Below are positions 1 to 64,000 of a stretch of 64,000 bases of DNA, in pieces. The DNA comes from an uncultured Chloroflexia bacterium (GTDB taxonomy: Bacteria; Chloroflexota; Chloroflexia; Thermomicrobiales; CFX8), in NCBI GenBank assembly GCA_963709995.1, contig CAVPYN010000011.1, positions 119,604-183,603 on the forward strand, given 5' to 3'. Position 1 is the first letter of the stretch. Each line of letters begins with the position of its first letter. Both the position numbers and the translations under genes were made by a program. The notes beneath the pieces are model-generated. The model was not told the DNA's origin, did no database searches, and saw only the letters and a list, made by a program, of their open reading frames with translations.

Positions 1-290
1 TGGATGGAAATGCGCTGCTTTCCGCGGTGAGCGCCACCGGCAACGGCCAGCGCACGTCGTCCACATTCTCGTGGCGCACGCCTGAAAGGTCCAGTCTAGC
101 GCAGAACTACGCCTCGTCAACGACGATCAAGTGCCTTGAATTGGCGCTTACACGGGGCATATGCGAAAATGGAGAACGGCTGCAATGGATGCTCGACCTT
201 TCCCGCGCTGAAACGTTTCAGCTTGCGATTGACACAATCTTTCATCCTCGCAGCCGACAAGAGACGACACGATCGAAGGGACTCCTCGTC

Positions 291-1034
291 ATGGCTGGTC
301 ACAACAAATGGTCCAAGATCAAGCGAAAAAAGGCCGCAAACGATAGCAAGAAGGGCGCGAACTTCTCCAAACTCTCACGCGAGTTGCAAGTCGCGACCCG
401 CGAGGGTGGCCCTGATCCGACATCGAACATACGCTTGCGACTCGCTATCGACCGCGCCAAGCGCGACGGGATGCCGAACGATACGATTGATCGCGCCGTC
501 GCGAAGGCTAGTGGGGCGAACGCGGACGCCGACTCGTTTGAGACGGTCGTCTACGAAGGTTACGGCCCCGGCGGCGTTGCAGTCCTCGCAATCGCCCTCA
601 CCGACAATCGCAATCGCACCGCGGCCGAAGTTCGCAACGCGTTCAGTCGGCATGGGGGTTCACTCGGCGAGACCGGCACGGTCGCCTGGCAATTCGACAC
701 GGTCGGACAGATTGTTATCCCGGTCAATGGCTCCGATCCAGATGAGATCTCCCTCACCGCGATTGATGCTGGCGCTACTGACGTCGAAGCGGATGACGAA
801 GAGATCGTGATTACCACGGAGCCAGGAAACCTGACGTCGGTTGCGAATGTGATGCGCGAAACAGGGCTCGAAATCGCCGATCTAACCGTCACACGATTGC
901 CCCAGACACCGATGGAACTAGAGGCTGGGAACTCTGGCACTGCAATGCGCTTGCTCGAAACGCTCGAAGATCTCGACGATATCAGCGAGGTGTACACGAA
1001 TGCCAGCTTCGCCGAGGAAGCCGCCATCGCCTGA
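291..1034 (+). CDS. yebC: YebC/PmpR family DNA-binding transcriptional regulator
   Basis: The conserved N-terminus MAGHNKWSKIKRKK starts at ATG 291 inside ORF 27..1034. The 88 upstream codons look like non-conserved read-through. Confidence 0.9.
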   Translation: MAGHNKWSKIKRKKAANDSKKGANFSKLSRELQVATREGGPDPTSNIRLRLAIDRAKRDGMPNDTIDRAVAKASGANADADSFETVVYEGYGPGGVAVLAIALTDNRNRTAAEVRNAFSRHGGSLGETGTVAWQFDTVGQIVIPVNGSDPDEISLTAIDAGATDVEADDEEIVITTEPGNLTSVANVMRETGLEIADLTVTRLPQTPMELEAGNSGTAMRLLETLEDLDDISEVYTNASFAEEAAIA

Positions 1035-1184
1035 CCACAGTCAATCTTTCTCTGGGTGGTCAGGACGAACCTGACCACCGCGCTCCTGACCAGAGACCCT
1101 CAACGGTTAGGGACAGCGCTAGCGGGTAACTGACAACTTTCATCGGCTTATCTCAGATTTGCCGGCAGAGGGGGCAAACACGAG

Positions 1185-2259
1185 GTGATGGTCCAGCGAT
1201 CGGAATCAGCGTGGAGCATGCCCCGCGAGCGCCTCAGTTCCTCAGCGCGTCGCAGCCTGGTCCGGGCTCTAGCTCTTAGCCTGCTTGTCGTTCTCGGCGG
1301 CACGCTCGGCTATATGATTTTCGAGGGCTGGAGCCTCTCCGACAGCTTCTATATGACGATCATCTCGATAACGACCGTCGGCTACGGCGAGGTCCGCCCG
1401 CTCGACGCCTCAGGAAGGGTGCTCACCGCGGGACTCATCGTTGGCGGCATCGCGATTTTCGGCTACAGCCTGACCGTGCTGGCATCGTCGCTGATCGAAA
1501 GCGAGATCACCGGCCGAACACGAGAGCGACGCATACGAAGCGCCATCGAGTCCATCAGCCGTCACGTGATCATCTGCGGTTTCGGCCGGGTGGGTGCCAG
1601 CGTCGCCCGAGAACTCGATGCCGAAGGGATGCCATTCGTTATTGTAGACAATGATGCAGACCGCATCGCCGACTGCGTCGCACAGGGCTACCTGGTCGTA
1701 GCTGGAGACGCCACCGACGACCTCGTGTTGTCAGCGGCCGGAATCGAACGCGCCCATGCCCTGATCTCCGCACTGGATGACGACGCACAAAACGTCTTTA
1801 TTACGCTATCGGCCAGAGTGCTCAACCCCGACGTCATCGTCGCTTCCCGCTCCGCTTTCGGGGCAGACGGAACGTAAACTCCGCCTTGCCGGCGCACAGC
1901 ACGTCATTTCACCCTATGTCATCGCTGGGCACCGGCTCGCTGGTGTTGTCCTGCGCCCGCGGGTTATCGAATTTCTGGATATTGTGATCAGTTCACGAGG
2001 CCTCGAATTCTGGCTCGAAGAGATCACCGTCGGCATCAGATCGCGGATTACCGGGAAACCAATCTCCGATTCGCATATCGGGCGTGACACCGGCGCGCTG
2101 CTCCTGGCAATCGTTCGCGCCGACGGTACACGAGTAGCCAACCCGCATGCCCACACTGTGCTGGAGGCCGGCGATACCCTTATTGCGATCGGGACCCGCG
2201 ACGAGCTCCGGCACCTAGAACAGATCGCCAGCGACATCACCATCGACGAAACACATTGA
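1185..2259 (+). pseudogene. Two-TM K+ channel with RCK (TrkA-N/TrkA-C) domains, split by one frame break near 1846-1877 (possibly an assembly error)
   Basis: ORF 1185..1877 has the TVGYGE selectivity filter and the ICGFGRVG Rossmann motif. ORF 1777..2259 continues in the next frame with ERKLRLAGAQHVISPY and a TrkA-C-like end. Confidence 0.75.
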
Positions 2260-2300
2260 TTCGGATTCCTGGACGTGTTCGGGCCGAAGCAGGGCGTTCC

Positions 2301-3410
2301 TCAGGCGAATCGCTCCGGCCGGAAGTTGACCAAGAGCGGAGCGACGCGTCCAGAGATGATCTCATCTGCCACGACCTCTGGCAGCAGCGCGCCTAGCGTT
2401 ATGGCCGAGTGCGTCACGATCTCGCCATATCCGGGAATAGCTGGTAGCAACCCAGCGCTCGTGCGCCCGTCAGCTGGAATGGGGCGGGTCGCAACTGTCC
2501 AGCGTGACACCCGCGCGTTCTCCGCGTCCGGCACATAGGTCTTGAACCGGGCAACCAGTTCCTGCGCCCATTCCCATGGATGATCTCCAGACGTTATCCC
2601 CGCGTCAGCATCATGATGATGGAGCGCCACCAGACCGCCACCGTCCGGCCGCATGTGCAGCCGGGGAGCGTGGATTACCCGCCCGATAATCCCATCCGGA
2701 ATGCCCGATACCCGGGTGACGAATCCAAGGGTTGGGGCCAAAGGCAACGCGCGTCCTGCCATCGCGGCAATCCGGTCCGCCCAGGGACCAGCGCAGTTCA
2801 TCACAAGGTCACAGGGCAGAATCTCGCTATTAGCGAGCCGCACGCCGGCAACGCGCCCATCCTGCATTTCGAAGCTGGCAACCTCGCAGCCAAATCGAAG
2901 CTCTGCCCCAGCGTCGCCAGCCATCCTGGCCATTTCTCCAGCAAGCCGCGGACCATCGATCCAACCCTCGCTGGGGAAAAAGGCAAGACGTTCGACTTCT
3001 TCGCCAACCCGCACCCGTGGCTCAAGCCGGGCAGCGTCATCCGGTGATATCCACTCTGCTGGATATTCCCAGCGCTGGAGCTCCGCCACCCGCACTTCGA
3101 GGTCTTCCTCGATTTCTCCCGAATCCATCCACGCTTCGCCCTCTGACCAGACGATGTTCCCGCCATCGTGATACCAGGGTGTTTCGCCAAGTTCATCGCG
3201 CAATAGGAGATGAGCCTCCATTCCGGCGAGGTTGAGCCGAAAGTAATCCTCAGGCCGTTTCGAATTTGCGTTGTACCAGGAGAAGCTCGAGCCGGTCGTG
3301 CCAGTCGAAGGACTACCCTGCTCCACCAACACGACATCCTGACCGCGACTCGCGAGCCGCCATGCCAGCCCCGATCCCACGACTCCTGCTCCGACAACGA
3401 TCACCCGCAT
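2301..3410 (-). CDS. FAD-dependent oxidoreductase (DAO / glycine oxidase-like)
   Basis: Dinucleotide-binding motif MRVIVVGAGVVGSGLAWRLA...VVLVEQ at the N-terminus. Start chosen at the internal Met (3410) of ORF 2301..3443. Confidence 0.8.
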   Translation of the reverse strand: MRVIVVGAGVVGSGLAWRLASRGQDVVLVEQGSPSTGTTGSSFSWYNANSKRPEDYFRLNLAGMEAHLLLRDELGETPWYHDGGNIVWSEGEAWMDSGEIEEDLEVRVAELQRWEYPAEWISPDDAARLEPRVRVGEEVERLAFFPSEGWIDGPRLAGEMARMAGDAGAELRFGCEVASFEMQDGRVAGVRLANSEILPCDLVMNCAGPWADRIAAMAGRALPLAPTLGFVTRVSGIPDGIIGRVIHAPRLHMRPDGGGLVALHHHDADAGITSGDHPWEWAQELVARFKTYVPDAENARVSRWTVATRPIPADGRTSAGLLPAIPGYGEIVTHSAITLGALLPEVVADEIISGRVAPLLVNFRPERFA

Positions 3411-3771
3411 CAAATTGCTCCATCCGCGCCACGAGGTTTCCATTCAATTCACATTCTAGGACGATTTCCGAGTACTTCGGGGATAGGCTCTCGCTCAACG
3501 ATCAGTCTCCCAACCGGCTTCGTTCATCAGCAGGGCGATTGTCATCGCCCGGTTATCGGATGACTGTTGCCTGCCGGCAGCATCCCCCGTACCATGCTCT
3601 AGCTAACCTGCGCCGTCAGCTTGTGCTGGAGCCGCAGATGACAATTAGCGCGGAATGAGGCGTCCCGGGAGATTTCAAGCCAGTATGACGGGATGCCGGA
3701 CAGTTTTGATTGGTTTCCTTTCCTGACGTCTTGGCTTCTTGTTCGCAGGATAATCAACGACGGGAGAAATT

Positions 3772-6523
<2,752 letters not shown>

Positions 6524-6527
<4 letters not shown>

Positions 6528-6873
6528 TCCGGCACTCGGCACATCCATTAATCCATGAGATCAATACCTGCGTCTGGTTGAACGTCCTCGGCCAGCGATA
6601 TGGCACGGACATGACGCTCGCCACCGTGCCGGACGCCGAGTGGGACATCGTTCGGTGGTCGTGGTGAATCTCTCGGATCGCGCGGCGGACGGGGCGATCT
6701 GGCTTCCCTGGGATGACCTCGGCGGGAAGCAGTGGCTGCTGGAGGATAGCCTGGCAAACGAGGCATTCGAGCGCGACGTCAGTCAGATGGAGACTGCGGG
6801 GCTTTGCGTTGGTCTGCCTCCCTGGGGATGCTATCTTCTGCAGTTCCAGACTTCCGGATCCGAACACCTCTGA
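6524..6873 (+). pseudogene. Remnant of an alpha-amylase-family (GH13-like) gene with a large internal deletion
   Basis: ATG 6524 overlaps the upstream stop (ATGA). It encodes MIRHSAHPLIHEINTCVWLNVLGQRYGTDMTLATVPDAEWD, typical of an N-terminus. This is followed directly, out of frame, by a typical C-terminus (NLSDRAADGAIWLPWDDLGGKQWLLEDSL...LPPWGCYLLQF). The catalytic core is absent. Confidence 0.45.
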
Positions 6874-6970
6874 CCGCCAGTTGATCGGCCCAGATTCCAT
6901 CTTCTAAACCGGATAACTCACCGAGAAGGCGCGCCTCAACCGCTTCTATCCGCGCCGTGAGCTATCCGGG

Positions 6971-7924
6971 CTAGGCGACACGAAACTGATTCTGCTGTCG
7001 GGCCTGGGCGTAAAGTCGTTCGGTGTCCTCCCGGCTACATAGCTCGGTGCCAGGGGTCATCACCGCCGCCGCGCCAGCGGCAACACCGAGCACCGCCGCA
7101 TCAAACACCGACCAGTCCTGGGCAAGTCCCCAGACAATACCAGCTACCATGCTGTCACCAGCCCCAACCTTGCTCTGCTGCGGGACGGCTGGCGCCGGGA
7201 TGCGCATCATGCCATCGCGCGTAACGGCAAGCGCTCCAGCCGCGCCAAGGGACACAACCGCTGCTACCGCATTGTGTTCCGTCACCAGCCTTCTGGCGGC
7301 GGCGCGCAAATGGACATCGTCCTCAATCCACCGGTCTCCTTCCAGCGATGCCAACTCGGAGAGATTCGGCTTTACCAGGAACACACCGGCTTCAAGCGCC
7401 GACTTCAATGGCGGGCCAGAAGTATCGACAATGACCCGTGATCCGCGATCTCGCGCGATTCTCACCAGCTCGGCGTAAGCGTCATCCGGCAGGCCAGGCG
7501 GCATGCTCCCGCTCAGAACGAAGAAGTCTGGCGCTGGCGAAACGGACTCCAGTTCGCGAACAATTGCGTCCCACTCGTCAGTTTGGAGCGTTGGTCCGGG
7601 CATGCAGAAGCGATACTGAAGCGTCGTCGCGTCCTCGCGAACCGTCACATTCTCACGTGTGAACTCGCGAATAGGAATCACCCTCATCGCTATGCCCTCA
7701 GCGTTGAGCATATCGATCAGCAACTGTCCGGTCCGTCCTCCAGCCGTGATCATGGCCGTGGCATCAACACCGAATCTACGCAGCGCGTGGGCTACGTTGA
7801 CCCCGCCCCCTCCGGGCTCCGACACTGGTTGGGCGCAGCGCAGCTTGCGTTCGGGCACGACGGCCTCCACATGTGTGCTTGTATCTACCGTCGGGCTAAT
7901 CGTCAACGTCAGAATGCGGGACAT
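6971..7924 (-). CDS. PfkB-family sugar kinase (1-phosphofructokinase / tagatose-6-P kinase type)
   Basis: MSRILTLTISPTVDT..., GGGGVNVA, and the C-terminal GAGDSMVAG motif of ribokinase/PfkB kinases. Confidence 0.8.
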   Translation of the reverse strand: MSRILTLTISPTVDTSTHVEAVVPERKLRCAQPVSEPGGGGVNVAHALRRFGVDATAMITAGGRTGQLLIDMLNAEGIAMRVIPIREFTRENVTVREDATTLQYRFCMPGPTLQTDEWDAIVRELESVSPAPDFFVLSGSMPPGLPDDAYAELVRIARDRGSRVIVDTSGPPLKSALEAGVFLVKPNLSELASLEGDRWIEDDVHLRAAARRLVTEHNAVAAVVSLGAAGALAVTRDGMMRIPAPAVPQQSKVGAGDSMVAGIVWGLAQDWSVFDAAVLGVAAGAAAVMTPGTELCSREDTERLYAQARQQNQFRVA

Positions 7925-8059
7925 TCCCTCCCCTTTCGCCACTGGGATTTCGCGTTAGTGCTTGAACCATATGCATAACCACATCACTTCTATGTATCGT
8001 ACTTGCTGTGGCCCGGCCGTCATCTGCGTGCCGGACAGCTAAGGCTGATGGGACTGCAC

Positions 8060-8728
8060 ATGCGCCTACTCATTATTCGTCACGCTCAATCCCAGAACAA
8101 CGCGGGAATCGGGCCGCGGGTGGCGGACCCAACACTGACAGAGATTGGAGACCGGCAGGCAGAACTGGCTGCGACCGCGCTCCGCGCTTTCGCCCTCGAT
8201 GTGCTCTACGTCAGCCCGATGCGCAGGACGCTGCAGACCGCCGCGCCAATCACCCGGGCAACTGGACTCCCGACACGCGTCTATACCGGCCTGCATGAGT
8301 GGGGTGGAGTCTGGGAAGATATTGCGGGCGAGGCACGCCACTTCCCAGGGCTGGGCAGCGCCAGCATGGTTGAGATTATCCCCAATCTGGAACTCCCCGC
8401 AGATGTGTCGGAAAACGGCTGGTGGACCGGCGCCGTCAATCCCTTGAACGAAGCCTCAGTGGTGCGCTACGCGCGCGCCAACGCGAACCGGTTTCTCCAC
8501 TATCTATTTGACCGGTACCCGGATCGCACGACCATCGCCATCGTGACCCACGGCGGATTCGGTTCGAATTTGATTGAAGAGTTGCTGGACATTCCGTCGC
8601 TAGCTTCCGGCGCGCGTTTCGCACAGAACAACACTGGCCATGCGATGATCGATTTCGACGACCACCAGGCACGCATGCACTGGCACAACCGCATCGACCA
8701 TTTGCCTGACGACATTGTTACCGGGTAG
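8060..8728 (+). CDS. Histidine phosphatase family protein (phosphoglycerate mutase-like)
   Basis: MRLLIIRHAQSQNN catalytic RHG-type motif and a later VTHGG motif. Start set at the Met preceding RLLIIRH. Confidence 0.75.
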   Translation: MRLLIIRHAQSQNNAGIGPRVADPTLTEIGDRQAELAATALRAFALDVLYVSPMRRTLQTAAPITRATGLPTRVYTGLHEWGGVWEDIAGEARHFPGLGSASMVEIIPNLELPADVSENGWWTGAVNPLNEASVVRYARANANRFLHYLFDRYPDRTTIAIVTHGGFGSNLIEELLDIPSLASGARFAQNNTGHAMIDFDDHQARMHWHNRIDHLPDDIVTG

Positions 8729-8782
8729 ATGGCGTCATGGATCGGTTGAAGAAACTTCGTCCCATTGCGTGCCCTTTGACGG

Positions 8783-9115
8783 TCAACCTCGCTGGCTTCG
8801 ATCCCCGGCTACTGTTTCGCTGGCGTCGCCATCGAGATTCCACTCTTCGCGTAGGAGGCGGGCACGCAGATGGCGATAGGACCAGAATCGATAGCGCAGC
8901 CATCCGACTCGCCCGAAGTAGTAGAAAGCGCCGACGATCCAGGGCAGGCTCAGCACAACGACGATCATCACCGCTTGCCAGGATGGAAAGTAGTAGAGAG
9001 TCAAAATGGTCGCGACCAGCTTGATCCCGCCGAGAGCGGCAATCTGGGCTTTGATGATGGCGCGATCAGAATCAGAGAGCACGTCGCATTCTCCCTCGTA
9101 CAGCGTACGCCTCAA
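8783..9115 (-). CDS. Hypothetical small membrane protein
   Basis: 110-aa ORF with two hydrophobic helices. No recognisable family. Confidence 0.3.
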   Translation of the reverse strand: MRRTLYEGECDVLSDSDRAIIKAQIAALGGIKLVATILTLYYFPSWQAVMIVVVLSLPWIVGAFYYFGRVGWLRYRFWSYRHLRARLLREEWNLDGDASETVAGDRSQRG

Positions 9116-9298
9116 TACTAATGGCTCTCCCGCTATCGATCAATCCAGTTTCACGCACAAGGGCCAGCTGGCACAAGCCTGAGAAGCCCGATCAGGCCGC
9201 ATCAACCATGTAGCGTCTGTTGATTGGCCACGTATCGGAACACTCGTCCGCAGGAATGGCCGACTCCAAACTCATCGAACTAGACCCCCAGCCCAGTT

Positions 9299-10765
9299 TC
9301 ATTCGACGCTATCAAACGGATTCGCATTCCACGGCCACAAGCGTTCCTTCGGCAAGCGCTGATAGGGAATATCCCGCAGAATCGGATTGAGCGCGCCACC
9401 GGAATAGGCGTACAAGATCTTCGCGGCTGTCGGATGGTATGCCGCGTAGAAGTGCTGGCTCGACTTGACGACAACAATGTCGCGTTTCGAGAGATCAACG
9501 CCGCACAGCGTAAACGGGTCAACACTCAGAACCTGCTGACGAACGTTGTTCAGGATGATGTCGATGCCCTGGCAGCGCATCCCGACGACATCTCCCAGAT
9601 CGATCTCACGCGCCAGCCTGGCATCAACCGCCCGGGCGCCGGGCACGACCGCGGAAACTTCAACGTCAAGATCGAGCGGCCTGCCTGAAGATCTCCCCAT
9701 CTTCCCGCCGATCCTCAAACTCAGGTTGGCGCCCACTCCAGCCTGCCTGGCGATATCCAGAGCGATCGGATCCCAGATCATCCCGAAGGCGGCGTTGGTG
9801 ATGCCCCGTTCGAGCATTCGTTCCAGGATGAAGGTTGAATCGCCTGGCGCGCCCCCGCCAGCATTATCGGCGTAGTCGGCAATGACCACCGGGCGACCTT
9901 CATGGGCCAGCGCAGCATCGAGCGCCTCGTCAACGCTCAGATATGCTGGCTGCATCGCCTCACGCAGATCGAACAGATCCTTGCCGAGTTCGCGGGCAAG
10001 CTGCTCCGCGCCATCGCGATCGTTGTCGGTGACGACGATCACATGCGCGCCCCCGATCGGGAGATCACTGTAAGGGAAAGCCCTGGCAAATAGATATCGT
10101 CAGCACCCCATCCTTGCCTTCGCGGGCACTGTAGGAGTCGATGAATCCGCGCAGCGGTTGCACCGGCGTTTGGAAGACGCTAACCATGCGGCAATCGAAG
10201 ACCGCCATCACCGGTTTCGTCTTTCCTTCGCCGCTTCGCGATGACCGGAAGAGATCGACCGCCCGTTCCGCCACGTCGATATGCGGGTACTCTTTGTAGA
10301 ACTCGAGCACGTCGGCGTTGCGCATCGCTTCGCCGAAGTTGGTGTGAGGATCGAGCTCTACGCCGATTGGAACGCCATGGCCGACGATCTCTCGCGTCCG
10401 GGCAATGATGTCACCTTCCGGATCATCGTATCCGTCGACAACGCTGCCCGCCATGCAGCGCCAGGAGGACGGCATCGACCGGCATCGCCGCACGCAAACT
10501 GGCCAGGGTTTCGTCACGATGGCGTTCGTAGGCAGCCCGAACGACGAGACCAGCCGGTTGAGCCGAGCGGTAGATGGGATGCTGGGCCATCTCCCAGCCA
10601 CGCTGTCGTCGCCATGGCGTCCCAGATCACCGGAGGCGGTGCGCCCGAGACGTTGTCCAGGCTAAACCCGTCCGGCCTCATCTGATCGAGCGTGCGTTCC
10701 ACGAAACTGGCATCGAAGGTTGGCATTGGCGAGAAGGTGTTGGTTTCAGTTGACCAACCAGCCAT
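9299..10765 (-). pseudogene. M81 family metallopeptidase (MlrC-like), three frame breaks (about 10600, 10448, 10075)
   Basis: N-terminus MAGWSTETNTFSP. A hidden middle frame reads GWEMAQHPIYRSAQPAGLVVRAAYERHRDETLASLRAAMPVDAVLLALHG. This continues as GSVVDGYDDPEGDII...ELDPHTNF, and the C-terminal part is ORF 9299..10042. All three shifts run in the same direction. Confidence 0.75.
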
Positions 10766-10857
10766 GAATAGCTTCAACAAGTGTCTCCAGTCTTGTCCCG
10801 TGTCCCGTTGAGCCAACGCTTACCCAGCCCGGACATGATTGTGAGTAGGGTAGCCTG

Positions 10858-11712
10858 TTACATTCCCATCTGCCCGCCGGCCGCCAGGATCGCCCGCCAG
10901 AACTTGCCGAATTCGTAGCCGTTGGCGGGATGAATCGCCAGAGTTCGCTCGCCAGCGCGCTCGACACCTGGCAGGAAACCACAGCTATCGACTCTGGACT
11001 GATGGTCGAGGTCAATCTCGATTATTGCTCCGTCTGGCATCGGGAACGGCTGCATCAGGTCAAGCTGGTTCAGCGCCTCAATCGCGCCAGCGCGAATCGC
11101 GTCCCGCGCTTCTCGAAGTGAGATGTGCTGGGCCGAACTGAGCGAGTAGCCGATCTTTGTGATAACCCCAACAACCTGATCCCCGAGCAACTCGCGCGTT
11201 TGAGCCACGGCCAGATTGTCGCCGGCAACCAGGGCGACCGGGACGCCGAAATGCCCGGCGATGATCGCGTTCATCCCATACTCGCCCATCGAGATGCCGT
11301 TCAACCGGACATCCTGCACCCAGCCGGTCGACGTGTGCGCCAGGGGGCCGCCTGTCGTCCCAGCCTTCGCGTGATAACCGGTGAAAAAGACCGCCCGCAC
11401 GCTATCTTCATCGATCGCCTGCATCATGCCCAGGTCGTTGTCTGTTCCCGACACGAATCGCACGCGTGAATCGAGTTCATCGGGAATGAGATTGCGTTTG
11501 CCGCCATGTGCGTCGGCAATGACGACGCCGGTCGCACCGGCCTCGAACGCCCCGTCAGCGGCGGCGTTCACCTCGCGGGTCATCCTCAATCGCGCCCGCT
11601 CGTACTCGACGCTCGATGTGGCGCGTGCTGAGCCGCCCTCGGCCGGCGTCACTTGCACCCAGTTAGAAACCCCTGCGGTACCTTCCATGTCAGCTGAGAT
11701 CAGAACCTTCAT
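10858..11712 (-). CDS. dppA: M55 family D-aminopeptidase (DppA), paralog 1
   Basis: MKVLISADMEGTAGV, GYHAKAGT and GVPVALVAGDN motifs. Full-length ORF. Confidence 0.85.
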   Translation of the reverse strand: MKVLISADMEGTAGVSNWVQVTPAEGGSARATSSVEYERARLRMTREVNAAADGAFEAGATGVVIADAHGGKRNLIPDELDSRVRFVSGTDNDLGMMQAIDEDSVRAVFFTGYHAKAGTTGGPLAHTSTGWVQDVRLNGISMGEYGMNAIIAGHFGVPVALVAGDNLAVAQTRELLGDQVVGVITKIGYSLSSAQHISLREARDAIRAGAIEALNQLDLMQPFPMPDGAIIEIDLDHQSRVDSCGFLPGVERAGERTLAIHPANGYEFGKFWRAILAAGGQMGM

Positions 11713-11718
11713 CGTTCC

Positions 11719-12567
11719 TCACATCTGTGACGCGGCGCGGGTGACCGCCCGGAAATAGCGGTGGAAATCAAGGCCATCGGACGGCATGTACTGCACCGTC
11801 CGCCAGCCGACGAGTTCAACCCCGTTGATTTCCGCGGCATGGCTGGCGCGAATCTGATGATCGAAGTCCATCTCGACGGTAGCGTCCACAGGTAGACGAT
11901 AGACCTTCATCCGGTCGATATTGCTGCTGGCACGCTCGGCAGCCTCGCGGATGACCCTTCGGGCTTCGTCGGGCTGGAGATGGACTGCGGAGGTGACTGA
12001 ATAGCCATGCTTGACCACGGCGCCCTCAACTTGTTCGCCAAGTAGTTCCCGCGCCTGCGCGACTGCCCGGTGATCGCCGGTTACGAGCGCCACCGGAACG
12101 TTGAAGTGCCCGGCGACGATAGCGTTCACCCCGTACTCGCCGATCGAGACGCCATTCACGCGCACGTCCTGCAACCAGAGCGACCATGTGTGGGCCAGCG
12201 GGCCATCTGGAGTGCCGGCGCGTGCGTGGTAGCCGGTGTAGAACGCCGCGCTGATGCCGTCCTCTTCGACGCCCTGCATCATCACCAGCGGCTTGTCGTT
12301 CCCTGCCACAAACTGGGCAGCCGGATGCAACTCCTCCGGAACCAGATTTCTCATGCCGTCATGGGCGTCATTGACGATCACCTCATCCGCGCCGCCTGCA
12401 ATCGCGCCTTCAACGGCCGCGTTTACCTCGCGGGTCATCCGCAATCGCGCGCGCTCGTACTCCGCGGTTGAGGCCGGTCCCGAGCCTGCGATTTCGGGCG
12501 GCGTCACATGCACCCAGGAGGAGACCCCGCAGGTGCCCTCCATATCGGCCGAAATGAGAATCTTCAT
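11719..12567 (-). CDS. dppA: M55 family D-aminopeptidase (DppA), paralog 2
   Basis: The conserved start MKILISADMEGTCGV is at the internal Met of ORF 11719..12657. Same motif set as its neighbours. Confidence 0.85.
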   Translation of the reverse strand: MKILISADMEGTCGVSSWVHVTPPEIAGSGPASTAEYERARLRMTREVNAAVEGAIAGGADEVIVNDAHDGMRNLVPEELHPAAQFVAGNDKPLVMMQGVEEDGISAAFYTGYHARAGTPDGPLAHTWSLWLQDVRVNGVSIGEYGVNAIVAGHFNVPVALVTGDHRAVAQARELLGEQVEGAVVKHGYSVTSAVHLQPDEARRVIREAAERASSNIDRMKVYRLPVDATVEMDFDHQIRASHAAEINGVELVGWRTVQYMPSDGLDFHRYFRAVTRAASQM

Positions 12568-12704
12568 CGCTACCTGCCTCTCTTCCAATAACGAGCATGG
12601 CAACAGGGGTTCCGCTTCCCGGCTCCCGCAACGGCAATCCGGCACGAAGTCGAACACTCGGAGTCAAACCCAGCGCAGATCGCAGTCCGCGGCATCGTGC
12701 CTGC

Positions 12705-13562
12705 CTATGTCGGGGGATTCGCAGCTGCGGTGATCAACGCCCGCATGTAGCGGGCGAGCTCAATGCCATCGGACGGTCTGAAGCTGAATGAGCGCCAGCC
12801 AGTCCGCTCGACGCCCGGAAGCTTGACGACCTGATTGACCCGGGACTGGTGATCCAGATCCATCTCGACAATCGCGTCTTCCGGGAGCCTGTATGGCTTC
12901 ATCCTCGGCAGATCCCGCGTTGCTGCTTCAGCGCCGCCGCGGATCATGCGCTGGGACTCCCCGGGGTGACGATTGAGCGCGGCGGTCACCGAGTACCCAC
13001 GCTTGATCGCGACACCCACAACCTGGTCACCCAGGAGTTGACGTGTTTGCTCAACGGCGCGGTTGTCGCCAGCGACCATGGCAACCGGGACGCCGAAATG
13101 CCCTGCGATCAGGGCATTGATCCCGTATTCACCCATCGATGTCCCGTTAACCCGGATGTCATGCACCCAGCCGGTGAAGCTGTGCGCCAGTGGACCATCG
13201 GGCGTCCCCGCTCGAGCGTGGTAGCCGGTGAAGAAGACGGCATCAACGCCATCCTCGTCAACGCCGTGAACCATCAGCAACTCTTTGTCGAAACCGGAGA
13301 TGTAGCGCGCGCCCTCGTGCAGTTCGTCCGGGATGATGTTGCGCATGCCATCGTGCGAGTCGTTGACGATGATTTCAGTCGCCCCGCCGGCAATCGCGCC
13401 TTCGATGGCCGCGTTGACTTCCCGCGTCATCCGCAGGCGCGCGCGTTCGTACTCGACGGTTGATGTCGCCCTCCCACCGGAGCCCAGCTCCGGAGGAATC
13501 ACCTGCACCCAACTCACCACACCACAGGTGCCCTCCATGTCGGCGGATATCAGAATCTTCAT
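12705..13562 (-). CDS. dppA: M55 family D-aminopeptidase (DppA), paralog 3
   Basis: MKILISADMEGTCGV, VNDSHDGMRN, GYHARAGTPDGPLAH. Confidence 0.85.
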   Translation of the reverse strand: MKILISADMEGTCGVVSWVQVIPPELGSGGRATSTVEYERARLRMTREVNAAIEGAIAGGATEIIVNDSHDGMRNIIPDELHEGARYISGFDKELLMVHGVDEDGVDAVFFTGYHARAGTPDGPLAHSFTGWVHDIRVNGTSMGEYGINALIAGHFGVPVAMVAGDNRAVEQTRQLLGDQVVGVAIKRGYSVTAALNRHPGESQRMIRGGAEAATRDLPRMKPYRLPEDAIVEMDLDHQSRVNQVVKLPGVERTGWRSFSFRPSDGIELARYMRALITAAANPPT

Positions 13563-13743
13563 GCGTCTAGCCTCTCATTCGCGTGGAGATTGCCGGGCGC
13601 ATTGTAGCGTTGGAGTAGGGAACAGGTAACAGGAAAGTAGGAAAAGGACCAGACCAGGATGGTTTAACGTTGCAGCCTAAGCGAAGGCAAGACGCCACCC
13701 GCGCAGGAATGGGCAGAGCCACTCTGATACGCGGGTGGAAATC

Positions 13744-14043
13744 CTACGCTGCTAGCGCTTCCTCACGGAGGATACTCGCGATCTTGCCGAAGCTCCAGCC
13801 TTCTCGTTCCGAGCGGCGCTCGACCTGGGCAATGTGCTTGCACATGCCGGTGTACAGGTAGCCGTCGCACTCACATTCCCAACCGTGTACCGATCGGGTG
13901 ATGTGGTAGATCCCACGTCCATTCTGCGAACGGGACCAGTAGCAGCGTCGTGGCTCAACCTCGTACACACGCACTCCACGCTGATAGGCGCGGGCGCGAG
14001 CTTCAAAGAGTCGCGCAGTCAGTGGTTTCGTGAAATGCCTCAT
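13744..14043 (-). CDS. Small SWIM zinc-finger protein
   Basis: CECDGYLYTGMCKHIAQV matches the CxC...CxH SWIM signature. ATG 14043 is preceded by GAGGAG. Confidence 0.6.
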   Translation of the reverse strand: MRHFTKPLTARLFEARARAYQRGVRVYEVEPRRCYWSRSQNGRGIYHITRSVHGWECECDGYLYTGMCKHIAQVERRSEREGWSFGKIASILREEALAA

Positions 14044-14224
14044 TGCAGCATCTCCTCGTTCATCAGTTGCCAAATATGAACAAATGTTCGTACTAATCTT
14101 ACCATTTTCCATGACCGGAAGTCACATTTCAGCCGGGTCGATGGTCGAAAAGATGACGTAGTCCAAAACAGGCACTACAATAGGCATCGGGGTTTCTGAA
14201 CCACGCTACCGGGGGCGTTCCAGC

Positions 14225-15140
14225 GTGAAGAATCACGAATACGCAAGCCACGTCTCGACGTCGACGAGCGAAGCGGTTGCGCTCGACCGGGCGCGTCTGC
14301 TTGGCGCCGCGTCGCTAGCTGGCACGGTCATGTTGCTGGCGCTTGGCACTGTTCTGGCTGCCGCGGATGGTACATCCTCCTGTGAAGGCTGGCCGCTCTG
14401 CACCAGTGATTCAACAGCCCTGAGCATGCTGAACATCAGCCATCGCCTGGGAAGCTTGGCCCTGATCCTGGCAACCGGTGGGCTTGCCCTGTTGAGCTAT
14501 TCGCGATTGCGGCCCATGATCTGGCTCCATCGCCTCGCCGCCGCCGTCTTCATCCTGGTTCTGGGGCAGTCGGTGCTTGGCGGTCTCGGGGTCGCCTTCG
14601 ATTTTCCTGGTTGGGCAAGCGCGATCCATCTCAGCCTCGCTATGTCGATCAGCGATCGGACTTCTCGACGACCACGCTGCTGCTCGCGCCGTCCGCGCAG
14701 TCGCCGTGCCCGAGCCAAGTCGCGTCACTCGCGGGCGGCGCAACGGTAGCGCTCGCTCCTAACGCTGGTTGTTGCTGCGGCATTCGTCGGTCAGCATCGA
14801 AACGGGTGGCATCGGCAAGCCGCTGGTTCGGCCGGAATTCATCTTCCCATCTCTGCTTCTCGGAATTGGACTAACCGTCGCGCTCGCGGCGCGCGTTCGC
14901 TGGTCGCCAGGACATGCCACTTCTTCCGCGACGTCTCGCCGAAACAGCAGCGATCTCGCTCTCGCTGGCCGCTTTTGTCGTTCTCGCAGCCCACGGGCTG
15001 ACGCCGTTCCCGGCGGAGATGGGCGCAGCCGCGCTCGTTTTGGCGATGTTCGCTGGAATCTGCCTGACTGGCATCGTCATCTTCACCAATGCCGACTCAA
15101 TCGAGGCGGTCTCGGCGCAACCGTCACGGATGCTGACCTC
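14225..15140 (+). pseudogene. ctaA: Heme A synthase-like (CtaA/COX15) membrane protein; frame lost after about 14650
   Basis: CEGWPLC, HRLGS and IHLSLAM motifs are in ORF 14225..14749. Further TM helices appear in other frames (14769.., 14914..). The exact path is unresolved. Confidence 0.45.
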
Positions 15141-15148
15141 GGCACACG

Positions 15149-16019
15149 TTGAGACCGGTCGCCCGCGACTATTTACGCGTCACCAAACCCGCCATCATGC
15201 TCCTGCTACTGACGACGACTTTTGGTGCGATGCTCGTCGCGGCAGCCGGCTGGCCCGGTTTCGGCCTCGTCGGTTGGACGCTGCTCGGCGGGGCACTGGC
15301 CTCGGCGGGAGCAAGCGCGTTCAACTGCTATCTCGATCGCGACATCGACCACGTCATGGCACGCACACGCAAACGTCCGATTCCAACCGGTTCACTCTCC
15401 GCGGCGCAGGTACGCAATTACGCCCTGTCTCTTGAGCATCGCGTCGGTGCTCGTCTTGACGACCTTCGTCAATCCACTGGCAGCTTTGCTGGCTGTCGGC
15501 GGCAATTTCTTCTACGTCATCATCTACACGCTCTGGCTCAAGCGCACGACACCTCAGAACATCGTCATCGGCGGAGCCGCCGGGTCGTTCCCGCCGCTCG
15601 TCGGCTGGGCGGCCGTTACCGGATCGCTCGGGGTCGCGCCGCTATTGATCGCGGCGATCATCTTCTACTGGACGCCCCCGCACTTCTGGAGTCTGGCGCT
15701 GCTGAAAGCCAATGACTACCGCCGGGCCGGCGATTCCCGATGTTGCCGGTCAGCCATGGGGAGCCGCACACACGCCGCTCGATCCTGCTCTACACACTGC
15801 TGCTGATACCGATTACGTTGTTGCTGTCGATCGTCGGGCCGCTCGGCTGGCATCTACCTCGTTGCCGCATCGCTGCTAGGAGCTATCTTCCTCGGCTACG
15901 CGGTCCAGATGTATCGCGAACAGGACAACCGACTGGCCTGGAGGTTCTTCAAGTACTCCAATTACTACCTGGCACTATTGCTGGCGGTGATGGTCCTGGA
16001 CGCCATCATCGGGGGATAG
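15149..16019 (+). pseudogene. ctaB: Protoheme IX farnesyltransferase, three frame breaks (about 15430, 15738, 15850)
   Basis: [72 protein letters not shown] and a YLVAASLLGAIFLGYAVQMY tail are spread over frames 2, 3, 2 and 3, ending at TAG 16017-16019. Confidence 0.8.
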
Positions 16020-16319
16020 TCATGGTTTCTCGGGCCGCTATTCACAGACCCGAATAATTTCGGGAGGCGGCGTGGAACAACAGCCAGTCAGCGACCGGTA
16101 TTGTCAAACGCAATCTCAGTGAATGTTCGTTTCTATAGGAAGCCGTGCCGCACTCTTCCTGATTCCCTGGGCTCGCGCATCCATCGCATGCGTGCGCCAG
16201 CGACGCACAGTGCCGCAGCTACAGGCAGCGCACTGTCGGCCCTGCCTGCACGACATTGCCCAAATGCATCATTCGACATAGATGCGACGCGACATGTCGC
16301 CTATTGCTACAGGCGGGTG

Positions 16320-18554
16320 TCACTGCAATGACCGGACGACAAGGTTGGCGAACTCATACTCAGCCGGGGAATCGCCGTAATTATTGACGATGATGCCGAT
16401 GTTGCCGCCCGGCGGACCGGTGTGATGGGCGGTTCCAGCCAGGGTATCGTTGACGTAGAACCAGAGGTTCTCACCCTGAAGGATCATCTTTAGCCGCGCC
16501 CAGTTGTCGGGCGTCGCCGCGGTAAACGTGCCGTATCCGAGCAACGGTTCTTTTGTCGACGCGTCGGCGCCGTTGAACGTCTCGTAATACGCCCAGACTC
16601 CACCGGAACCGTCGATGCAGAGCGAGTAATCGTACGATTGGCTCACACTGTCGAGGCGTGCCATTACGCATGCGTCGGCGATGTCCTCACCAACAATCCG
16701 CCGCACATCGACGGACACGCTGAAATCGGTATAGGGTTGTTCGGGAGTCCAGGAAGAATAGACCCAACCATCCGAACCAGACTCTTCGAGAATGTGATAG
16801 GTCCCGTCGGCGATATGAAGTTCGCCGTTATCCAGTGTTCCGACGAACCAGTTGCTCAAATCCGTTTCCAGCAGGCTCTCGCCCTCGGCCGGCGCGGGGA
16901 GCTGCGGCACAGGCGTCGGGGTGAGGATAATAATCGGGGTGCGGGTGGGAATCGGCGCTAACGTTGGCCGCAACGTGGCTGTTGCGGCTGGCTGCAGCGT
17001 GGCTTCTGCAGTCGGTGTCCGGGTTAGCCCCGGTGTCGGCGTGTTCACGGATGCTGGTGCCACTGCGGGTACAGTCGAGGTCGCCGTCGATGTCGGAAGC
17101 ACGGCACCTACCCGCGTTGGAGTCTCGCCTGGAGCTACCGCTAGCTGATTTGGCGGCGTTGCTGTCGGATCATCATCGCTTCCGGCGCCTCCAACGATGC
17201 CGAACTGAAAGGAAGCCAGCGAAATCAACGCAACCAACGCGATGATGACGCCACCAGCAACAACGTAACGCATTCCTTCACTACCAGGTGTGTCCGATGT
17301 CGCAACTGAAGACCCATCACCCGGCGGAATCTGCCCGGCAACGCCGGTCGCCATCTCTTCGCGGTCACGAGTTCTCGCCGTCGTTGCTTCCGATTGGCGT
17401 ATCTGTTCACTGCCCGGCTCCGCGGCGACGCTCGGACTTGCCGCCACATCGGGATTGAGACGTTCGGTCGCAATCCTGTAGGGCGTCAGATTAGCGGTGG
17501 TCCAGTAGACTGTTTCTGGCAACCGGGACACCTCAAAGGGTCCGATTCGACCACCCAGATCTTCAGCCGGCACGATCGCAAAGATCGCCTGGATAAGATC
17601 ATCCGCGAACTCGGACACAGTCTGATACCGGTCCGACGGAGCCTTCGCCAGTGCCCGCTGAACGACATCGTTGATTTCGGGAGTGAGGTCGGAATTCAGC
17701 TCGTGGACCGGTGCTGGCTCATCGTGAAGATGAGCCAGCAACATTGCGTGCTGCGGGCGATCCCCGAAGGGTGTCGTTCCAGTCAGCATTTCATAGGTGA
17801 CGACGCCGAGTTGGTAGATATCGGTTTGCGGTGTGACGGTAGCGCCGCTTACCTGCTCCGGCGCCATGTAGGCTGGCGTGCCGAGTAGCGCGCCGGTCAT
17901 CGTCACCCGAACATCCTGCAACACGCGAGCCAGGCCAAAGTCGGTAATCGTCAGCCAGCCGCGATCGTCAATGATCATATTCCCGGGTTTGACGTCGCGA
18001 TGGACGACACCTTGTTGATGGGCGTATTCGAGCGCTGATGCCGCCTGCCCTACGTAGGCTGCCACACGGCGCAAGTCGAGGCGTTCGTTTTGGAGAATCC
18101 GGGCGAGGGTGGCGCCTTCGAGAAACTTCATCGCCAGGAAGTGATACTGCTCGATCCGGCCCGTGTCGTAGACCGGCACGATGTTAGGGTGGTCAAGCTT
18201 CGCGACAGCGCGTGCCTCGCGGATGAAGCGATCAATGAACGATTCGTCCTCGGCAAGCTCGGGCCGCAACAACTTCAGAGCGCACTCGCGGTCAAGATTG
18301 ATCTGGCGGGCACGATAGACCCGCGCCATGCCACCTCGACCTAGTTCGTCGAGGATATGGTAGTTGCCGAGTTGCTCGCCTATCAGGCGTTCCACGATCG
18401 CGTCACATTCTTGCCGGTCGACAAAACTGATGTCATCTGGTTGATTGGAAACAGCTCGAATGCAAGTCTCACCCACCGGCCCGTTGCCGTCAAGCGGGAG
18501 CTCATGAACAACTTGTCCACGAGTCAGCGCCACTCGCTGGAAACCGGACTTCAA
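16320..18554 (-). CDS. Ser/Thr protein kinase with TM segment, Pro/Thr-rich linker and C-terminal LamG/DUF1080-like jelly-roll domain
   Basis: GRGGMARVYRA, HRDVKPGNMII, DFGLA and APE kinase motifs. A hydrophobic helix lies mid-protein, followed by a beta-rich C-terminal domain. Confidence 0.85.
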   Translation of the reverse strand: MKSGFQRVALTRGQVVHELPLDGNGPVGETCIRAVSNQPDDISFVDRQECDAIVERLIGEQLGNYHILDELGRGGMARVYRARQINLDRECALKLLRPELAEDESFIDRFIREARAVAKLDHPNIVPVYDTGRIEQYHFLAMKFLEGATLARILQNERLDLRRVAAYVGQAASALEYAHQQGVVHRDVKPGNMIIDDRGWLTITDFGLARVLQDVRVTMTGALLGTPAYMAPEQVSGATVTPQTDIYQLGVVTYEMLTGTTPFGDRPQHAMLLAHLHDEPAPVHELNSDLTPEINDVVQRALAKAPSDRYQTVSEFADDLIQAIFAIVPAEDLGGRIGPFEVSRLPETVYWTTANLTPYRIATERLNPDVAASPSVAAEPGSEQIRQSEATTARTRDREEMATGVAGQIPPGDGSSVATSDTPGSEGMRYVVAGGVIIALVALISLASFQFGIVGGAGSDDDPTATPPNQLAVAPGETPTRVGAVLPTSTATSTVPAVAPASVNTPTPGLTRTPTAEATLQPAATATLRPTLAPIPTRTPIIILTPTPVPQLPAPAEGESLLETDLSNWFVGTLDNGELHIADGTYHILEESGSDGWVYSSWTPEQPYTDFSVSVDVRRIVGEDIADACVMARLDSVSQSYDYSLCIDGSGGVWAYYETFNGADASTKEPLLGYGTFTAATPDNWARLKMILQGENLWFYVNDTLAGTAHHTGPPGGNIGIIVNNYGDSPAEYEFANLVVRSLQ

Positions 18555-18627
18555 CCGCCGGGCTGGCTATACTTGTCACAATTATCGGGGCTTGGCCATG
18601 TCTACATTAGGAAGAAGATGAACTAGA

Positions 18628-19314
18628 GTGCCAGAACAGCGAAATCCAACGGTCTATTCGAACTTCTGGATCTACGGACTCGATCGGGACTGGCGCAAGC
18701 TATCGCAGGACGAGCGAAATAACGCCAGATGCGCGCTGAAGGAGATCCTCTGCGGGAGCGAAGCCGCCGGAGTCACCTTACGCGGCGCATATTCCACGGT
18801 TGGACTCCGGCACGATGCTGACCTGATCCTCTGGACCGTTACCACAGACCTCGACGCGATGCAGCAGCTTGCCGTCGACATCAATCGTTCGGAGTTAGGG
18901 AAGTACCTCGAAAACCGCTACACCTATCTGGGCATCGCCCTGGGTTCGCGCTATACAACCGATCACGCCCCAGCGTTCATCGCTGGAACGCCGCCGAAGC
19001 GGTACCTGAGCGTCTATCCTTTCATCAAGTCTCACGAGTGGTACCAGCTTCCGTTCGAGGAGCGGCGCAAGGCGATGGCCGAGCACGGCGTGATGGGGCG
19101 CGAGTATCCGGAGATCCTTACCAACACCACCAGTGCCTTCGGAATCGCCGATCACGAATTCGTCGTCGCCCTCGAAACTGATGACCTCGAAGACATGGTC
19201 AAGATGGTCGAATACCTGCGGGGCGCAGCCTCGCGGCCGTACACGACCGTCGACACGCCGATCTTCCTGGGGGTACTCAAAGACATCGAAGACGTGCTGG
19301 CCGATCTGGGCTAA
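18628..19314 (+). CDS. hemQ: Chlorite dismutase family protein / coproheme decarboxylase
   Basis: LSVYPFIKSHEWYQLPFEERRKAMAEHG...FVVALETDDL is typical of the HemQ/Cld family. Confidence 0.8.
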   Translation: MPEQRNPTVYSNFWIYGLDRDWRKLSQDERNNARCALKEILCGSEAAGVTLRGAYSTVGLRHDADLILWTVTTDLDAMQQLAVDINRSELGKYLENRYTYLGIALGSRYTTDHAPAFIAGTPPKRYLSVYPFIKSHEWYQLPFEERRKAMAEHGVMGREYPEILTNTTSAFGIADHEFVVALETDDLEDMVKMVEYLRGAASRPYTTVDTPIFLGVLKDIEDVLADLG

Positions 19315-19348
19315 ACGATCGAACAAGCTCTCGAAACGGGGGATCGCG

Positions 19349-20182
19349 ATGGGTCGCTGGAAAGACGGCAAACAATGCGCCGTCATGCTCACCTTCGATG
19401 TGGATGGAGAAACCCTCTGGCTGAGCGGGGATATCTCCCGGTTGGATCAGCCCGGAATGCTTTCGCAAGGCACCTACGGACCCCGAGTTGCCGTTCCGTT
19501 GATCTTGAACGTGCTGCGTCTCAAGGATCTCAAGGCAACGTTCTTCGTTCCCGGCTGGACCGCCGAGCATCACCAGAAGAGTCTCGTTACCGTTGTTGAG
19601 CACGGCCATGAAATCGGACACCACGGATGGCTCCACGAGTGGACGACCTCGTTGACCCACGATGAGGAACGCGAAGTGCTGGAAAAAGGACTGCGCGCCC
19701 TCCATGAGTTGACCGGAAAGAATCCGACCGGCTACCGGTCTCCAGCCTGGGAGTTCTCTGACAATACGCTGTCATTGTTGAGCGAATACGGATTTGCCTA
19801 TTCCTCGAATCTGATGAGTCACTTCATTCCATGGGAACATCCGGGCAACGGGATCATCGAGCTTCCGGTTTCCTGGCTGCTCGACGACGCGCCCTTCTTT
19901 CTCTATGGCCCAGGACGCAATACCCGACCGATCCATTCCGCCGAGGACGTCTTTCAAGTGTGGACCGAGGAATTTCGCGGGATTTACCAGTACGGCGGCC
20001 TCTTTAATCTGACGATGCACCCACAGATTATTGGCCGGCCGGGTCGGGTTCAGATGCTCAGCCGGCTGATTGACTACATCAACCAGTTTCCCGATGTCTG
20101 GTGGGCGACCGGCTCCGAAGTCGCGAGCTACTGGGCCGAGCACGGCGCGAGCCCGGTAAGTGGCGCATCGTTCGACATGTAG
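19349..20182 (+). CDS. Polysaccharide deacetylase family protein
   Basis: MGRWKDGKQCAVMLTFDVDGETLW, FFVPGWTAEHH and GHHGWLHE motifs. The internal ATG 19349 lies after the hemQ stop. Confidence 0.8.
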   Translation: MGRWKDGKQCAVMLTFDVDGETLWLSGDISRLDQPGMLSQGTYGPRVAVPLILNVLRLKDLKATFFVPGWTAEHHQKSLVTVVEHGHEIGHHGWLHEWTTSLTHDEEREVLEKGLRALHELTGKNPTGYRSPAWEFSDNTLSLLSEYGFAYSSNLMSHFIPWEHPGNGIIELPVSWLLDDAPFFLYGPGRNTRPIHSAEDVFQVWTEEFRGIYQYGGLFNLTMHPQIIGRPGRVQMLSRLIDYINQFPDVWWATGSEVASYWAEHGASPVSGASFDM

Positions 20183-20187
20183 CGCGG

Positions 20188-20619
20188 TTGGTTCAACCGG
20201 AGGGACGGCCGGAGATCGACGATCAGTTCAACGATCCGAAGCTCTTCACCCTTGAAGAAGCGCGAGCAATGATGCCAGCACTCCGCGACGCCGTTAGCGA
20301 ACTCCAATCGCAAAAGAAGCACCTGGACGCATTGCGTAAGACGCTGCGCCAGCTTACGCCTGCGATGCGCTCCAATGGCCATGCCGAGGAAGCTGGCGAC
20401 GTCGAACAACGCATTCAGGATCAGATCGTGTTGCTGCGCAGGGGGCTCGAAGCGATTGGCGACGCCGGTGTTCTGGTCAAGGATATCGAGATGGGATTGG
20501 TTGATTTCCCGTCGATGCGCGAGGGCCACATCGTCTACCTCTGCTGGATGATCAGCGAACCCGACATCACCCACTGGCACAACGTCGACGAGGGCTTCGG
20601 CGGCCGGCAACGACTGTAG
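20188..20619 (+). CDS. DUF2203 domain protein
   Basis: KLFTLEEARAMMPALRD...LVDFPS...GHIVYLCW...WH pattern. The start is uncertain (in-frame TTG at 20188). Confidence 0.55.
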   Translation: MVQPEGRPEIDDQFNDPKLFTLEEARAMMPALRDAVSELQSQKKHLDALRKTLRQLTPAMRSNGHAEEAGDVEQRIQDQIVLLRRGLEAIGDAGVLVKDIEMGLVDFPSMREGHIVYLCWMISEPDITHWHNVDEGFGGRQRL

Positions 20620-20653
20620 CGTCCCCTCCGCACGCAGATCTGCGAAGACGATC

Positions 20654-21163
20654 CTACGCCGACTCCGCCCGTCGCAAGACGAGAAAATCGTCAACGGCGA
20701 ACAACCGGTGCGTGCGTTGGACATTTGGCGGGAAATACGGGTTCCCTACCTCGGATGGAACCAGCTCCGGTTCTTCAAGCTGGTGCGTATCGCCTTCGTG
20801 CACGAGCTCGGCCGAGCCCGCGGCGCGCACATTCTTGAACCAATCCGGGCTTGTTCCATATGGAAGAGCGATCACAAAGCCATCTTCGGTCTTCACCGCT
20901 CCTACGGGGGTTTCATACAGGGCGCCTGACGTTCTTCCAACGTGGCGAATCACCGACGCTGGGCCGCCGGGCTGTCCTGCCGTCTTCATCACCATGCGGT
21001 TTCCAGCGGCCCGACCAAACTGACGCACCCTATCCTGGACAGGTCGATACTTCATTCGCATCGAGATAACGAACACCGCTGCAAGCATCAGCAATGCAAC
21101 GATGAGCCCACCGAATCCAAATCTAATCCCTCTCAAAGTGCATGGCTCCTTCCCAATCAACAT
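20654..21163 (-). CDS. Deazaflavin-dependent nitroreductase family (DUF385) protein with N-terminal TM anchor
   Basis: VIRHVGRTSGALYETPVGAVKTEDGFVIALPYGTSPDWFKNVRAAG. An internal Met was chosen because ORF start 21376 would overlap the divergent gene. Confidence 0.65.
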   Translation of the reverse strand: MLIGKEPCTLRGIRFGFGGLIVALLMLAAVFVISMRMKYRPVQDRVRQFGRAAGNRMVMKTAGQPGGPASVIRHVGRTSGALYETPVGAVKTEDGFVIALPYGTSPDWFKNVRAAGSAELVHEGDTHQLEEPELVPSEVGNPYFPPNVQRTHRLFAVDDFLVLRRAESA

Positions 21164-21330
21164 AGACCATTGGCGAGCGCTCCGCCTCCCACACCATACC
21201 GCAATCTGACGTCCGGGCGAGCCGAAGGCATCTACGTGAGCGACGTCCTTTGAACCCATTGTCGGTAGAATGTTGCCATTGAGGCGATTGATTAACGACC
21301 ATCGACCTAGCGCGTAATCAGCTGAAGAAA

Positions 21331-22344
21331 ATGGGACGTATGCCAGAATTTCACGTCGTAGCCACCAGTGATCCACTCTACCGGGTTGATGTTGACACGA
21401 TGCGGGCGGTGTTTGGTGAGCGGGCGTCAGTCAGCGAGTTTTCGTTGCCGCGCGTCCGGCAATCTGGCGCGGCTCTCGCCCGTGTCGTGTCAGAACTTGA
21501 AGCCGCGGACGGCATGCTGGTCAGGATCGGCACGCTATCTCGAGAGATCATCGAGCGCCTGCCCCGCCTCAGGATCGTCGCCCTGCATGGCGTCGGAGTG
21601 GATCAGGTTGATGTCGTCGCCGCGACCGAACATGGCATCTACGTCACCAACGTTCCCGGCGGCAACACCCCGGGCGTCGTCGAACTGACGATTGGTTTGA
21701 TGATCGCCATGCTGCGGCGGATACCAGCAGCCGACGCCGGGCTACGGACCAACCACGATTGGGATGGTTCGCGGTTCCTTGGCTCCGAAGTCGGCAGCCG
21801 GACTGTCGGACTGATCGGCTTCGGCAACATCGCTCGCGGGGTGGCCCGGGTCTGCCAGGCATTCGGCGCGACGGTGATCGCGACCCGCCGGTTGCCGGCT
21901 GACGGCAGCATCGACGGGGTTGAGATCATCGGATTCAGTGAGGTGGTTCGACGCGCCGACATTCTCAGCCTGCATGTGCCCTTGAATGACGAAACCCGCG
22001 GGATGATTGACAGCGCCCGCGTCTTCAGCCGGATGAAGCCGGGCAGCTATATGGTCAATGTCTCCCGTGGACCGATCGTCGTTCAGCATGATCTCATCGC
22101 GGCGCTTCAGAGCGGGCAGCTTGCCGGCGCCGCGCTGGATGTGCTGGAGTCGGAGCCACCCGACTTCAACAGCCCGCTCTTTCAGATGCCGAACGTCGTC
22201 GTCACTCCTCATATGGCCGGCAGCTCGCATGAATCACTGGCAACGATCGCCCGGCGCGCCAGTGAGGACATCCTGCGCGTTCTAGACGGTGGACAGCCTC
22301 TCCATGCGGCAAATACCCCCTCGCACTTGAGGGCCGGGACGTGA
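21331..22344 (+). CDS. D-isomer-specific 2-hydroxyacid dehydrogenase (PGDH-like)
   Basis: GLIGFGNIARGVA NAD-binding motif, LSLHVPL, and VNVSRGPIV...LDVLESEP...TPHMAGSS. Confidence 0.85.
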   Translation: MGRMPEFHVVATSDPLYRVDVDTMRAVFGERASVSEFSLPRVRQSGAALARVVSELEAADGMLVRIGTLSREIIERLPRLRIVALHGVGVDQVDVVAATEHGIYVTNVPGGNTPGVVELTIGLMIAMLRRIPAADAGLRTNHDWDGSRFLGSEVGSRTVGLIGFGNIARGVARVCQAFGATVIATRRLPADGSIDGVEIIGFSEVVRRADILSLHVPLNDETRGMIDSARVFSRMKPGSYMVNVSRGPIVVQHDLIAALQSGQLAGAALDVLESEPPDFNSPLFQMPNVVVTPHMAGSSHESLATIARRASEDILRVLDGGQPLHAANTPSHLRAGT

Positions 22345-22486
22345 CAGTGTGCCCGGACAGGGTGCTTGAGAGCGCAACCTGGATCGGGCCGGAACGTTGA
22401 TCGAGCGATGGCAAGTCACGATTCTGGCGGGTGGTAAACTCTGCCATATCCTCGGAATGAGGGCTGGATTTGGAGATCAATCCAAG

Positions 22487-22798
22487 ATGGTTGTTGTCGA
22501 CTCAATCCGGGATCGCGCTGGTCTCGAACGTAAACTCGCGCTGAACGCCTACAACGTCGACCCGAACCGGGTGCATATCTGGATCATCGATCATCAGGTT
22601 TGCCTGCAATGCGAACGACAGCAGTGCATCAACTGCTGCCCGGCCGCCTGTTACGCCCCGCGGGAAAACGGCACGGTGCTCTTTTCCTATGAGGGCTGCG
22701 TCGAATGCGGCACGTGCCGGATCGTCTGCAATGAGTTCGAGAACATTGGCTGGACCTACCCGACCGGCGGGCACGGCATCCAGTACCGGTTCGGCTAG
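22487..22798 (+). CDS. fixX: FixX-type ferredoxin-like protein
   Basis: CLQCERQQCINCCPAACY...YEGCVECGTCRIVC...WTYPTGGHGIQYRFG. Confidence 0.75.
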   Translation: MVVVDSIRDRAGLERKLALNAYNVDPNRVHIWIIDHQVCLQCERQQCINCCPAACYAPRENGTVLFSYEGCVECGTCRIVCNEFENIGWTYPTGGHGIQYRFG

Positions 22799-22845
22799 TA
22801 CCCGCCTTCTCCTATTGGATTACGTAGAAATGGACCGCCTAAGCG

Positions 22846-23385
22846 ATGTTCTGGGCCGAACGCCACGTCCTCTGTTGCACCGCGATTCACTGCATGAAGC
22901 TAGGCAGTTCGACTGTCGCCGGTCGCCTGCGCATCGAGCTCAAGCGCCGGGGGCTTGACGAGAGAATCATGTGCAACACCTGCGATTCGATCGAAGTTTG
23001 CGACATGGGGCCGAACATCGTCGTCTACCCGGAAGGAATCATCTATTCCGGCGTCCAGGTCTCGGACATCAAAGAGATCATCGCTCACCTCGAAGGAGGG
23101 CCGCCGGTCGAACGGCTCATGCTGACCCCCGACCGGGAGGATGAAGTCAACCGGCGCAACCTCTACGCCGCGGCTGCAGCCAAAGGCGAACACATCGACT
23201 ACGAGCGCTTCGTCGCCATCGCCGCCGGCCACGGCCTGGACGAGCGCTGGATCGCCGGACAGAAGGCACGCGGCTTTATCGCGGTGAGGGACGCAGGAGA
23301 AGGCGAAGGGCAGGTGGTCACGATCACGTCGAAGACGAAGATCCGTTACTTCTTTGACCGTTCCGAATCTATGCCCAACACCTAG
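22846..23385 (+). CDS. Thioredoxin-like [2Fe-2S] ferredoxin domain protein with C-terminal extension
   Basis: HVLCCTAIHC...CNTCDSIEVCDMGPNIVVYPEGIIY. Confidence 0.65.
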   Translation: MFWAERHVLCCTAIHCMKLGSSTVAGRLRIELKRRGLDERIMCNTCDSIEVCDMGPNIVVYPEGIIYSGVQVSDIKEIIAHLEGGPPVERLMLTPDREDEVNRRNLYAAAAAKGEHIDYERFVAIAAGHGLDERWIAGQKARGFIAVRDAGEGEGQVVTITSKTKIRYFFDRSESMPNT

Positions 23386-23590
23386 CCTTCATATCGGAGC
23401 AGCACGCGGTGACAGAGACACTGGCCAGCGCCATAGCCAACAACGCATCAGCAGAGCCTCCATATCTGGTTGCTGGAGATCAACGACAAGGATCGGCAAG
23501 GATCACACGCCGGTGAGTCTCGCGACGAAACCGCCGGAATCGCCAACGCCCGATCTGCCGGACGATCCAAATGGGGAATCGAACCAGCAG

Positions 23591-24553
23591 ATGCGGCGCC
23601 TGCCGTGGTTCTACCGCTTCATCGACCGGTTCGTGCGCGGAGACCAGCGCGCGCTCACGATCCGGGCTGGCGTGGCCCTGGTCATGCTCCTGGTTCTCGT
23701 GCTGGTCAGCCCGAGCTTCTTCGGTTGGGGTCTCGCGGTCGCTGTGATGATCGTGGCGGTTCCGATTTCCAAAATGCGTTCGTATGCGATCGCCTTTCTC
23801 CCCTATGGGGCAGCCTGGCTGGTCTTCACCGTCCTGCGTTCGATGGCGGACGAAACACGGATACCGCTTCGCACCGACGCCGTCACGAAGATCGAACGGG
23901 CGATGTTCCTTGGCGCGACGCCGACGATCTGGCTGCAGAATCATTTGTTCGATCCTTTTTCCCTGGCCTGGTATGACTACGCGACGACCTTCGTTCACTG
24001 GTCCTATTTCTTCGTGCCGCATATCGCGGCGATCATCATCTGGCGATTGAATCCCGCCCTTTTCACCCGCTATCTCGTTGCAACGGTTCTTTTGCTCGGA
24101 GTTGGCCTGCTTGTCTATTTCCTTTCCCCGGCCGCTCCACCGTGGCTAACGACCGACACCGCGCCGCAGCCAGACACCTACCGGGTGATGGCCAACGTTG
24201 GGCGGGAGATCAACTCCAGCCTCTATGACCGCACCAACAGCGTCGTCGGCGATTCTAACCCGGTCGCGGCGATGCCCTCGATGCACCAGGCGATCACGGT
24301 GCTCGTCGTGCTGTTCGCGGTATCGGCCGGTGGCTGGATACGCATTGCGGGACTGCTCTACGCAGTGGCGATGGGATTTTCGCTGGTCTATACCGGTGAA
24401 CATTATGTCATTGACGTGCTGATCGGCAGCGCCCTGGCCACCTATGCCTACTTCATTGCTGGTCGCTGGCTAACGACGATCGCCCCGTTGTTCCAGACGA
24501 TGCGCCGTCAATCACGCGGCGAGCTGCAACCGATGGGGCCGCCGCCGGTCTAG
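23591..24553 (+). CDS. PAP2 superfamily membrane protein (inositol-phosphorylceramide synthase-like)
   Basis: Multiple TM helices, SMHQAITV and YTGEHYVIDVLIGSALA motifs. Start set at MRRLPWFY. Confidence 0.7.
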   Translation: MRRLPWFYRFIDRFVRGDQRALTIRAGVALVMLLVLVLVSPSFFGWGLAVAVMIVAVPISKMRSYAIAFLPYGAAWLVFTVLRSMADETRIPLRTDAVTKIERAMFLGATPTIWLQNHLFDPFSLAWYDYATTFVHWSYFFVPHIAAIIIWRLNPALFTRYLVATVLLLGVGLLVYFLSPAAPPWLTTDTAPQPDTYRVMANVGREINSSLYDRTNSVVGDSNPVAAMPSMHQAITVLVVLFAVSAGGWIRIAGLLYAVAMGFSLVYTGEHYVIDVLIGSALATYAYFIAGRWLTTIAPLFQTMRRQSRGELQPMGPPPV

Positions 24554-24855
24554 CGGGATACGAATGCGCCGCCGTGAGTTTGTTCTGGGGTGTCAACCAT
24601 CGCGGTAGTCGCCCGTGCACGGAGTAGAGCACATCCCATGGATGGACGATGTCGAGCGCATTCGTATCAAGCCCCTACCGGTTGGACGTGGCAAAGGAAC
24701 GCCTACGATCGAGCCAGGTGAATCCCCTTCGGGGATGTCCTCGTCCCCAATCTTCAGGCGTCCTTCAAGCGGGTCAACTCCAGTGCCGGACCGGTTTCTC
24801 CTACTCCCAAAGGCAGCAAAATCTGCCGTTCCGATGAGTTGCTCGTTTATGTCAG

Positions 24856-25233
24856 TCAATCCACTTGAGCCAGGCGGTGCTCGAAGGAGGAGTCCACATC
24901 AATCAACTCGAACGGCAGAGCCAGGATCAGCGCCGCACCCAAAAGGAAAAGTGCGAACGCAGGCGTCGGACTTTCGTCGAAGGTTTCCGGACTCTGTCGG
25001 AGCCAAAGTAAGCCCCCGATGGCAGGAATCATAGCCGCTACAATTACATTCACTACCTTGATAAGCAGACGATCTGGATAGATCGTGTCGAGCAAAAGGA
25101 ACGCAGCGAACGAAACTACAAAGCCCATTATGAATAGGCGGATTGCGCTGCTCAAGAAAAGCGCAAGACAAACATTGCGTACGTGCTTTACAGATGCGAC
25201 TAGCCAAGACATCTGACCACCCTCGGTACACAT
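24856..25233 (-). CDS. Small polytopic membrane protein, candidate immunity for the orphan RHS tip upstream
   Basis: About four hydrophobic helices. It lies about 150 nt downstream of orphan CT module 25381..26256 in an AT-richer stretch. Confidence 0.4.
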   Translation of the reverse strand: MCTEGGQMSWLVASVKHVRNVCLALFLSSAIRLFIMGFVVSFAAFLLLDTIYPDRLLIKVVNVIVAAMIPAIGGLLWLRQSPETFDESPTPAFALFLLGAALILALPFELIDVDSSFEHRLAQVD

Positions 25234-25380
25234 CTAACAACGAGACGGTCAGCGAGGCTACCACCAATAGTTCCCGTCGACACCATCTCAACCCAACGCG
25301 CACTGCGCGCTATTTCGTGCCGACACCATGCTTAGTCTATCCTCGCTGTCACCGAACGAACGCTCTTGGACGAGAGGTCA

Positions 25381-26256
25381 CTAGATTAAATCGTCGCGAC
25401 AACCACTAATGAGGCTGGCAGTTTCACAGAAGCCAGCCCACAAGTAAGGGTTCATTGGACCAAGAACATAAGACGCGATCGCCCCTCCGCAGAACTTCCA
25501 GCCTGCGAGGCAGGCACTAATGATTAGCACCAAGATCGTATCTCCTTGCGGAAGGCTACGAACCAGTTTCTGTCCGGCTCGCGCCAGCTTTAACAGATTC
25601 TTGAAATTCTTCACCGACCTATCTAGACCAAACCCGGCCGCCAAAGCCATGCAATCCAGAAAACACGAAGCGCAGTCTTTAAAGAACTCCCCACAGTCAT
25701 CAACTCCAGGAACTGGACAGTTGTCATCGGGCTCCTCTGGCAGGTCCTCAGAATCACAATCATCACAATTGTCTGTTGGGCGATCGCCCTGGAAATGATC
25801 GAATCCATCGTTCAGCAATCCGAGAATCTCCGCGAGGATCGCGAACATCAGCGCCAGGATCGTCAGGATCAAGATGAAGAACACGATTCCGAGAGCCATG
25901 CCAATAAAGGGCAACAGGAGCAGCGGAATCGCTGCCCGGATCGCCGCCCCGACCGCGACCAGTGCGGTGGTCAACCCAGCAAGGATCACCATCCCTTGCT
26001 CGACGTCGCTAATCGTATGCCCGGTCGGGTCCGTGTAGCGCATCGGGTTGTTCGCGGTGTAGGCATAGCGGTTGTAGCCCTGCGTCCCCGGCGCATTGGG
26101 CTGCACCGTATCGGCGCTCAGGAAACGACCGGTGCTCGGGTTGTAATGCCGTGAACGCAGGTAGACATCGCCCGTCGTCGCATCGGTCGGCTCTCCGGTG
26201 AAGCCGAAGCGGCTCGTCGCGCCGCTCTGGTTACGCGGCGACCCGACTCTGCCTCC
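25381..26256 (-). pseudogene. Orphan RHS C-terminal module (5'-truncated core end + TM segment + Cys-rich tip)
   Basis: The frame opens right after a TGA at 26257-26259. It reads GSPRNQSGATSRFGFTGEPTDATTGDVYLRSRHYNPSTGRFLSADTVQPNAPGTQGYNRYAYTANNPMRYTDPTGHT and then a divergent tail. There is no upstream YD-repeat body. Confidence 0.8.
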
Positions 26257-26269
26257 TCAAACGCCCTTG

Positions 26270-26527
26270 TTATCCAGTATGTCTAACTGATCCGTATCCG
26301 AAAAGAAGCAAAGCCAGTCCTGAGAGACCTATCGCCCATGGAAATGAGCTTTGCCAGGAGTGGCCTATCTGAGCGACAAGGAGTGGATAGCCTGGAATGG
26401 ATACAACCGCAAAGAAGTATGCGAGAAATCGCCATGCTCCGGTTGGCCTCGGATAGAGGGCTCGAAATTCTCGTATCGCAAGTCCCATAAAGATGAGGCT
26501 GCCGGACCACATCAGGATCGCTGTCAT
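26270..26527 (-). CDS. Small three-helix membrane protein, candidate immunity for the main RHS toxin
   Basis: ATG 26527 lies 17 nt after the RHS stop (26544-26546). The product MTAILMWSGSLIFMGLAI... is hydrophobic. Confidence 0.45.
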   Translation of the reverse strand: MTAILMWSGSLIFMGLAIREFRALYPRPTGAWRFLAYFFAVVSIPGYPLLVAQIGHSWQSSFPWAIGLSGLALLLFGYGSVRHTG

Positions 26528-26543
26528 GTCGCACGCCCTAGCG

Positions 26544-29500
26544 CTAGTATCCACCGCACTCTCGTCGTGCATCCTCAAGTGCCTGGACATCTGCCATGGT
26601 GATTCCAATGTCGAGTAGTAGATCCACTGTGGGATCAAATGATGCAAAGGAGGCCCCGGAAAGCGCTGCAGCCTGTGCACATTCGGGACTTGCGATCCCT
26701 GAATCCTCGCAGACAATCGCAAGCGCAGCGGCCGTGGCAAAATCGCCGATAGTGGCTCCTATTGCTGCCTGACCAGCCATTGCACTGTATGCTGCCGCAC
26801 AAGCAAAAGGCCCAAAGATACACAACGCTACCGTTCCGAGTATTGCCGAAGTTGCCGCGATTGCGGTAATCCCCAAAGCGATCAGGTCAAGCGCAACGGT
26901 TAGCTCAAGCTCAGAAAGGTTGCAATCACAGCCGGCGAACTCTGCTCGAATCGAATCTGACGGATCCAGTCGCGACACTCCTGGCACCGTACCATTTGGA
27001 GCATATACTGGGCAGTCATCGCTAGGCTCCATCGGTAGATCGTCAGGATCCTTCGACGGGGGCCGGTCCGTTGGCCGATCGCCTTGGTAGTGATCGAAAT
27101 CATCCTGAAGCAAAGCTAGGATCTCACCAATCACATGAAAAATCAGCGCCAGGATTACCAGAAGCGTGTAGGCGAAAACGATTGAGAGAGCCAGGCCTAT
27201 CGGCCCTCCCAGAAGTAGCAGGGGTAGCGAGGTTCTGACCAACGCGCCCCACATGACGAGCGCGACAATCAACCCTGCTAGGATCTCCATGCCCTGCTCG
27301 ACATCGTTGATCGTGTGCCCGGTGGGATCGGTGTAACGCATCGGGTTGTTGGCGGTGTAGGCATAGCGGTTGTAGCCCTGTGTCCCTGGCGCGTTCGGCT
27401 GCACCGTGTCGGCGCTCAGGAAGCGGCCGGTGTTGGGGTCGTAGTGGCGCGACCGCAGGTAGATGTCCCCGGTCGTCGCATCCGTCGGCTCGCCGGTGAA
27501 GCCGAACAGGCTGCTCGCGCCCGTCTGGTTTCTCGGCGCGCCAAAGACCGCGTAGTCTGATGAACCCGTCAGCGTTCCCGTGCCATCGGTCAGACCGCGC
27601 ACCGAGCCCAGCGCGTCGGTCAACGGATAGGTTGCGGCATTTGTCCCGTCTATCTGGGAGACGAGACCACCGGCATGAAGGTAACCGTTCGTCCCGTCAT
27701 CGACGAGCATCGGCAGCCCGCTGATCTGGTCGTAAATGTAGGTCGTCGTGTTCGCCCCGACCGTCTCGCTGACCTTCAATCCGTTGCCATCGTAGCTGTA
27801 GCTGACCGTGTTGCCACCGACCGTCGCCCCGGTCAAGCGGTTACGCCAGTCCCAGCTGTAGCTCTCTGCGCCAACCGCCGTCAGGTTGCCGGCCTGGTCG
27901 TAGGTGAAGGTGTTCGTGCCGTCGCTGGTCAGCTGGTCGGCGTCGTCGTAGGTGTTGGTCGCGATCGTGTTGCCGTTGAAGGTCTCGGTCAGCCGGTTGC
28001 CGTTGGCGTCGTAGGTGTAGCCAGCCGTGTCAGCATTGCTATAGGTCACACCGGTGACGCGGTTGAGCGCGTCCAGGGTGTAGCTCTCGCTGCCGCCGCC
28101 ATAGGCCATTGCCGTGCGGTTTCCGGCCGCATCGAGCGTATAGAGGTAGCTGAACTGACTGCCCAGCCCGCCGCCACCGTGGACGACCGAGGTCAGACGT
28201 CCCGCGCCGTCGTAGCCGTAGGTCGTCGAGAGGCCGTTGGGACGGGTCACGCCGGTGCGTTGGCCATCGACGTTGTAGCTGAAACCCATCACCCGGCTCT
28301 GCCAGTCGGTCAGGCTCGTCAGCTGGCCGACGGCGTCGTAAGCGTAGGTCGCCGTCCGTCCACCGGGCAGGGTCATGCTGCTGCGCCGCCCAGCGTTGTC
28401 GTAGGCGTAGGAGACGGTCCCATTCGGCGCGGTCACCGAGCTGATCTGCGATGCCGCGTCATAGCTGTAAGTCGTCGTCCCGGTCGGATCGGTCATCGAT
28501 GTCTGGCGGCCCAGATCGTCGTAGCTGTAGGAGATGCTGCCATTCGGATAGGTGACACCGGTCAGGTTATCGGCGGCATCGTAACTATAGCTGGCGGTGA
28601 TGTTGTTGGCATTGGTGCTGCTGGTGACGTTTCCGGCCAGATCGTAGCCGTAGCTCGTCGTCCGGTTGAGCGGATCGGTCTGGGTCAGCAGGTTGCCAAC
28701 CGTGTCGTAGGTCAGGGTCGTCACCTTGCCGCGCGGGTTAGTGAGGCTGGTCAAGCGGCCGCCGGCATCGTAACCAAAGGTGACGACACCGCTCAGGGCG
28801 TCGGTCATCGTCTTCTGCCGGCCAGCGCCATCATAGGTGTAGCTGATCGTGTTGCTATTCGGATCGGTCTCGCTCGTTAGCTGGCCAGCGTCGTCATAGG
28901 CGAAGCTGGTGCTGTTCCCCAGGGCATCGGTCACGCTCGTCAGCCGGTTGGCGGCATCGTAGGCGTAGGTCGTGACGCCGTTGAGCGGATCGGTCTCGCT
29001 GGTCAGGTTCCCGGCCGCGTCATAGGCGAAGGTCGTCGTCTTGCCACGAGGGTCGGTCATCGACACGCGCTGGTTGGCCCCGTCGTAGGTGTAGCTGGTC
29101 GTGTGGTTGAGCGGATCAGTCGTCGAAGACAGGTTGCCGCAGTCGTCGTAGACCGCTGTCGAGATGGCGCTATTCGGCAGCGTCGTGCTGAGCAGGCGCC
29201 CATTGGTGTCGTAGCTGAAGGAGATCGTCCGGTTGAGCGGATCGGTCATCGAGGCCAGCTGGCCTTTGCTATCATAGCTCCGGGTCGTCGTCTGATTCAG
29301 TGGATTGGTGACCGAGATCAGGTCACCGTTGTCGTTATAGGCGTAGGTTGTCACCCGGTTGAGTGGGTCGGTCTTGGTCAGCATGCGGTCGTTGTCATCG
29401 TAGGTGTAGGTCGTCAGCTTGTTGAGCGGATCGCCCTTGGTGATGACGTTGCCACGGCTGTCGTACTCGTAGTTGGTACGGTGGTCAAGCTGGTCCTCAT

Positions 29501-29948
29501 ACCAAAGCAGGTAGCCGTAGAAGTCGCGATTGTATTCCTGGACATTGCCGAGCGCGTCGGTGACCGAGGCCAGATTGCCTCTGAGGCCATACGCATAGGT
29601 CGTCGTGTGGTTGTTGGCATCGGTCTCGGTCAGCACCCGGCCGTTGGCGTCGTAGGTCCAACTCCAGACCTTGCCGAGCGGATCGGTCATGCTGGTCTGG
29701 TTGTCGGTGCCATCGTAGGTGTAGGTCCAGGTGTTGTTGAGCGCGTTCGTCTCCGTCAGCACGTTCCCATGCGCATCGAATGTATAGGTCATCGTGTGGT
29801 TGAGCGCGTTGGTGATCGTCGTCGGGTTGCCATCCTGGTCGTAGCTGAAGGTTGTCGTATTCAGGCAGGCATCGACGAGGGTGGTTGGGAGGTGCAGCGC
29901 ATTGTAGGAAATGGAGGCGCTTGGAGTTACCCCGGTTTCGTGGACAGT
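26544..29948 (-). pseudogene. RHS/YD-repeat protein, N-terminus removed at the IS3 junction; C-terminal hydrophobic toxin-like tip
   Basis: Dozens of YD repeats (YTYDxxGN/R...). The core ends ...RHYDPNTGRFLSADTVQPNAPGTQGYNRYAYTANNPMRYTDPTGHT at about 27312. The repeat frame stays open up to 29948, where it meets a stop next to the IS end. Confidence 0.85.
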
Positions 29949-29976
29949 TCATCGCTGGTTGGTCGGGTAGCTCCTT

Positions 29977-30846
29977 TCATGCAGCCACTGCCAACTTGAC
30001 GGCACGTTCGTAGGCAGCAGGCGAATGATAACCGAGTGCCGAGTGGCGCCGATGGGAGTTGTAGAAGCCTTCGATGTAGTCGAAGAGCGCGGTGCGAGCT
30101 TCGCGGTGGGTCCTGAAAGTGTGGCGGCGCAGCAGTTCACATTCCAGGGTCGCAAAGAAGGCCTCGGTAACGGCATTGTCGTAACAGTCGCCTTGGGAAC
30201 CCATCGAGGGCACAATCCCCGCTAGCTAGCAGCGTTGACCGAAGGTGAATGACGTGTACTGTGAGCCCTGGTCGGAGTGATGGATCACCCCCTGCGCCGG
30301 CCGCCGGTTCCACAAGGCCATCTCCAAGGCGGTCACGACGAGCTCGCTGCGCAGGTGGTCAGCCATCGCCCAGCCGACGATCCGACGACTGAAGACATCG
30401 AGCACGACAGCCAGGTAGAGAAAGCCGTTCCAGGTCGGGACGTAGGTGATATCCGCCGTCCAGAGCTGGTTCGGTGCGCTGGCCACGAAGCGGCGCTGCA
30501 CCCGATCGGGCGCTGGCACGGCGCGCGGTTCGCGCTGCGTGGTGCGCACGCGTTTCCGCCGATGACAACCCACGAGCCCCTCCGCCCGCATCAGCCGCGC
30601 GACACGCTTACGCCCACAGCGCACCCCATGGGCGGCGAGGTCGGCATGAATCCGTGGTGCCCCATACGTGCCGCGGCTCGTACGGTGGATCGTCCGGATA
30701 CGTTCCGTCAACTGGGCGTCGGCCTGACAGCGGGCCGAACGGCCCCGCCCGCGCCAGGCGTAGTATCCGCTCGTCGAAACACCCAGCATCCGACACATGG
30801 TCCTCACGGCATGATGAGCCTTCTCTCGCTCGACGAACTCAAACAC
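29977..30846 (-). pseudogene. IS3 transposase OrfB (DDE integrase core) interrupted by an in-frame TAG at 30226-30228
   Basis: ...HHSDQGSQYTSFTFGQRC TAG LAGIVPSMGSQGDCYDNAVTEAFFATLE... The two listed ORFs are the same frame separated by one stop. Confidence 0.8.
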
Positions 30847-30848
30847 GG

Positions 30849-31163
30849 CTATCGGCGTGAGTTGTCGGGCGCCCTCTGGGCGTGGGCGAAGAAGGCTGCG
30901 GCTTTTTTTAGGATCTCGCGCTCTTCACGCAGGATGCGGTTCTCACGGCGCAGGCGAGCCAATTCCTCGCGTTCACTCGTCGTCAGCCCATCGTGCCGAA
31001 CACCCGCATCGAGATCTGCTTGTTTGAGCCACTGGCGCAGTGTCTCGGTACTAATACCGAGATCTTCCGCAATGGCGCGTTGAGACTTGCCACTCGAACG
31101 CATGAGAGCGATCGCTTCGGCCCGGAACTCTGGTGGATACGGCGGTCGCGTCTTGCCGCCCAT
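30849..31163 (-). CDS. IS3 transposase OrfA
   Basis: MGGKTRPPYPPEFRAEAIALMRSSGKSQRAIAEDLGISTETLRQWLKQ...RLRRENRILREEREILKKAAAFFA. A GAGAAAGGAG ribosome-binding site precedes ATG 31163. Confidence 0.85.
   Translation of the reverse strand: MGGKTRPPYPPEFRAEAIALMRSSGKSQRAIAEDLGISTETLRQWLKQADLDAGVRHDGLTTSEREELARLRRENRILREEREILKKAAAFFAHAQRAPDNSRR
30903..30909 (-). promoter_or_regulatory. A7 slippery heptamer for programmed -1 frameshift, orfA to orfB
   Basis: The minus strand reads CTA AAA AAA GCC inside orfA. The -1 frame is open from here into orfB (KKSRSLLRPRPEGARQLTPIAVFEFVEREK...). Confidence 0.7.
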
Positions 31164-31230
31164 TGGGACTCCTTTCTCGGAATCAATCACTCCAAGTGTT
31201 GAGGTCTCCACTAAAGCGGGTCAACTCCAC

Positions 31231-31566
31231 AGTGCTCGGCGACAAGGGCTATGTCAGTGCGCCGGCTGCAGCTCAGCTTGCTGATCAGGCTGCTGTACGC
31301 TTGCTGACCGTGCCGCGTCGCAACCAGCACCGGCAACTGGCTCCACAGCAAGTCACCCTGCACAACCGCTGGCGCCACATCATCGAGACGATGACGAGTC
31401 AACTGGCTGGTCAGTTGCAGATCGAGACGATCGGGCCAAGAGCTTCTGGGGACTCTGTGCACGCCTCTACAGCAAGCTCACCGCCCATACTATCTGCCTG
31501 TACCTCAATCGTCTCCTCTCCACTGAAAACTATCTCCAGATCAAACACCTCGCCTTTCCCAACTAG
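31231..31566 (+). pseudogene. 3' fragment of an IS982-family transposase gene, truncated at the IS3 end and frame-broken
   Basis: VLGDKGYVSAPAAAQL...LLTVPRRNQ...RWRHIIETMTSQLAGQLQIE. After a shift it reads AKSFWGLCARLYSKLTAHTICLYLNRLL...IKHLAFPN and ends at TAG 31564-31566. Confidence 0.6.
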
Positions 31567-31599
31567 CACAAGGGTCTAGTACTAGCGGATGACAGGTAC

Positions 31600-31929
31600 T
31601 CAGATACTGAGAACTGTGGCGTGACCGACCAATATGGACAACCCTTCCCACAATTCGATCTTATCTCCAACTTTGACCGAGTTCCAGAACCTAGCCTCGA
31701 TGGGCCTAAGATAGGCTCGCGCACATTCTCCCGGAACAACTCGCTCCTGATCTACCCAGTGCAAGATCGCATCGTTGAAAAGCTTGTGAGAGCCTGCCAT
31801 ATGACCTATCCAGCACGTAGCATGGTATCCGTGCCAAACCGAATGTTGCCGACCTCCTTCGGCAGCAGTGAACAGCGTCAAGCAGATGTCTATACGTCGG
31901 GGCGCCGCAGCATCCGCCATGGCGTCCAT
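31600..31929 (-). CDS. Stand-alone EF-Tu domain III-like beta-barrel protein
   Basis: By-eye alignment to the EF-Tu C-terminal domain: ...TAAEGGRQHSVWHGY... versus KEEGGRHTPFFxGY; VVPGE versus VMPGD; ELWEGLSILVGHATVLSI versus AIREGGRTVGAGVVxKI. Confidence 0.5.
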   Translation of the reverse strand: MDAMADAAAPRRIDICLTLFTAAEGGRQHSVWHGYHATCWIGHMAGSHKLFNDAILHWVDQERVVPGECARAYLRPIEARFWNSVKVGDKIELWEGLSILVGHATVLSI

Positions 31930-32045
31930 GGCAACGCGTTCAAGAATTCCACTAGGCCTCCTACAGCAGAGTTGAGTTCGTTGAACCGATTTCCAGGAAC
32001 GTTCAATGCATATCGGCTAACTGTATGGATCAGTTCGAATGCTGC

Positions 32046-32300
32046 TTAATCCTTGAACCATCGCTTGTCTACGTTGTCAACATATGGAGTCGAAACTAAC
32101 TCCGATTCGGCACAACCCCAAGTCTCATCAAATCCATAAAACCAGACAAGATAAGACATCGGCTCGCTGGAATCATCGCCCTCATCCGCGTCTGGATCAC
32201 CTCGAGCAATCACAACCCCAAGCATCCCCGCCAAATGAGGCATAGAGAACACATCGTTTCGCAACTGTACTACGTCGTACAGATCATACTTTGCTGTCAT
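32046..32300 (-). CDS. Small acidic protein, candidate immunity for orphan RHS tip 3
   Basis: Starts 6 nt after the stop of 32307..33641. 84 aa, with an SH3-like pattern (YDVVQL...GMLGVVI...YLVWF). Confidence 0.45.
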   Translation of the reverse strand: MTAKYDLYDVVQLRNDVFSMPHLAGMLGVVIARGDPDADEGDDSSEPMSYLVWFYGFDETWGCAESELVSTPYVDNVDKRWFKD

Positions 32301-32306
32301 GTCAGT

Positions 32307-33641
32307 CTATCTGCGTTGTGATGCAAGTTCGCGGACCCTTCCGTCTGGCGATACGTTGACCCGATTCACGTCAACTCCATACTGGTCTCGGAAGAATCTT
32401 CGCCCTTTCGAAGAGAGTTGAACATCCCACTCAAAGCTGAACGCCTGATCCTGACCGTGATACGGTCCCTTCTGCCAAACATTGCCGAAATCGTCCCGGA
32501 AACCGTTGCCTGTCCTTGGCAAACGCTGTTCCTTCCATCGCTTCGGCAGCAAGTAGAAGAACTCTCCAGATGTGGGAAGACCAGCCTTTTGTATGCGTTT
32601 GACGATCTCGCTTGGTGGCCCGCCGCCGCCTCCACCTGTCATACATCCATAGCCAGCGGCGAATAAGAGGTCGCCGAGATTGAACCCGCCACCAAACGCA
32701 ACAGCCCAAAGGAATTCCTCAGTGACCTCCTCTACGATCCCATTGAAACAACTTCGCCAATCCGGCTCAACCGGATAGGTCGTCACCAGCGTGCCGATAT
32801 CCTCGTTCACCAAAGCTGGCGCCAGATCACTGGGAGCCAGGATATCGGGGAAGAAATTCCAGGGATCGATCAAAACGAACATCAAGCCGAGGATGTAGAG
32901 CAACGTCGCGGCAATCAGCGTGGCAACGATGAAGACGATGAGTCCCGCAACCATGCCCACGAGTGGCACCACAAACAGCACCATCAGCGACTGGATCGCG
33001 GCAATCAACGAAGTGAGCAAGGGCGCGATGGCAATGCGCAGGACGACGGCCTCAGCCGCCGCGATTGCCCCCAGCCGCACGCCATTCGCATTGGCCTGCG
33101 GGGCGACAGTTTCCGCGGAACCGATTGCCGCCGACAGTCGCAACGTGATCACGTTGAGCAGGTTGTTGATCGCCGAGTTGCCCAGCTGGCTGATCGTTGC
33201 CGCTTCGTGACCACTCGGGTCCACCCAGGTCGCGGGATTATTGGCGACATAGCTGTAGCGGTTATAGCCCTGCGTGCCCGCTGCATTGGGCTGGATCGTA
33301 TCAGCGCTCAGGAAGCGCCCCGTCGAAGGCGCGTGATAGCGTGCTCGCAGATACAGATTACCGGTCGAAGCGTCGGTCTGCTCGCCAGTAAACCCAAAGA
33401 TGGACGATGTCCCGGCCTGCGCACGTGGGGTGCCGAAGGCCTCGTACTCGGCCGAACCACTCAGCGCCCCACTGCCGTCCGCAATCCCGCGCACGGACCC
33501 CAGCGCGTCAGCCAGCAACCAGTCCGTCGTGCCCTGGCTGTCGGTCTGTGAGAGCACGCCACCGGCATGCACGTAGCCCTTCGCGCCATCATCGATCAGG
33601 AGCGGCAGCCCCCCGACGCGATCGTAGACGTACCAGCTTGG
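32307..33641 (-). pseudogene. Orphan RHS C-terminal module 3 (5'-truncated core end + TM segment + soluble toxin-like domain)
   Basis: The frame opens after TAA 33642-33644. It reads SWYVYDRVGGLPLLIDDGAKGYVHAGGVLSQTD...FGFTGEQTDASTGNLYLRARYHAPSTGRFLSADTIQPNAAGTQGYNRYSYVANNPATWVDPSGHE and then a unique tail. Confidence 0.8.
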
Positions 33642-33898
33642 TTAGCGAGCGGGGTGCCGAGCCACTGCGTTATGCTATCGAGACGTGGTTGCGAGGATAG
33701 GGAGGGTTGGTCCCGGAGAGGATCGGTGTCTGACTGAGTCTTCGCAGCTCATCCTCATCGGGTGGCGCGCCGCCGGTGCGTTGCTCGTCGTCTTCACCCA
33801 CCGGCTGGAACTGGGCGGAGACGACAAAGGGCATGCCGGGCAGCAAGATGACCAGGCAAAGGAGGATGGCGCGTGGCAGCGAACAACCTGCGTGATGG

Positions 33899-35047
33899 TC
33901 AATTGATCTCCAGTCGCTGACCCACCTGATGATGGGCCAAACCAGCGAAGAGCTTCCCCGGGTCAAAGAGCCCTTCGACCAGCGCTCGCTCCCGGCCAAC
34001 AAGCGTTTCCATGTCAGTTCTCGCCAGCCAACCAACCGTCCCCGCCAGCCGGACGACCAGCGCCCTGAGAAAATCCTCATACAGACCGGGGAAGGCGTAG
34101 TTGTCAACTCCGGCCTGGAGGAGGCCGTGATGGTACGCCGTCATGATCTCACTTCCATGCTGGCGGAACTCTTCCAGGCTGAGGGAGTCAACCAGGAAGC
34201 CGGCAACATCGAGCATCGCCGCGCCGCGCGCCACGCCTTGCCAGTCGATGATGTGCGCGCCCGGCCCCTCATCCGACTGGATGAAGATCACGTTGTCCAG
34301 ATGAAGGTCACCATGAATCAGCGTTGCCGGCGACGACGCCAGGTCGTAGAGAATACGTTCGAGATGATCGCGCAGGCTGGAAATGAGCGCCGCGGCGTGC
34401 GGGTCCAGCATGGAACGGTATCGATCGACAACGATCGGGACTTGCTCCTGATAGCGCTGAACTCGATCCGGAATCGAGGTGGACCAATCCTCAAGCCAGT
34501 CGAGCGAGTAGATGTCCGCCTGGTTCCACCAGCGAGCATGGAGGGCAGCCAGCCCATCCAGAACCGAAACGGCTTCATCTACCGTGCAGCCGGCCAGGGC
34601 ATCGCCCGGCTCGCCATCTGAGAGATCCTCAAGGAGCAGCAAACACTCATCGTTGTCAGGGTCTGCGTGGCCGAAGTAGCACGCCGGAATCTGTGGGAAG
34701 AATCGGCTGAAGGATTGGTAGAAGGCGACTTCACGCGCGCACCGGCGAGCGAATTGCAAGGCGCGATCACTGTCTTTCGCCACCGCTCTACGAATGCTCG
34801 ATGCGCTGGCGCTGCTGGCGAGGGGGAACTTGGCGACGATCGTCCGCGGCGCCCCTTGGGAATCGGGCGAGTATTCCGGAGCTATCCGCGCGACAACTCC
34901 AGTAGATCCTCGCTCCTCGCCGATGATCTCGGTCTTGATCCCGACAACATGGCCAGCGGGCAAGAGTCCCTGCGCCCGCAACACCCCGGCCAACCATGCG
35001 GGTGTGATCTGGGCCGGAATTCGTGGAAGATCACTGCTAGCGGCCAC
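33899..35047 (-). CDS. Phosphotransferase family protein (APH / ecdysteroid-kinase-like)
   Basis: LIHGDLHLDNVIF catalytic loop and IIDWQGV motif. Confidence 0.75.
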   Translation of the reverse strand: MAASSDLPRIPAQITPAWLAGVLRAQGLLPAGHVVGIKTEIIGEERGSTGVVARIAPEYSPDSQGAPRTIVAKFPLASSASASSIRRAVAKDSDRALQFARRCAREVAFYQSFSRFFPQIPACYFGHADPDNDECLLLLEDLSDGEPGDALAGCTVDEAVSVLDGLAALHARWWNQADIYSLDWLEDWSTSIPDRVQRYQEQVPIVVDRYRSMLDPHAAALISSLRDHLERILYDLASSPATLIHGDLHLDNVIFIQSDEGPGAHIIDWQGVARGAAMLDVAGFLVDSLSLEEFRQHGSEIMTAYHHGLLQAGVDNYAFPGLYEDFLRALVVRLAGTVGWLARTDMETLVGRERALVEGLFDPGKLFAGLAHHQVGQRLEIN

Positions 35048-35224
35048 GTGTGTCGAGCCTCTCTCTGAACCGGCCGGGAAGTCCTGATCCCGTCCAACCG
35101 GCCTGCGATGGGCTGGAGTTGACAGAAAGTCATGAAAAACCCTGCTACAATGCCACTAACGCGATGGCGAGGCGCGCAAAATGGCTGTCGGAAGCTGCGT
35201 CCAACGCTTCATCAAGGACCTGCC

Positions 35225-36238
35225 ATGGCGACGACAAGAACCGGTGAGAGCCAACATCGAAATATTACGACGCCGGTCGGCAAGAACAACCGGCAAGATT
35301 CCCCTCCCCCTGAACCCAGCCCCGTTCCAGCCCCGTTCGTCCATCCAGCCGAAGCTGAATTTGCCGCTTTTCTCGATTTCTATCGCATCCGCTGGGAATA
35401 CGAGCCCAAGTCGTTCCCGCTCCGCTGGCGCAATGGCCGCGTCGCCGAGATGTTCACCCCGGATTTCTACCTGCCGGAACAGGACCTCTTCGTCGAGTTA
35501 ACAACGATGAAACAATCGCTTGTCACCCGCAAGCATCGTAAGATCCGTCGCTTCAAGACGATGTACCCGAATGTCAACGTCACCCTCGTCCACCGTAAAG
35601 CGTTTCACGAGCTACTCGGCCGGTTCGGATACGGCTCGATCGATATTAGCTCGCTGAAACCAGAAGAGATCGAGCGCATCCTCTTTTCGGCGTCGGAGAT
35701 TCGGGATCGCGTCGCCGCCCTGGGCCGCCAGATCTCGGAGGATTACGCTGGCGAGTCGCTGGTGCTGATCGGCCTGTTGAAGGGCATCACCTTCTTCCTT
35801 GCCGACCTCGCCAGGGAGATCACCCGGCCGCTGGCCATCGACTACCTCTCGATTGCCAGCCCGAATATCGCGCCAGATGGAATCGAGATCGAGCGCGGGC
35901 TGGATCTCGACGTTCGGGGCAAACACATCATCCTGGTCGAAGACATCGTCAACACCGGACTAACGATGGATTTCGTCCTGCGCTCGCTCCAGGTTCAGGA
36001 ACCGGCCAGCATCAACGTCTGCGCGCTGCTCGACAAGGTTGAGCGCCGCATTGTCGGGGTCGATGTCAAGTATGTCGGGTTCCAGATTCCGAACGAGTAT
36101 GTCGTCGGCTACGGGCTCGATCACCGCGAGCTCTACCGCAACCTGCCCTTCATCTGCGTCCTGAAACGCCACGTCTACGAGGAAGCGGACCAAACGTCGC
36201 TGAGCGATCTTGTCACCGCTGGCGGCGCCGGAGACTAG
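35225..36238 (+). CDS. hpt: Hypoxanthine phosphoribosyltransferase fused to an N-terminal PD-(D/E)xK-like domain
   Basis: The C-terminal half carries HPRT motifs (LIGLLKGITFFLADL, HIILVEDIVNTGLTM, YVVGYGLD). The N-terminal roughly 130 aa has E...FTPDFYLPEQDLFVELTTMK. Confidence 0.8.
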   Translation: MATTRTGESQHRNITTPVGKNNRQDSPPPEPSPVPAPFVHPAEAEFAAFLDFYRIRWEYEPKSFPLRWRNGRVAEMFTPDFYLPEQDLFVELTTMKQSLVTRKHRKIRRFKTMYPNVNVTLVHRKAFHELLGRFGYGSIDISSLKPEEIERILFSASEIRDRVAALGRQISEDYAGESLVLIGLLKGITFFLADLAREITRPLAIDYLSIASPNIAPDGIEIERGLDLDVRGKHIILVEDIVNTGLTMDFVLRSLQVQEPASINVCALLDKVERRIVGVDVKYVGFQIPNEYVVGYGLDHRELYRNLPFICVLKRHVYEEADQTSLSDLVTAGGAGD

Positions 36239-36261
36239 CCAGCGACGCTCTTCGATCGGGA

Positions 36262-36687
36262 TCAACCAGCCAGCGCGTTCGCCTGCGCTGCTTCGGCAAA
36301 GGTAGCGGCGTCCCAGATTCCGGCGCAATGCCCGTGTTGTTCCCGAATTCGCCCATCCGGATCCAGGTAGAACACGTGGGCCTGCCGAATGCCGACCTCT
36401 TCAGCCTGGCCATCATCGCCATCCCCGGGCTGTGTCCAGCGCCGCTCGAACTCGACGACCGCGCCGTCATCGGTGGAATTGACATACAAGTCTCGCACGA
36501 CCGCCGGACACGGAAACCAGTCGGCCATCTGGCGCGTCACATCGGACGCGCCCTTGACGGTGAAGTACCAGCGCGGGACGGTTCCCTTAAACGTGGCAGC
36601 CGGACTGTAATGCTGTCCCATGGACTGCCAGTCCCCGGTGCGAACACCTTCAAGAAAGGCCTCGATTGCGGGAGATTTCACGCTCAT
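36262..36687 (-). CDS. NTF2-like (SnoaL-like) protein
   Basis: MSVKSPAIEAFLEGVRTGDW... About 141 aa starting at the internal Met of ORF 36262..36900. Confidence 0.5.
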   Translation of the reverse strand: MSVKSPAIEAFLEGVRTGDWQSMGQHYSPAATFKGTVPRWYFTVKGASDVTRQMADWFPCPAVVRDLYVNSTDDGAVVEFERRWTQPGDGDDGQAEEVGIRQAHVFYLDPDGRIREQHGHCAGIWDAATFAEAAQANALAG

Positions 36688-36776
36688 GTGACCATCTCCA
36701 TCTTTACCCCAGAACTCTTGGGGAATACACTGAGAGCTGATTGCGACAAGGGCCATGTAGGCGGGAAACCGGGCGA

Positions 36777-37166
36777 CTAACCCTTGACATAGGAAAGCTT
36801 CTCCGCCACCTTTCCATCCCGAACGGTGAAGACATCGACACCCCGGACATGACCGGTTCCATCCGCGTTCTGCCAGCGATACGTCCAGCGGACGACGCAC
36901 CGATCGCCGGCCTCGATCATCTCTTCCACCTCGAAGGCAGCGGAAGGCGACGATTCGAAGAAGGCGCTGAACTCCCGTCGCACCGCCTCCTGGCCCACGA
37001 ATCTGGCGCCGTCAGGCGCCGGTGATGTGTTCTCGAAGACGCAGTCAGAGGTCATCCCGGCCATCGTCGCGTCGATGTCCTGACGGTTGAATGCCAGGTT
37101 GAACCGCTCGATGACAGAACGAGTCGATCTATCCCCGATGACGGTAGCTCGAGCCTCACCGGGCAC
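36777..37166 (-). CDS. SnoaL-like / NTF2 family protein
   Basis: IERFNLAFNRQDIDATMAGMTSDCVFE...VDVFTVRDGKVAEKLSYVKG. GTG start preceded by GAGAGGAG. Confidence 0.65.
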   Translation of the reverse strand: MPGEARATVIGDRSTRSVIERFNLAFNRQDIDATMAGMTSDCVFENTSPAPDGARFVGQEAVRREFSAFFESSPSAAFEVEEMIEAGDRCVVRWTYRWQNADGTGHVRGVDVFTVRDGKVAEKLSYVKG

Positions 37167-37296
37167 GGCAAACTCCTCTCGCTCTGCTGGCGCATCTACT
37201 CCGTAGTTTCAGGCGAGAAACCCGGAATTGCAAGCGAGCGAAGATACAATCTCTTAGGCAGGAATGCGAGATTATCTCGATAACGCGCAAGACAAC

Positions 37297-37330
37297 AGGC
37301 GCCTCCGGAGCAAAGTCTCCGGAGGCGCCT
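37297..37330 (-). terminator. Perfect 14-bp stem / 6-nt loop hairpin downstream of 37373..37936
   Basis: AGGCGCCTCCGGAG-CAAAGT-CTCCGGAGGCGCCT, about 43 nt after the stop of the minus-strand gene. The U-tract is weak. Confidence 0.55.
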
Positions 37331-37372
37331 GATTGTTCGGGGCATGGGACCGCATGTCCCGGCGCCGGTCGA

Positions 37373-37936
37373 CTATTGCCCGTCGCGCACGATGGCGTTG
37401 CCAGAGAAGAGCGGGAAGGGGAAGCGCGGGTCGGGCATCATGTTGCACCAGTCGGTACCGGCGGGCGCCTCCGCCGCGCCGATGCTCGTCGTGATATCGG
37501 GGTTTTGCGCGGCCACATTATTGAAATCGGTGTTGTCGATGACCATGAACCAGGTCTCACTGTTCAACACCCAGTTGAAGTCCTGACTGGCCGACCAGAT
37601 CTCATCCGCACCGCCAGCGATCCAGGCGCGATTCCCGTCGACATTGAGACAGGTCACTGGCCCGCGTAAGCGCAGGCCCAATGCGGGCAGCGAGGCATGG
37701 TACTGGCCATGAACGATTCCGTCCGCGTCCTTCCAGCCATTGACATGAAACGACGAAAGCTGTTCGTTGAAGTAGTACTGGTAACTCCCCTGAACCTCGG
37801 CAACGCCCTTGAGCTCTCCCACGTGCCCCTCGTAACCCGCTGGCTGAGCGAACACCGTCCCCACGCCAGCAATCGCCGCCAGGATTCCCACTAAACCCAG
37901 CCCTCGAAGTAGCCTCGTGCGACTCAAGCTCATCAT
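37373..37936 (-). CDS. Secreted hypothetical protein
   Basis: Signal-peptide-like N-terminus (LLRGLGLVGILAAIAGVGTVFAQP). No recognisable family. Confidence 0.5.
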   Translation of the reverse strand: MMSLSRTRLLRGLGLVGILAAIAGVGTVFAQPAGYEGHVGELKGVAEVQGSYQYYFNEQLSSFHVNGWKDADGIVHGQYHASLPALGLRLRGPVTCLNVDGNRAWIAGGADEIWSASQDFNWVLNSETWFMVIDNTDFNNVAAQNPDITTSIGAAEAPAGTDWCNMMPDPRFPFPLFSGNAIVRDGQ

Positions 37937-38209
37937 GTTGCCTCCCGTGGTTTCATGATCCCTAGAGGTCGTGCGTTGACCAGCTTCCTGATTTTCCTAC
38001 TAACGCAATCAGAACCAGGCGACGCTTACCCCTGTCACAATATGTCTCCTCCAACATACGCGAAGCATCCATTGGTGGCTTGAACGTATTCACATACCCA
38101 TCTGGAACGAAAACGAACATCAAGCCGGGACATCGGCGGGATCCTGGTGGTCGTCGCGCTGACCTGGGCCGTCTCGTAGTAGTCTAGGTTCGGAAATGGA
38201 GGGCAGCCG

Positions 38210-39208
38210 ATGGAGTATCTTCCGGATGGGCGTAGCTACGAACTCAGCAAAGAACTGCTCGAAGGGGCTATTGACATTCATGTCCACGCCGGGCCGCACC
38301 TCCCAAGCAGCCCGCGCAGGGTAGATCCGTTCGACGCGGCAATCGAGGCTCGGGAAGCTGGCATGCGGGCGATCGTCCTGATGGATGTCTTCGCGATGAG
38401 CACCGGCACGGCATGGCTCGTCGAACGGGTCGTTGACGGTATCGACGTCTTTGGCGGGATCATTCTCAACACAGCCCAGGGAGGCATGAACCCGCGCGCC
38501 GTGCGGACGGCCCTGGCTTATGGCAAAGCGGCGAAGTTCGTCAGCTTCGGCGCTCACTCCACTCGCTACCAGGCCGGCAAGGAAGGGCGCATCGTCAACG
38601 GCCGATTCCAGTCGCTCGCCGAGATCTACCCTGACTTCGCCCGGGACGAGTTGCCGATGACAATCGAAATCCCTGACGAAGAGCCCTCCCGCGAACTGGA
38701 CCAGATACTCCGCATGATTGCCGAACATCCCGACGTCTACCTCAACACCGGCCACGTCTCCAATGACGAAGCCAAGCGGCTCGTCTCGCTCGCCGGAACA
38801 TATGGCATTTCAAAGGTGCTGGTCGCCAGCTCGGTCACCAAAAATCTCAGCATTGACGAGCAGATCGAGCTCGCGGAAACCGGAGCCTACCTGGAACACA
38901 CGCTGGCGGCGTTTACCCACACGACCCCGATTCCAAAGACGCACTATTATGTCGAGCGAGAGTACACGTCGATCGACGAAGGCATGGTCGATGGACCAGG
39001 CGGGGGCATCCGCGCCGTCGCTGAGCAGATTCGGGCCGTGGGCGCCGAGCATTGCATCATCGCGACCGACTTCGGCGTCTATACCCTGCCCACTCCGGTC
39101 GAAGGGCTGCGGGAGTTCATCGCCAGCTTGCTCGATCTCGGCATTTCCGAAGAAGAAATCCGCATGCTGACATCCACCAATCCCGAGCGGTTGCTTGGCT
39201 TGCCCTAG
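38210..39208 (+). CDS. Amidohydrolase-like TIM-barrel protein
   Basis: IDIHVHAGPH metal-binding motif near the N-terminus, later GHVS and ATDFG motifs. Confidence 0.6.
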   Translation: MEYLPDGRSYELSKELLEGAIDIHVHAGPHLPSSPRRVDPFDAAIEAREAGMRAIVLMDVFAMSTGTAWLVERVVDGIDVFGGIILNTAQGGMNPRAVRTALAYGKAAKFVSFGAHSTRYQAGKEGRIVNGRFQSLAEIYPDFARDELPMTIEIPDEEPSRELDQILRMIAEHPDVYLNTGHVSNDEAKRLVSLAGTYGISKVLVASSVTKNLSIDEQIELAETGAYLEHTLAAFTHTTPIPKTHYYVEREYTSIDEGMVDGPGGGIRAVAEQIRAVGAEHCIIATDFGVYTLPTPVEGLREFIASLLDLGISEEEIRMLTSTNPERLLGLP

Positions 39209-39253
39209 GGCGTCGTCCACGCCGGCACTCCAGCCGGCGGTGAGGAGTATGTT

Positions 39254-39673
39254 GTGAGCGGCAGAATAGAGAACCACGGTGGATTTAGTGTCGTGCGGGC
39301 TGGAGGAGACGGCATTCATTTCGGCGCGTACCACAACGCCGCTGGCATCAACGCCCACACGGTGGGATCGACCGGCCTTTCGATGGATCTCCAGATGATC
39401 CCGCCGGGCGCGGTATCACCACCGCATGTGCATGCCGGTTTTGAAGTTGCCTTGTACGTGTTGTCCGGAACCATCATTCATCGCTGGGGCGCTCACCTGG
39501 AGCATGAATGCGAGGCTTCGAGCGGGGATATGATCTACGTCTTGCCAGATCTCCCCCATCAGAGCCTCAACGCCAGCAATACTGAGCCGGTCAAACTGAT
39601 CGTTGCCCGGACCACGGCAGACGGGGCAACGGGTAACGTTCCCTACGATCTGCCTGGCCCCGACCGCGATTGA
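39254..39673 (+). CDS. Cupin domain protein
   Basis: PPGAVSPPHVHAGFEVALYVLSG...GDMIYVLPDLPH two-motif cupin signature. Confidence 0.7.
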   Translation: MSGRIENHGGFSVVRAGGDGIHFGAYHNAAGINAHTVGSTGLSMDLQMIPPGAVSPPHVHAGFEVALYVLSGTIIHRWGAHLEHECEASSGDMIYVLPDLPHQSLNASNTEPVKLIVARTTADGATGNVPYDLPGPDRD

Positions 39674-39730
39674 CAACGCCGCGTTCCAGTGGGCAGCCAG
39701 GGCATGCTTGGATAGGCTTAGCCAGAGTGC

Positions 39731-41257
39731 TTGGGAACAGAAACCGGACAGGCATCGATGAGCGCAATTGCACTTGACACCAAAGAACAGTTGGATCTCG
39801 CCGGCGCGGGAGCGATCTTGCTCGTCTCCTGTTATGAACTTGGTCACCAGCCGCTGAATCTGGCGTTTCCGATGGCCTATCTTCGTAAAGCCGGCTACCG
39901 CCCTTCTGTTGTCGACACCTCTATCGACCGCCTCACGGATGAAGACATCCTGGAAGCGCGACTGGTCGCGATTTCTGTCCCGATGCACACTGCTCTCCGG
40001 CTTGGCGTCCAGATCGCAGAGCAGGTGCGGTTGCTCAATCCTGGCGCGTTGATCTGCTTCTACGGGCACTATGCCTGGCTCAACGCCGACTATCTTCTTC
40101 GCGAGATCTGCGACTTCGTCATTGGCGGCGAGTTCGAAGCCCCGCTCCTGCGGCTGATCCGGTCGCTGGAAACAGGAACCGGCGAACCGATCGAAGGTGT
40201 CAGCAGCAGGGATGTTCGCTCCGCGCCAGCGCTCGAACGCATCGATTTCTTTAGTCCCGACCGCGGCGCGCTTCCAGAGGCGGCCGAATATGCCTGGTTG
40301 GTCGATGGCGAGCGCAATGTCCCGGCCGGGTACACCGAAGCGACGCGGGGATGTCATCACACCTGTCATCATTGCCCGGTCGTCCCGATCTACAACGGCC
40401 GCTTCTTTGCCGTCCCGCGGCCAGTCGTTGTCGAAGACATCCGCCGGCAAATCATGGATGGCGCCGGTCACATCACCTTTGGCGACCCGGACGCGTTGAA
40501 TGGCCCGACCCATTTGCTGCGAATCCTGCGCGCGGTCCACGAGGAGTTCCCGTCGGTCACCTTTGACCTCACAACGAGGATCGAACATATCATCCTCAAC
40601 CGGGAGATCATGTCCGAGTTGCGCGAACTTGGCTGCATCTTCATCATTTCAGCCGTGGAATCGGTCAGCGATCTGGTGCTCGCGAAAATTGACAAGGGGC
40701 ACAACAAACGCGATATCGTCACCGCGCTTGGCATCTGCCGTGCCGCCGGGATCGCCATGCGACCATCGCTGCTGCCCTTCACCCCCTGGACGACGCTCGA
40801 CGATTATCTTGAACTCCTCGACTTCATCGAGAAGCATGAACTGATCGAGCATGTCGATCCGGTCCATCTCTCGATTCGCCTGCTGGTCCCGCCCGGCTCG
40901 GCACTCCTCGAACAGCCGGATACTCAGGAATGGATCGGTCCGCTCGACGAGGCCTCCTTCACCTACACATGGACCCATGCCAATCCCTTGGTGGATCAGC
41001 TTCAGCGTGACGTAGCGAAGATCGCTGAAGTTGCGATCGAGGAGGGATGGGATGGGTACCGGACATTCACCGAAATACGGGCGACGGCTCATCGAGCAGC
41101 CGAACAACCGCCTCCGCCCATCCCACCGCGTCGCACCGCGGGCAAAGCCCCTCCCCGGCTCACCGAGTCATGGTTCTGCTGAGCGGAACCCACCGCGAGC
41201 CAGTTCGGCTCGCAGCAAGGGAACAGTCAGGGATTCTCGAACCTCGTCGACGAGTAA
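39731..41257 (+). CDS. B12-binding radical SAM protein with CUAEP tail; TGA 41180-41182 read as selenocysteine
   Basis: CHHTCHHC (CxxxCxxC) cluster motif and an N-terminal B12-binding-like domain. The tail TGC TGA GCG GAA CCC reads C-U-A-E-P. The frame stays open for 24 codons to TAA 41255-41257. Confidence 0.7.
41195..41213 (+). promoter_or_regulatory. SECIS-like hairpin
   Basis: GCGAGCC-AGTTC-GGCTCGC, a perfect 7-bp stem starting 12 nt after the in-frame TGA, with GU in the apical loop. Confidence 0.55.
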
Positions 41258-41365
41258 CTGACGCTAGCCGAGCATCGGTTCGCGGCATCCACGATGGTCT
41301 TCGCGCGGCTCGCATCTTCGGTTAGAATGCCCGCCACGATTCGGACCCACAAGCGGGAGGCGGCC

Positions 41366-42586
41366 ATGAACCACCGTCTACTAATCGCTCTTCTCACGCT
41401 GTCGCTGGTGCTGGCATCACCGGTGGCGTTCGCCGCTCCCCCGGCGAATCGCCCACTGCTCGATACCTGGCAACGGACCGATCTGCCAGTTGCCGGGCAA
41501 CAGGTCAGTCGCACCTGGATGTGGGGACCCGAAGCGTTCACCGATGCCCTGCGCGAGCCCTATGCTGAATCTCCTGGTAACGGCCGGATGGTCCAGTACT
41601 ACGATAAAAGCCGTATGGAGATCACCGATCCAGGAGGGGATGCGGACAGCATCTGGTACGTCACGAACGGCTTGCTCGTGACCGAACTGGTCAGCGGTCA
41701 ACTCCAACTTGGGGACAACGCCTTCGAGCAACATCCTCCTTCGAACGCCAACATTGCCGGCGACTTCGACGACGTCTCCGGCCCGACCTACGCGGCGCTC
41801 CAGACTCTCCTTTATGTCCCGCTCGGGTTACCGGAAGATCCTCTGATCGCCCGTGTCGACCGCCAGGGCAACCTGACGGAGGATCCGTCGCTGGCAGGCC
41901 GCGGCATCTTCGCGAGCTATTACGTTGTCGAGACAAATCACAGAGTCGCCGAACCGTTCTGGGCGTTCATGAATTCAAACGGCACAGTCTATGAACAAGG
42001 CGCGTTCGTCGACGCGCGGCTCTTCCAGGACCCGTTCTTCGCGACCGGGTTCCCAATCACGGAAGCCTACTGGGCAACGGTTAAGGTTGGCGGAGGGATG
42101 AAGGACGTCCTTCTCCAGTGCTTCCAGCGGCGCTGCCTAACCTACACGCCGGATAACGCCCCAGGATGGCAGGTTGAATCCGCTAACGTCGGCCAGCATT
42201 ACTATCAATGGCGCTATGGCGAACTCGGACTCAGCCCACAGCCACAGCCTTATCCTGAGACCGGCGATGTCCGGGTGATCTTCGTGCTTGCCGACCCGAT
42301 CGATTTTGGAGAATCCGAAGGCGAGTACGTGGACATCCGCAACTACGACAGCTCGCCAATTCTGATGACCGGCTGGCGGCTGGAAGACGCGGCAGGCAAC
42401 GGCTACAACTTCCCGGACGGCTTCGTCATCGGCCTCGACGCGACGGTAAGGATCCATATCTGTGACGGCGCCGACAATGCGACGAATCTCTACTGGGGAC
42501 GTTGCTCGGCAGTCTGGAACAACAGTGGAGACACGGCCAGATTGATCGATTCAATTGGAACGGTTGTTCATCAATACAGCTACTAG
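41366..42586 (+). CDS. Secreted protein with C-terminal lamin-tail domain (LTD)
   Basis: Signal peptide MNHRLLIALLTLSLVLASPVAFA after a GGGAGG site. C-terminus EYVDIRNYDSSPILMTGWRLEDAAGNGYNFP...WNNSGDTARLIDSIG. Confidence 0.7.
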   Translation: MNHRLLIALLTLSLVLASPVAFAAPPANRPLLDTWQRTDLPVAGQQVSRTWMWGPEAFTDALREPYAESPGNGRMVQYYDKSRMEITDPGGDADSIWYVTNGLLVTELVSGQLQLGDNAFEQHPPSNANIAGDFDDVSGPTYAALQTLLYVPLGLPEDPLIARVDRQGNLTEDPSLAGRGIFASYYVVETNHRVAEPFWAFMNSNGTVYEQGAFVDARLFQDPFFATGFPITEAYWATVKVGGGMKDVLLQCFQRRCLTYTPDNAPGWQVESANVGQHYYQWRYGELGLSPQPQPYPETGDVRVIFVLADPIDFGESEGEYVDIRNYDSSPILMTGWRLEDAAGNGYNFPDGFVIGLDATVRIHICDGADNATNLYWGRCSAVWNNSGDTARLIDSIGTVVHQYSY

Positions 42587-42637
42587 TCGGTGGCAACGAC
42601 GCACGCTCATCCGCTGATCTCCCGAGAACCGGCAATG

Positions 42638-42665
42638 TAGGAACTACGTAGTGGGAACTACGTAG
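42638..42665. repeat. Two tandem 14-bp units T(A/G)GGAACTACGTAG, each containing the palindrome CTACGTAG
   Basis: Direct reading of 42638-42651 and 42652-42665 in the intergenic region between the LTD gene and pobA. Confidence 0.8.
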
Positions 42666-42858
42666 GATTCCCGATGCGCCATTCGGTAGCTCCGCCTACT
42701 CTAGAGTCATGATCTGATGAGCTGGCGATGACGCTGCAAGGCATCATCAATTTCAATCCAGGACCATTCAGCACATCGCTGGCTGGTCAGATCTCGACCC
42801 AGGGTCTGGTTGGCGAACCCCTCCTCTCCGGCCAGATCAGATTCCTACCCCTCCCTCG

Positions 42859-42889
42859 GCACCGCCAGCGGCCCCACCGCTGGCGGTGC
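42859..42889. other. GC-rich perfect hairpin (13-bp stem, 5-nt loop) in the pobA upstream region
   Basis: GCACCGCCAGCGG-CCCCA-CCGCTGGCGGTGC. Confidence 0.6.
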
Positions 42890-42920
42890 TGATTGTGGCT
42901 CCCAAGTTCCGGCGTGCTAG

Positions 42921-44534
<1,614 letters not shown>

Positions 44535-44548
<14 letters not shown>

Positions 44549-44930
44549 CCGCTACGAACAGGGCATGAAGATCCGGCGCGAGGTGCTTGGCGACGAGCAC
44601 GTCGAGCGCTCGATCGCCGCCCAGACCAGCTTCGACGCCGGTTTCCAGCGTTTCATCACTGAGAGCGCCTGGGGATCCGTCTGGGCCAGCGATGGGCTCG
44701 ACCGCCAGACGCGGCATATGCTTACCATCGCGATCCTGGCCGCGCTTGGCCGCGAGCACGAACTGGCGCTGCACCTCCGCGCCACGCACAATACCGGCGT
44801 CACGCCAGCAGAGGTCGCCGAGGTGTTACAGCAGGTTGCTGTCTACGCCGGTGTCCCGGCCGCCAACAGCGCATTCGCGGTCGCCAGGAGAATCTATGCT
44901 GAGATGGGAGTGGATCTGGATGACGACTGA
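44535..44930 (+). CDS. pcaC: 4-carboxymuconolactone decarboxylase
   Basis: YEQGMKIRREVLGDEHVERS...ESAWGSVWASDGLDRQTRHMLTIAILAALGREHELALHLRA. Confidence 0.85.
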
Positions 44931-45137
44931 TCGATTTCTGAGTCGGAACTCGATGACGACAAGGCTCGTCATCCCGCCGCTGCCGAAAGGTCACGGTACC
45001 ACCGGTGTGGTGGTAGCAGAACCAGGCCCGCCGATCATGTTTCGCGGGCACAGACTCGAAGTGGCTCGGAATAGCAACTCGATTTCGGATAGCGTTTCCG
45101 TGTACTTTGGAAACATGTCAGGAGAGGAGTACAGACT

Positions 45138-45869
45138 TTGAGTGCGCTTTCAAGACGCCTCTCTTCCTTAGATTGGTCCGTCCAGCCGCCCTATCTCTAC
45201 CCGGCCTACGAATCGACGTTACTGCGCGCCCCCCAACAGCCGCTCGTGCCATTGCCGCAAACGCTGTCCGAGATGACCGGCCCGGTATATGGTCACGACG
45301 ACATCCAGCCGCTCGATCACGACCTCACCCGCAACGCCGTTGCCACCGGAGCCCCGATCGGCGAGCGAATCATCGTCACCGGGAGGATCCTCGACGAGCG
45401 CGGCCAGCCGGTTCCGAACGCGTTGGTCGAAATCTGGCAGGCAAACGCCGCCGGCCGCTATCGACACCTTGTCGACCAGCATGACGCGCCACTCGACCCC
45501 AACTTCACCGGCGCCGGGCGCGTGCTGACCGGCCGTAATGGCGAGTATCGCTTCATCTCGATTCGTCCGGGCGCATACCCATGGAAGAATCACGAGAACG
45601 CCTGGCGTCCACCCCACATCCACTTTTCCGTCTTCGGCCGCGCGTTCATCTCACGCCTGGTGACGCAGATGTATTTCCCCGGAGATCCGCTCCTGGCGCT
45701 CGACCCGATCTATCAGGGCGTGCCTGATGAGAAGGGTCGCCAACGCCTGGTCGCCTGCTACGCCCACGATGTCACCGAGCCGGAGTGGGCGCTCGGCTAC
45801 CGCTTCGATATCGTATTGAATGGGAGCAGGATGACGCCTTTTGAGGATCCAGATGACAACGATGAATAG
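45138..45869 (+). CDS. pcaH: Protocatechuate 3,4-dioxygenase beta subunit
   Basis: VEIWQANAAGRYRH, WRPPHIHFSVFG, VTQMYFPGDPL. Confidence 0.9.
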   Translation: MSALSRRLSSLDWSVQPPYLYPAYESTLLRAPQQPLVPLPQTLSEMTGPVYGHDDIQPLDHDLTRNAVATGAPIGERIIVTGRILDERGQPVPNALVEIWQANAAGRYRHLVDQHDAPLDPNFTGAGRVLTGRNGEYRFISIRPGAYPWKNHENAWRPPHIHFSVFGRAFISRLVTQMYFPGDPLLALDPIYQGVPDEKGRQRLVACYAHDVTEPEWALGYRFDIVLNGSRMTPFEDPDDNDE

Positions 45870-46450
45870 ATCCAGATTACAGCAAACACCGAGCCAGACC
45901 GCCGGCCCGTTCTTCCACTTCGGAATGGTCGAAAAGGGCAACGAAAACAATCTCGTCAACGATGCAGGCAGGCGGCGAGCGCATCACGATCCAGGGTCGC
46001 GTGCTCGACGGCGAGGGTGAAGCGGTGCCGGACGCCTTGCTCGAAATCTGGCAGGCGGACGCCAACGGATTCTTTCACCACCAGGAGGACCCTCACTGGG
46101 AGAACGCAGATCCCCATTTTCGTGGCTTCGGTCGAGCCGACACCTCTCGGAGGCGGCCAGTTCACCTTCCGGACGATCAAGCCTGGCCGGTGCCGTTCGA
46201 CAGTCGTCGCTCCAGGCGCCGCACATCAACGTGCGCATTTTTCGCCCGCGGCATGCTCACTCACGCCTACACCCGCTTCTACTTCTCGGATGAGGCGGAG
46301 GCGAACGCCAACGATCAGATTCTCAACATCGTCGACCCGGAGCGTCGTCACACGCTGATTCTCCAGCGCCAGGGCAGCAGCGATCCACCCGTCTACGTCC
46401 TGGACGTGAAGCTGCAAGGCAAAGACGAGACGGTGTTTTTCGACCCATGA
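45862..46450 (+). pseudogene. pcaG: Protocatechuate 3,4-dioxygenase alpha subunit, about five frame breaks
   Basis: The segments TPSQTAGPFFHFG (frame 1), ERITIQGRVLDGEGEAVPDALLEIWQADANG (2), GGGQFTFRTIKPG (3), PVPFD (2), QAPHINVRIF (1) and ARGMLTHAYTRFYF (2) are all recognisable. The last break is at T-run 46238-46242. Confidence 0.8.
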
Positions 46451-47778
46451 TCGGCGGCTCGCGAATTCTGGGCGCGGTCTACAGCGATCCCGAGATCGCC
46501 ATGATCTTCTCGGACGAGCACTTCGTTGCCAAGATGCTGCGGGTCGAAGTCGCGCTGGCCCGTGTACAGGAACGGCTCGGCATCATCCCGGAAGGAACGG
46601 CCGAGCGGGTGGAAAGCGTCGTGAACACGCTCGACATCGACCTCGCGCAAATCCAGCGGAGCATGGAGCAATCCGGCATCCCGACGATCGGGATGGTCGA
46701 CCAGTTGCGCGCCGCCGTCGGTGGCGAAGCGGCCTCGTACGTCCACTGGGGCGCGACCACCCAGGACATCATGGATACGGCGCTCGTTCTCCAGATCCGC
46801 GCTGCTCTCGATCAGATGGAGGCCGAGCTGCGCCGGATCATCGCCAACCTCGCCGACATGGCCGAGCGGCACCGCGACACGCTCATGGCTGGCCGTACAA
46901 AATCGCAGCAGGCGTTGCCGATCACCTTCGGGCTGAAAGTGGCCGGATGGCTTGCGCCACTGGTCCGGCATCAAGAGCGGCTGGAAGAGATGAAACCGCG
47001 CCTGCTCGTCGTCCAGTTCGGTGGCGCGGTCGGGACGCTGGCATCGCTGGGGGAGCGTGGCATCGAGACTATGCTAGCTCTGGCCGCCGAACTCCAACTT
47101 GAAGCGCCGCCGGCGCCCTGGCACACGCAACGAGATAGTCTCGCCGAACTTGCTGGCTGGCTCTCGATGGTTAGCGGTAGTTTGGGGAAGATGGCTCAGG
47201 ACATTATCTTGCTAGCCCAGACGGAGATCGGTGAGGTTCGCGAGAGCGACGATCCCTCGCGCGGCGGCTCCAGCACGATGCCCCAGAAGAGCAACCCGGT
47301 CATCAGTGAAGCGATCATCGCCGCCGCCCGTGCCAACGCCAATCTCGTCGCCACCATGCACCAGACGATGATCCAGGAGAACGAGCGCGCCAGTGGCGCC
47401 TGGCAGATCGAGTGGCTGACCTTGCCGCGCATGTTCGAACTGACCGCCAGCGCCCTCAACAACGCCCTTCATCTGTCGGAAAACTTCGTTGTCGATAGAG
47501 CCAGGATGCGCGCCAATCTCGCTGCCACCAACGGCCTGCTGCTCGCCGAAGCGTTCAATCTCGCGCTCGCCCCCTACCTCGGCCGCGCAGAAGCCAAGGC
47601 CGTTATCCAGTCCGCCGTCCAGACCAGCCTCGCCGAGGATCGTCCCTTCGTTGACATCCTTCGGGAACGGGTTGACGCGGAAATTGACTGGGACGCGCTG
47701 CGTGATGAGTCGAACTACCTCGGCGCTTCGACGACCCTCATCGACCGAGTTCTTCGATTCCAGGGAAGCAGGACCTAA
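46447..47778 (+). CDS. pcaB: 3-carboxy-cis,cis-muconate cycloisomerase
   Basis: Fumarate-lyase superfamily signature GSSTMPQKSNP, in pca cluster context. Confidence 0.85.
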   Translation: MIGGSRILGAVYSDPEIAMIFSDEHFVAKMLRVEVALARVQERLGIIPEGTAERVESVVNTLDIDLAQIQRSMEQSGIPTIGMVDQLRAAVGGEAASYVHWGATTQDIMDTALVLQIRAALDQMEAELRRIIANLADMAERHRDTLMAGRTKSQQALPITFGLKVAGWLAPLVRHQERLEEMKPRLLVVQFGGAVGTLASLGERGIETMLALAAELQLEAPPAPWHTQRDSLAELAGWLSMVSGSLGKMAQDIILLAQTEIGEVRESDDPSRGGSSTMPQKSNPVISEAIIAAARANANLVATMHQTMIQENERASGAWQIEWLTLPRMFELTASALNNALHLSENFVVDRARMRANLAATNGLLLAEAFNLALAPYLGRAEAKAVIQSAVQTSLAEDRPFVDILRERVDAEIDWDALRDESNYLGASTTLIDRVLRFQGSRT

Positions 47779-47814
47779 AGCACAGTATGAGTTGCTAAGA
47801 TCTCGCCACCTGCG

Positions 47815-48249
47815 ATGAGAGGAGATCCTATGTTCGACATAGCCGATCGGCTTGAGATTCTCAATATGCTTGGCGAGTACTCCCACCTGTACGATGAAGG
47901 TCGGTTCGACGATTGGCTGAATCTATTTGTGGTCGATGCTACCTTCGAGTTTGTAGGCGCGATGCAAGCAATGTTTTCTGGAACAAGCGAGATCATCAAC
48001 ATCCCATCTATGTATCGTGAAGCCCTCGCACGCGGTGAACAGGGACGGCACCTGCTCACGAATGTCACCGTGCTCGAGCAAACTGCATCCACTGCCAGCG
48101 TTGCTGCGCTGGCGCTTCTGATCGGAACGGACCGGGACGGTCAGCCCACCTACAATGCGCCAGGCCGCTACACCGGGGCGCTAGCCAGAACTGGCGACGG
48201 CTGGCGCATCGCACGCTGGCAGCTTCATCTTGACCGTCCTGTTGGTTAG
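47815..48249 (+). CDS. SnoaL-like (NTF2 family) protein
   Basis: DRLEILNMLGEYSHLYDEGRFDDWLNLFVVDATFE...GRYTGALARTGDGWRIARWQL. Confidence 0.65.
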   Translation: MRGDPMFDIADRLEILNMLGEYSHLYDEGRFDDWLNLFVVDATFEFVGAMQAMFSGTSEIINIPSMYREALARGEQGRHLLTNVTVLEQTASTASVAALALLIGTDRDGQPTYNAPGRYTGALARTGDGWRIARWQLHLDRPVG

Positions 48250-48280
48250 TCTGGCCGCGACGAGTTGAATCGAAGATCAT

Positions 48281-48832
48281 GTGCAGTTCCGACTAGCGAA
48301 TGCCAGCACAACGATCACTGTGGTCCAGGGCAACATCACGGAACAGGTGGTCGACGCCATCGTCAACGCCGCCAACAGCTCGTTGCTCGGCGGGGGCGGC
48401 GTCGACGGGGCGATCCACCGCGCTGGCGGCCCGGCGATCCTCGAAGAGTGCCGGCGCATCAGGGCAGCGCGCGGAAGCCTGCCAGCGGGCGAAGCCGTCA
48501 TTACAACCGCCGGCAACCTTCCGGCTCGGCATGTCATCCACACGGTAGGGCCAGTCTGGAACGGTGGCGAGCGCGGAGAGGCGACCAAGCTGGCGAGCGC
48601 CTACCGCAACAGCCTCGCGCTGGCCTGGAACGAGAACCTGCGGACAGTCGCGTTCCCGTCGATAAGCACCGGGACCTATCGCTTCCCAATATCCTTGGCG
48701 TCCAATATTGCGATCTCAACGATCTCTACTGTCGTCGACGAGCACCCCGATGCCTTCGACGAGATCCGGCTGGTGCTCTTCAATGATCGGGACCATGAGG
48801 TCTACGTTTCGCTGCTCCGCGACATGTTGTGA
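48281..48832 (+). CDS. Macro domain protein (O-acetyl-ADP-ribose deacetylase type)
   Basis: VVQGNITEQVVDAIVNAANSSLLGGGGVDGAIHRAGG...HVIHTVGPVW...AFPSISTGTYRFP. Confidence 0.85.
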   Translation: MQFRLANASTTITVVQGNITEQVVDAIVNAANSSLLGGGGVDGAIHRAGGPAILEECRRIRAARGSLPAGEAVITTAGNLPARHVIHTVGPVWNGGERGEATKLASAYRNSLALAWNENLRTVAFPSISTGTYRFPISLASNIAISTISTVVDEHPDAFDEIRLVLFNDRDHEVYVSLLRDML

Positions 48833-50010
48833 TCGAGCCAGAACTGCTGATACAACTCGACCGTCCTCACGAGTGTCTCAACGCCGATCAGGAGGCAACG
48901 CTCGTCGATATCGAAGCGCGGATGGTGATGGGTGTAGATCTTGCCGCTGGCTTCGTCGCGTGATCCGACGAAGAAGTAACAGCCGGGAGCGGCCTGCAAA
49001 AAGTAGCTCATGTCGTCCGCACCCAATGTCGGCTCGGCTTCGAGGACGCTATCCGGCCCAAGCGTCGCAGCCGCCGCCTGGCGCACGATCTCGGTCATCG
49101 CCGGATCGTTATCGACTGCTGGATAACCATGCTCGTAGTTGATCTCGACCGTCGCACGCATGCCCGGTCGCGACGCCTGTTACGAGTTCCGGGATTCTTC
49201 TGCTCGAGATAGTCGCGCACCTCGGGATCGAAGGTCCGCACCGATCCAGCCAGCTCGGCTCGGTCGGCGATGACGTTCCCGGCGACACCTGAACGCAGCA
49301 TCCCGACCGTAACGACTGCCAGATCTAGTGGATCGACCTCCCGGCTGACCAGCGTCTGCAAGGCAACCACCACCTCGGCCGCCACCAGCGTCGCGTTGAT
49401 CGCCCGGTGCGGCAGCGCAGCATGACCGCCCTTACCCTGGATCGTGATCTCAAAATCATCCTCGGCGGCGAACATCGGGCCGGGCCGGACACTGATCGTC
49501 CCGACCGGCGACTCCTGATCGATGTGCGGGCCGAAGCAGGCGTCGACCGTGGGGGCCGTCCATCACTCCGGCTGCGATCATCGGCTCGGCGCCACCGATA
49601 GTTCTCCTCGGCTGGCTGAAATGCGAGCTTCACCGTCCCTGCCAGCGCATCGCGGCCGTGCGCCAGCGCTGCCGCCACGCCCAGCAAGATGGCCGTGTGC
49701 GCGTCGTGACCGCAGGCGTGCATCAACCCCGGCGTCTGTGAGCGATACGGAACGTCGTTCTCCTCGTCGATCGGCAGCGCATCCATGTCCGCCCGCAACA
49801 GACGGTCGGACCCGGACCGCCGCCACGAAGACGCCGAGCACGCCGGTCTTCGCGATCCCGGTCGTCACGTCATAACCGAGACCCCGCAACCGTTCGGCGA
49901 CGATCTGCGCTGGTCCGGTGTTCCTCGAATCCGAGTTCCGGGTGCTGGTGCAGATCCCGCTGGTCGGCGATCAGTTGTGGTTCCAACTGCTGAATGAATG
50001 CGTGGTCCAT
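48802..50010 (-). pseudogene. M20 family amidohydrolase (N-acyl-amino-acid amidohydrolase type), six frame breaks
   Basis: Seven segments are each recognisable: MDHAFIQQLEPQLIADQRDLHQHPELGFEEHRTSA; [20 protein letters not shown]; RADMDALPI...[15 protein letters not shown]...FQPAEE; [16 protein letters not shown]; [47 protein letters not shown]...; RIPELVTGVATGH; MRATVEINYEHGYPAV.... Confidence 0.8.
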
Positions 50011-50410
50011 CTCTGCTCCTCTCGCCAGCCGTGATCCATCGTAACCGGAAGAAATGAGGTATTGACTCCCGGTTGATGCTGGTGTACATTGACCGCTGTG
50101 CAATCTACTTGGATTGAACGCGTGAGGTCACGAGAACCATGGTTCGTTGTTCCAGGAAATTGAGGCGCTTCAGGCGCGGCTAGCGAACGCTCTAGCCGAC
50201 CGATGACCTGTTGTTCGTTTCTCAATTCTTGGAGTAGACCGTGACGATTCAGTTCAGTAGCCCAGCAGTTCCAGCACAAGCCCATTCTCTTCTTATTAGC
50301 AACGCTCGCCGTTTCAGGCGTTAGCCTGACGTAGTGCCCATCTCTGGGTATTGCGCCAGGCCGCGATGGTGCGTTATTTGGCTTGCTATTTTCAGGAGAG
50401 AATGAGATAG

Positions 50411-51401
50411 ATGAAAGACCTGCTGCGAACTGCTGATCTGAGTGCCGCTGACTTCAAACTGCTGCTGGACCTGTCCGATGAACTGAAGCAGAATCCGCTC
50501 AAGCATCATGGATTCCTGACCGGTAAGACGGTCGTCCTCTACTTCGCCAAACATTCGACCCGCACCCGGCTCTCTTTTGAAACGGCCGTAGCGCGACTCG
50601 GCGGCATCCCGCTGACCGTCGGCTCCAACGAGCTCCAGGTTGGCCGTGGCGAGACGCTGGAGGACACCGCCAAGGTCGTCAGCCGCTACGCCGAAGCCTT
50701 CGTCATCCGCACCTTCGCCGACGACGACGTGAAGCTCGTCGCCGAAGCTTCGTCGATTCCAGTCATCAACGCGCTGACCGACGGCCACCATCCCTGCCAG
50801 AGCCTGGCCGACATCATGACCCTGCGCCAGCACTGGGGCACGCCTCACCGGCAAGAAGCTCGCCTACGTCGGCAACAGCAACAACGTCGCCCACAGCCTG
50901 CTCGAAGCCTGCGCGCTCTCCGGCGTCGATATCACCATCGCCAGCCCGGACGGCTACCAGCTTGATGCCGACATCATCGCCAACGCCAAGGCCATCGCGG
51001 CCGAGAATGGCGGCAAGGTCACGATGACCTCCGATCCACTGGAAGCGGTCAAGGGCGCAGACGCCGTCTACACCGACGCCTGGATCTCGATGGGCGATCC
51101 CGAGGCGATGTGGTCGTTGCAGGTTTCGGCGCTCACACCTTACCGGGTGACGGCAGAGATGATGAGCCACGCCGCCCCCGACGCGATCTTCATGCACTGC
51201 CTGCCCGCGCACCGTGGCGACGAAGTCGCGACCGAGGTCATCGACGGCCCCCAGTCCGTCGTCTTCGACCAGGCCGAGAACCGTCTCCACACCTCGCACG
51301 CGCTGCTCTATGCCCTGCTCAACGGCCTCGTGCATGGTTCCGGGGCGCAGGCGGAGTCAGCAACGGTGATCGAGAAGGCGGCCGAAACGACCAAGGTGTA
51401 G
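50411..51401 (+). pseudogene. argF: Ornithine carbamoyltransferase, one frame break near 50838-50846 (possibly an assembly error)
   Basis: STRTRLSFE, HPCQSLADIMT, then in the next frame LTGKKLAYVGNSNNVAHS...[13 protein letters not shown]...ENRLHTSHALL. Confidence 0.85.
51198..51401 (+). repeat. argF 3'-end repeat, copy 1 (inside the gene)
   Basis: Starts with the 26-nt core TGCCTGCCCGCGCACCGTGGCGACGA shared exactly with copies 2 and 3. Confidence 0.85.
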
Positions 51402-51782
51402 CGCCGGACGCCACAAAACAGGACACAGCGAGATGCGACCATTCCCGGTGTACTGCCGGGGTGGTTGCCTCTACTCCACCTCACCGGGTAGCGCGTTGCC
51501 TGGTGGCCAGTAGAGCTACCCGGCAACGGCGTATGTCGTTCTCCCCAGGTTCCCTCTGAAGCGCCAGAAGCTGGTGGACCGACGACGGCTCCTCATACCT
51601 TGCTCATCCGACGTTCAGCAGAGTCGCATGCCCATGAAGTCGGACATCTACGACCTCTGGTCGATGGAGCGTAGAACCGTCCCCCTATCCAGAGGCCGTC
51701 ATCTGCTTCCCGCTATACTCTCACTGAGAGTCAACCGGCGGTCACAGGGCAATGCACCAACGACACGGAGGTCTAAGACAAG

Positions 51783-52887
51783 ATGGTCGGCTTGCTCGAA
51801 ATCCGCCGGCGCAAGCTGCAATTCGCGCTGATTGCAGCCGTCTTCACCCTTGTCTCCTACCTGGTGCTGATGATCACCGGACTCGGCATCGGGCTGAACG
51901 AGCTCGCCGGCAGCGCCCTGCTCAACCTCGACGCAGACCGGCTGGCCTACTCCGACACGGCCGGGCTGAGCGTCATCCGCTCCGAGATGAGCCAGGAAAC
52001 TGTCGATCTGATCGCGGACGCAGAGGGCGTCGATGACTCCGCGCCGCTTGCCTATGTTGCGGCGAACTATGTCGATGCGGATGGTGAAATCGGATCGGCT
52101 GCCCTCCTCGGATACGATATCGGCACGATTGCCGAACCGGAAGTGACCGATGGCCGCGCCCTGACGCCAGATGACGCGTTTGGCATTCTGGCTGATACGC
52201 GTTTCCTGGGCGAATCGAATCTCTCAGTCGGCGATACCGTCACGATGCAGCTGCGCCTTGAGACTATCGAGATGGAGATCATTGGCGAGATCAACGAGGG
52301 CGCGTTCTTCTTCCAGCCGACGGTCTATCTGCTGCGCCCGACCCTGCTTGCATCTGAAGTACGGTGATTTACCAGCCGAGAGCCGACCGGCCGCCAGCAT
52401 CGTCCTGGTCAAAGGTGATCCTGCAAGCGACACCGGCGAAGGCTACGAGATCGTCAGCAAGCAGACGGCCTTCGACAACATCGAGGGCGTCCAGGGGCAG
52501 TCGGCGACGATCACCTCGCTTCAGGTCTTCGGCTATCTGATCGGCGCGATGGTGATTGGTGTCTTCTTCTACGTCCTGACGCTCCAGAAGGTCAGTCAGA
52601 TCGGGATGCTCAAGGCAATCGGCGCATCGAGCGGCTACATCCTGCGCCAGCTGCTGCTGCAGATCCTGCTCATCGCGGCAATCGGGCTGGTCATCTCCAT
52701 CGCGCTCGCCCTGCTCACCGACCGTGCCCTGCAGGGCGACGGCGAAGTCGTCCCGATTGGCTTCTCGACGTCGGCATTTGTCATCACCAGTGTCCTGCTC
52801 CTGGCAGCCTCGGCGTTGTCGGCGCTCTTCTCGGGCCGTCAGGTCCTACGCACCGATCCGATCATCGCGTTGGGACAGCAGCTCTAG
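51783..52887 (+). pseudogene. ABC transporter permease (MacB/FtsX-like), one frame break near 52340-52355
   Basis: ORF 51783..52367 holds the N-terminal TM helix and periplasmic domain. ORF 52171..52887 holds the FtsX-type C-terminal helices (KAIGASSGYILRQLLLQILLIA...). Confidence 0.7.
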
Positions 52888-53607
52888 TGGCGGAACGCAA
52901 AGCGCGAACCGAATTCGATGACATGCTGACCGTCACCGACCTGACCAAGACCTATCGCGATGGTGACCGGGAGGTCAAAGCCGTACGCGAGGCGAGCTTC
53001 ACCGCCGGGCACGGCGAGTTCGTCGCCATCGTCGGTCCGAGTGGTTCGGGCAAGACGACGATGCTGGCGATGCTCGGCGGATTGCTGACGCCAACCAGCG
53101 GCAGTATCACCCTCAATGGCCGCGAGATCACCGGGCTGAGCGCCCGGCAGCTCACGGAGTACCGCCGGCTATCGGTCGGCTACGTCTTCCAGGCCAACAA
53201 CCTGCTGGCGTTTCTCACGGCGCGGGAGAATCTGATGGTGATGTGTTCGATCGGCGCGTGCAAGGGCAATGGCCGGGAACGCGCCGACAGGCTCATCGAG
53301 GAACTCGGGCTAACCGAACGCGCCGATGCGGTGGCCACCCGGCTCAGCGGTGGTGAGCGTCAGCGCGTCGCGATCGGCAGGGCATTGATGAACGACCCCG
53401 AGATCGTCCTGGTCGATGAACCGACGGCCAACCTCGATTCCGTCCGTGGCCGCCAGGTCGTCGAGATGCTGATGCGCGAGACGAAGGACCGCAACAAGCT
53501 CGCCATCATGGTCACCCACGACCTCTGCCATGGCCGCCCTCGCCGACCACATCTACGAAATGCGCGATGGCCTCCTCGCGCCCTCGACTTCGTTACCGGT
53601 GTCGTAA
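52887..53607 (+). pseudogene. ABC transporter ATP-binding protein (MacB/LolD-like), one frame break near 53520-53530
   Basis: Walker A GPSGSGKTT, signature LSGGERQRVAIGRAL, Walker B VLVDEPTANLD. After the shift the tail reads AMAALADHIYEMRDGLLAPSTSLPVS and stops at 53605-53607. The rest of the listed 343-aa ORF is wrong-frame read-through. Confidence 0.75.
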
Positions 53608-53841
<234 letters not shown>

Positions 53842-53928
53842 CACCACGTCCTGACCTCTCAAGATATATGGGGTCACCCCTTGAAGGAATGTTGGCGTGT
53901 CATGGTTTCCTTAGATAGAATTCAAGGT

Positions 53929-54544
53929 ATGCATGACACGATGACGAAAAAACCAGACCACGCCGAACTCTTCGATATGGCTACGGAGCAGCATGGGTAC
54001 TTCACCGCAGCGCAGGCTCGCTCCGCCGGCATCGGTTGGGATCTGCTTTCGTACCACACCAAGACCGGGCGTTTCATGCGGGTTGAGCATGGACTGTACC
54101 GTTTTCGCGACTTCCCGCCCGTACTGGCGCGAAGAAGTCGTGGCCGCCTGGCTCGCCGTCGGCAAAGACGTCGCCGTCGTTTCCCACGAAAGTGCCCTCG
54201 ACCTCTACGAGCTCAGTGATGTCATTCCCAATGCGGTCCACCTGACGATCCCGCGGTCGAAGCGCTACCTCCGACCGCCACCGGACGTCGCAGTCCATAC
54301 GACCACTGAGCCACTCCAACAGTCCGAAATCCTGAGCAAGGATGGGATGCGAGTCACGACGCCAACACGTTCGATCGTCGACGCTGCCGAGAGTGGAACG
54401 GCTATGGAACAGATCGAGATGGCGGTTGCGCAGGCGCTTGATCGCGGCCTCACGACCGAGCGCCGATTGCGCACGGCGGCGGCATCACGCAGCAAACGCG
54501 TTATCCAACTCATTGATCGCGCTATTGAGTTCGCACGCGCATGA
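53929..54544 (+). pseudogene. abiEi: AbiEi-family antitoxin, one frame break near 54113-54122
   Basis: FDMATEQHGYFTAAQARSAGIGWDLLSYHTKTGRFMRVEHGLYRFRDFPP, then in the next frame YWREEVVAAWLAVGKDVAVVSHESALDLYELSD.... Confidence 0.7.
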
Positions 54545-55422
54545 GATACACGACAGCCAGGGCCTTCCGTCAGGCGCTTGAACAGCGCTTGAAGACTGAG
54601 TCTGCACGTTCCGGTGTTCCTCTTCCTCGACTCCGCAAGCTTGTTGTGTTCGACCGTCTTCTGGCCCGACTCCTGATCGTCGCGCCAAATCGCTGGCTCC
54701 TCAAAGGAGCGCTGGCGCTTGACTATCGCATTGGCGCTGAGTATCGCACCACGCGCGATCTAGATCTGACCCGGCAAGATGACGAACCAGCGGCAACTGA
54801 TGATCTTCTGAGTGCCCAGGAGCTAGACCTCGGCGACTACTTCGGTTTTGAAATCGGACAAGCCTCCGCAGTAGGTCCCGGCATTGACGCGGTGCGCTAT
54901 AGCCTGACAGCACAACTTGCCGGCTACAGGTTCGAGACCGTTGGGCTAGACATTTCATTCAGTGATCAACGCTTCGCGACTCCCGAGATTCTGCAAGCAC
55001 CTGGCCTACTGCAGTTCGCCGAAATCGATCCCATTTCCGTGCCTGCTATTCCGATCGAGCAACACGTTGCGGAAAAGATTCACGCATACACGCGCGTTTA
55101 CCAGGGCCGGAGATCGAGCAGCCGAGCCAAGGATCTCGTCGATCTGGTGGTAATCCAGAATTCTATCCGATTGGAAGCGGGCCGACTCAGGGACGCATTG
55201 GAACTGACGTTTGCGGTCCGCGCATCACAAGTTCTACCGACGGAGCTACCACCACCACCTGATAATTGGGCGCGCAGCTATGCAACCCTGGCAAGAGAGG
55301 TCGGGATCGATCCAAGCCCAATCGAGGGACACCGGATTGCGGCCAAATTCCTTGATCCCGTCCTTGCTGAGCGAATCTCTCGTGATGTGTTCTGGATCCC
55401 ACGCGCTCGGCGCTGGGAGTAG
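54541..55422 (+). CDS. abiEii: AbiEii/AbiGii nucleotidyltransferase toxin
   Basis: ATGA overlap with abiEi. [11 protein letters not shown]...[25 protein letters not shown] motif. Confidence 0.75.
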
Positions 55423-55453
55423 CTGGCCTCTGAATCCTCAATACCCCTTGCAC

Positions 55454-55636
55454 TGCCTGCCCGCGCACCGTGGCGACGAAGTAGCAACCGAAGTCACCGA
55501 CGGCCCGCAATCCGTGGTCTTCAACTAGGCCGACAACCGCCTCCACATCTCGCACGCGCTGCTTTACGCCCTGCTCAATGGCCTCATGCACGGTTCCGGG
55601 CAGCCGACGGAAGCAACAGCTGTGAGCGAGACGGCC
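55454..55636 (+). repeat. argF 3'-end repeat, copy 3 (displaced, with in-frame TAG at 55526-55528)
   Basis: Encodes [26 protein letters not shown][29 protein letters not shown].... The core is at 55454-55479. Confidence 0.85.
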
Positions 55637-55821
55637 TACCCTCTGGATCTACAGCCCCGAAGCATGATCTGTCCCACCGATCCGAGTTAGTTCGGAGGAA
55701 TGAATTTGTGATACCACTTCAACGAATTGACCGAGTTCCGGATAATCGCGGCGTATCAGACACGGCGAATCCAAGCAAACCGCTATAGTCTATGCACGGA
55801 ATAATCGACAGACAGAGGTCC

Positions 55822-56416
55822 ATGAGTAATTTTTGTCAGGGCAGTTGGGGAAAAGTGGCGCGAATGGCTCGACGTAGCAGACGCTGATTTCACTCAGATC
55901 CTAATCCGTCGACAGATCTGGCGTAAATACCGCGCAGTATGGGACAAAGTCCCGTCAGAAACTCCGGTGAAAGAGTATGGAGGACCCTTTGATACGTGGA
56001 TCGTCGACATGTACGTCATGACCCAAGCGATCGCAGTTCGACGACAGTCAGATAAGCGAACTGACGTCATCAGTATCCGACGGGTTTTTGACGAGTTAGT
56101 TAAGCATCACGAGGTCGTGTTGGATTTCAGCGTCCAGCCGCTTGGCGTCGATCAACTGGAACAGAAGATCGAAGAGCTTGAGGAGATCTCACGTGACCTT
56201 AGGACATACACCAACAAACGTCTAGCCCATTACGACGATACCGGCAAGGCGTACTCAGCCACGTTCGGCGACATCGATCGCTCAATTGACCATCTCGGAC
56301 AACTTCTCCAGGACCTGCAGTACGTTCTAAAGGATACGCACCTCGTTCTCGAACCGATACAGCTGACGAGTTGGACAGAGATCTTCAAACATCCTTGGGT
56401 TACTGATACCGAATGA
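55822..56416 (+). pseudogene. Hypothetical protein with AbiU2-like (HEPN-like) C-terminal motif; probable frame break near 55826-55850
   Basis: The frame-2 ORF extends upstream of the listed start to EKWREWLDVADADFTQILIRRQIW.... The only ATG (55822) is in frame 1. TNKRLAHYDD resembles the RNKxxAHxD HEPN signature, but the Arg is replaced. Confidence 0.35.
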
Positions 56417-56799
56417 ACCTATACACAGTTTTGGCCCTCCATGCGCCGATGTCTTTAGGACGAGGCACATTACGTGACGTGCAGCTTACATCTCGCCGAC
56501 AGTATCGGAAGCATTTCCCGCTACCCGAATCGAAAGTCCTTTTCTGCCCTGAACACGCAGAGGTACGACGACATATTCAATGGGCTCCGCGAGGAGAGGG
56601 AGGAAGTATCTACCGGGCGAAAAATTCTTTCATGGCGTGTGCGAGCGGTCGGGATCGCGAAAGCAAAAGCAGAGTAGAGAGTGCAAGCCGGTCAATTCTG
56701 TTTCCCACATCAAAGAGGCTATGGTCAATGACAAACGCAATGAGTAAACGTCTTGACTCTCACCTCAGCTAGACTCGAAGAACTCTAAGCCTGTGCAAT

Positions 56800-57546
56800 G
56801 TGGATAGGTTCGGCGTCGCGTCGACAGTTATTGGAGGTCGCATGGTCACCATAGATCAGCAATTCGACTCGCTCCGCGACTTTCGTGCCGAAGACGTAGA
56901 CCAGCGCCTCGCCATCGCTATTACTTGGCGCAACTATGATCCCGACCTGCGGCAAGCGATGCTTCTCGCTCTGGCGAATGCAGCGGCTGAGGCACTTCCC
57001 CCAGGAACCCCGGTCCAAGTGCGGGGGTCGGGTTACCACGTCGGCCCCATGGCGCAGGGGCTCACCTACCAGATGATTTTCACCGCCGTCGAGAACGTCC
57101 AGACCGTTGTCGACACGGCTGCTTCCTGGATTGAAGTAGGTGCGTTCGCGATCCTCGTGATCAAGTACGCGCGAGACGCCCTTCGTAGACGTATCAAGGA
57201 AACTGGCGCAGAAATCGACCCTAGCATGACCATGCACGTCTATTTGCGGGATGACGCAATCGTGCTTTCCCAATCCATGATACGAGGACTCTGCGAGCAT
57301 CACTTCGATTCAACGTATGGCCGATCCCACAAAACTGTCAGTGCCGACGTTACTAGCCGTTCGCCTGACCCTGAAATAGTGTGGGCAGGACGGCCAAACG
57401 AATCGATCGTGTATGTTGTGCGCATCTGGACTGGGCAAACGAGCTATGTCTACGTTGTCGATGGACGCGGGAAGCCGATCGAACACATCAGCATTCGAGG
57501 AAGGAAGTTAGCTTCCCTCCCTCTCCCAGATTGGTTTGGTAGGTAG
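56800..57546 (+). CDS. Hypothetical protein
   Basis: 248-aa ORF in an AT-richer block. No recognisable motifs. The start may be the internal MVTIDQQ. Confidence 0.4.
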   Translation: MDRFGVASTVIGGRMVTIDQQFDSLRDFRAEDVDQRLAIAITWRNYDPDLRQAMLLALANAAAEALPPGTPVQVRGSGYHVGPMAQGLTYQMIFTAVENVQTVVDTAASWIEVGAFAILVIKYARDALRRRIKETGAEIDPSMTMHVYLRDDAIVLSQSMIRGLCEHHFDSTYGRSHKTVSADVTSRSPDPEIVWAGRPNESIVYVVRIWTGQTSYVYVVDGRGKPIEHISIRGRKLASLPLPDWFGR

Positions 57547-57550
57547 GCCG

Positions 57551-58173
57551 ATGATCGAGATCACCGAGCGCGTATACAAGCTCGTTTGGGACCTACCTCG
57601 ATACTGCTACCGGATCAAGAAACGCGAGCTTGAGCCAAGCGGTATCTATTTCTTCTTCGAGCGTGGGGAGATAGTCGATCTTGATGGAGTTGTGGGTGAT
57701 CGGATCGTGCGCATAGGATCACACCGCGTCGACGGCCGGCTCCCCGGGCGGATCAGGGGAACACTATGGCAAAGTGCGAACGTTGGGGGGAGATAAGAAC
57801 GCAACGATATTTCGCAAGCACCTGGGGGCAGCATTGATGAATCGAGAGATCCCACCCGACCTACGGCTGTCAAGCTGGCTGGAAAAAGGAACACGCGGTT
57901 TCGACGACGTCGAAGAGCGCGTTAGCCGAAAACTCCGCGATGACTTTACATTCACTCTATGTGCCTTTCACCGATCAAGTCGCACGTATTGCGACTGAAA
58001 AGGCACTCATTGCACTACTCGCGCAGCATCGCATGGGTTCGCCGTCACGTGACTGGCTTGGGAATTCCGCGATCGATCCAATAGTTAGACGATCGGGACT
58101 TTGGAACGTCGACGACGTTAACCGACGACCGCTTACATCCGAGCAATTCGACCAATTGAGAATGCACTGTTAA
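57551..58173 (+). pseudogene. GIY-YIG nuclease family protein, two frame breaks (G-run 57756-57759; about 57950)
   Basis: SGIYFFFERGE (GIY) and RIVRIGSH (YIG-like), then EHYGKVRTLGGDKNATIFRKHLGAALMN, then LYVPFTDQVARIATEKALIALL..., in three successive frames. Confidence 0.55.
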
Positions 58174-58310
58174 CTAGCGCCTACCCTTGATTCGATCCAT
58201 GCACTCTAAAGAACCTGAGTTGCCACAGATCCGTCCGTCGTCGTGGCACACCTATCTGTACTACGATGCTCCCAGCCTGTTTCGTCCTACCCGGAAAGGG
58301 ATATACAAGG

Positions 58311-61300
58311 ATGGCTGAAGAAGCGTATGGCGCGCTGAAGTGGCGCAATATCGGGCCGCATCGCGGCGGTAGAGTCGTCGCAGTCGCTGGCGACCCGGTT
58401 GATGACAAGACGTTTTATTTTGGTGCCGTGGCCGGTGGGGTCTGGAAGACCGATGACGCCGGGGATCACTGGTACAACATCTCGGATGGCCAGTTCACGA
58501 CGGCGGCGGTCGGGGCGATTGCGATTGCCGACTCCGACCCGAACGTGATCTACGTCGGGACCGGCGAGTCGTCGATTCGCTCGAATGTCTCGCACGGCGA
58601 CGGTGTGTATAAATCCACTGACGCTGGCAAGACCTGGGCCAATATTGGCCTCTCCGACACCCGGCACATCAGCCGGATCAAGATTCACCCGAATAACCCG
58701 GATCTGGTCTATGTCTCGGCGCTCGGTCACGCCTGGGGCAAGAACGACCAGCGCGGCGTCTTCCGCTCGAAGGATGGCGGCGCGACCTGGGAGAAGGTGC
58801 TCTATAAGAATGAAGGCGCGGGCGCCATCGACCTGACGATGGACGCGACCAACCCGCGGATTCTCTACGCCGCGATCTGGCAGGCCCAGCGCTTGCCCTG
58901 GTCGATGGAGTCCGGCGGACCCGATAGCGGCATCTGGAAGACGACCGACGGCGGCGACAACTGGACCGACATCACCCGCAACCCGGGCCTGCCGACCGGC
59001 GAGAACATCGGCAAGATCGGCATCTCGGTTTCACCGGCCAACCCGAACAAGGTCTACGCCCTGATCGAAGCCGACCAGAACGGCCTCTATCGCTCCGACG
59101 ATGGTGGCGCGAACTGGGAGTTCATCAACGACGATCCATCGCTGCATACCCGCAACTGGTATTACACCCACATCTACGCCGACCCCGGCGATGAGAACAC
59201 CGTCTGGGTCATGGAGCAGCAGTTCCTGAAATCGATTGACGCGGGCAAGACCTTCACGTCGATCCCGGTGCCGCACGGCGACAACCACGACATGTGGGTC
59301 GATCCGAAGAATCCGGACCGGATTATCGAGGGCAACGACGGCGGCGCGATCGTCAGCTTCAATGGCGCGGCCTCCTGGTCGACGATCATGAACCAGCCGA
59401 CGTCGCAGTTCTATCATGTCACCGTCGACAACCAGGTGCCCTACAACGTCTACGGCTCGCAGCAGGACAACTCGGCCATGCGCGTGCCGAGCATCAGCTT
59501 CTATGGCGCGATCACGCAGAATGACTACGTCGTCCCTGGCGGCGGCGAGTCCGGCCATATCGCCGTGAAACCGACCGAGCCATACACCGTCTTCGGCGGC
59601 TCGGTCGGCAGCGGTCTCGGCCACGGTCGCTTCCGCGCCTGGTATCCCAACACCGATCAGACGCGCAACATCACCGTCTGGCCGGAGTTCTACGGCTTCA
59701 CCTCGCCGACGAGCATCCACAAGTACAGATTCCAGTGGACCTTCCCGGTCGAGATCTCGCCGCACGATCCGGACAAGCTCTACGCCACCTCCAACTACGT
59801 CCACGTCTCCTACGACGAGGGCGGCAGCTGGGAGGTCATCAGCCCGGACCTGACCCGCAACGACCCGGCCCACCAGGAGCACTCCGGCGGACCGATCTCC
59901 TCCGAGAACGTCGGCGCGGAAGCCTACGGCACGATCTTCGCGCTGAAGGAATCGCCCCACGAAAAGGGCGTCATCTACTCCGGCTCCGACGATGGTCTGA
60001 TGTACGTCACCAAGGATGGCGGCGCGAACTGGGAGAGCATCACGCCTCCCGACGACCTGCTGCCGAATCCGGCCGAGAACCCGGCCCGCATCAGCACGAT
60101 CGACGTCTCGCCGCACAAGGCCGGCACGGTCTACGTCGCCGCCAACCGCTACCAGCACGACGACCCGTCGCCCTACCTATTGAAGAGCGACGACTATGGT
60201 CAGAGCTGGCAGCTCATCACCAGCGGTCTCGCCGACAACGTCATCTGCCGGGCCGTCCGCGAGGATGTCAACAAGCCGGGCATCCTCTACGCCGCCACCG
60301 AGACGGGCGTCTTTGTCTCGCTCGACGACGGTAGCAACTGGGAGTCGCTGAACACCAACATGCCGATCTTCCCGGTCCACGACATCGTCTCGAAGGACAC
60401 CGACCTGGTCATCGCTGGCCACGGCCGCTCCTTCTGGATCCTCGATGACGTGACCCCGCTCCACCAGCTCCAGGAGGAGCAGGTCAGCGGCACGAAACTC
60501 TTCAAGCCGCGTGATACCTACCGCTATCGCATCGACCACGGCCACGGCCTGGACATCCAGCCGGGCCTCGTCGCCTATCGCCGCGCCGGACCGACGACGA
60601 TCTCCGTCCGCGCCGTCCGCGACGAGTACGGCGACTGGGAGCAGGATCTACTCGACGCCGGAACGAATCCACCGGACGGCGTCATGATCCACTTCAACGT
60701 CGATGAAGTTCCCGACGAGGCGACGCTGACGATCAAGAACAGCGCCGGCGAAGCGATCAAGACCTTCACCCTCGACGGCGAGGGCAGCAGCAAACTCCGG
60801 ATCAAGGCTGGCGCGAACCGCCACATCTGGAACATGCGCGAGGAAGGCCCGGCAACCCGCGAAGCCGACAAGAGCCTCCCGGCCCGAGCGCGCCGGATGT
60901 TCGACGGCACGGCGCCGAAGGCTCCTCTCGGGCGACTACTCGGTCGAGCTCGCGATCGGCGACGACGTCCAGACGCAGACCTTCTCGATCCTGCCGGATC
61001 CACGTCTGCCGATCTCGGAAGACGATCTCAAGGCGCAGTACGAGTTGAAGGCGGCTATCCGCGACAAGATCTCGGAGGCCCACGAAACGCTCAACGTGCT
61101 GGAGAAGCTCGACGCTCAGGTCAATGACTGGTCGTCGCGCACCGACGATGCTTCGATCAAGGAAGCCGCCGAAGCGCTATCGGCCAAGATCGAGACGCTC
61201 TGCGATCTGCTCCGCGTCCCGAAGATCGCGTCGACGCGCGGCGGCGAGAACGGCCTGCGTGAGAAGCTCGGCGTCCTCTCGTCGGCGATCGACGAGTCGG

Positions 61301-61494
61301 ATCACGCGCCGACGGCCCAGGCCCAGGAGGTCTACGGCAACCTGGCTGAAGACGTGACCTCGGTCCGCTACCGGGCCCAGCAGTTCGTCGACGACGAGGT
61401 CGCGGCCTTCTCCGCCAAGCTCGAAGCTGCCGGAGTCCCGCGCCTCAGCACAACGCCAGCATCGACGGGCGCTCGCGCCGCTGCTGGAGATTAG
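58311..61494 (+). pseudogene. BNR/Asp-box repeat beta-propeller protein (sortilin/VPS10-like), one frame break near 60925-60935
   Basis: Repeated SxDxGxTW Asp-boxes (TDDAGDHW, STDAGKTW, SKDGGATW, TTDGGDNW, SDDGGANW...). After the shift: GDYSVELAIGDDVQTQTFSILPDPRLPISEDDLKAQYELKAAIRDK, joining ORF 61045..61494. Confidence 0.75.
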
Positions 61495-61615
61495 AACCCG
61501 TCAAGCGGATATGCAGGGATAGAGATGGCGCTCAGGAGATTGAGCGCCATTTCCTATTCTTGAAAGCGCCGAGCCTTGATTGCGGCCCATCGTCTCGTGA
61601 AAGGACCGGAAACCT

Positions 61616-62357
61616 GTGCCCGATTTTCGTGCTCTCGTCCGGATTCCATTGATCGAGCGCAACCCGCTGAACCGGTATCGTAATCTCCGAGACGAGCGGC
61701 ACGAGATCCGGGATGGCATCGTTCTCTACTCGGAAGGGAATGAAGGCGTCGATACCAATTTCGCCGCTGTACTTGGGCTCGTGGATCCCGAACGCCTCTT
61801 CGATCTCGCTCGTGGATTCTTCGGAAACTCACCATTCGCAGTCATCGTTGAATCCGAGACGGCATCAGCTGTCGAAGAGCACGTGATTTCTCTGGGGTGG
61901 GCTCTCGACGAAGAAGAGACAGCGATGGTCCTGATCGAGGTTCCGGGAACTCCCGAGCCACCGGAAGAGCTGGACATCCAACGAGTTTCGAACGAGAAGA
62001 CATACGAAGACTACATGACCGTCGTTCCCGGCAATCGGAGTTGGGCGCCGAGCCTTGCCGCCGCAACTGATCCCCGGGTCGGGCTGTTCGTTCGGCTACG
62101 TCGCCGGCGCTCCGATCGCAACGTCACGACTCACTGTCTATCGCGAGTCTGTTGAGGTAACGGCGGTACAGACCTTGGAACGGTGGCGGCGACGGGGATT
62201 CGGCAGCGCAATGACCTGGGCTGCGATCTGCGAGGGGCAGCGCCGCGGCGGCCAGTCAATCATCCTCACCGCCACCGGGATGGGCTATCCGGTCTACCTG
62301 CGGATGGGCTTTCAGAGAGTCTGCGCGTACCGTGTGTACCTGCCGCCATCACAATAA
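61616..62357 (+). pseudogene. GNAT family N-acetyltransferase, one frame break near 62085-62100
   Basis: The C-terminal part VGYVAGAPIATSRLTVYRESVEVTAVQTLERWRRRGFGSAMTWA carries the acetyl-CoA motif (RRRGFG). The N-terminal part is in the preceding frame. Confidence 0.65.
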
Positions 62358-62562
62358 CCGCATCAAGTGCCAACTTCCGACCATCCGTACTCAGCATCGT
62401 CCAGGCCCTCCTCTGCATTCCGCCATCCGCGCCCTTGTCAGCGGCGGATCAACACATTGCGTCCGTAGATTGAGGAACAGCAAGGTCATGCCACCAGGAG
62501 AATTGTTCGCATGCGGGCCCAGCCTGGACGGTCAATACTCCGCACTCATTTCTCGCGTCCCG

Positions 62563-64000
62563 CTATCTCCGGTGAACGATCTCTCCGCCGAGAATTGTTG
62601 CTTCGACCTGGATGTCGAACAATTCGTCCGGCTCAACCACAAAGGGATCAGCCGAGAGCACAGCGAAATCAGCCAGCTTCCCGGTTGTTATCGTGCCCTT
62701 GAGATGCTCTTCATATGCCCACCGTGCCGGCCAGATCGTGAACATCTTGAAGGCATCCTCAACGCTGACCGCTTCTTCGGGACGGTAAATGTTGCCACGC
62801 TGGGTGCGGCGCGTCACCGCGCAAGCGATGTTGAAAAGCGGCGCGATCCCATCAGGCACGGTGCCGGTTGAATCGCTCGACCCGATGACCTCTACTCCGG
62901 AATCGATCAGGCTGCGCAATCGGAATGGGCGCGGGTAGCGGCTACCCATCGTGTCGCCCTGGCTGTAGATGAACTGTGGCGTCGTTACCGCCCCGACCCC
63001 GAGTCGCTTCAGACGATCCATCTGTGGTTGGTCGACCACAAAGTCAGCGCTATGCTCCAGCCGGTGGCGGTGGGCACGCGGATGGCTGTTCAAGGCGTGT
63101 TCGTATGCATCTAGGCCAAGGTCAATCGACAGCTGGCTGTTGATGTGCATCCAGAGTTGCTGCCCGGCATTGTGGACCCTGGAGACGAAATCAAACAATT
63201 CGGCGCGGGTCCACTTCACATCCCAGAGTTTGTTGCCATAGCCATCGTGACAGCACCCGTCGATAAACGCCTTGACGCCGCCATACGCCAACATGTCATC
63301 GCCAAATCCCGGTTTCATCCCCAGAGCGAACAATTCATCCAGCTCCATGTGACGACCGGCATGCACCCAGTAGCGCATACGCAGCGGAAGCTCTCCGGAC
63401 GCCTGCAGATCCTGGACTGCGACGAGGTCGTGGCTCGAATACGGCAGATTATGAACCGTCGTCACCCCGTTCGCGATGAAGAGTTCCATAGCCTTCTCTC
63501 GCAACGAATCGGTGACCACATCCACGCCAAAAGCTGGCAGGAGATCCCACATCTCGGTTACAACACCGGTCGGTGTGCCATCCCCGGCGCGATGCATCAC
63601 GATCCCCATCGGGGGATCGCTCTCCCGGCCCCAGAGACCGAGTTCGTGAAGCGCCCGTGTGTTTAGCATCCCGACATGCAGGCTGGAGAAGACCACGACT
63701 GGATGTTCCTGACTGACGGCGTCGAGATCCTGGCGGGTGAGCAGGTGCCCTTCCGGAACCCGCAACTGCAGCCCGAAACTCGAACGCCCGATGATCCACT
63801 CACCAGGCGGCGTCGTTTCGGCGACGCGGGAAAGTTCCCCCGCTATGGCCGCAAGGCTCTCGAAGGGCGGCACGGCGCAGGAAACGCAACGGGTTAACGC
63901 GACACAAGTCATTTCCAGGTGCGTGTGCCCGTCAATGAGCCCGGGCACGACGGCCCGTCCTCCGGCGTCGTAGACCTGCGCGTCGCCAGCTATCGCTAAC
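62563..64000 (-). CDS. Amidohydrolase family protein (YtcJ-like), 5' end beyond the window
   Basis: PGLIDGHTHLE metal-binding motif and C-terminal GKLADFAVL. The frame stays open upstream of 63948 to the window edge. Confidence 0.8.
   Translation of the reverse strand, partial: LAIAGDAQVYDAGGRAVVPGLIDGHTHLEMTCVALTRCVSCAVPPFESLAAIAGELSRVAETTPPGEWIIGRSSFGLQLRVPEGHLLTRQDLDAVSQEHPVVVFSSLHVGMLNTRALHELGLWGRESDPPMGIVMHRAGDGTPTGVVTEMWDLLPAFGVDVVTDSLREKAMELFIANGVTTVHNLPYSSHDLVAVQDLQASGELPLRMRYWVHAGRHMELDELFALGMKPGFGDDMLAYGGVKAFIDGCCHDGYGNKLWDVKWTRAELFDFVSRVHNAGQQLWMHINSQLSIDLGLDAYEHALNSHPRAHRHRLEHSADFVVDQPQMDRLKRLGVGAVTTPQFIYSQGDTMGSRYPRPFRLRSLIDSGVEVIGSSDSTGTVPDGIAPLFNIACAVTRRTQRGNIYRPEEAVSVEDAFKMFTIWPARWAYEEHLKGTITTGKLADFAVLSADPFVVEPDELFDIQVEATILGGEIVHRR

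Follow-up and report, generated by a model that had tools for sequence, protein, structure and literature searches.

A probable selenocysteine codon near the 3' end of a CUAEP-tail radical SAM gene from an uncultured Chloroflexia bacterium

The radical SAM proteins with a CUAEP or CCAEP tail make up NCBIfam family NF040546, a selenoprotein family that is already curated by NCBI and was named, as uncharacterised, in a preprint (Haft, 10.1101/2022.07.06.499078). The family occurs widely among phyla of soil and sediment (Thermomicrobiales, Ktedonobacteria, Planctomycetota, Acidobacteriota, Gemmatimonadota and Nitrospirota); we found no experiments on any of its members in the literature, and a 2026 review of prokaryotic selenoproteins does not include it. 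Its sister family, NF040542, contains the nearest characterised relative, ArsL, a radical SAM enzyme with the C-terminal tail RCCLKC. ArsL forms the carbon–arsenic bond in arsinothricin biosynthesis: As(III) is bound by the Cys-rich tail, and it is the 3-amino-3-carboxypropyl group of SAM that is transferred.

Bacterial SECIS elements are likewise described well enough to serve as a yardstick. The Zhang–Gladyshev consensus model, as summarised in PMC13188914, has an apical loop of 3–9 nt with a G in one of its first two positions, a stem of 4–16 bp, a spacing of 16–37 nt and a minimum free energy of -7.5 kcal/mol or lower.

Here we consider a stretch of 64,000 nucleotides (the window) from an uncultured Chloroflexia bacterium, in which a radical SAM gene is called as ending at a TGA (41180–41182). 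The original prediction, made from the DNA letters and their translations, held that this gene probably encodes a selenoprotein that the ORF caller had truncated. In our analysis the TGA is very probably a selenocysteine codon and not a stop, and 39758–41257 would then encode a CUAEP-tail radical SAM selenoprotein of 499 residues. The real protein is almost certainly 25 residues longer than the called ORF (Sec475 and a 24-residue tail), and the gene model should be redrawn to the limits given in Table 1, with Sec at residue 475.

Family membership and the gene model

The gene in the ORF track (39758–41182, TGA-terminated) specifies 474 residues before the TGA, all identical to those of a database protein (P0001), and its start is most likely the ATG at 39758 rather than the TTG at 39731. 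Reading on through the TGA gives C-U-A-E-P (TGC TGA GCG GAA CCC, 41177–41191), as originally described, with the Cys474 codon at 41177–41179 and the A-E-P codons (41183–41191) directly after the TGA; in all, 24 sense codons separate the TGA from the next in-frame stop, a TAA.

Table 1. Features of the radical SAM locus and its upstream neighbours (positions in the window)
Feature	Position	Strand	Basis
DUF6282 (amidohydrolase-like) gene, clade-specific upstream partner	38210..39208	+	Pfam PF19799, 156 bits
Cupin_2 gene, clade-specific partner, ending 84 nt upstream of the radical SAM start	39254..39673	+	Pfam PF07883; synteny
Probable full-length selenoprotein CDS: 499 codons (474 + Sec475 + 24-residue tail) + TAA	39758..41257	+	Translation; NF040546 with read-through
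Radical SAM cluster motif C199-HHT-C203-HH-C206 (CxxxCxxC)	40352..40375	+	Sequence; PF04055
TGC-TGA, probable Cys474-Sec475 dyad (TGA is the stop in the ORF track)	41177..41182	+	Sequence; Sec/Cys column in homologues
Probable translated C-terminal tail, AEPTASQFGSQQGNSQGFSNLVDE, 24 residues	41183..41254	+	AEPT..Q[F/L] kept after TGA and Cys alike
Bacterial SECIS-type hairpin: 7-bp stem GCGAGCC/GGCUCGC, 5-nt loop AGUUC	41195..41213	+	Inverted repeat, fold, covariation
TAA, proposed true stop codon	41255..41257	+	Translation

The original prediction had named a CUAEP/CCAEP-tail family of radical SAM (seleno)proteins, and this is NF040546: even the truncated protein scores 697.9 bits against the profile (cutoff 500), in a match that ends at position 457 of 468, and the read-through protein gains 20.8 bits (718.7 bits, positions 1–467 of 468). 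The protein is an ordinary member of the family, sharing with it the full-length profile match, the C-U-A-E-P motif, CxxxCxxC and the order of domains, with no substantive difference; its 24 residues after Sec overshoot the end of the profile by about 14, as do the tails of its closest relatives. The radical SAM domain is clear (PF04055, 49.6 bits; cutoff 29.5), and the three Cys residues of the cluster motif are invariant in 35 homologues. The label 'B12-binding', also applied to the protein at the outset, is weak (PF02310, 26.9 bits, under the cutoff of 32.1).

The family is one that is already known and is widely mis-annotated as truncated. Nearly every public copy shows the same truncation: among the best 120 database homologues, 119 end exactly at ...ESWFC, and these include entries that NCBI itself names as members of NF040546, as well as the RefSeq CDS of Thermomicrobium roseum. 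The single exception (P0058) is a Cys form, which continues WFC-C-AEP and then for 20 more residues. Truncated models drop the residues likeliest to hold substrate, so anyone expressing the annotated ORF would be working without the residues that are likeliest to be essential.

The Sec/Cys column and the conserved tail

Which codons occupy the position of the TGA in related genes? At 78 sites (the window, 73 loci from named genomes and four close relatives), WFC is followed by TGA in 57 cases and by TGC or TGT in 21, and neither TAA, TAG nor any other codon occurs there. Because the loci are mutually related, these counts do not represent independent events. The named genomes together with the window account for 53 TGA, 15 TGC and 6 TGT, and the four closer relatives all have TGA. 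An alignment asking whether Sec or Cys occupies this column had been proposed with the original prediction, and the answer is that it holds either TGA or a Cys codon throughout. Where the extended ORFs of TGA-type relatives really end, the codons are more varied (TAA 11, TAG 21, TGA 22), and TGA is the stop of only about 45% of the window's own genes and ORFs, a share that gives no sign of a general reassignment of UGA.

Downstream of the column, AEPT..Q[F/L].. is kept in frame whether the column holds TGA or Cys, and the codons for its A, E and P vary at the third position only. The four closest relatives also share the more distal part of the tail (..NS.GF[S/P]..), and the tail is open for 23–32 codons in five members of the clade, with conserved residues lying beyond the hairpin discussed below. 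The T. roseum DSM 5159 gene is of the TGA form, with a predicted read-through C-terminal peptide ...ESWFC-U-AEPLEDPSGPVASQVR, and the 23-residue tail that it encodes is identical to that of the Cys-form protein P0058. The worry first voiced, that 24 codons were too many for a tail motif, did not hold up, since tails of 23–32 residues, open and conserved as protein, occur in the four closest relatives and make 24 a normal length for the clade, and since a TGA form and a Cys form share one and the same tail.

The downstream hairpin and selenocysteine decoding

The perfect hairpin reported 12 nt beyond the TGA, with GU in its loop, is present. Two 7-nt arms, GCGAGCC (41195–41201) and GGCTCGC (41207–41213), are 100% complementary and stand 5 nt apart, on either side of the loop AGTTC (41202–41206, with G-U inside), and the 12-nt spacer occupies 41183–41194. 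The proposal that this is a SECIS element of the bacterial kind fares well against the consensus model: the loop of 5 nt, the stem of 7 bp, the G in the loop's second position (with a U after it), the UGA-to-loop distance of 19 nt and the minimum free energy of -12.8 kcal/mol all lie within the published limits. By chance, 19 of the 2,007 TGA trinucleotides on the two strands of the window (0.95%) precede a comparable hairpin (perfect, with a stem of 7 bp or more and a spacing and loop compatible with SECIS), and so the window hairpin taken alone is suggestive and not decisive. It is the comparative data that settle the matter.

When the segment is compared in a fixed register, at least five contiguous pairs form in 44 of 50 TGA loci and in none of the 21 Cys loci; the stem arms come in 34 different combinations. 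In the TGA set, 88.6% of cells are paired and 65 are double-change cells, giving a covariation score of 0.457, which was reached by none of 500 shuffles and lies above the maximum of the slid controls (0.207), whereas the Cys set (41.5% paired, score 0.147) does no better than its own slid controls. A fold of -7.5 kcal/mol or lower is reached by the 19-nt segment of 46 of 50 TGA loci and of 0 of 21 Cys loci (Mann–Whitney p = 7e-11). The fold of the 84-nt region has a z-score of only -1.27; the signal lies in the 19-nt hairpin itself and in the comparison between loci, not in the overall fold. Rfam holds no family matching the hairpin (whole window at gathering thresholds; 41100–41350 at E-values up to 10), and a match to HIV-1 SL4 at E = 6.8 was set aside as a chance match of no relevance. 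The Sec/Cys column, the conserved tail and this TGA-specific, covarying hairpin together bear out the claim that the ORF caller had cut the radical SAM gene short.

A stable, GC-rich stem immediately 3' of a called stop might also suggest a terminator, an attenuator or some other regulatory stem-loop unrelated to selenocysteine. No T-run follows the hairpin, and a terminator-like site is not predicted there; the terminator reading was rejected on the absence of the T-run. Moreover, the in-frame peptide whose codons carry the hairpin is conserved in Cys-form genes too. The hairpin itself is restricted to TGA loci, and Cys-form genes would need a terminator equally, placed after their real stops. 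We regard a regulatory role of this kind as extremely improbable, and prefer to compare the element with the SECIS elements of bacterial formate dehydrogenase (fdh) genes. In both cases, that of T. roseum fdh included, a stem-loop within the coding sequence closely follows the UGA on its 3' side, its small apical loop has a G followed by U, and the UGA-to-loop distance is 18–19 nt. They differ in that the AGUUN loop of the present family is fixed by conserved Gln-Phe/Leu codons, and in that the element lies within the last 25 codons and not, as in fdh, in the middle of the gene.

These features make the locus a clean example of RNA structure shaping protein. The (C)AGUUN loop is formed by Gln-Phe/Leu codons that are conserved in Cys-form proteins as well, and tail codons 5–6 and 9–10 supply the stem. 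The residues specified by the stem codons are free at the protein level, and these tail residue pairs co-vary so that the pairing of the SECIS stem persists.

How might the UGA be decoded? In the process that we envisage, the UGA would not be read as a stop during translation; the hairpin within the coding sequence would act as a bacterial SECIS element, presumably by binding SelB and so recruiting it, with Sec-tRNA(Sec), to the ribosome; Sec would be inserted beside Cys474; and translation would continue through AEPTASQFGS... to the TAA at 41255. The source organism would be expected to possess selA, selB, selC and selD, and to decode selenocysteine. No tRNA-Sec, selA, selB or selD was found within the 64-kb window (ARAGORN; tblastn with E. 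coli SelD, SelB and SelA), in which ARAGORN detected no tRNA of any kind; nor did it detect a tRNA-Sec among 84 loci. Over 125 kb of T. roseum megaplasmid sequence the same tblastn queries had no match, and a search for literature on Sec use in Thermomicrobia returned nothing specific. Indirect support comes from selD, which lies near the radical SAM gene at two loci (L042 and L063), and from the relative T. roseum, which has an fdh gene of the Sec type. One 98-nt 'tRNA-Gln' beside the radical SAM gene of L084 was considered as a candidate tRNA-Sec and discarded as a false positive, there being no tRNA at that place according to Rfam.

This lack of selenocysteine genes within the window would suit a TGA that is a genuine stop, as would the placing of the CDS end at the TGA by gene callers and RefSeq; the product would then be a 474-residue protein ending ...WFC, selenocysteine decoding having been lost or termination being dominant, and the downstream sequence would be a decaying relic. 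A relic, however, would lack what is found here: a perfect hairpin, an open and conserved tail and codons (those for A, E and P) that change at synonymous positions only. The window stem GCGAGCC/GGCTCGC differs from the common GCGGACC/GGTCCGC by lineage-specific changes on both arms, and yet keeps 7/7 pairs. We therefore think a genuine stop very unlikely.

Even less probable, in our estimation, is that the UGA is read through but decoded as Cys or Trp, whether by SelB-independent read-through or by a mis-acylated tRNA. The inserted residue is not distinguishable from sequence alone, and Cys evidently works at this column in 21 homologues; but the SECIS geometry, the G-U loop and the fixed spacing are the signature of SelB-dependent insertion, and the same geometry is used by the fdh gene of T. 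roseum, a canonical Sec formate dehydrogenase gene with an in-frame TGA (in ENQARI-U-HSS). Selenocysteine is the residue that we assign to position 475.

Relatives, neighbours and possible functions

ArsL is the second-best family for the window protein (NF040542, 308.4 bits over profile positions 1–410 of 423, below the cutoff of 450), and the two share the same architecture, ending in a short, Cys-rich C-terminal tail. The analogy rests on about 36% identity (to ArsL copies on Bacillus and Priestia plasmids), with the ArsL cutoff not reached and with tails that differ in sequence and in number of Cys: RCCLKC has three, and ...ESWFC-U-AEPT... has two chalcogen residues, one of them Sec. Unlike ArsL clusters, the window has neither an arsM methyltransferase nor an arsQ permease gene as a neighbour. 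By analogy with ArsL, a flexible C-terminal Cys-Sec dyad might keep a substrate, a soft metal or metalloid, in place at the active site of the radical SAM enzyme, or might be a redox-active selenenylsulfide there; we offer this tentatively. A more specific and distinctly more doubtful extension is that CUAEP-tail enzymes carry out a non-canonical, ArsL-like reaction, in which the 3-amino-3-carboxypropyl group of SAM would be transferred to a soft metalloid or chalcogen held by the dyad, yielding a new organo-element amino acid. The advantage of Sec over Cys would then be its better binding of the element, and at the 25 loci in which a gene for an ATP-grasp protein of the L-amino-acid-ligase type adjoins the radical SAM gene, the product might be built into a peptide antimetabolite.

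More distant likenesses are structural. A sequence search of PDB chains gave no match to the window protein, and the model of a Cys-form homologue has its best Foldseek matches to AprD4, TsrM, OxsB, MgmA, CysS and TokK (E-values 6e-18 to 1e-12, TM-scores 0.5–0.69). In AprD4 and in the other five, which are cobalamin-dependent, an N-terminal Rossmann-like domain is followed by a radical SAM barrel, as in the modelled homologue, but identity is only 13–20% and none has a CU tail. In the AlphaFold model the tail has a pLDDT below 50, which is weak evidence since only one alignment row contained the tail. Mammalian thioredoxin reductase, which ends Gly-Cys-Sec-Gly, also carries Cys and Sec side by side on a flexible extension of its C-terminus. 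That enzyme has an unrelated fold, a eukaryotic SECIS in the 3'-UTR and a penultimate dyad, whereas the dyad of the window protein would be followed by 24 residues.

No universal partner gene emerges from a comparison across loci. The neighbours that recur elsewhere (an ATP-grasp ligase, YggX, DUF169, a formyltransferase and Nfu) are found nowhere in the window, where the radical SAM gene is accompanied by genes for DUF6282, cupin and LTD-domain proteins. The order DUF6282-cupin-radical SAM is confined to the window and two other loci (L084 and L085).

The codon after WFC and the end of the radical SAM gene

The original prediction was that the gene for the B12-binding radical SAM protein had been called short at an in-frame TGA, which would be a selenocysteine (Sec) codon within a C-U-A-E-P tail, and that a hairpin just downstream would be its SECIS element. 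All the features on which this was built (TGC TGA GCG GAA CCC, the hairpin, 24 open codons and the closing TAA) are exactly present in the window. The finding is real and its interpretation is supported, but NCBIfam had already curated both the family and its selenoprotein character, so the finding is not a new one. What is added here is proof by comparison (the Sec/Cys column, a hairpin that covaries and is specific to TGA loci, and a resolved tail length), and a demonstration of how pervasive the truncated annotation is.

The family named in the original prediction exists as NF040546, 'CUAEP/CCAEP-tail radical SAM (seleno)protein', an equivalog with a cutoff of 500. The 474-residue called protein scored 697.9 bits against it, the alignment ending at profile position 457 of 468, and with the TGA read through (Sec scored as Cys) this became 718.7 bits, with a match to position 467. 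Thus, the curated model expects about ten more residues, which are present in the window. The protein also shows a Pfam Radical_SAM domain (49.6 bits), a sub-threshold B12-binding domain (26.9 bits; cutoff 32.1) and the cluster motif C199-x3-C203-x2-C206, and the gene is an ordinary, well-behaved member of its family. Its start is likely to be ATG 39758, which yields the 474 residues of database protein P0001, rather than TTG 39731. Our literature search found a single sentence about the family, in a preprint that describes it as uncharacterised and the CU motif as rare among selenoproteins (Haft, 10.1101/2022.07.06.499078); it is not listed in a 2026 review of prokaryotic selenoproteins.

The called C-terminus is ...ESWFC in 119 of the 120 best database homologues, the exception (P0058) reading WFC-C-AEPLEDPSGPVASQVRMVDQPLR. 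Even entries to which NCBI has given the family name are truncated in this way, as is the RefSeq CDS of Thermomicrobium roseum, a cultured organism with a complete genome. Aligning the family, as had been proposed, is informative at the DNA level: the column is readable in the window and in 73 of the 80 homologous loci taken from named genomes, and WFC is followed there by TGA (53), TGC (15) or TGT (6) and by nothing else, with TGA in all four closer relatives (72–77% identity). The true stops of the extended TGA-type ORFs are mixed (TAA 11, TAG 21, TGA 22), and TGA makes up only about 45% of ORF stops within the window, so its exclusive use at this column is not ordinary termination. Downstream of both TGA and Cys codons, AEPT..Q[F/L] is kept in frame, and codons for Ala, Glu and Pro differ only in their third positions. 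With only TGA or a Cys codon in homologues, and coding continuing beyond, the TGA is almost certainly read as Sec. Sec and Cys forms are intermixed in Chloroflexota and Ktedonobacteria (loci L013, L017, L024, L031 and L040 versus L014, L015, L020, L033 and L045), which argues for repeated Sec-to-Cys or Cys-to-Sec switches.

A tail of 24 codons had seemed longer than expected, but this doubt falls away within the window's own clade, where the frame is open for 23–32 codons in all five genes (across all loci, Sec is followed by a median of 16 residues, range 10–75, and Cys by 19, range 12–29). Far from relatives ending at ...WFC before unrelated sequence, the clade shares the pattern AEPTASQ[F/L]G[S/A]Q..[N/H]S.GF[S/P].., including residues beyond the hairpin. 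Given tails of this length with common residues, a predicted C-terminus at TAA 41255 is reasonable.

Coordinates of features in the window and in homologous loci (L numbers)
Feature	Position	Strand	Remark
Called end of radical SAM ORF, ...L-T-E-S-W-F-C	TGC 41177-41179, TGA 41180-41182	+	
GCG GAA CCC (A-E-P)	directly after TGA 41180-41182		
Region of covarying tail residues 5-6 and 9-10	41192-41215		same columns in L001-L080
Hairpin arms	GCGAGCC 41195-41201, GGCTCGC 41207-41213		perfect inverted repeat, loop AGTTC
Palindrome CTCGTC/GACGAG	41243-41254		12 nt, perfect; encodes last four residues (L-V-D-E), adjoins TAA; no T-run after
TAA closing the read-through frame	41255-41257		24 open codons before
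selD homologue	L042:827-1795		within 8 kb of TGA-form gene
selD homologue	L063:4-261		within 1.5 kb of TGA-form gene; cut by contig end
T. roseum radical SAM gene	L087:11956-13392		WP_012643191.1
T. roseum flanking genes	L087:10530-11741, 13599-14876		divergent PLP-dependent aminotransferase, convergent MFS transporter
T. roseum arsC	L087:24923-25378		arsenate reductase
T. roseum formate dehydrogenase	L088:45469-48654		NC_011961.1
ARAGORN 'tRNA-Gln(ctg)'	L084:11979-12076	-	98 nt
Peptidase_M55 genes	10858-11712, 11719-12657, 12705-13562	-	three
Polymorphic-toxin region	26544-33572	-	
Toxin-region protein	26544-29792		1,082 residues, 17 RHS repeats
Toxin-region protein	32307-33572		C-terminal Ntox17 toxin domain
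Protocatechuate-branch genes	43038-47778	+	syntenic in L083-L085
AbiEii-type toxin gene	54541-55422		

A hairpin specific to TGA-form genes

The published bacterial SECIS model has a loop of 3–9 nt, a stem of 4–16 bp, 16–37 nt from UGA to loop, a G among the first two loop nucleotides (as a rule followed by G or U) and a minimum free energy of -7.5 kcal/mol or lower (PMC13188914). The window hairpin, which begins after a 12-nt spacer, lies within every one of these limits (loop AGUUC of 5 nt, 7 bp, 19 nt from UGA to loop, -12.8 kcal/mol). Of the 2,007 TGA trinucleotides in the window, 19 (0.95%) precede a hairpin of this quality whose spacing and loop are SECIS-compatible, and taken alone it is only suggestive. 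A reading as terminator was rejected: no T-run follows and none is predicted there.

The comparison between loci is much more telling. In a fixed register after the TGA (5' arm nt 13–19, loop nt 20–24, 3' arm nt 25–31), at least five contiguous loop-closing pairs are formed at 44 of 50 TGA loci and at none of 21 Cys loci; these loci share kinship, so that such counts are not independent events, but the contrast between TGA and Cys loci controls for this. Likewise, 88.6% versus 41.5% of cells are paired, and the 19-nt segment reaches a folding energy of -7.5 kcal/mol or lower at 46/50 versus 0/21 loci (Mann–Whitney p = 7e-11 for the difference in stability). Six TGA loci fall outside the register, with the hairpin shifted by one base or a 4-nt loop. 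The TGA set contains 34 different arm combinations and 65 cells with changes on both sides; its covariation score (0.457, against 0.147 for Cys loci) was matched by none of 500 shuffles and exceeded the maximum of slid controls (0.207), whereas the Cys set did not rise above its own slid controls. Relative to the common form, the window hairpin itself carries matching substitutions in its two arms (GAC replaced by AGC, and GTC by GCT), which argues that this lineage has been selected for pairing.

Tail codons 5–6 and 9–10 build the stem, and the conserved Gln-Phe/Leu codons the loop. Residues 5–6 and 9–10 switch in pairs (AD..GP, EG..DP, ES..GS, RD..GP; AS..GS in the window) as the two arms consist of their codons, and Cys-form genes lack this covariation. 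The protein covariation is thus imposed by RNA structure, an RNA constraint written into protein sequence. Two Nitrospirota Cys-form genes (L047 and L054) retain five of the seven stem pairs, possibly reflecting recent conversion.

Selenocysteine machinery and Thermomicrobium roseum

The 64-kb window contains no tRNA and no homologue of SelA, SelB or SelD. Indirect support for Sec decoding comes from other loci and from T. roseum. At two TGA-type loci, L042 and L063, selD lies near the radical SAM gene, the order in L063 being selD, ATP-grasp, radical SAM, Nfu. An apparent tRNA just downstream of the radical SAM gene in a close relative (L084) is probably a false positive, since Rfam, searched up to E = 1, gives no tRNA at that place.

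T. roseum DSM 5159, which belongs to the same order and is in culture, has on its megaplasmid a TGA-form gene whose product is 63% identical to that of the window; RefSeq gives it the family name but stops at the TGA, and the tail beyond is identical to that of the Cys-form P0058. On the same megaplasmid, RefSeq annotates a formate dehydrogenase through an in-frame TGA (residue 193, ...ENQARI-U-HSSTVPG...), ENQARI-U-HSS being the canonical FdnG-type Sec site. The SECIS-like hairpin behind this TGA has the same geometry as that of the window (GUCCCC-GGUCU-GGGGAC, a 12-nt spacer after the TGA, a 6-bp stem and loop GGUCU). The genes that follow encode a 4Fe-4S subunit, NrfD and FdhE. About 12 kb from the T. 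roseum radical SAM gene is arsC; this neighbourhood may be coincidence.

Gene neighbourhoods and possible function

In the window, a DUF6282 gene and a cupin gene precede the radical SAM gene on the same strand, a trio that recurs only in the nearest relatives. At 25 loci from several phyla, in both Sec and Cys forms (including L013, L017, L021, L022, L027, L029, L030, L032, L034, L038, L042, L044, L045 and L047), the radical SAM gene adjoins one for an ATP-grasp protein of the L-amino-acid-ligase type (PF13535 + LAL_C2); YggX (23 loci), DUF169 and formyltransferase (17 each) and Nfu (9) also recur as neighbours. These five are absent from the 64-kb window, and no universal partner was found among the loci.

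The second-best family for the window protein is ArsL (NF040542; 308 bits, short of the 450-bit cutoff), whose profile aligns over everything but the tail; plasmid ArsL copies are about 36% identical to it. ArsL cuts SAM at the C-gamma–S bond, giving a 3-amino-3-carboxypropyl species, and forms a C–As bond; the Cys residues of its C-terminal RCCLKC bind As(III) and are needed for product formation, but not for SAM cleavage. By analogy, the Cys–Sec dyad of the window protein might, though somewhat doubtfully, hold a soft substrate or cycle as a selenenylsulfide. No PDB chain matched by sequence. A model of a Cys-form homologue had a pLDDT of 86 overall (below 50 in the tail, for which the alignment held little information), and its closest solved folds were AprD4 and cobalamin-type radical SAM enzymes, at 13–20% identity.

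The remainder of the window comprises unrelated housekeeping and accessory genes. Among them are tandem paralogues for D-aminopeptidases, a polymorphic-toxin region, a set of beta-ketoadipate pathway genes for its protocatechuate branch (encoding a PobA-like FAD monooxygenase, a CMD-family decarboxylase, the two subunits, beta and alpha, of protocatechuate dioxygenase, and a Lyase_1 cycloisomerase) and the nucleotidyltransferase toxin gene of a type IV toxin-antitoxin system.
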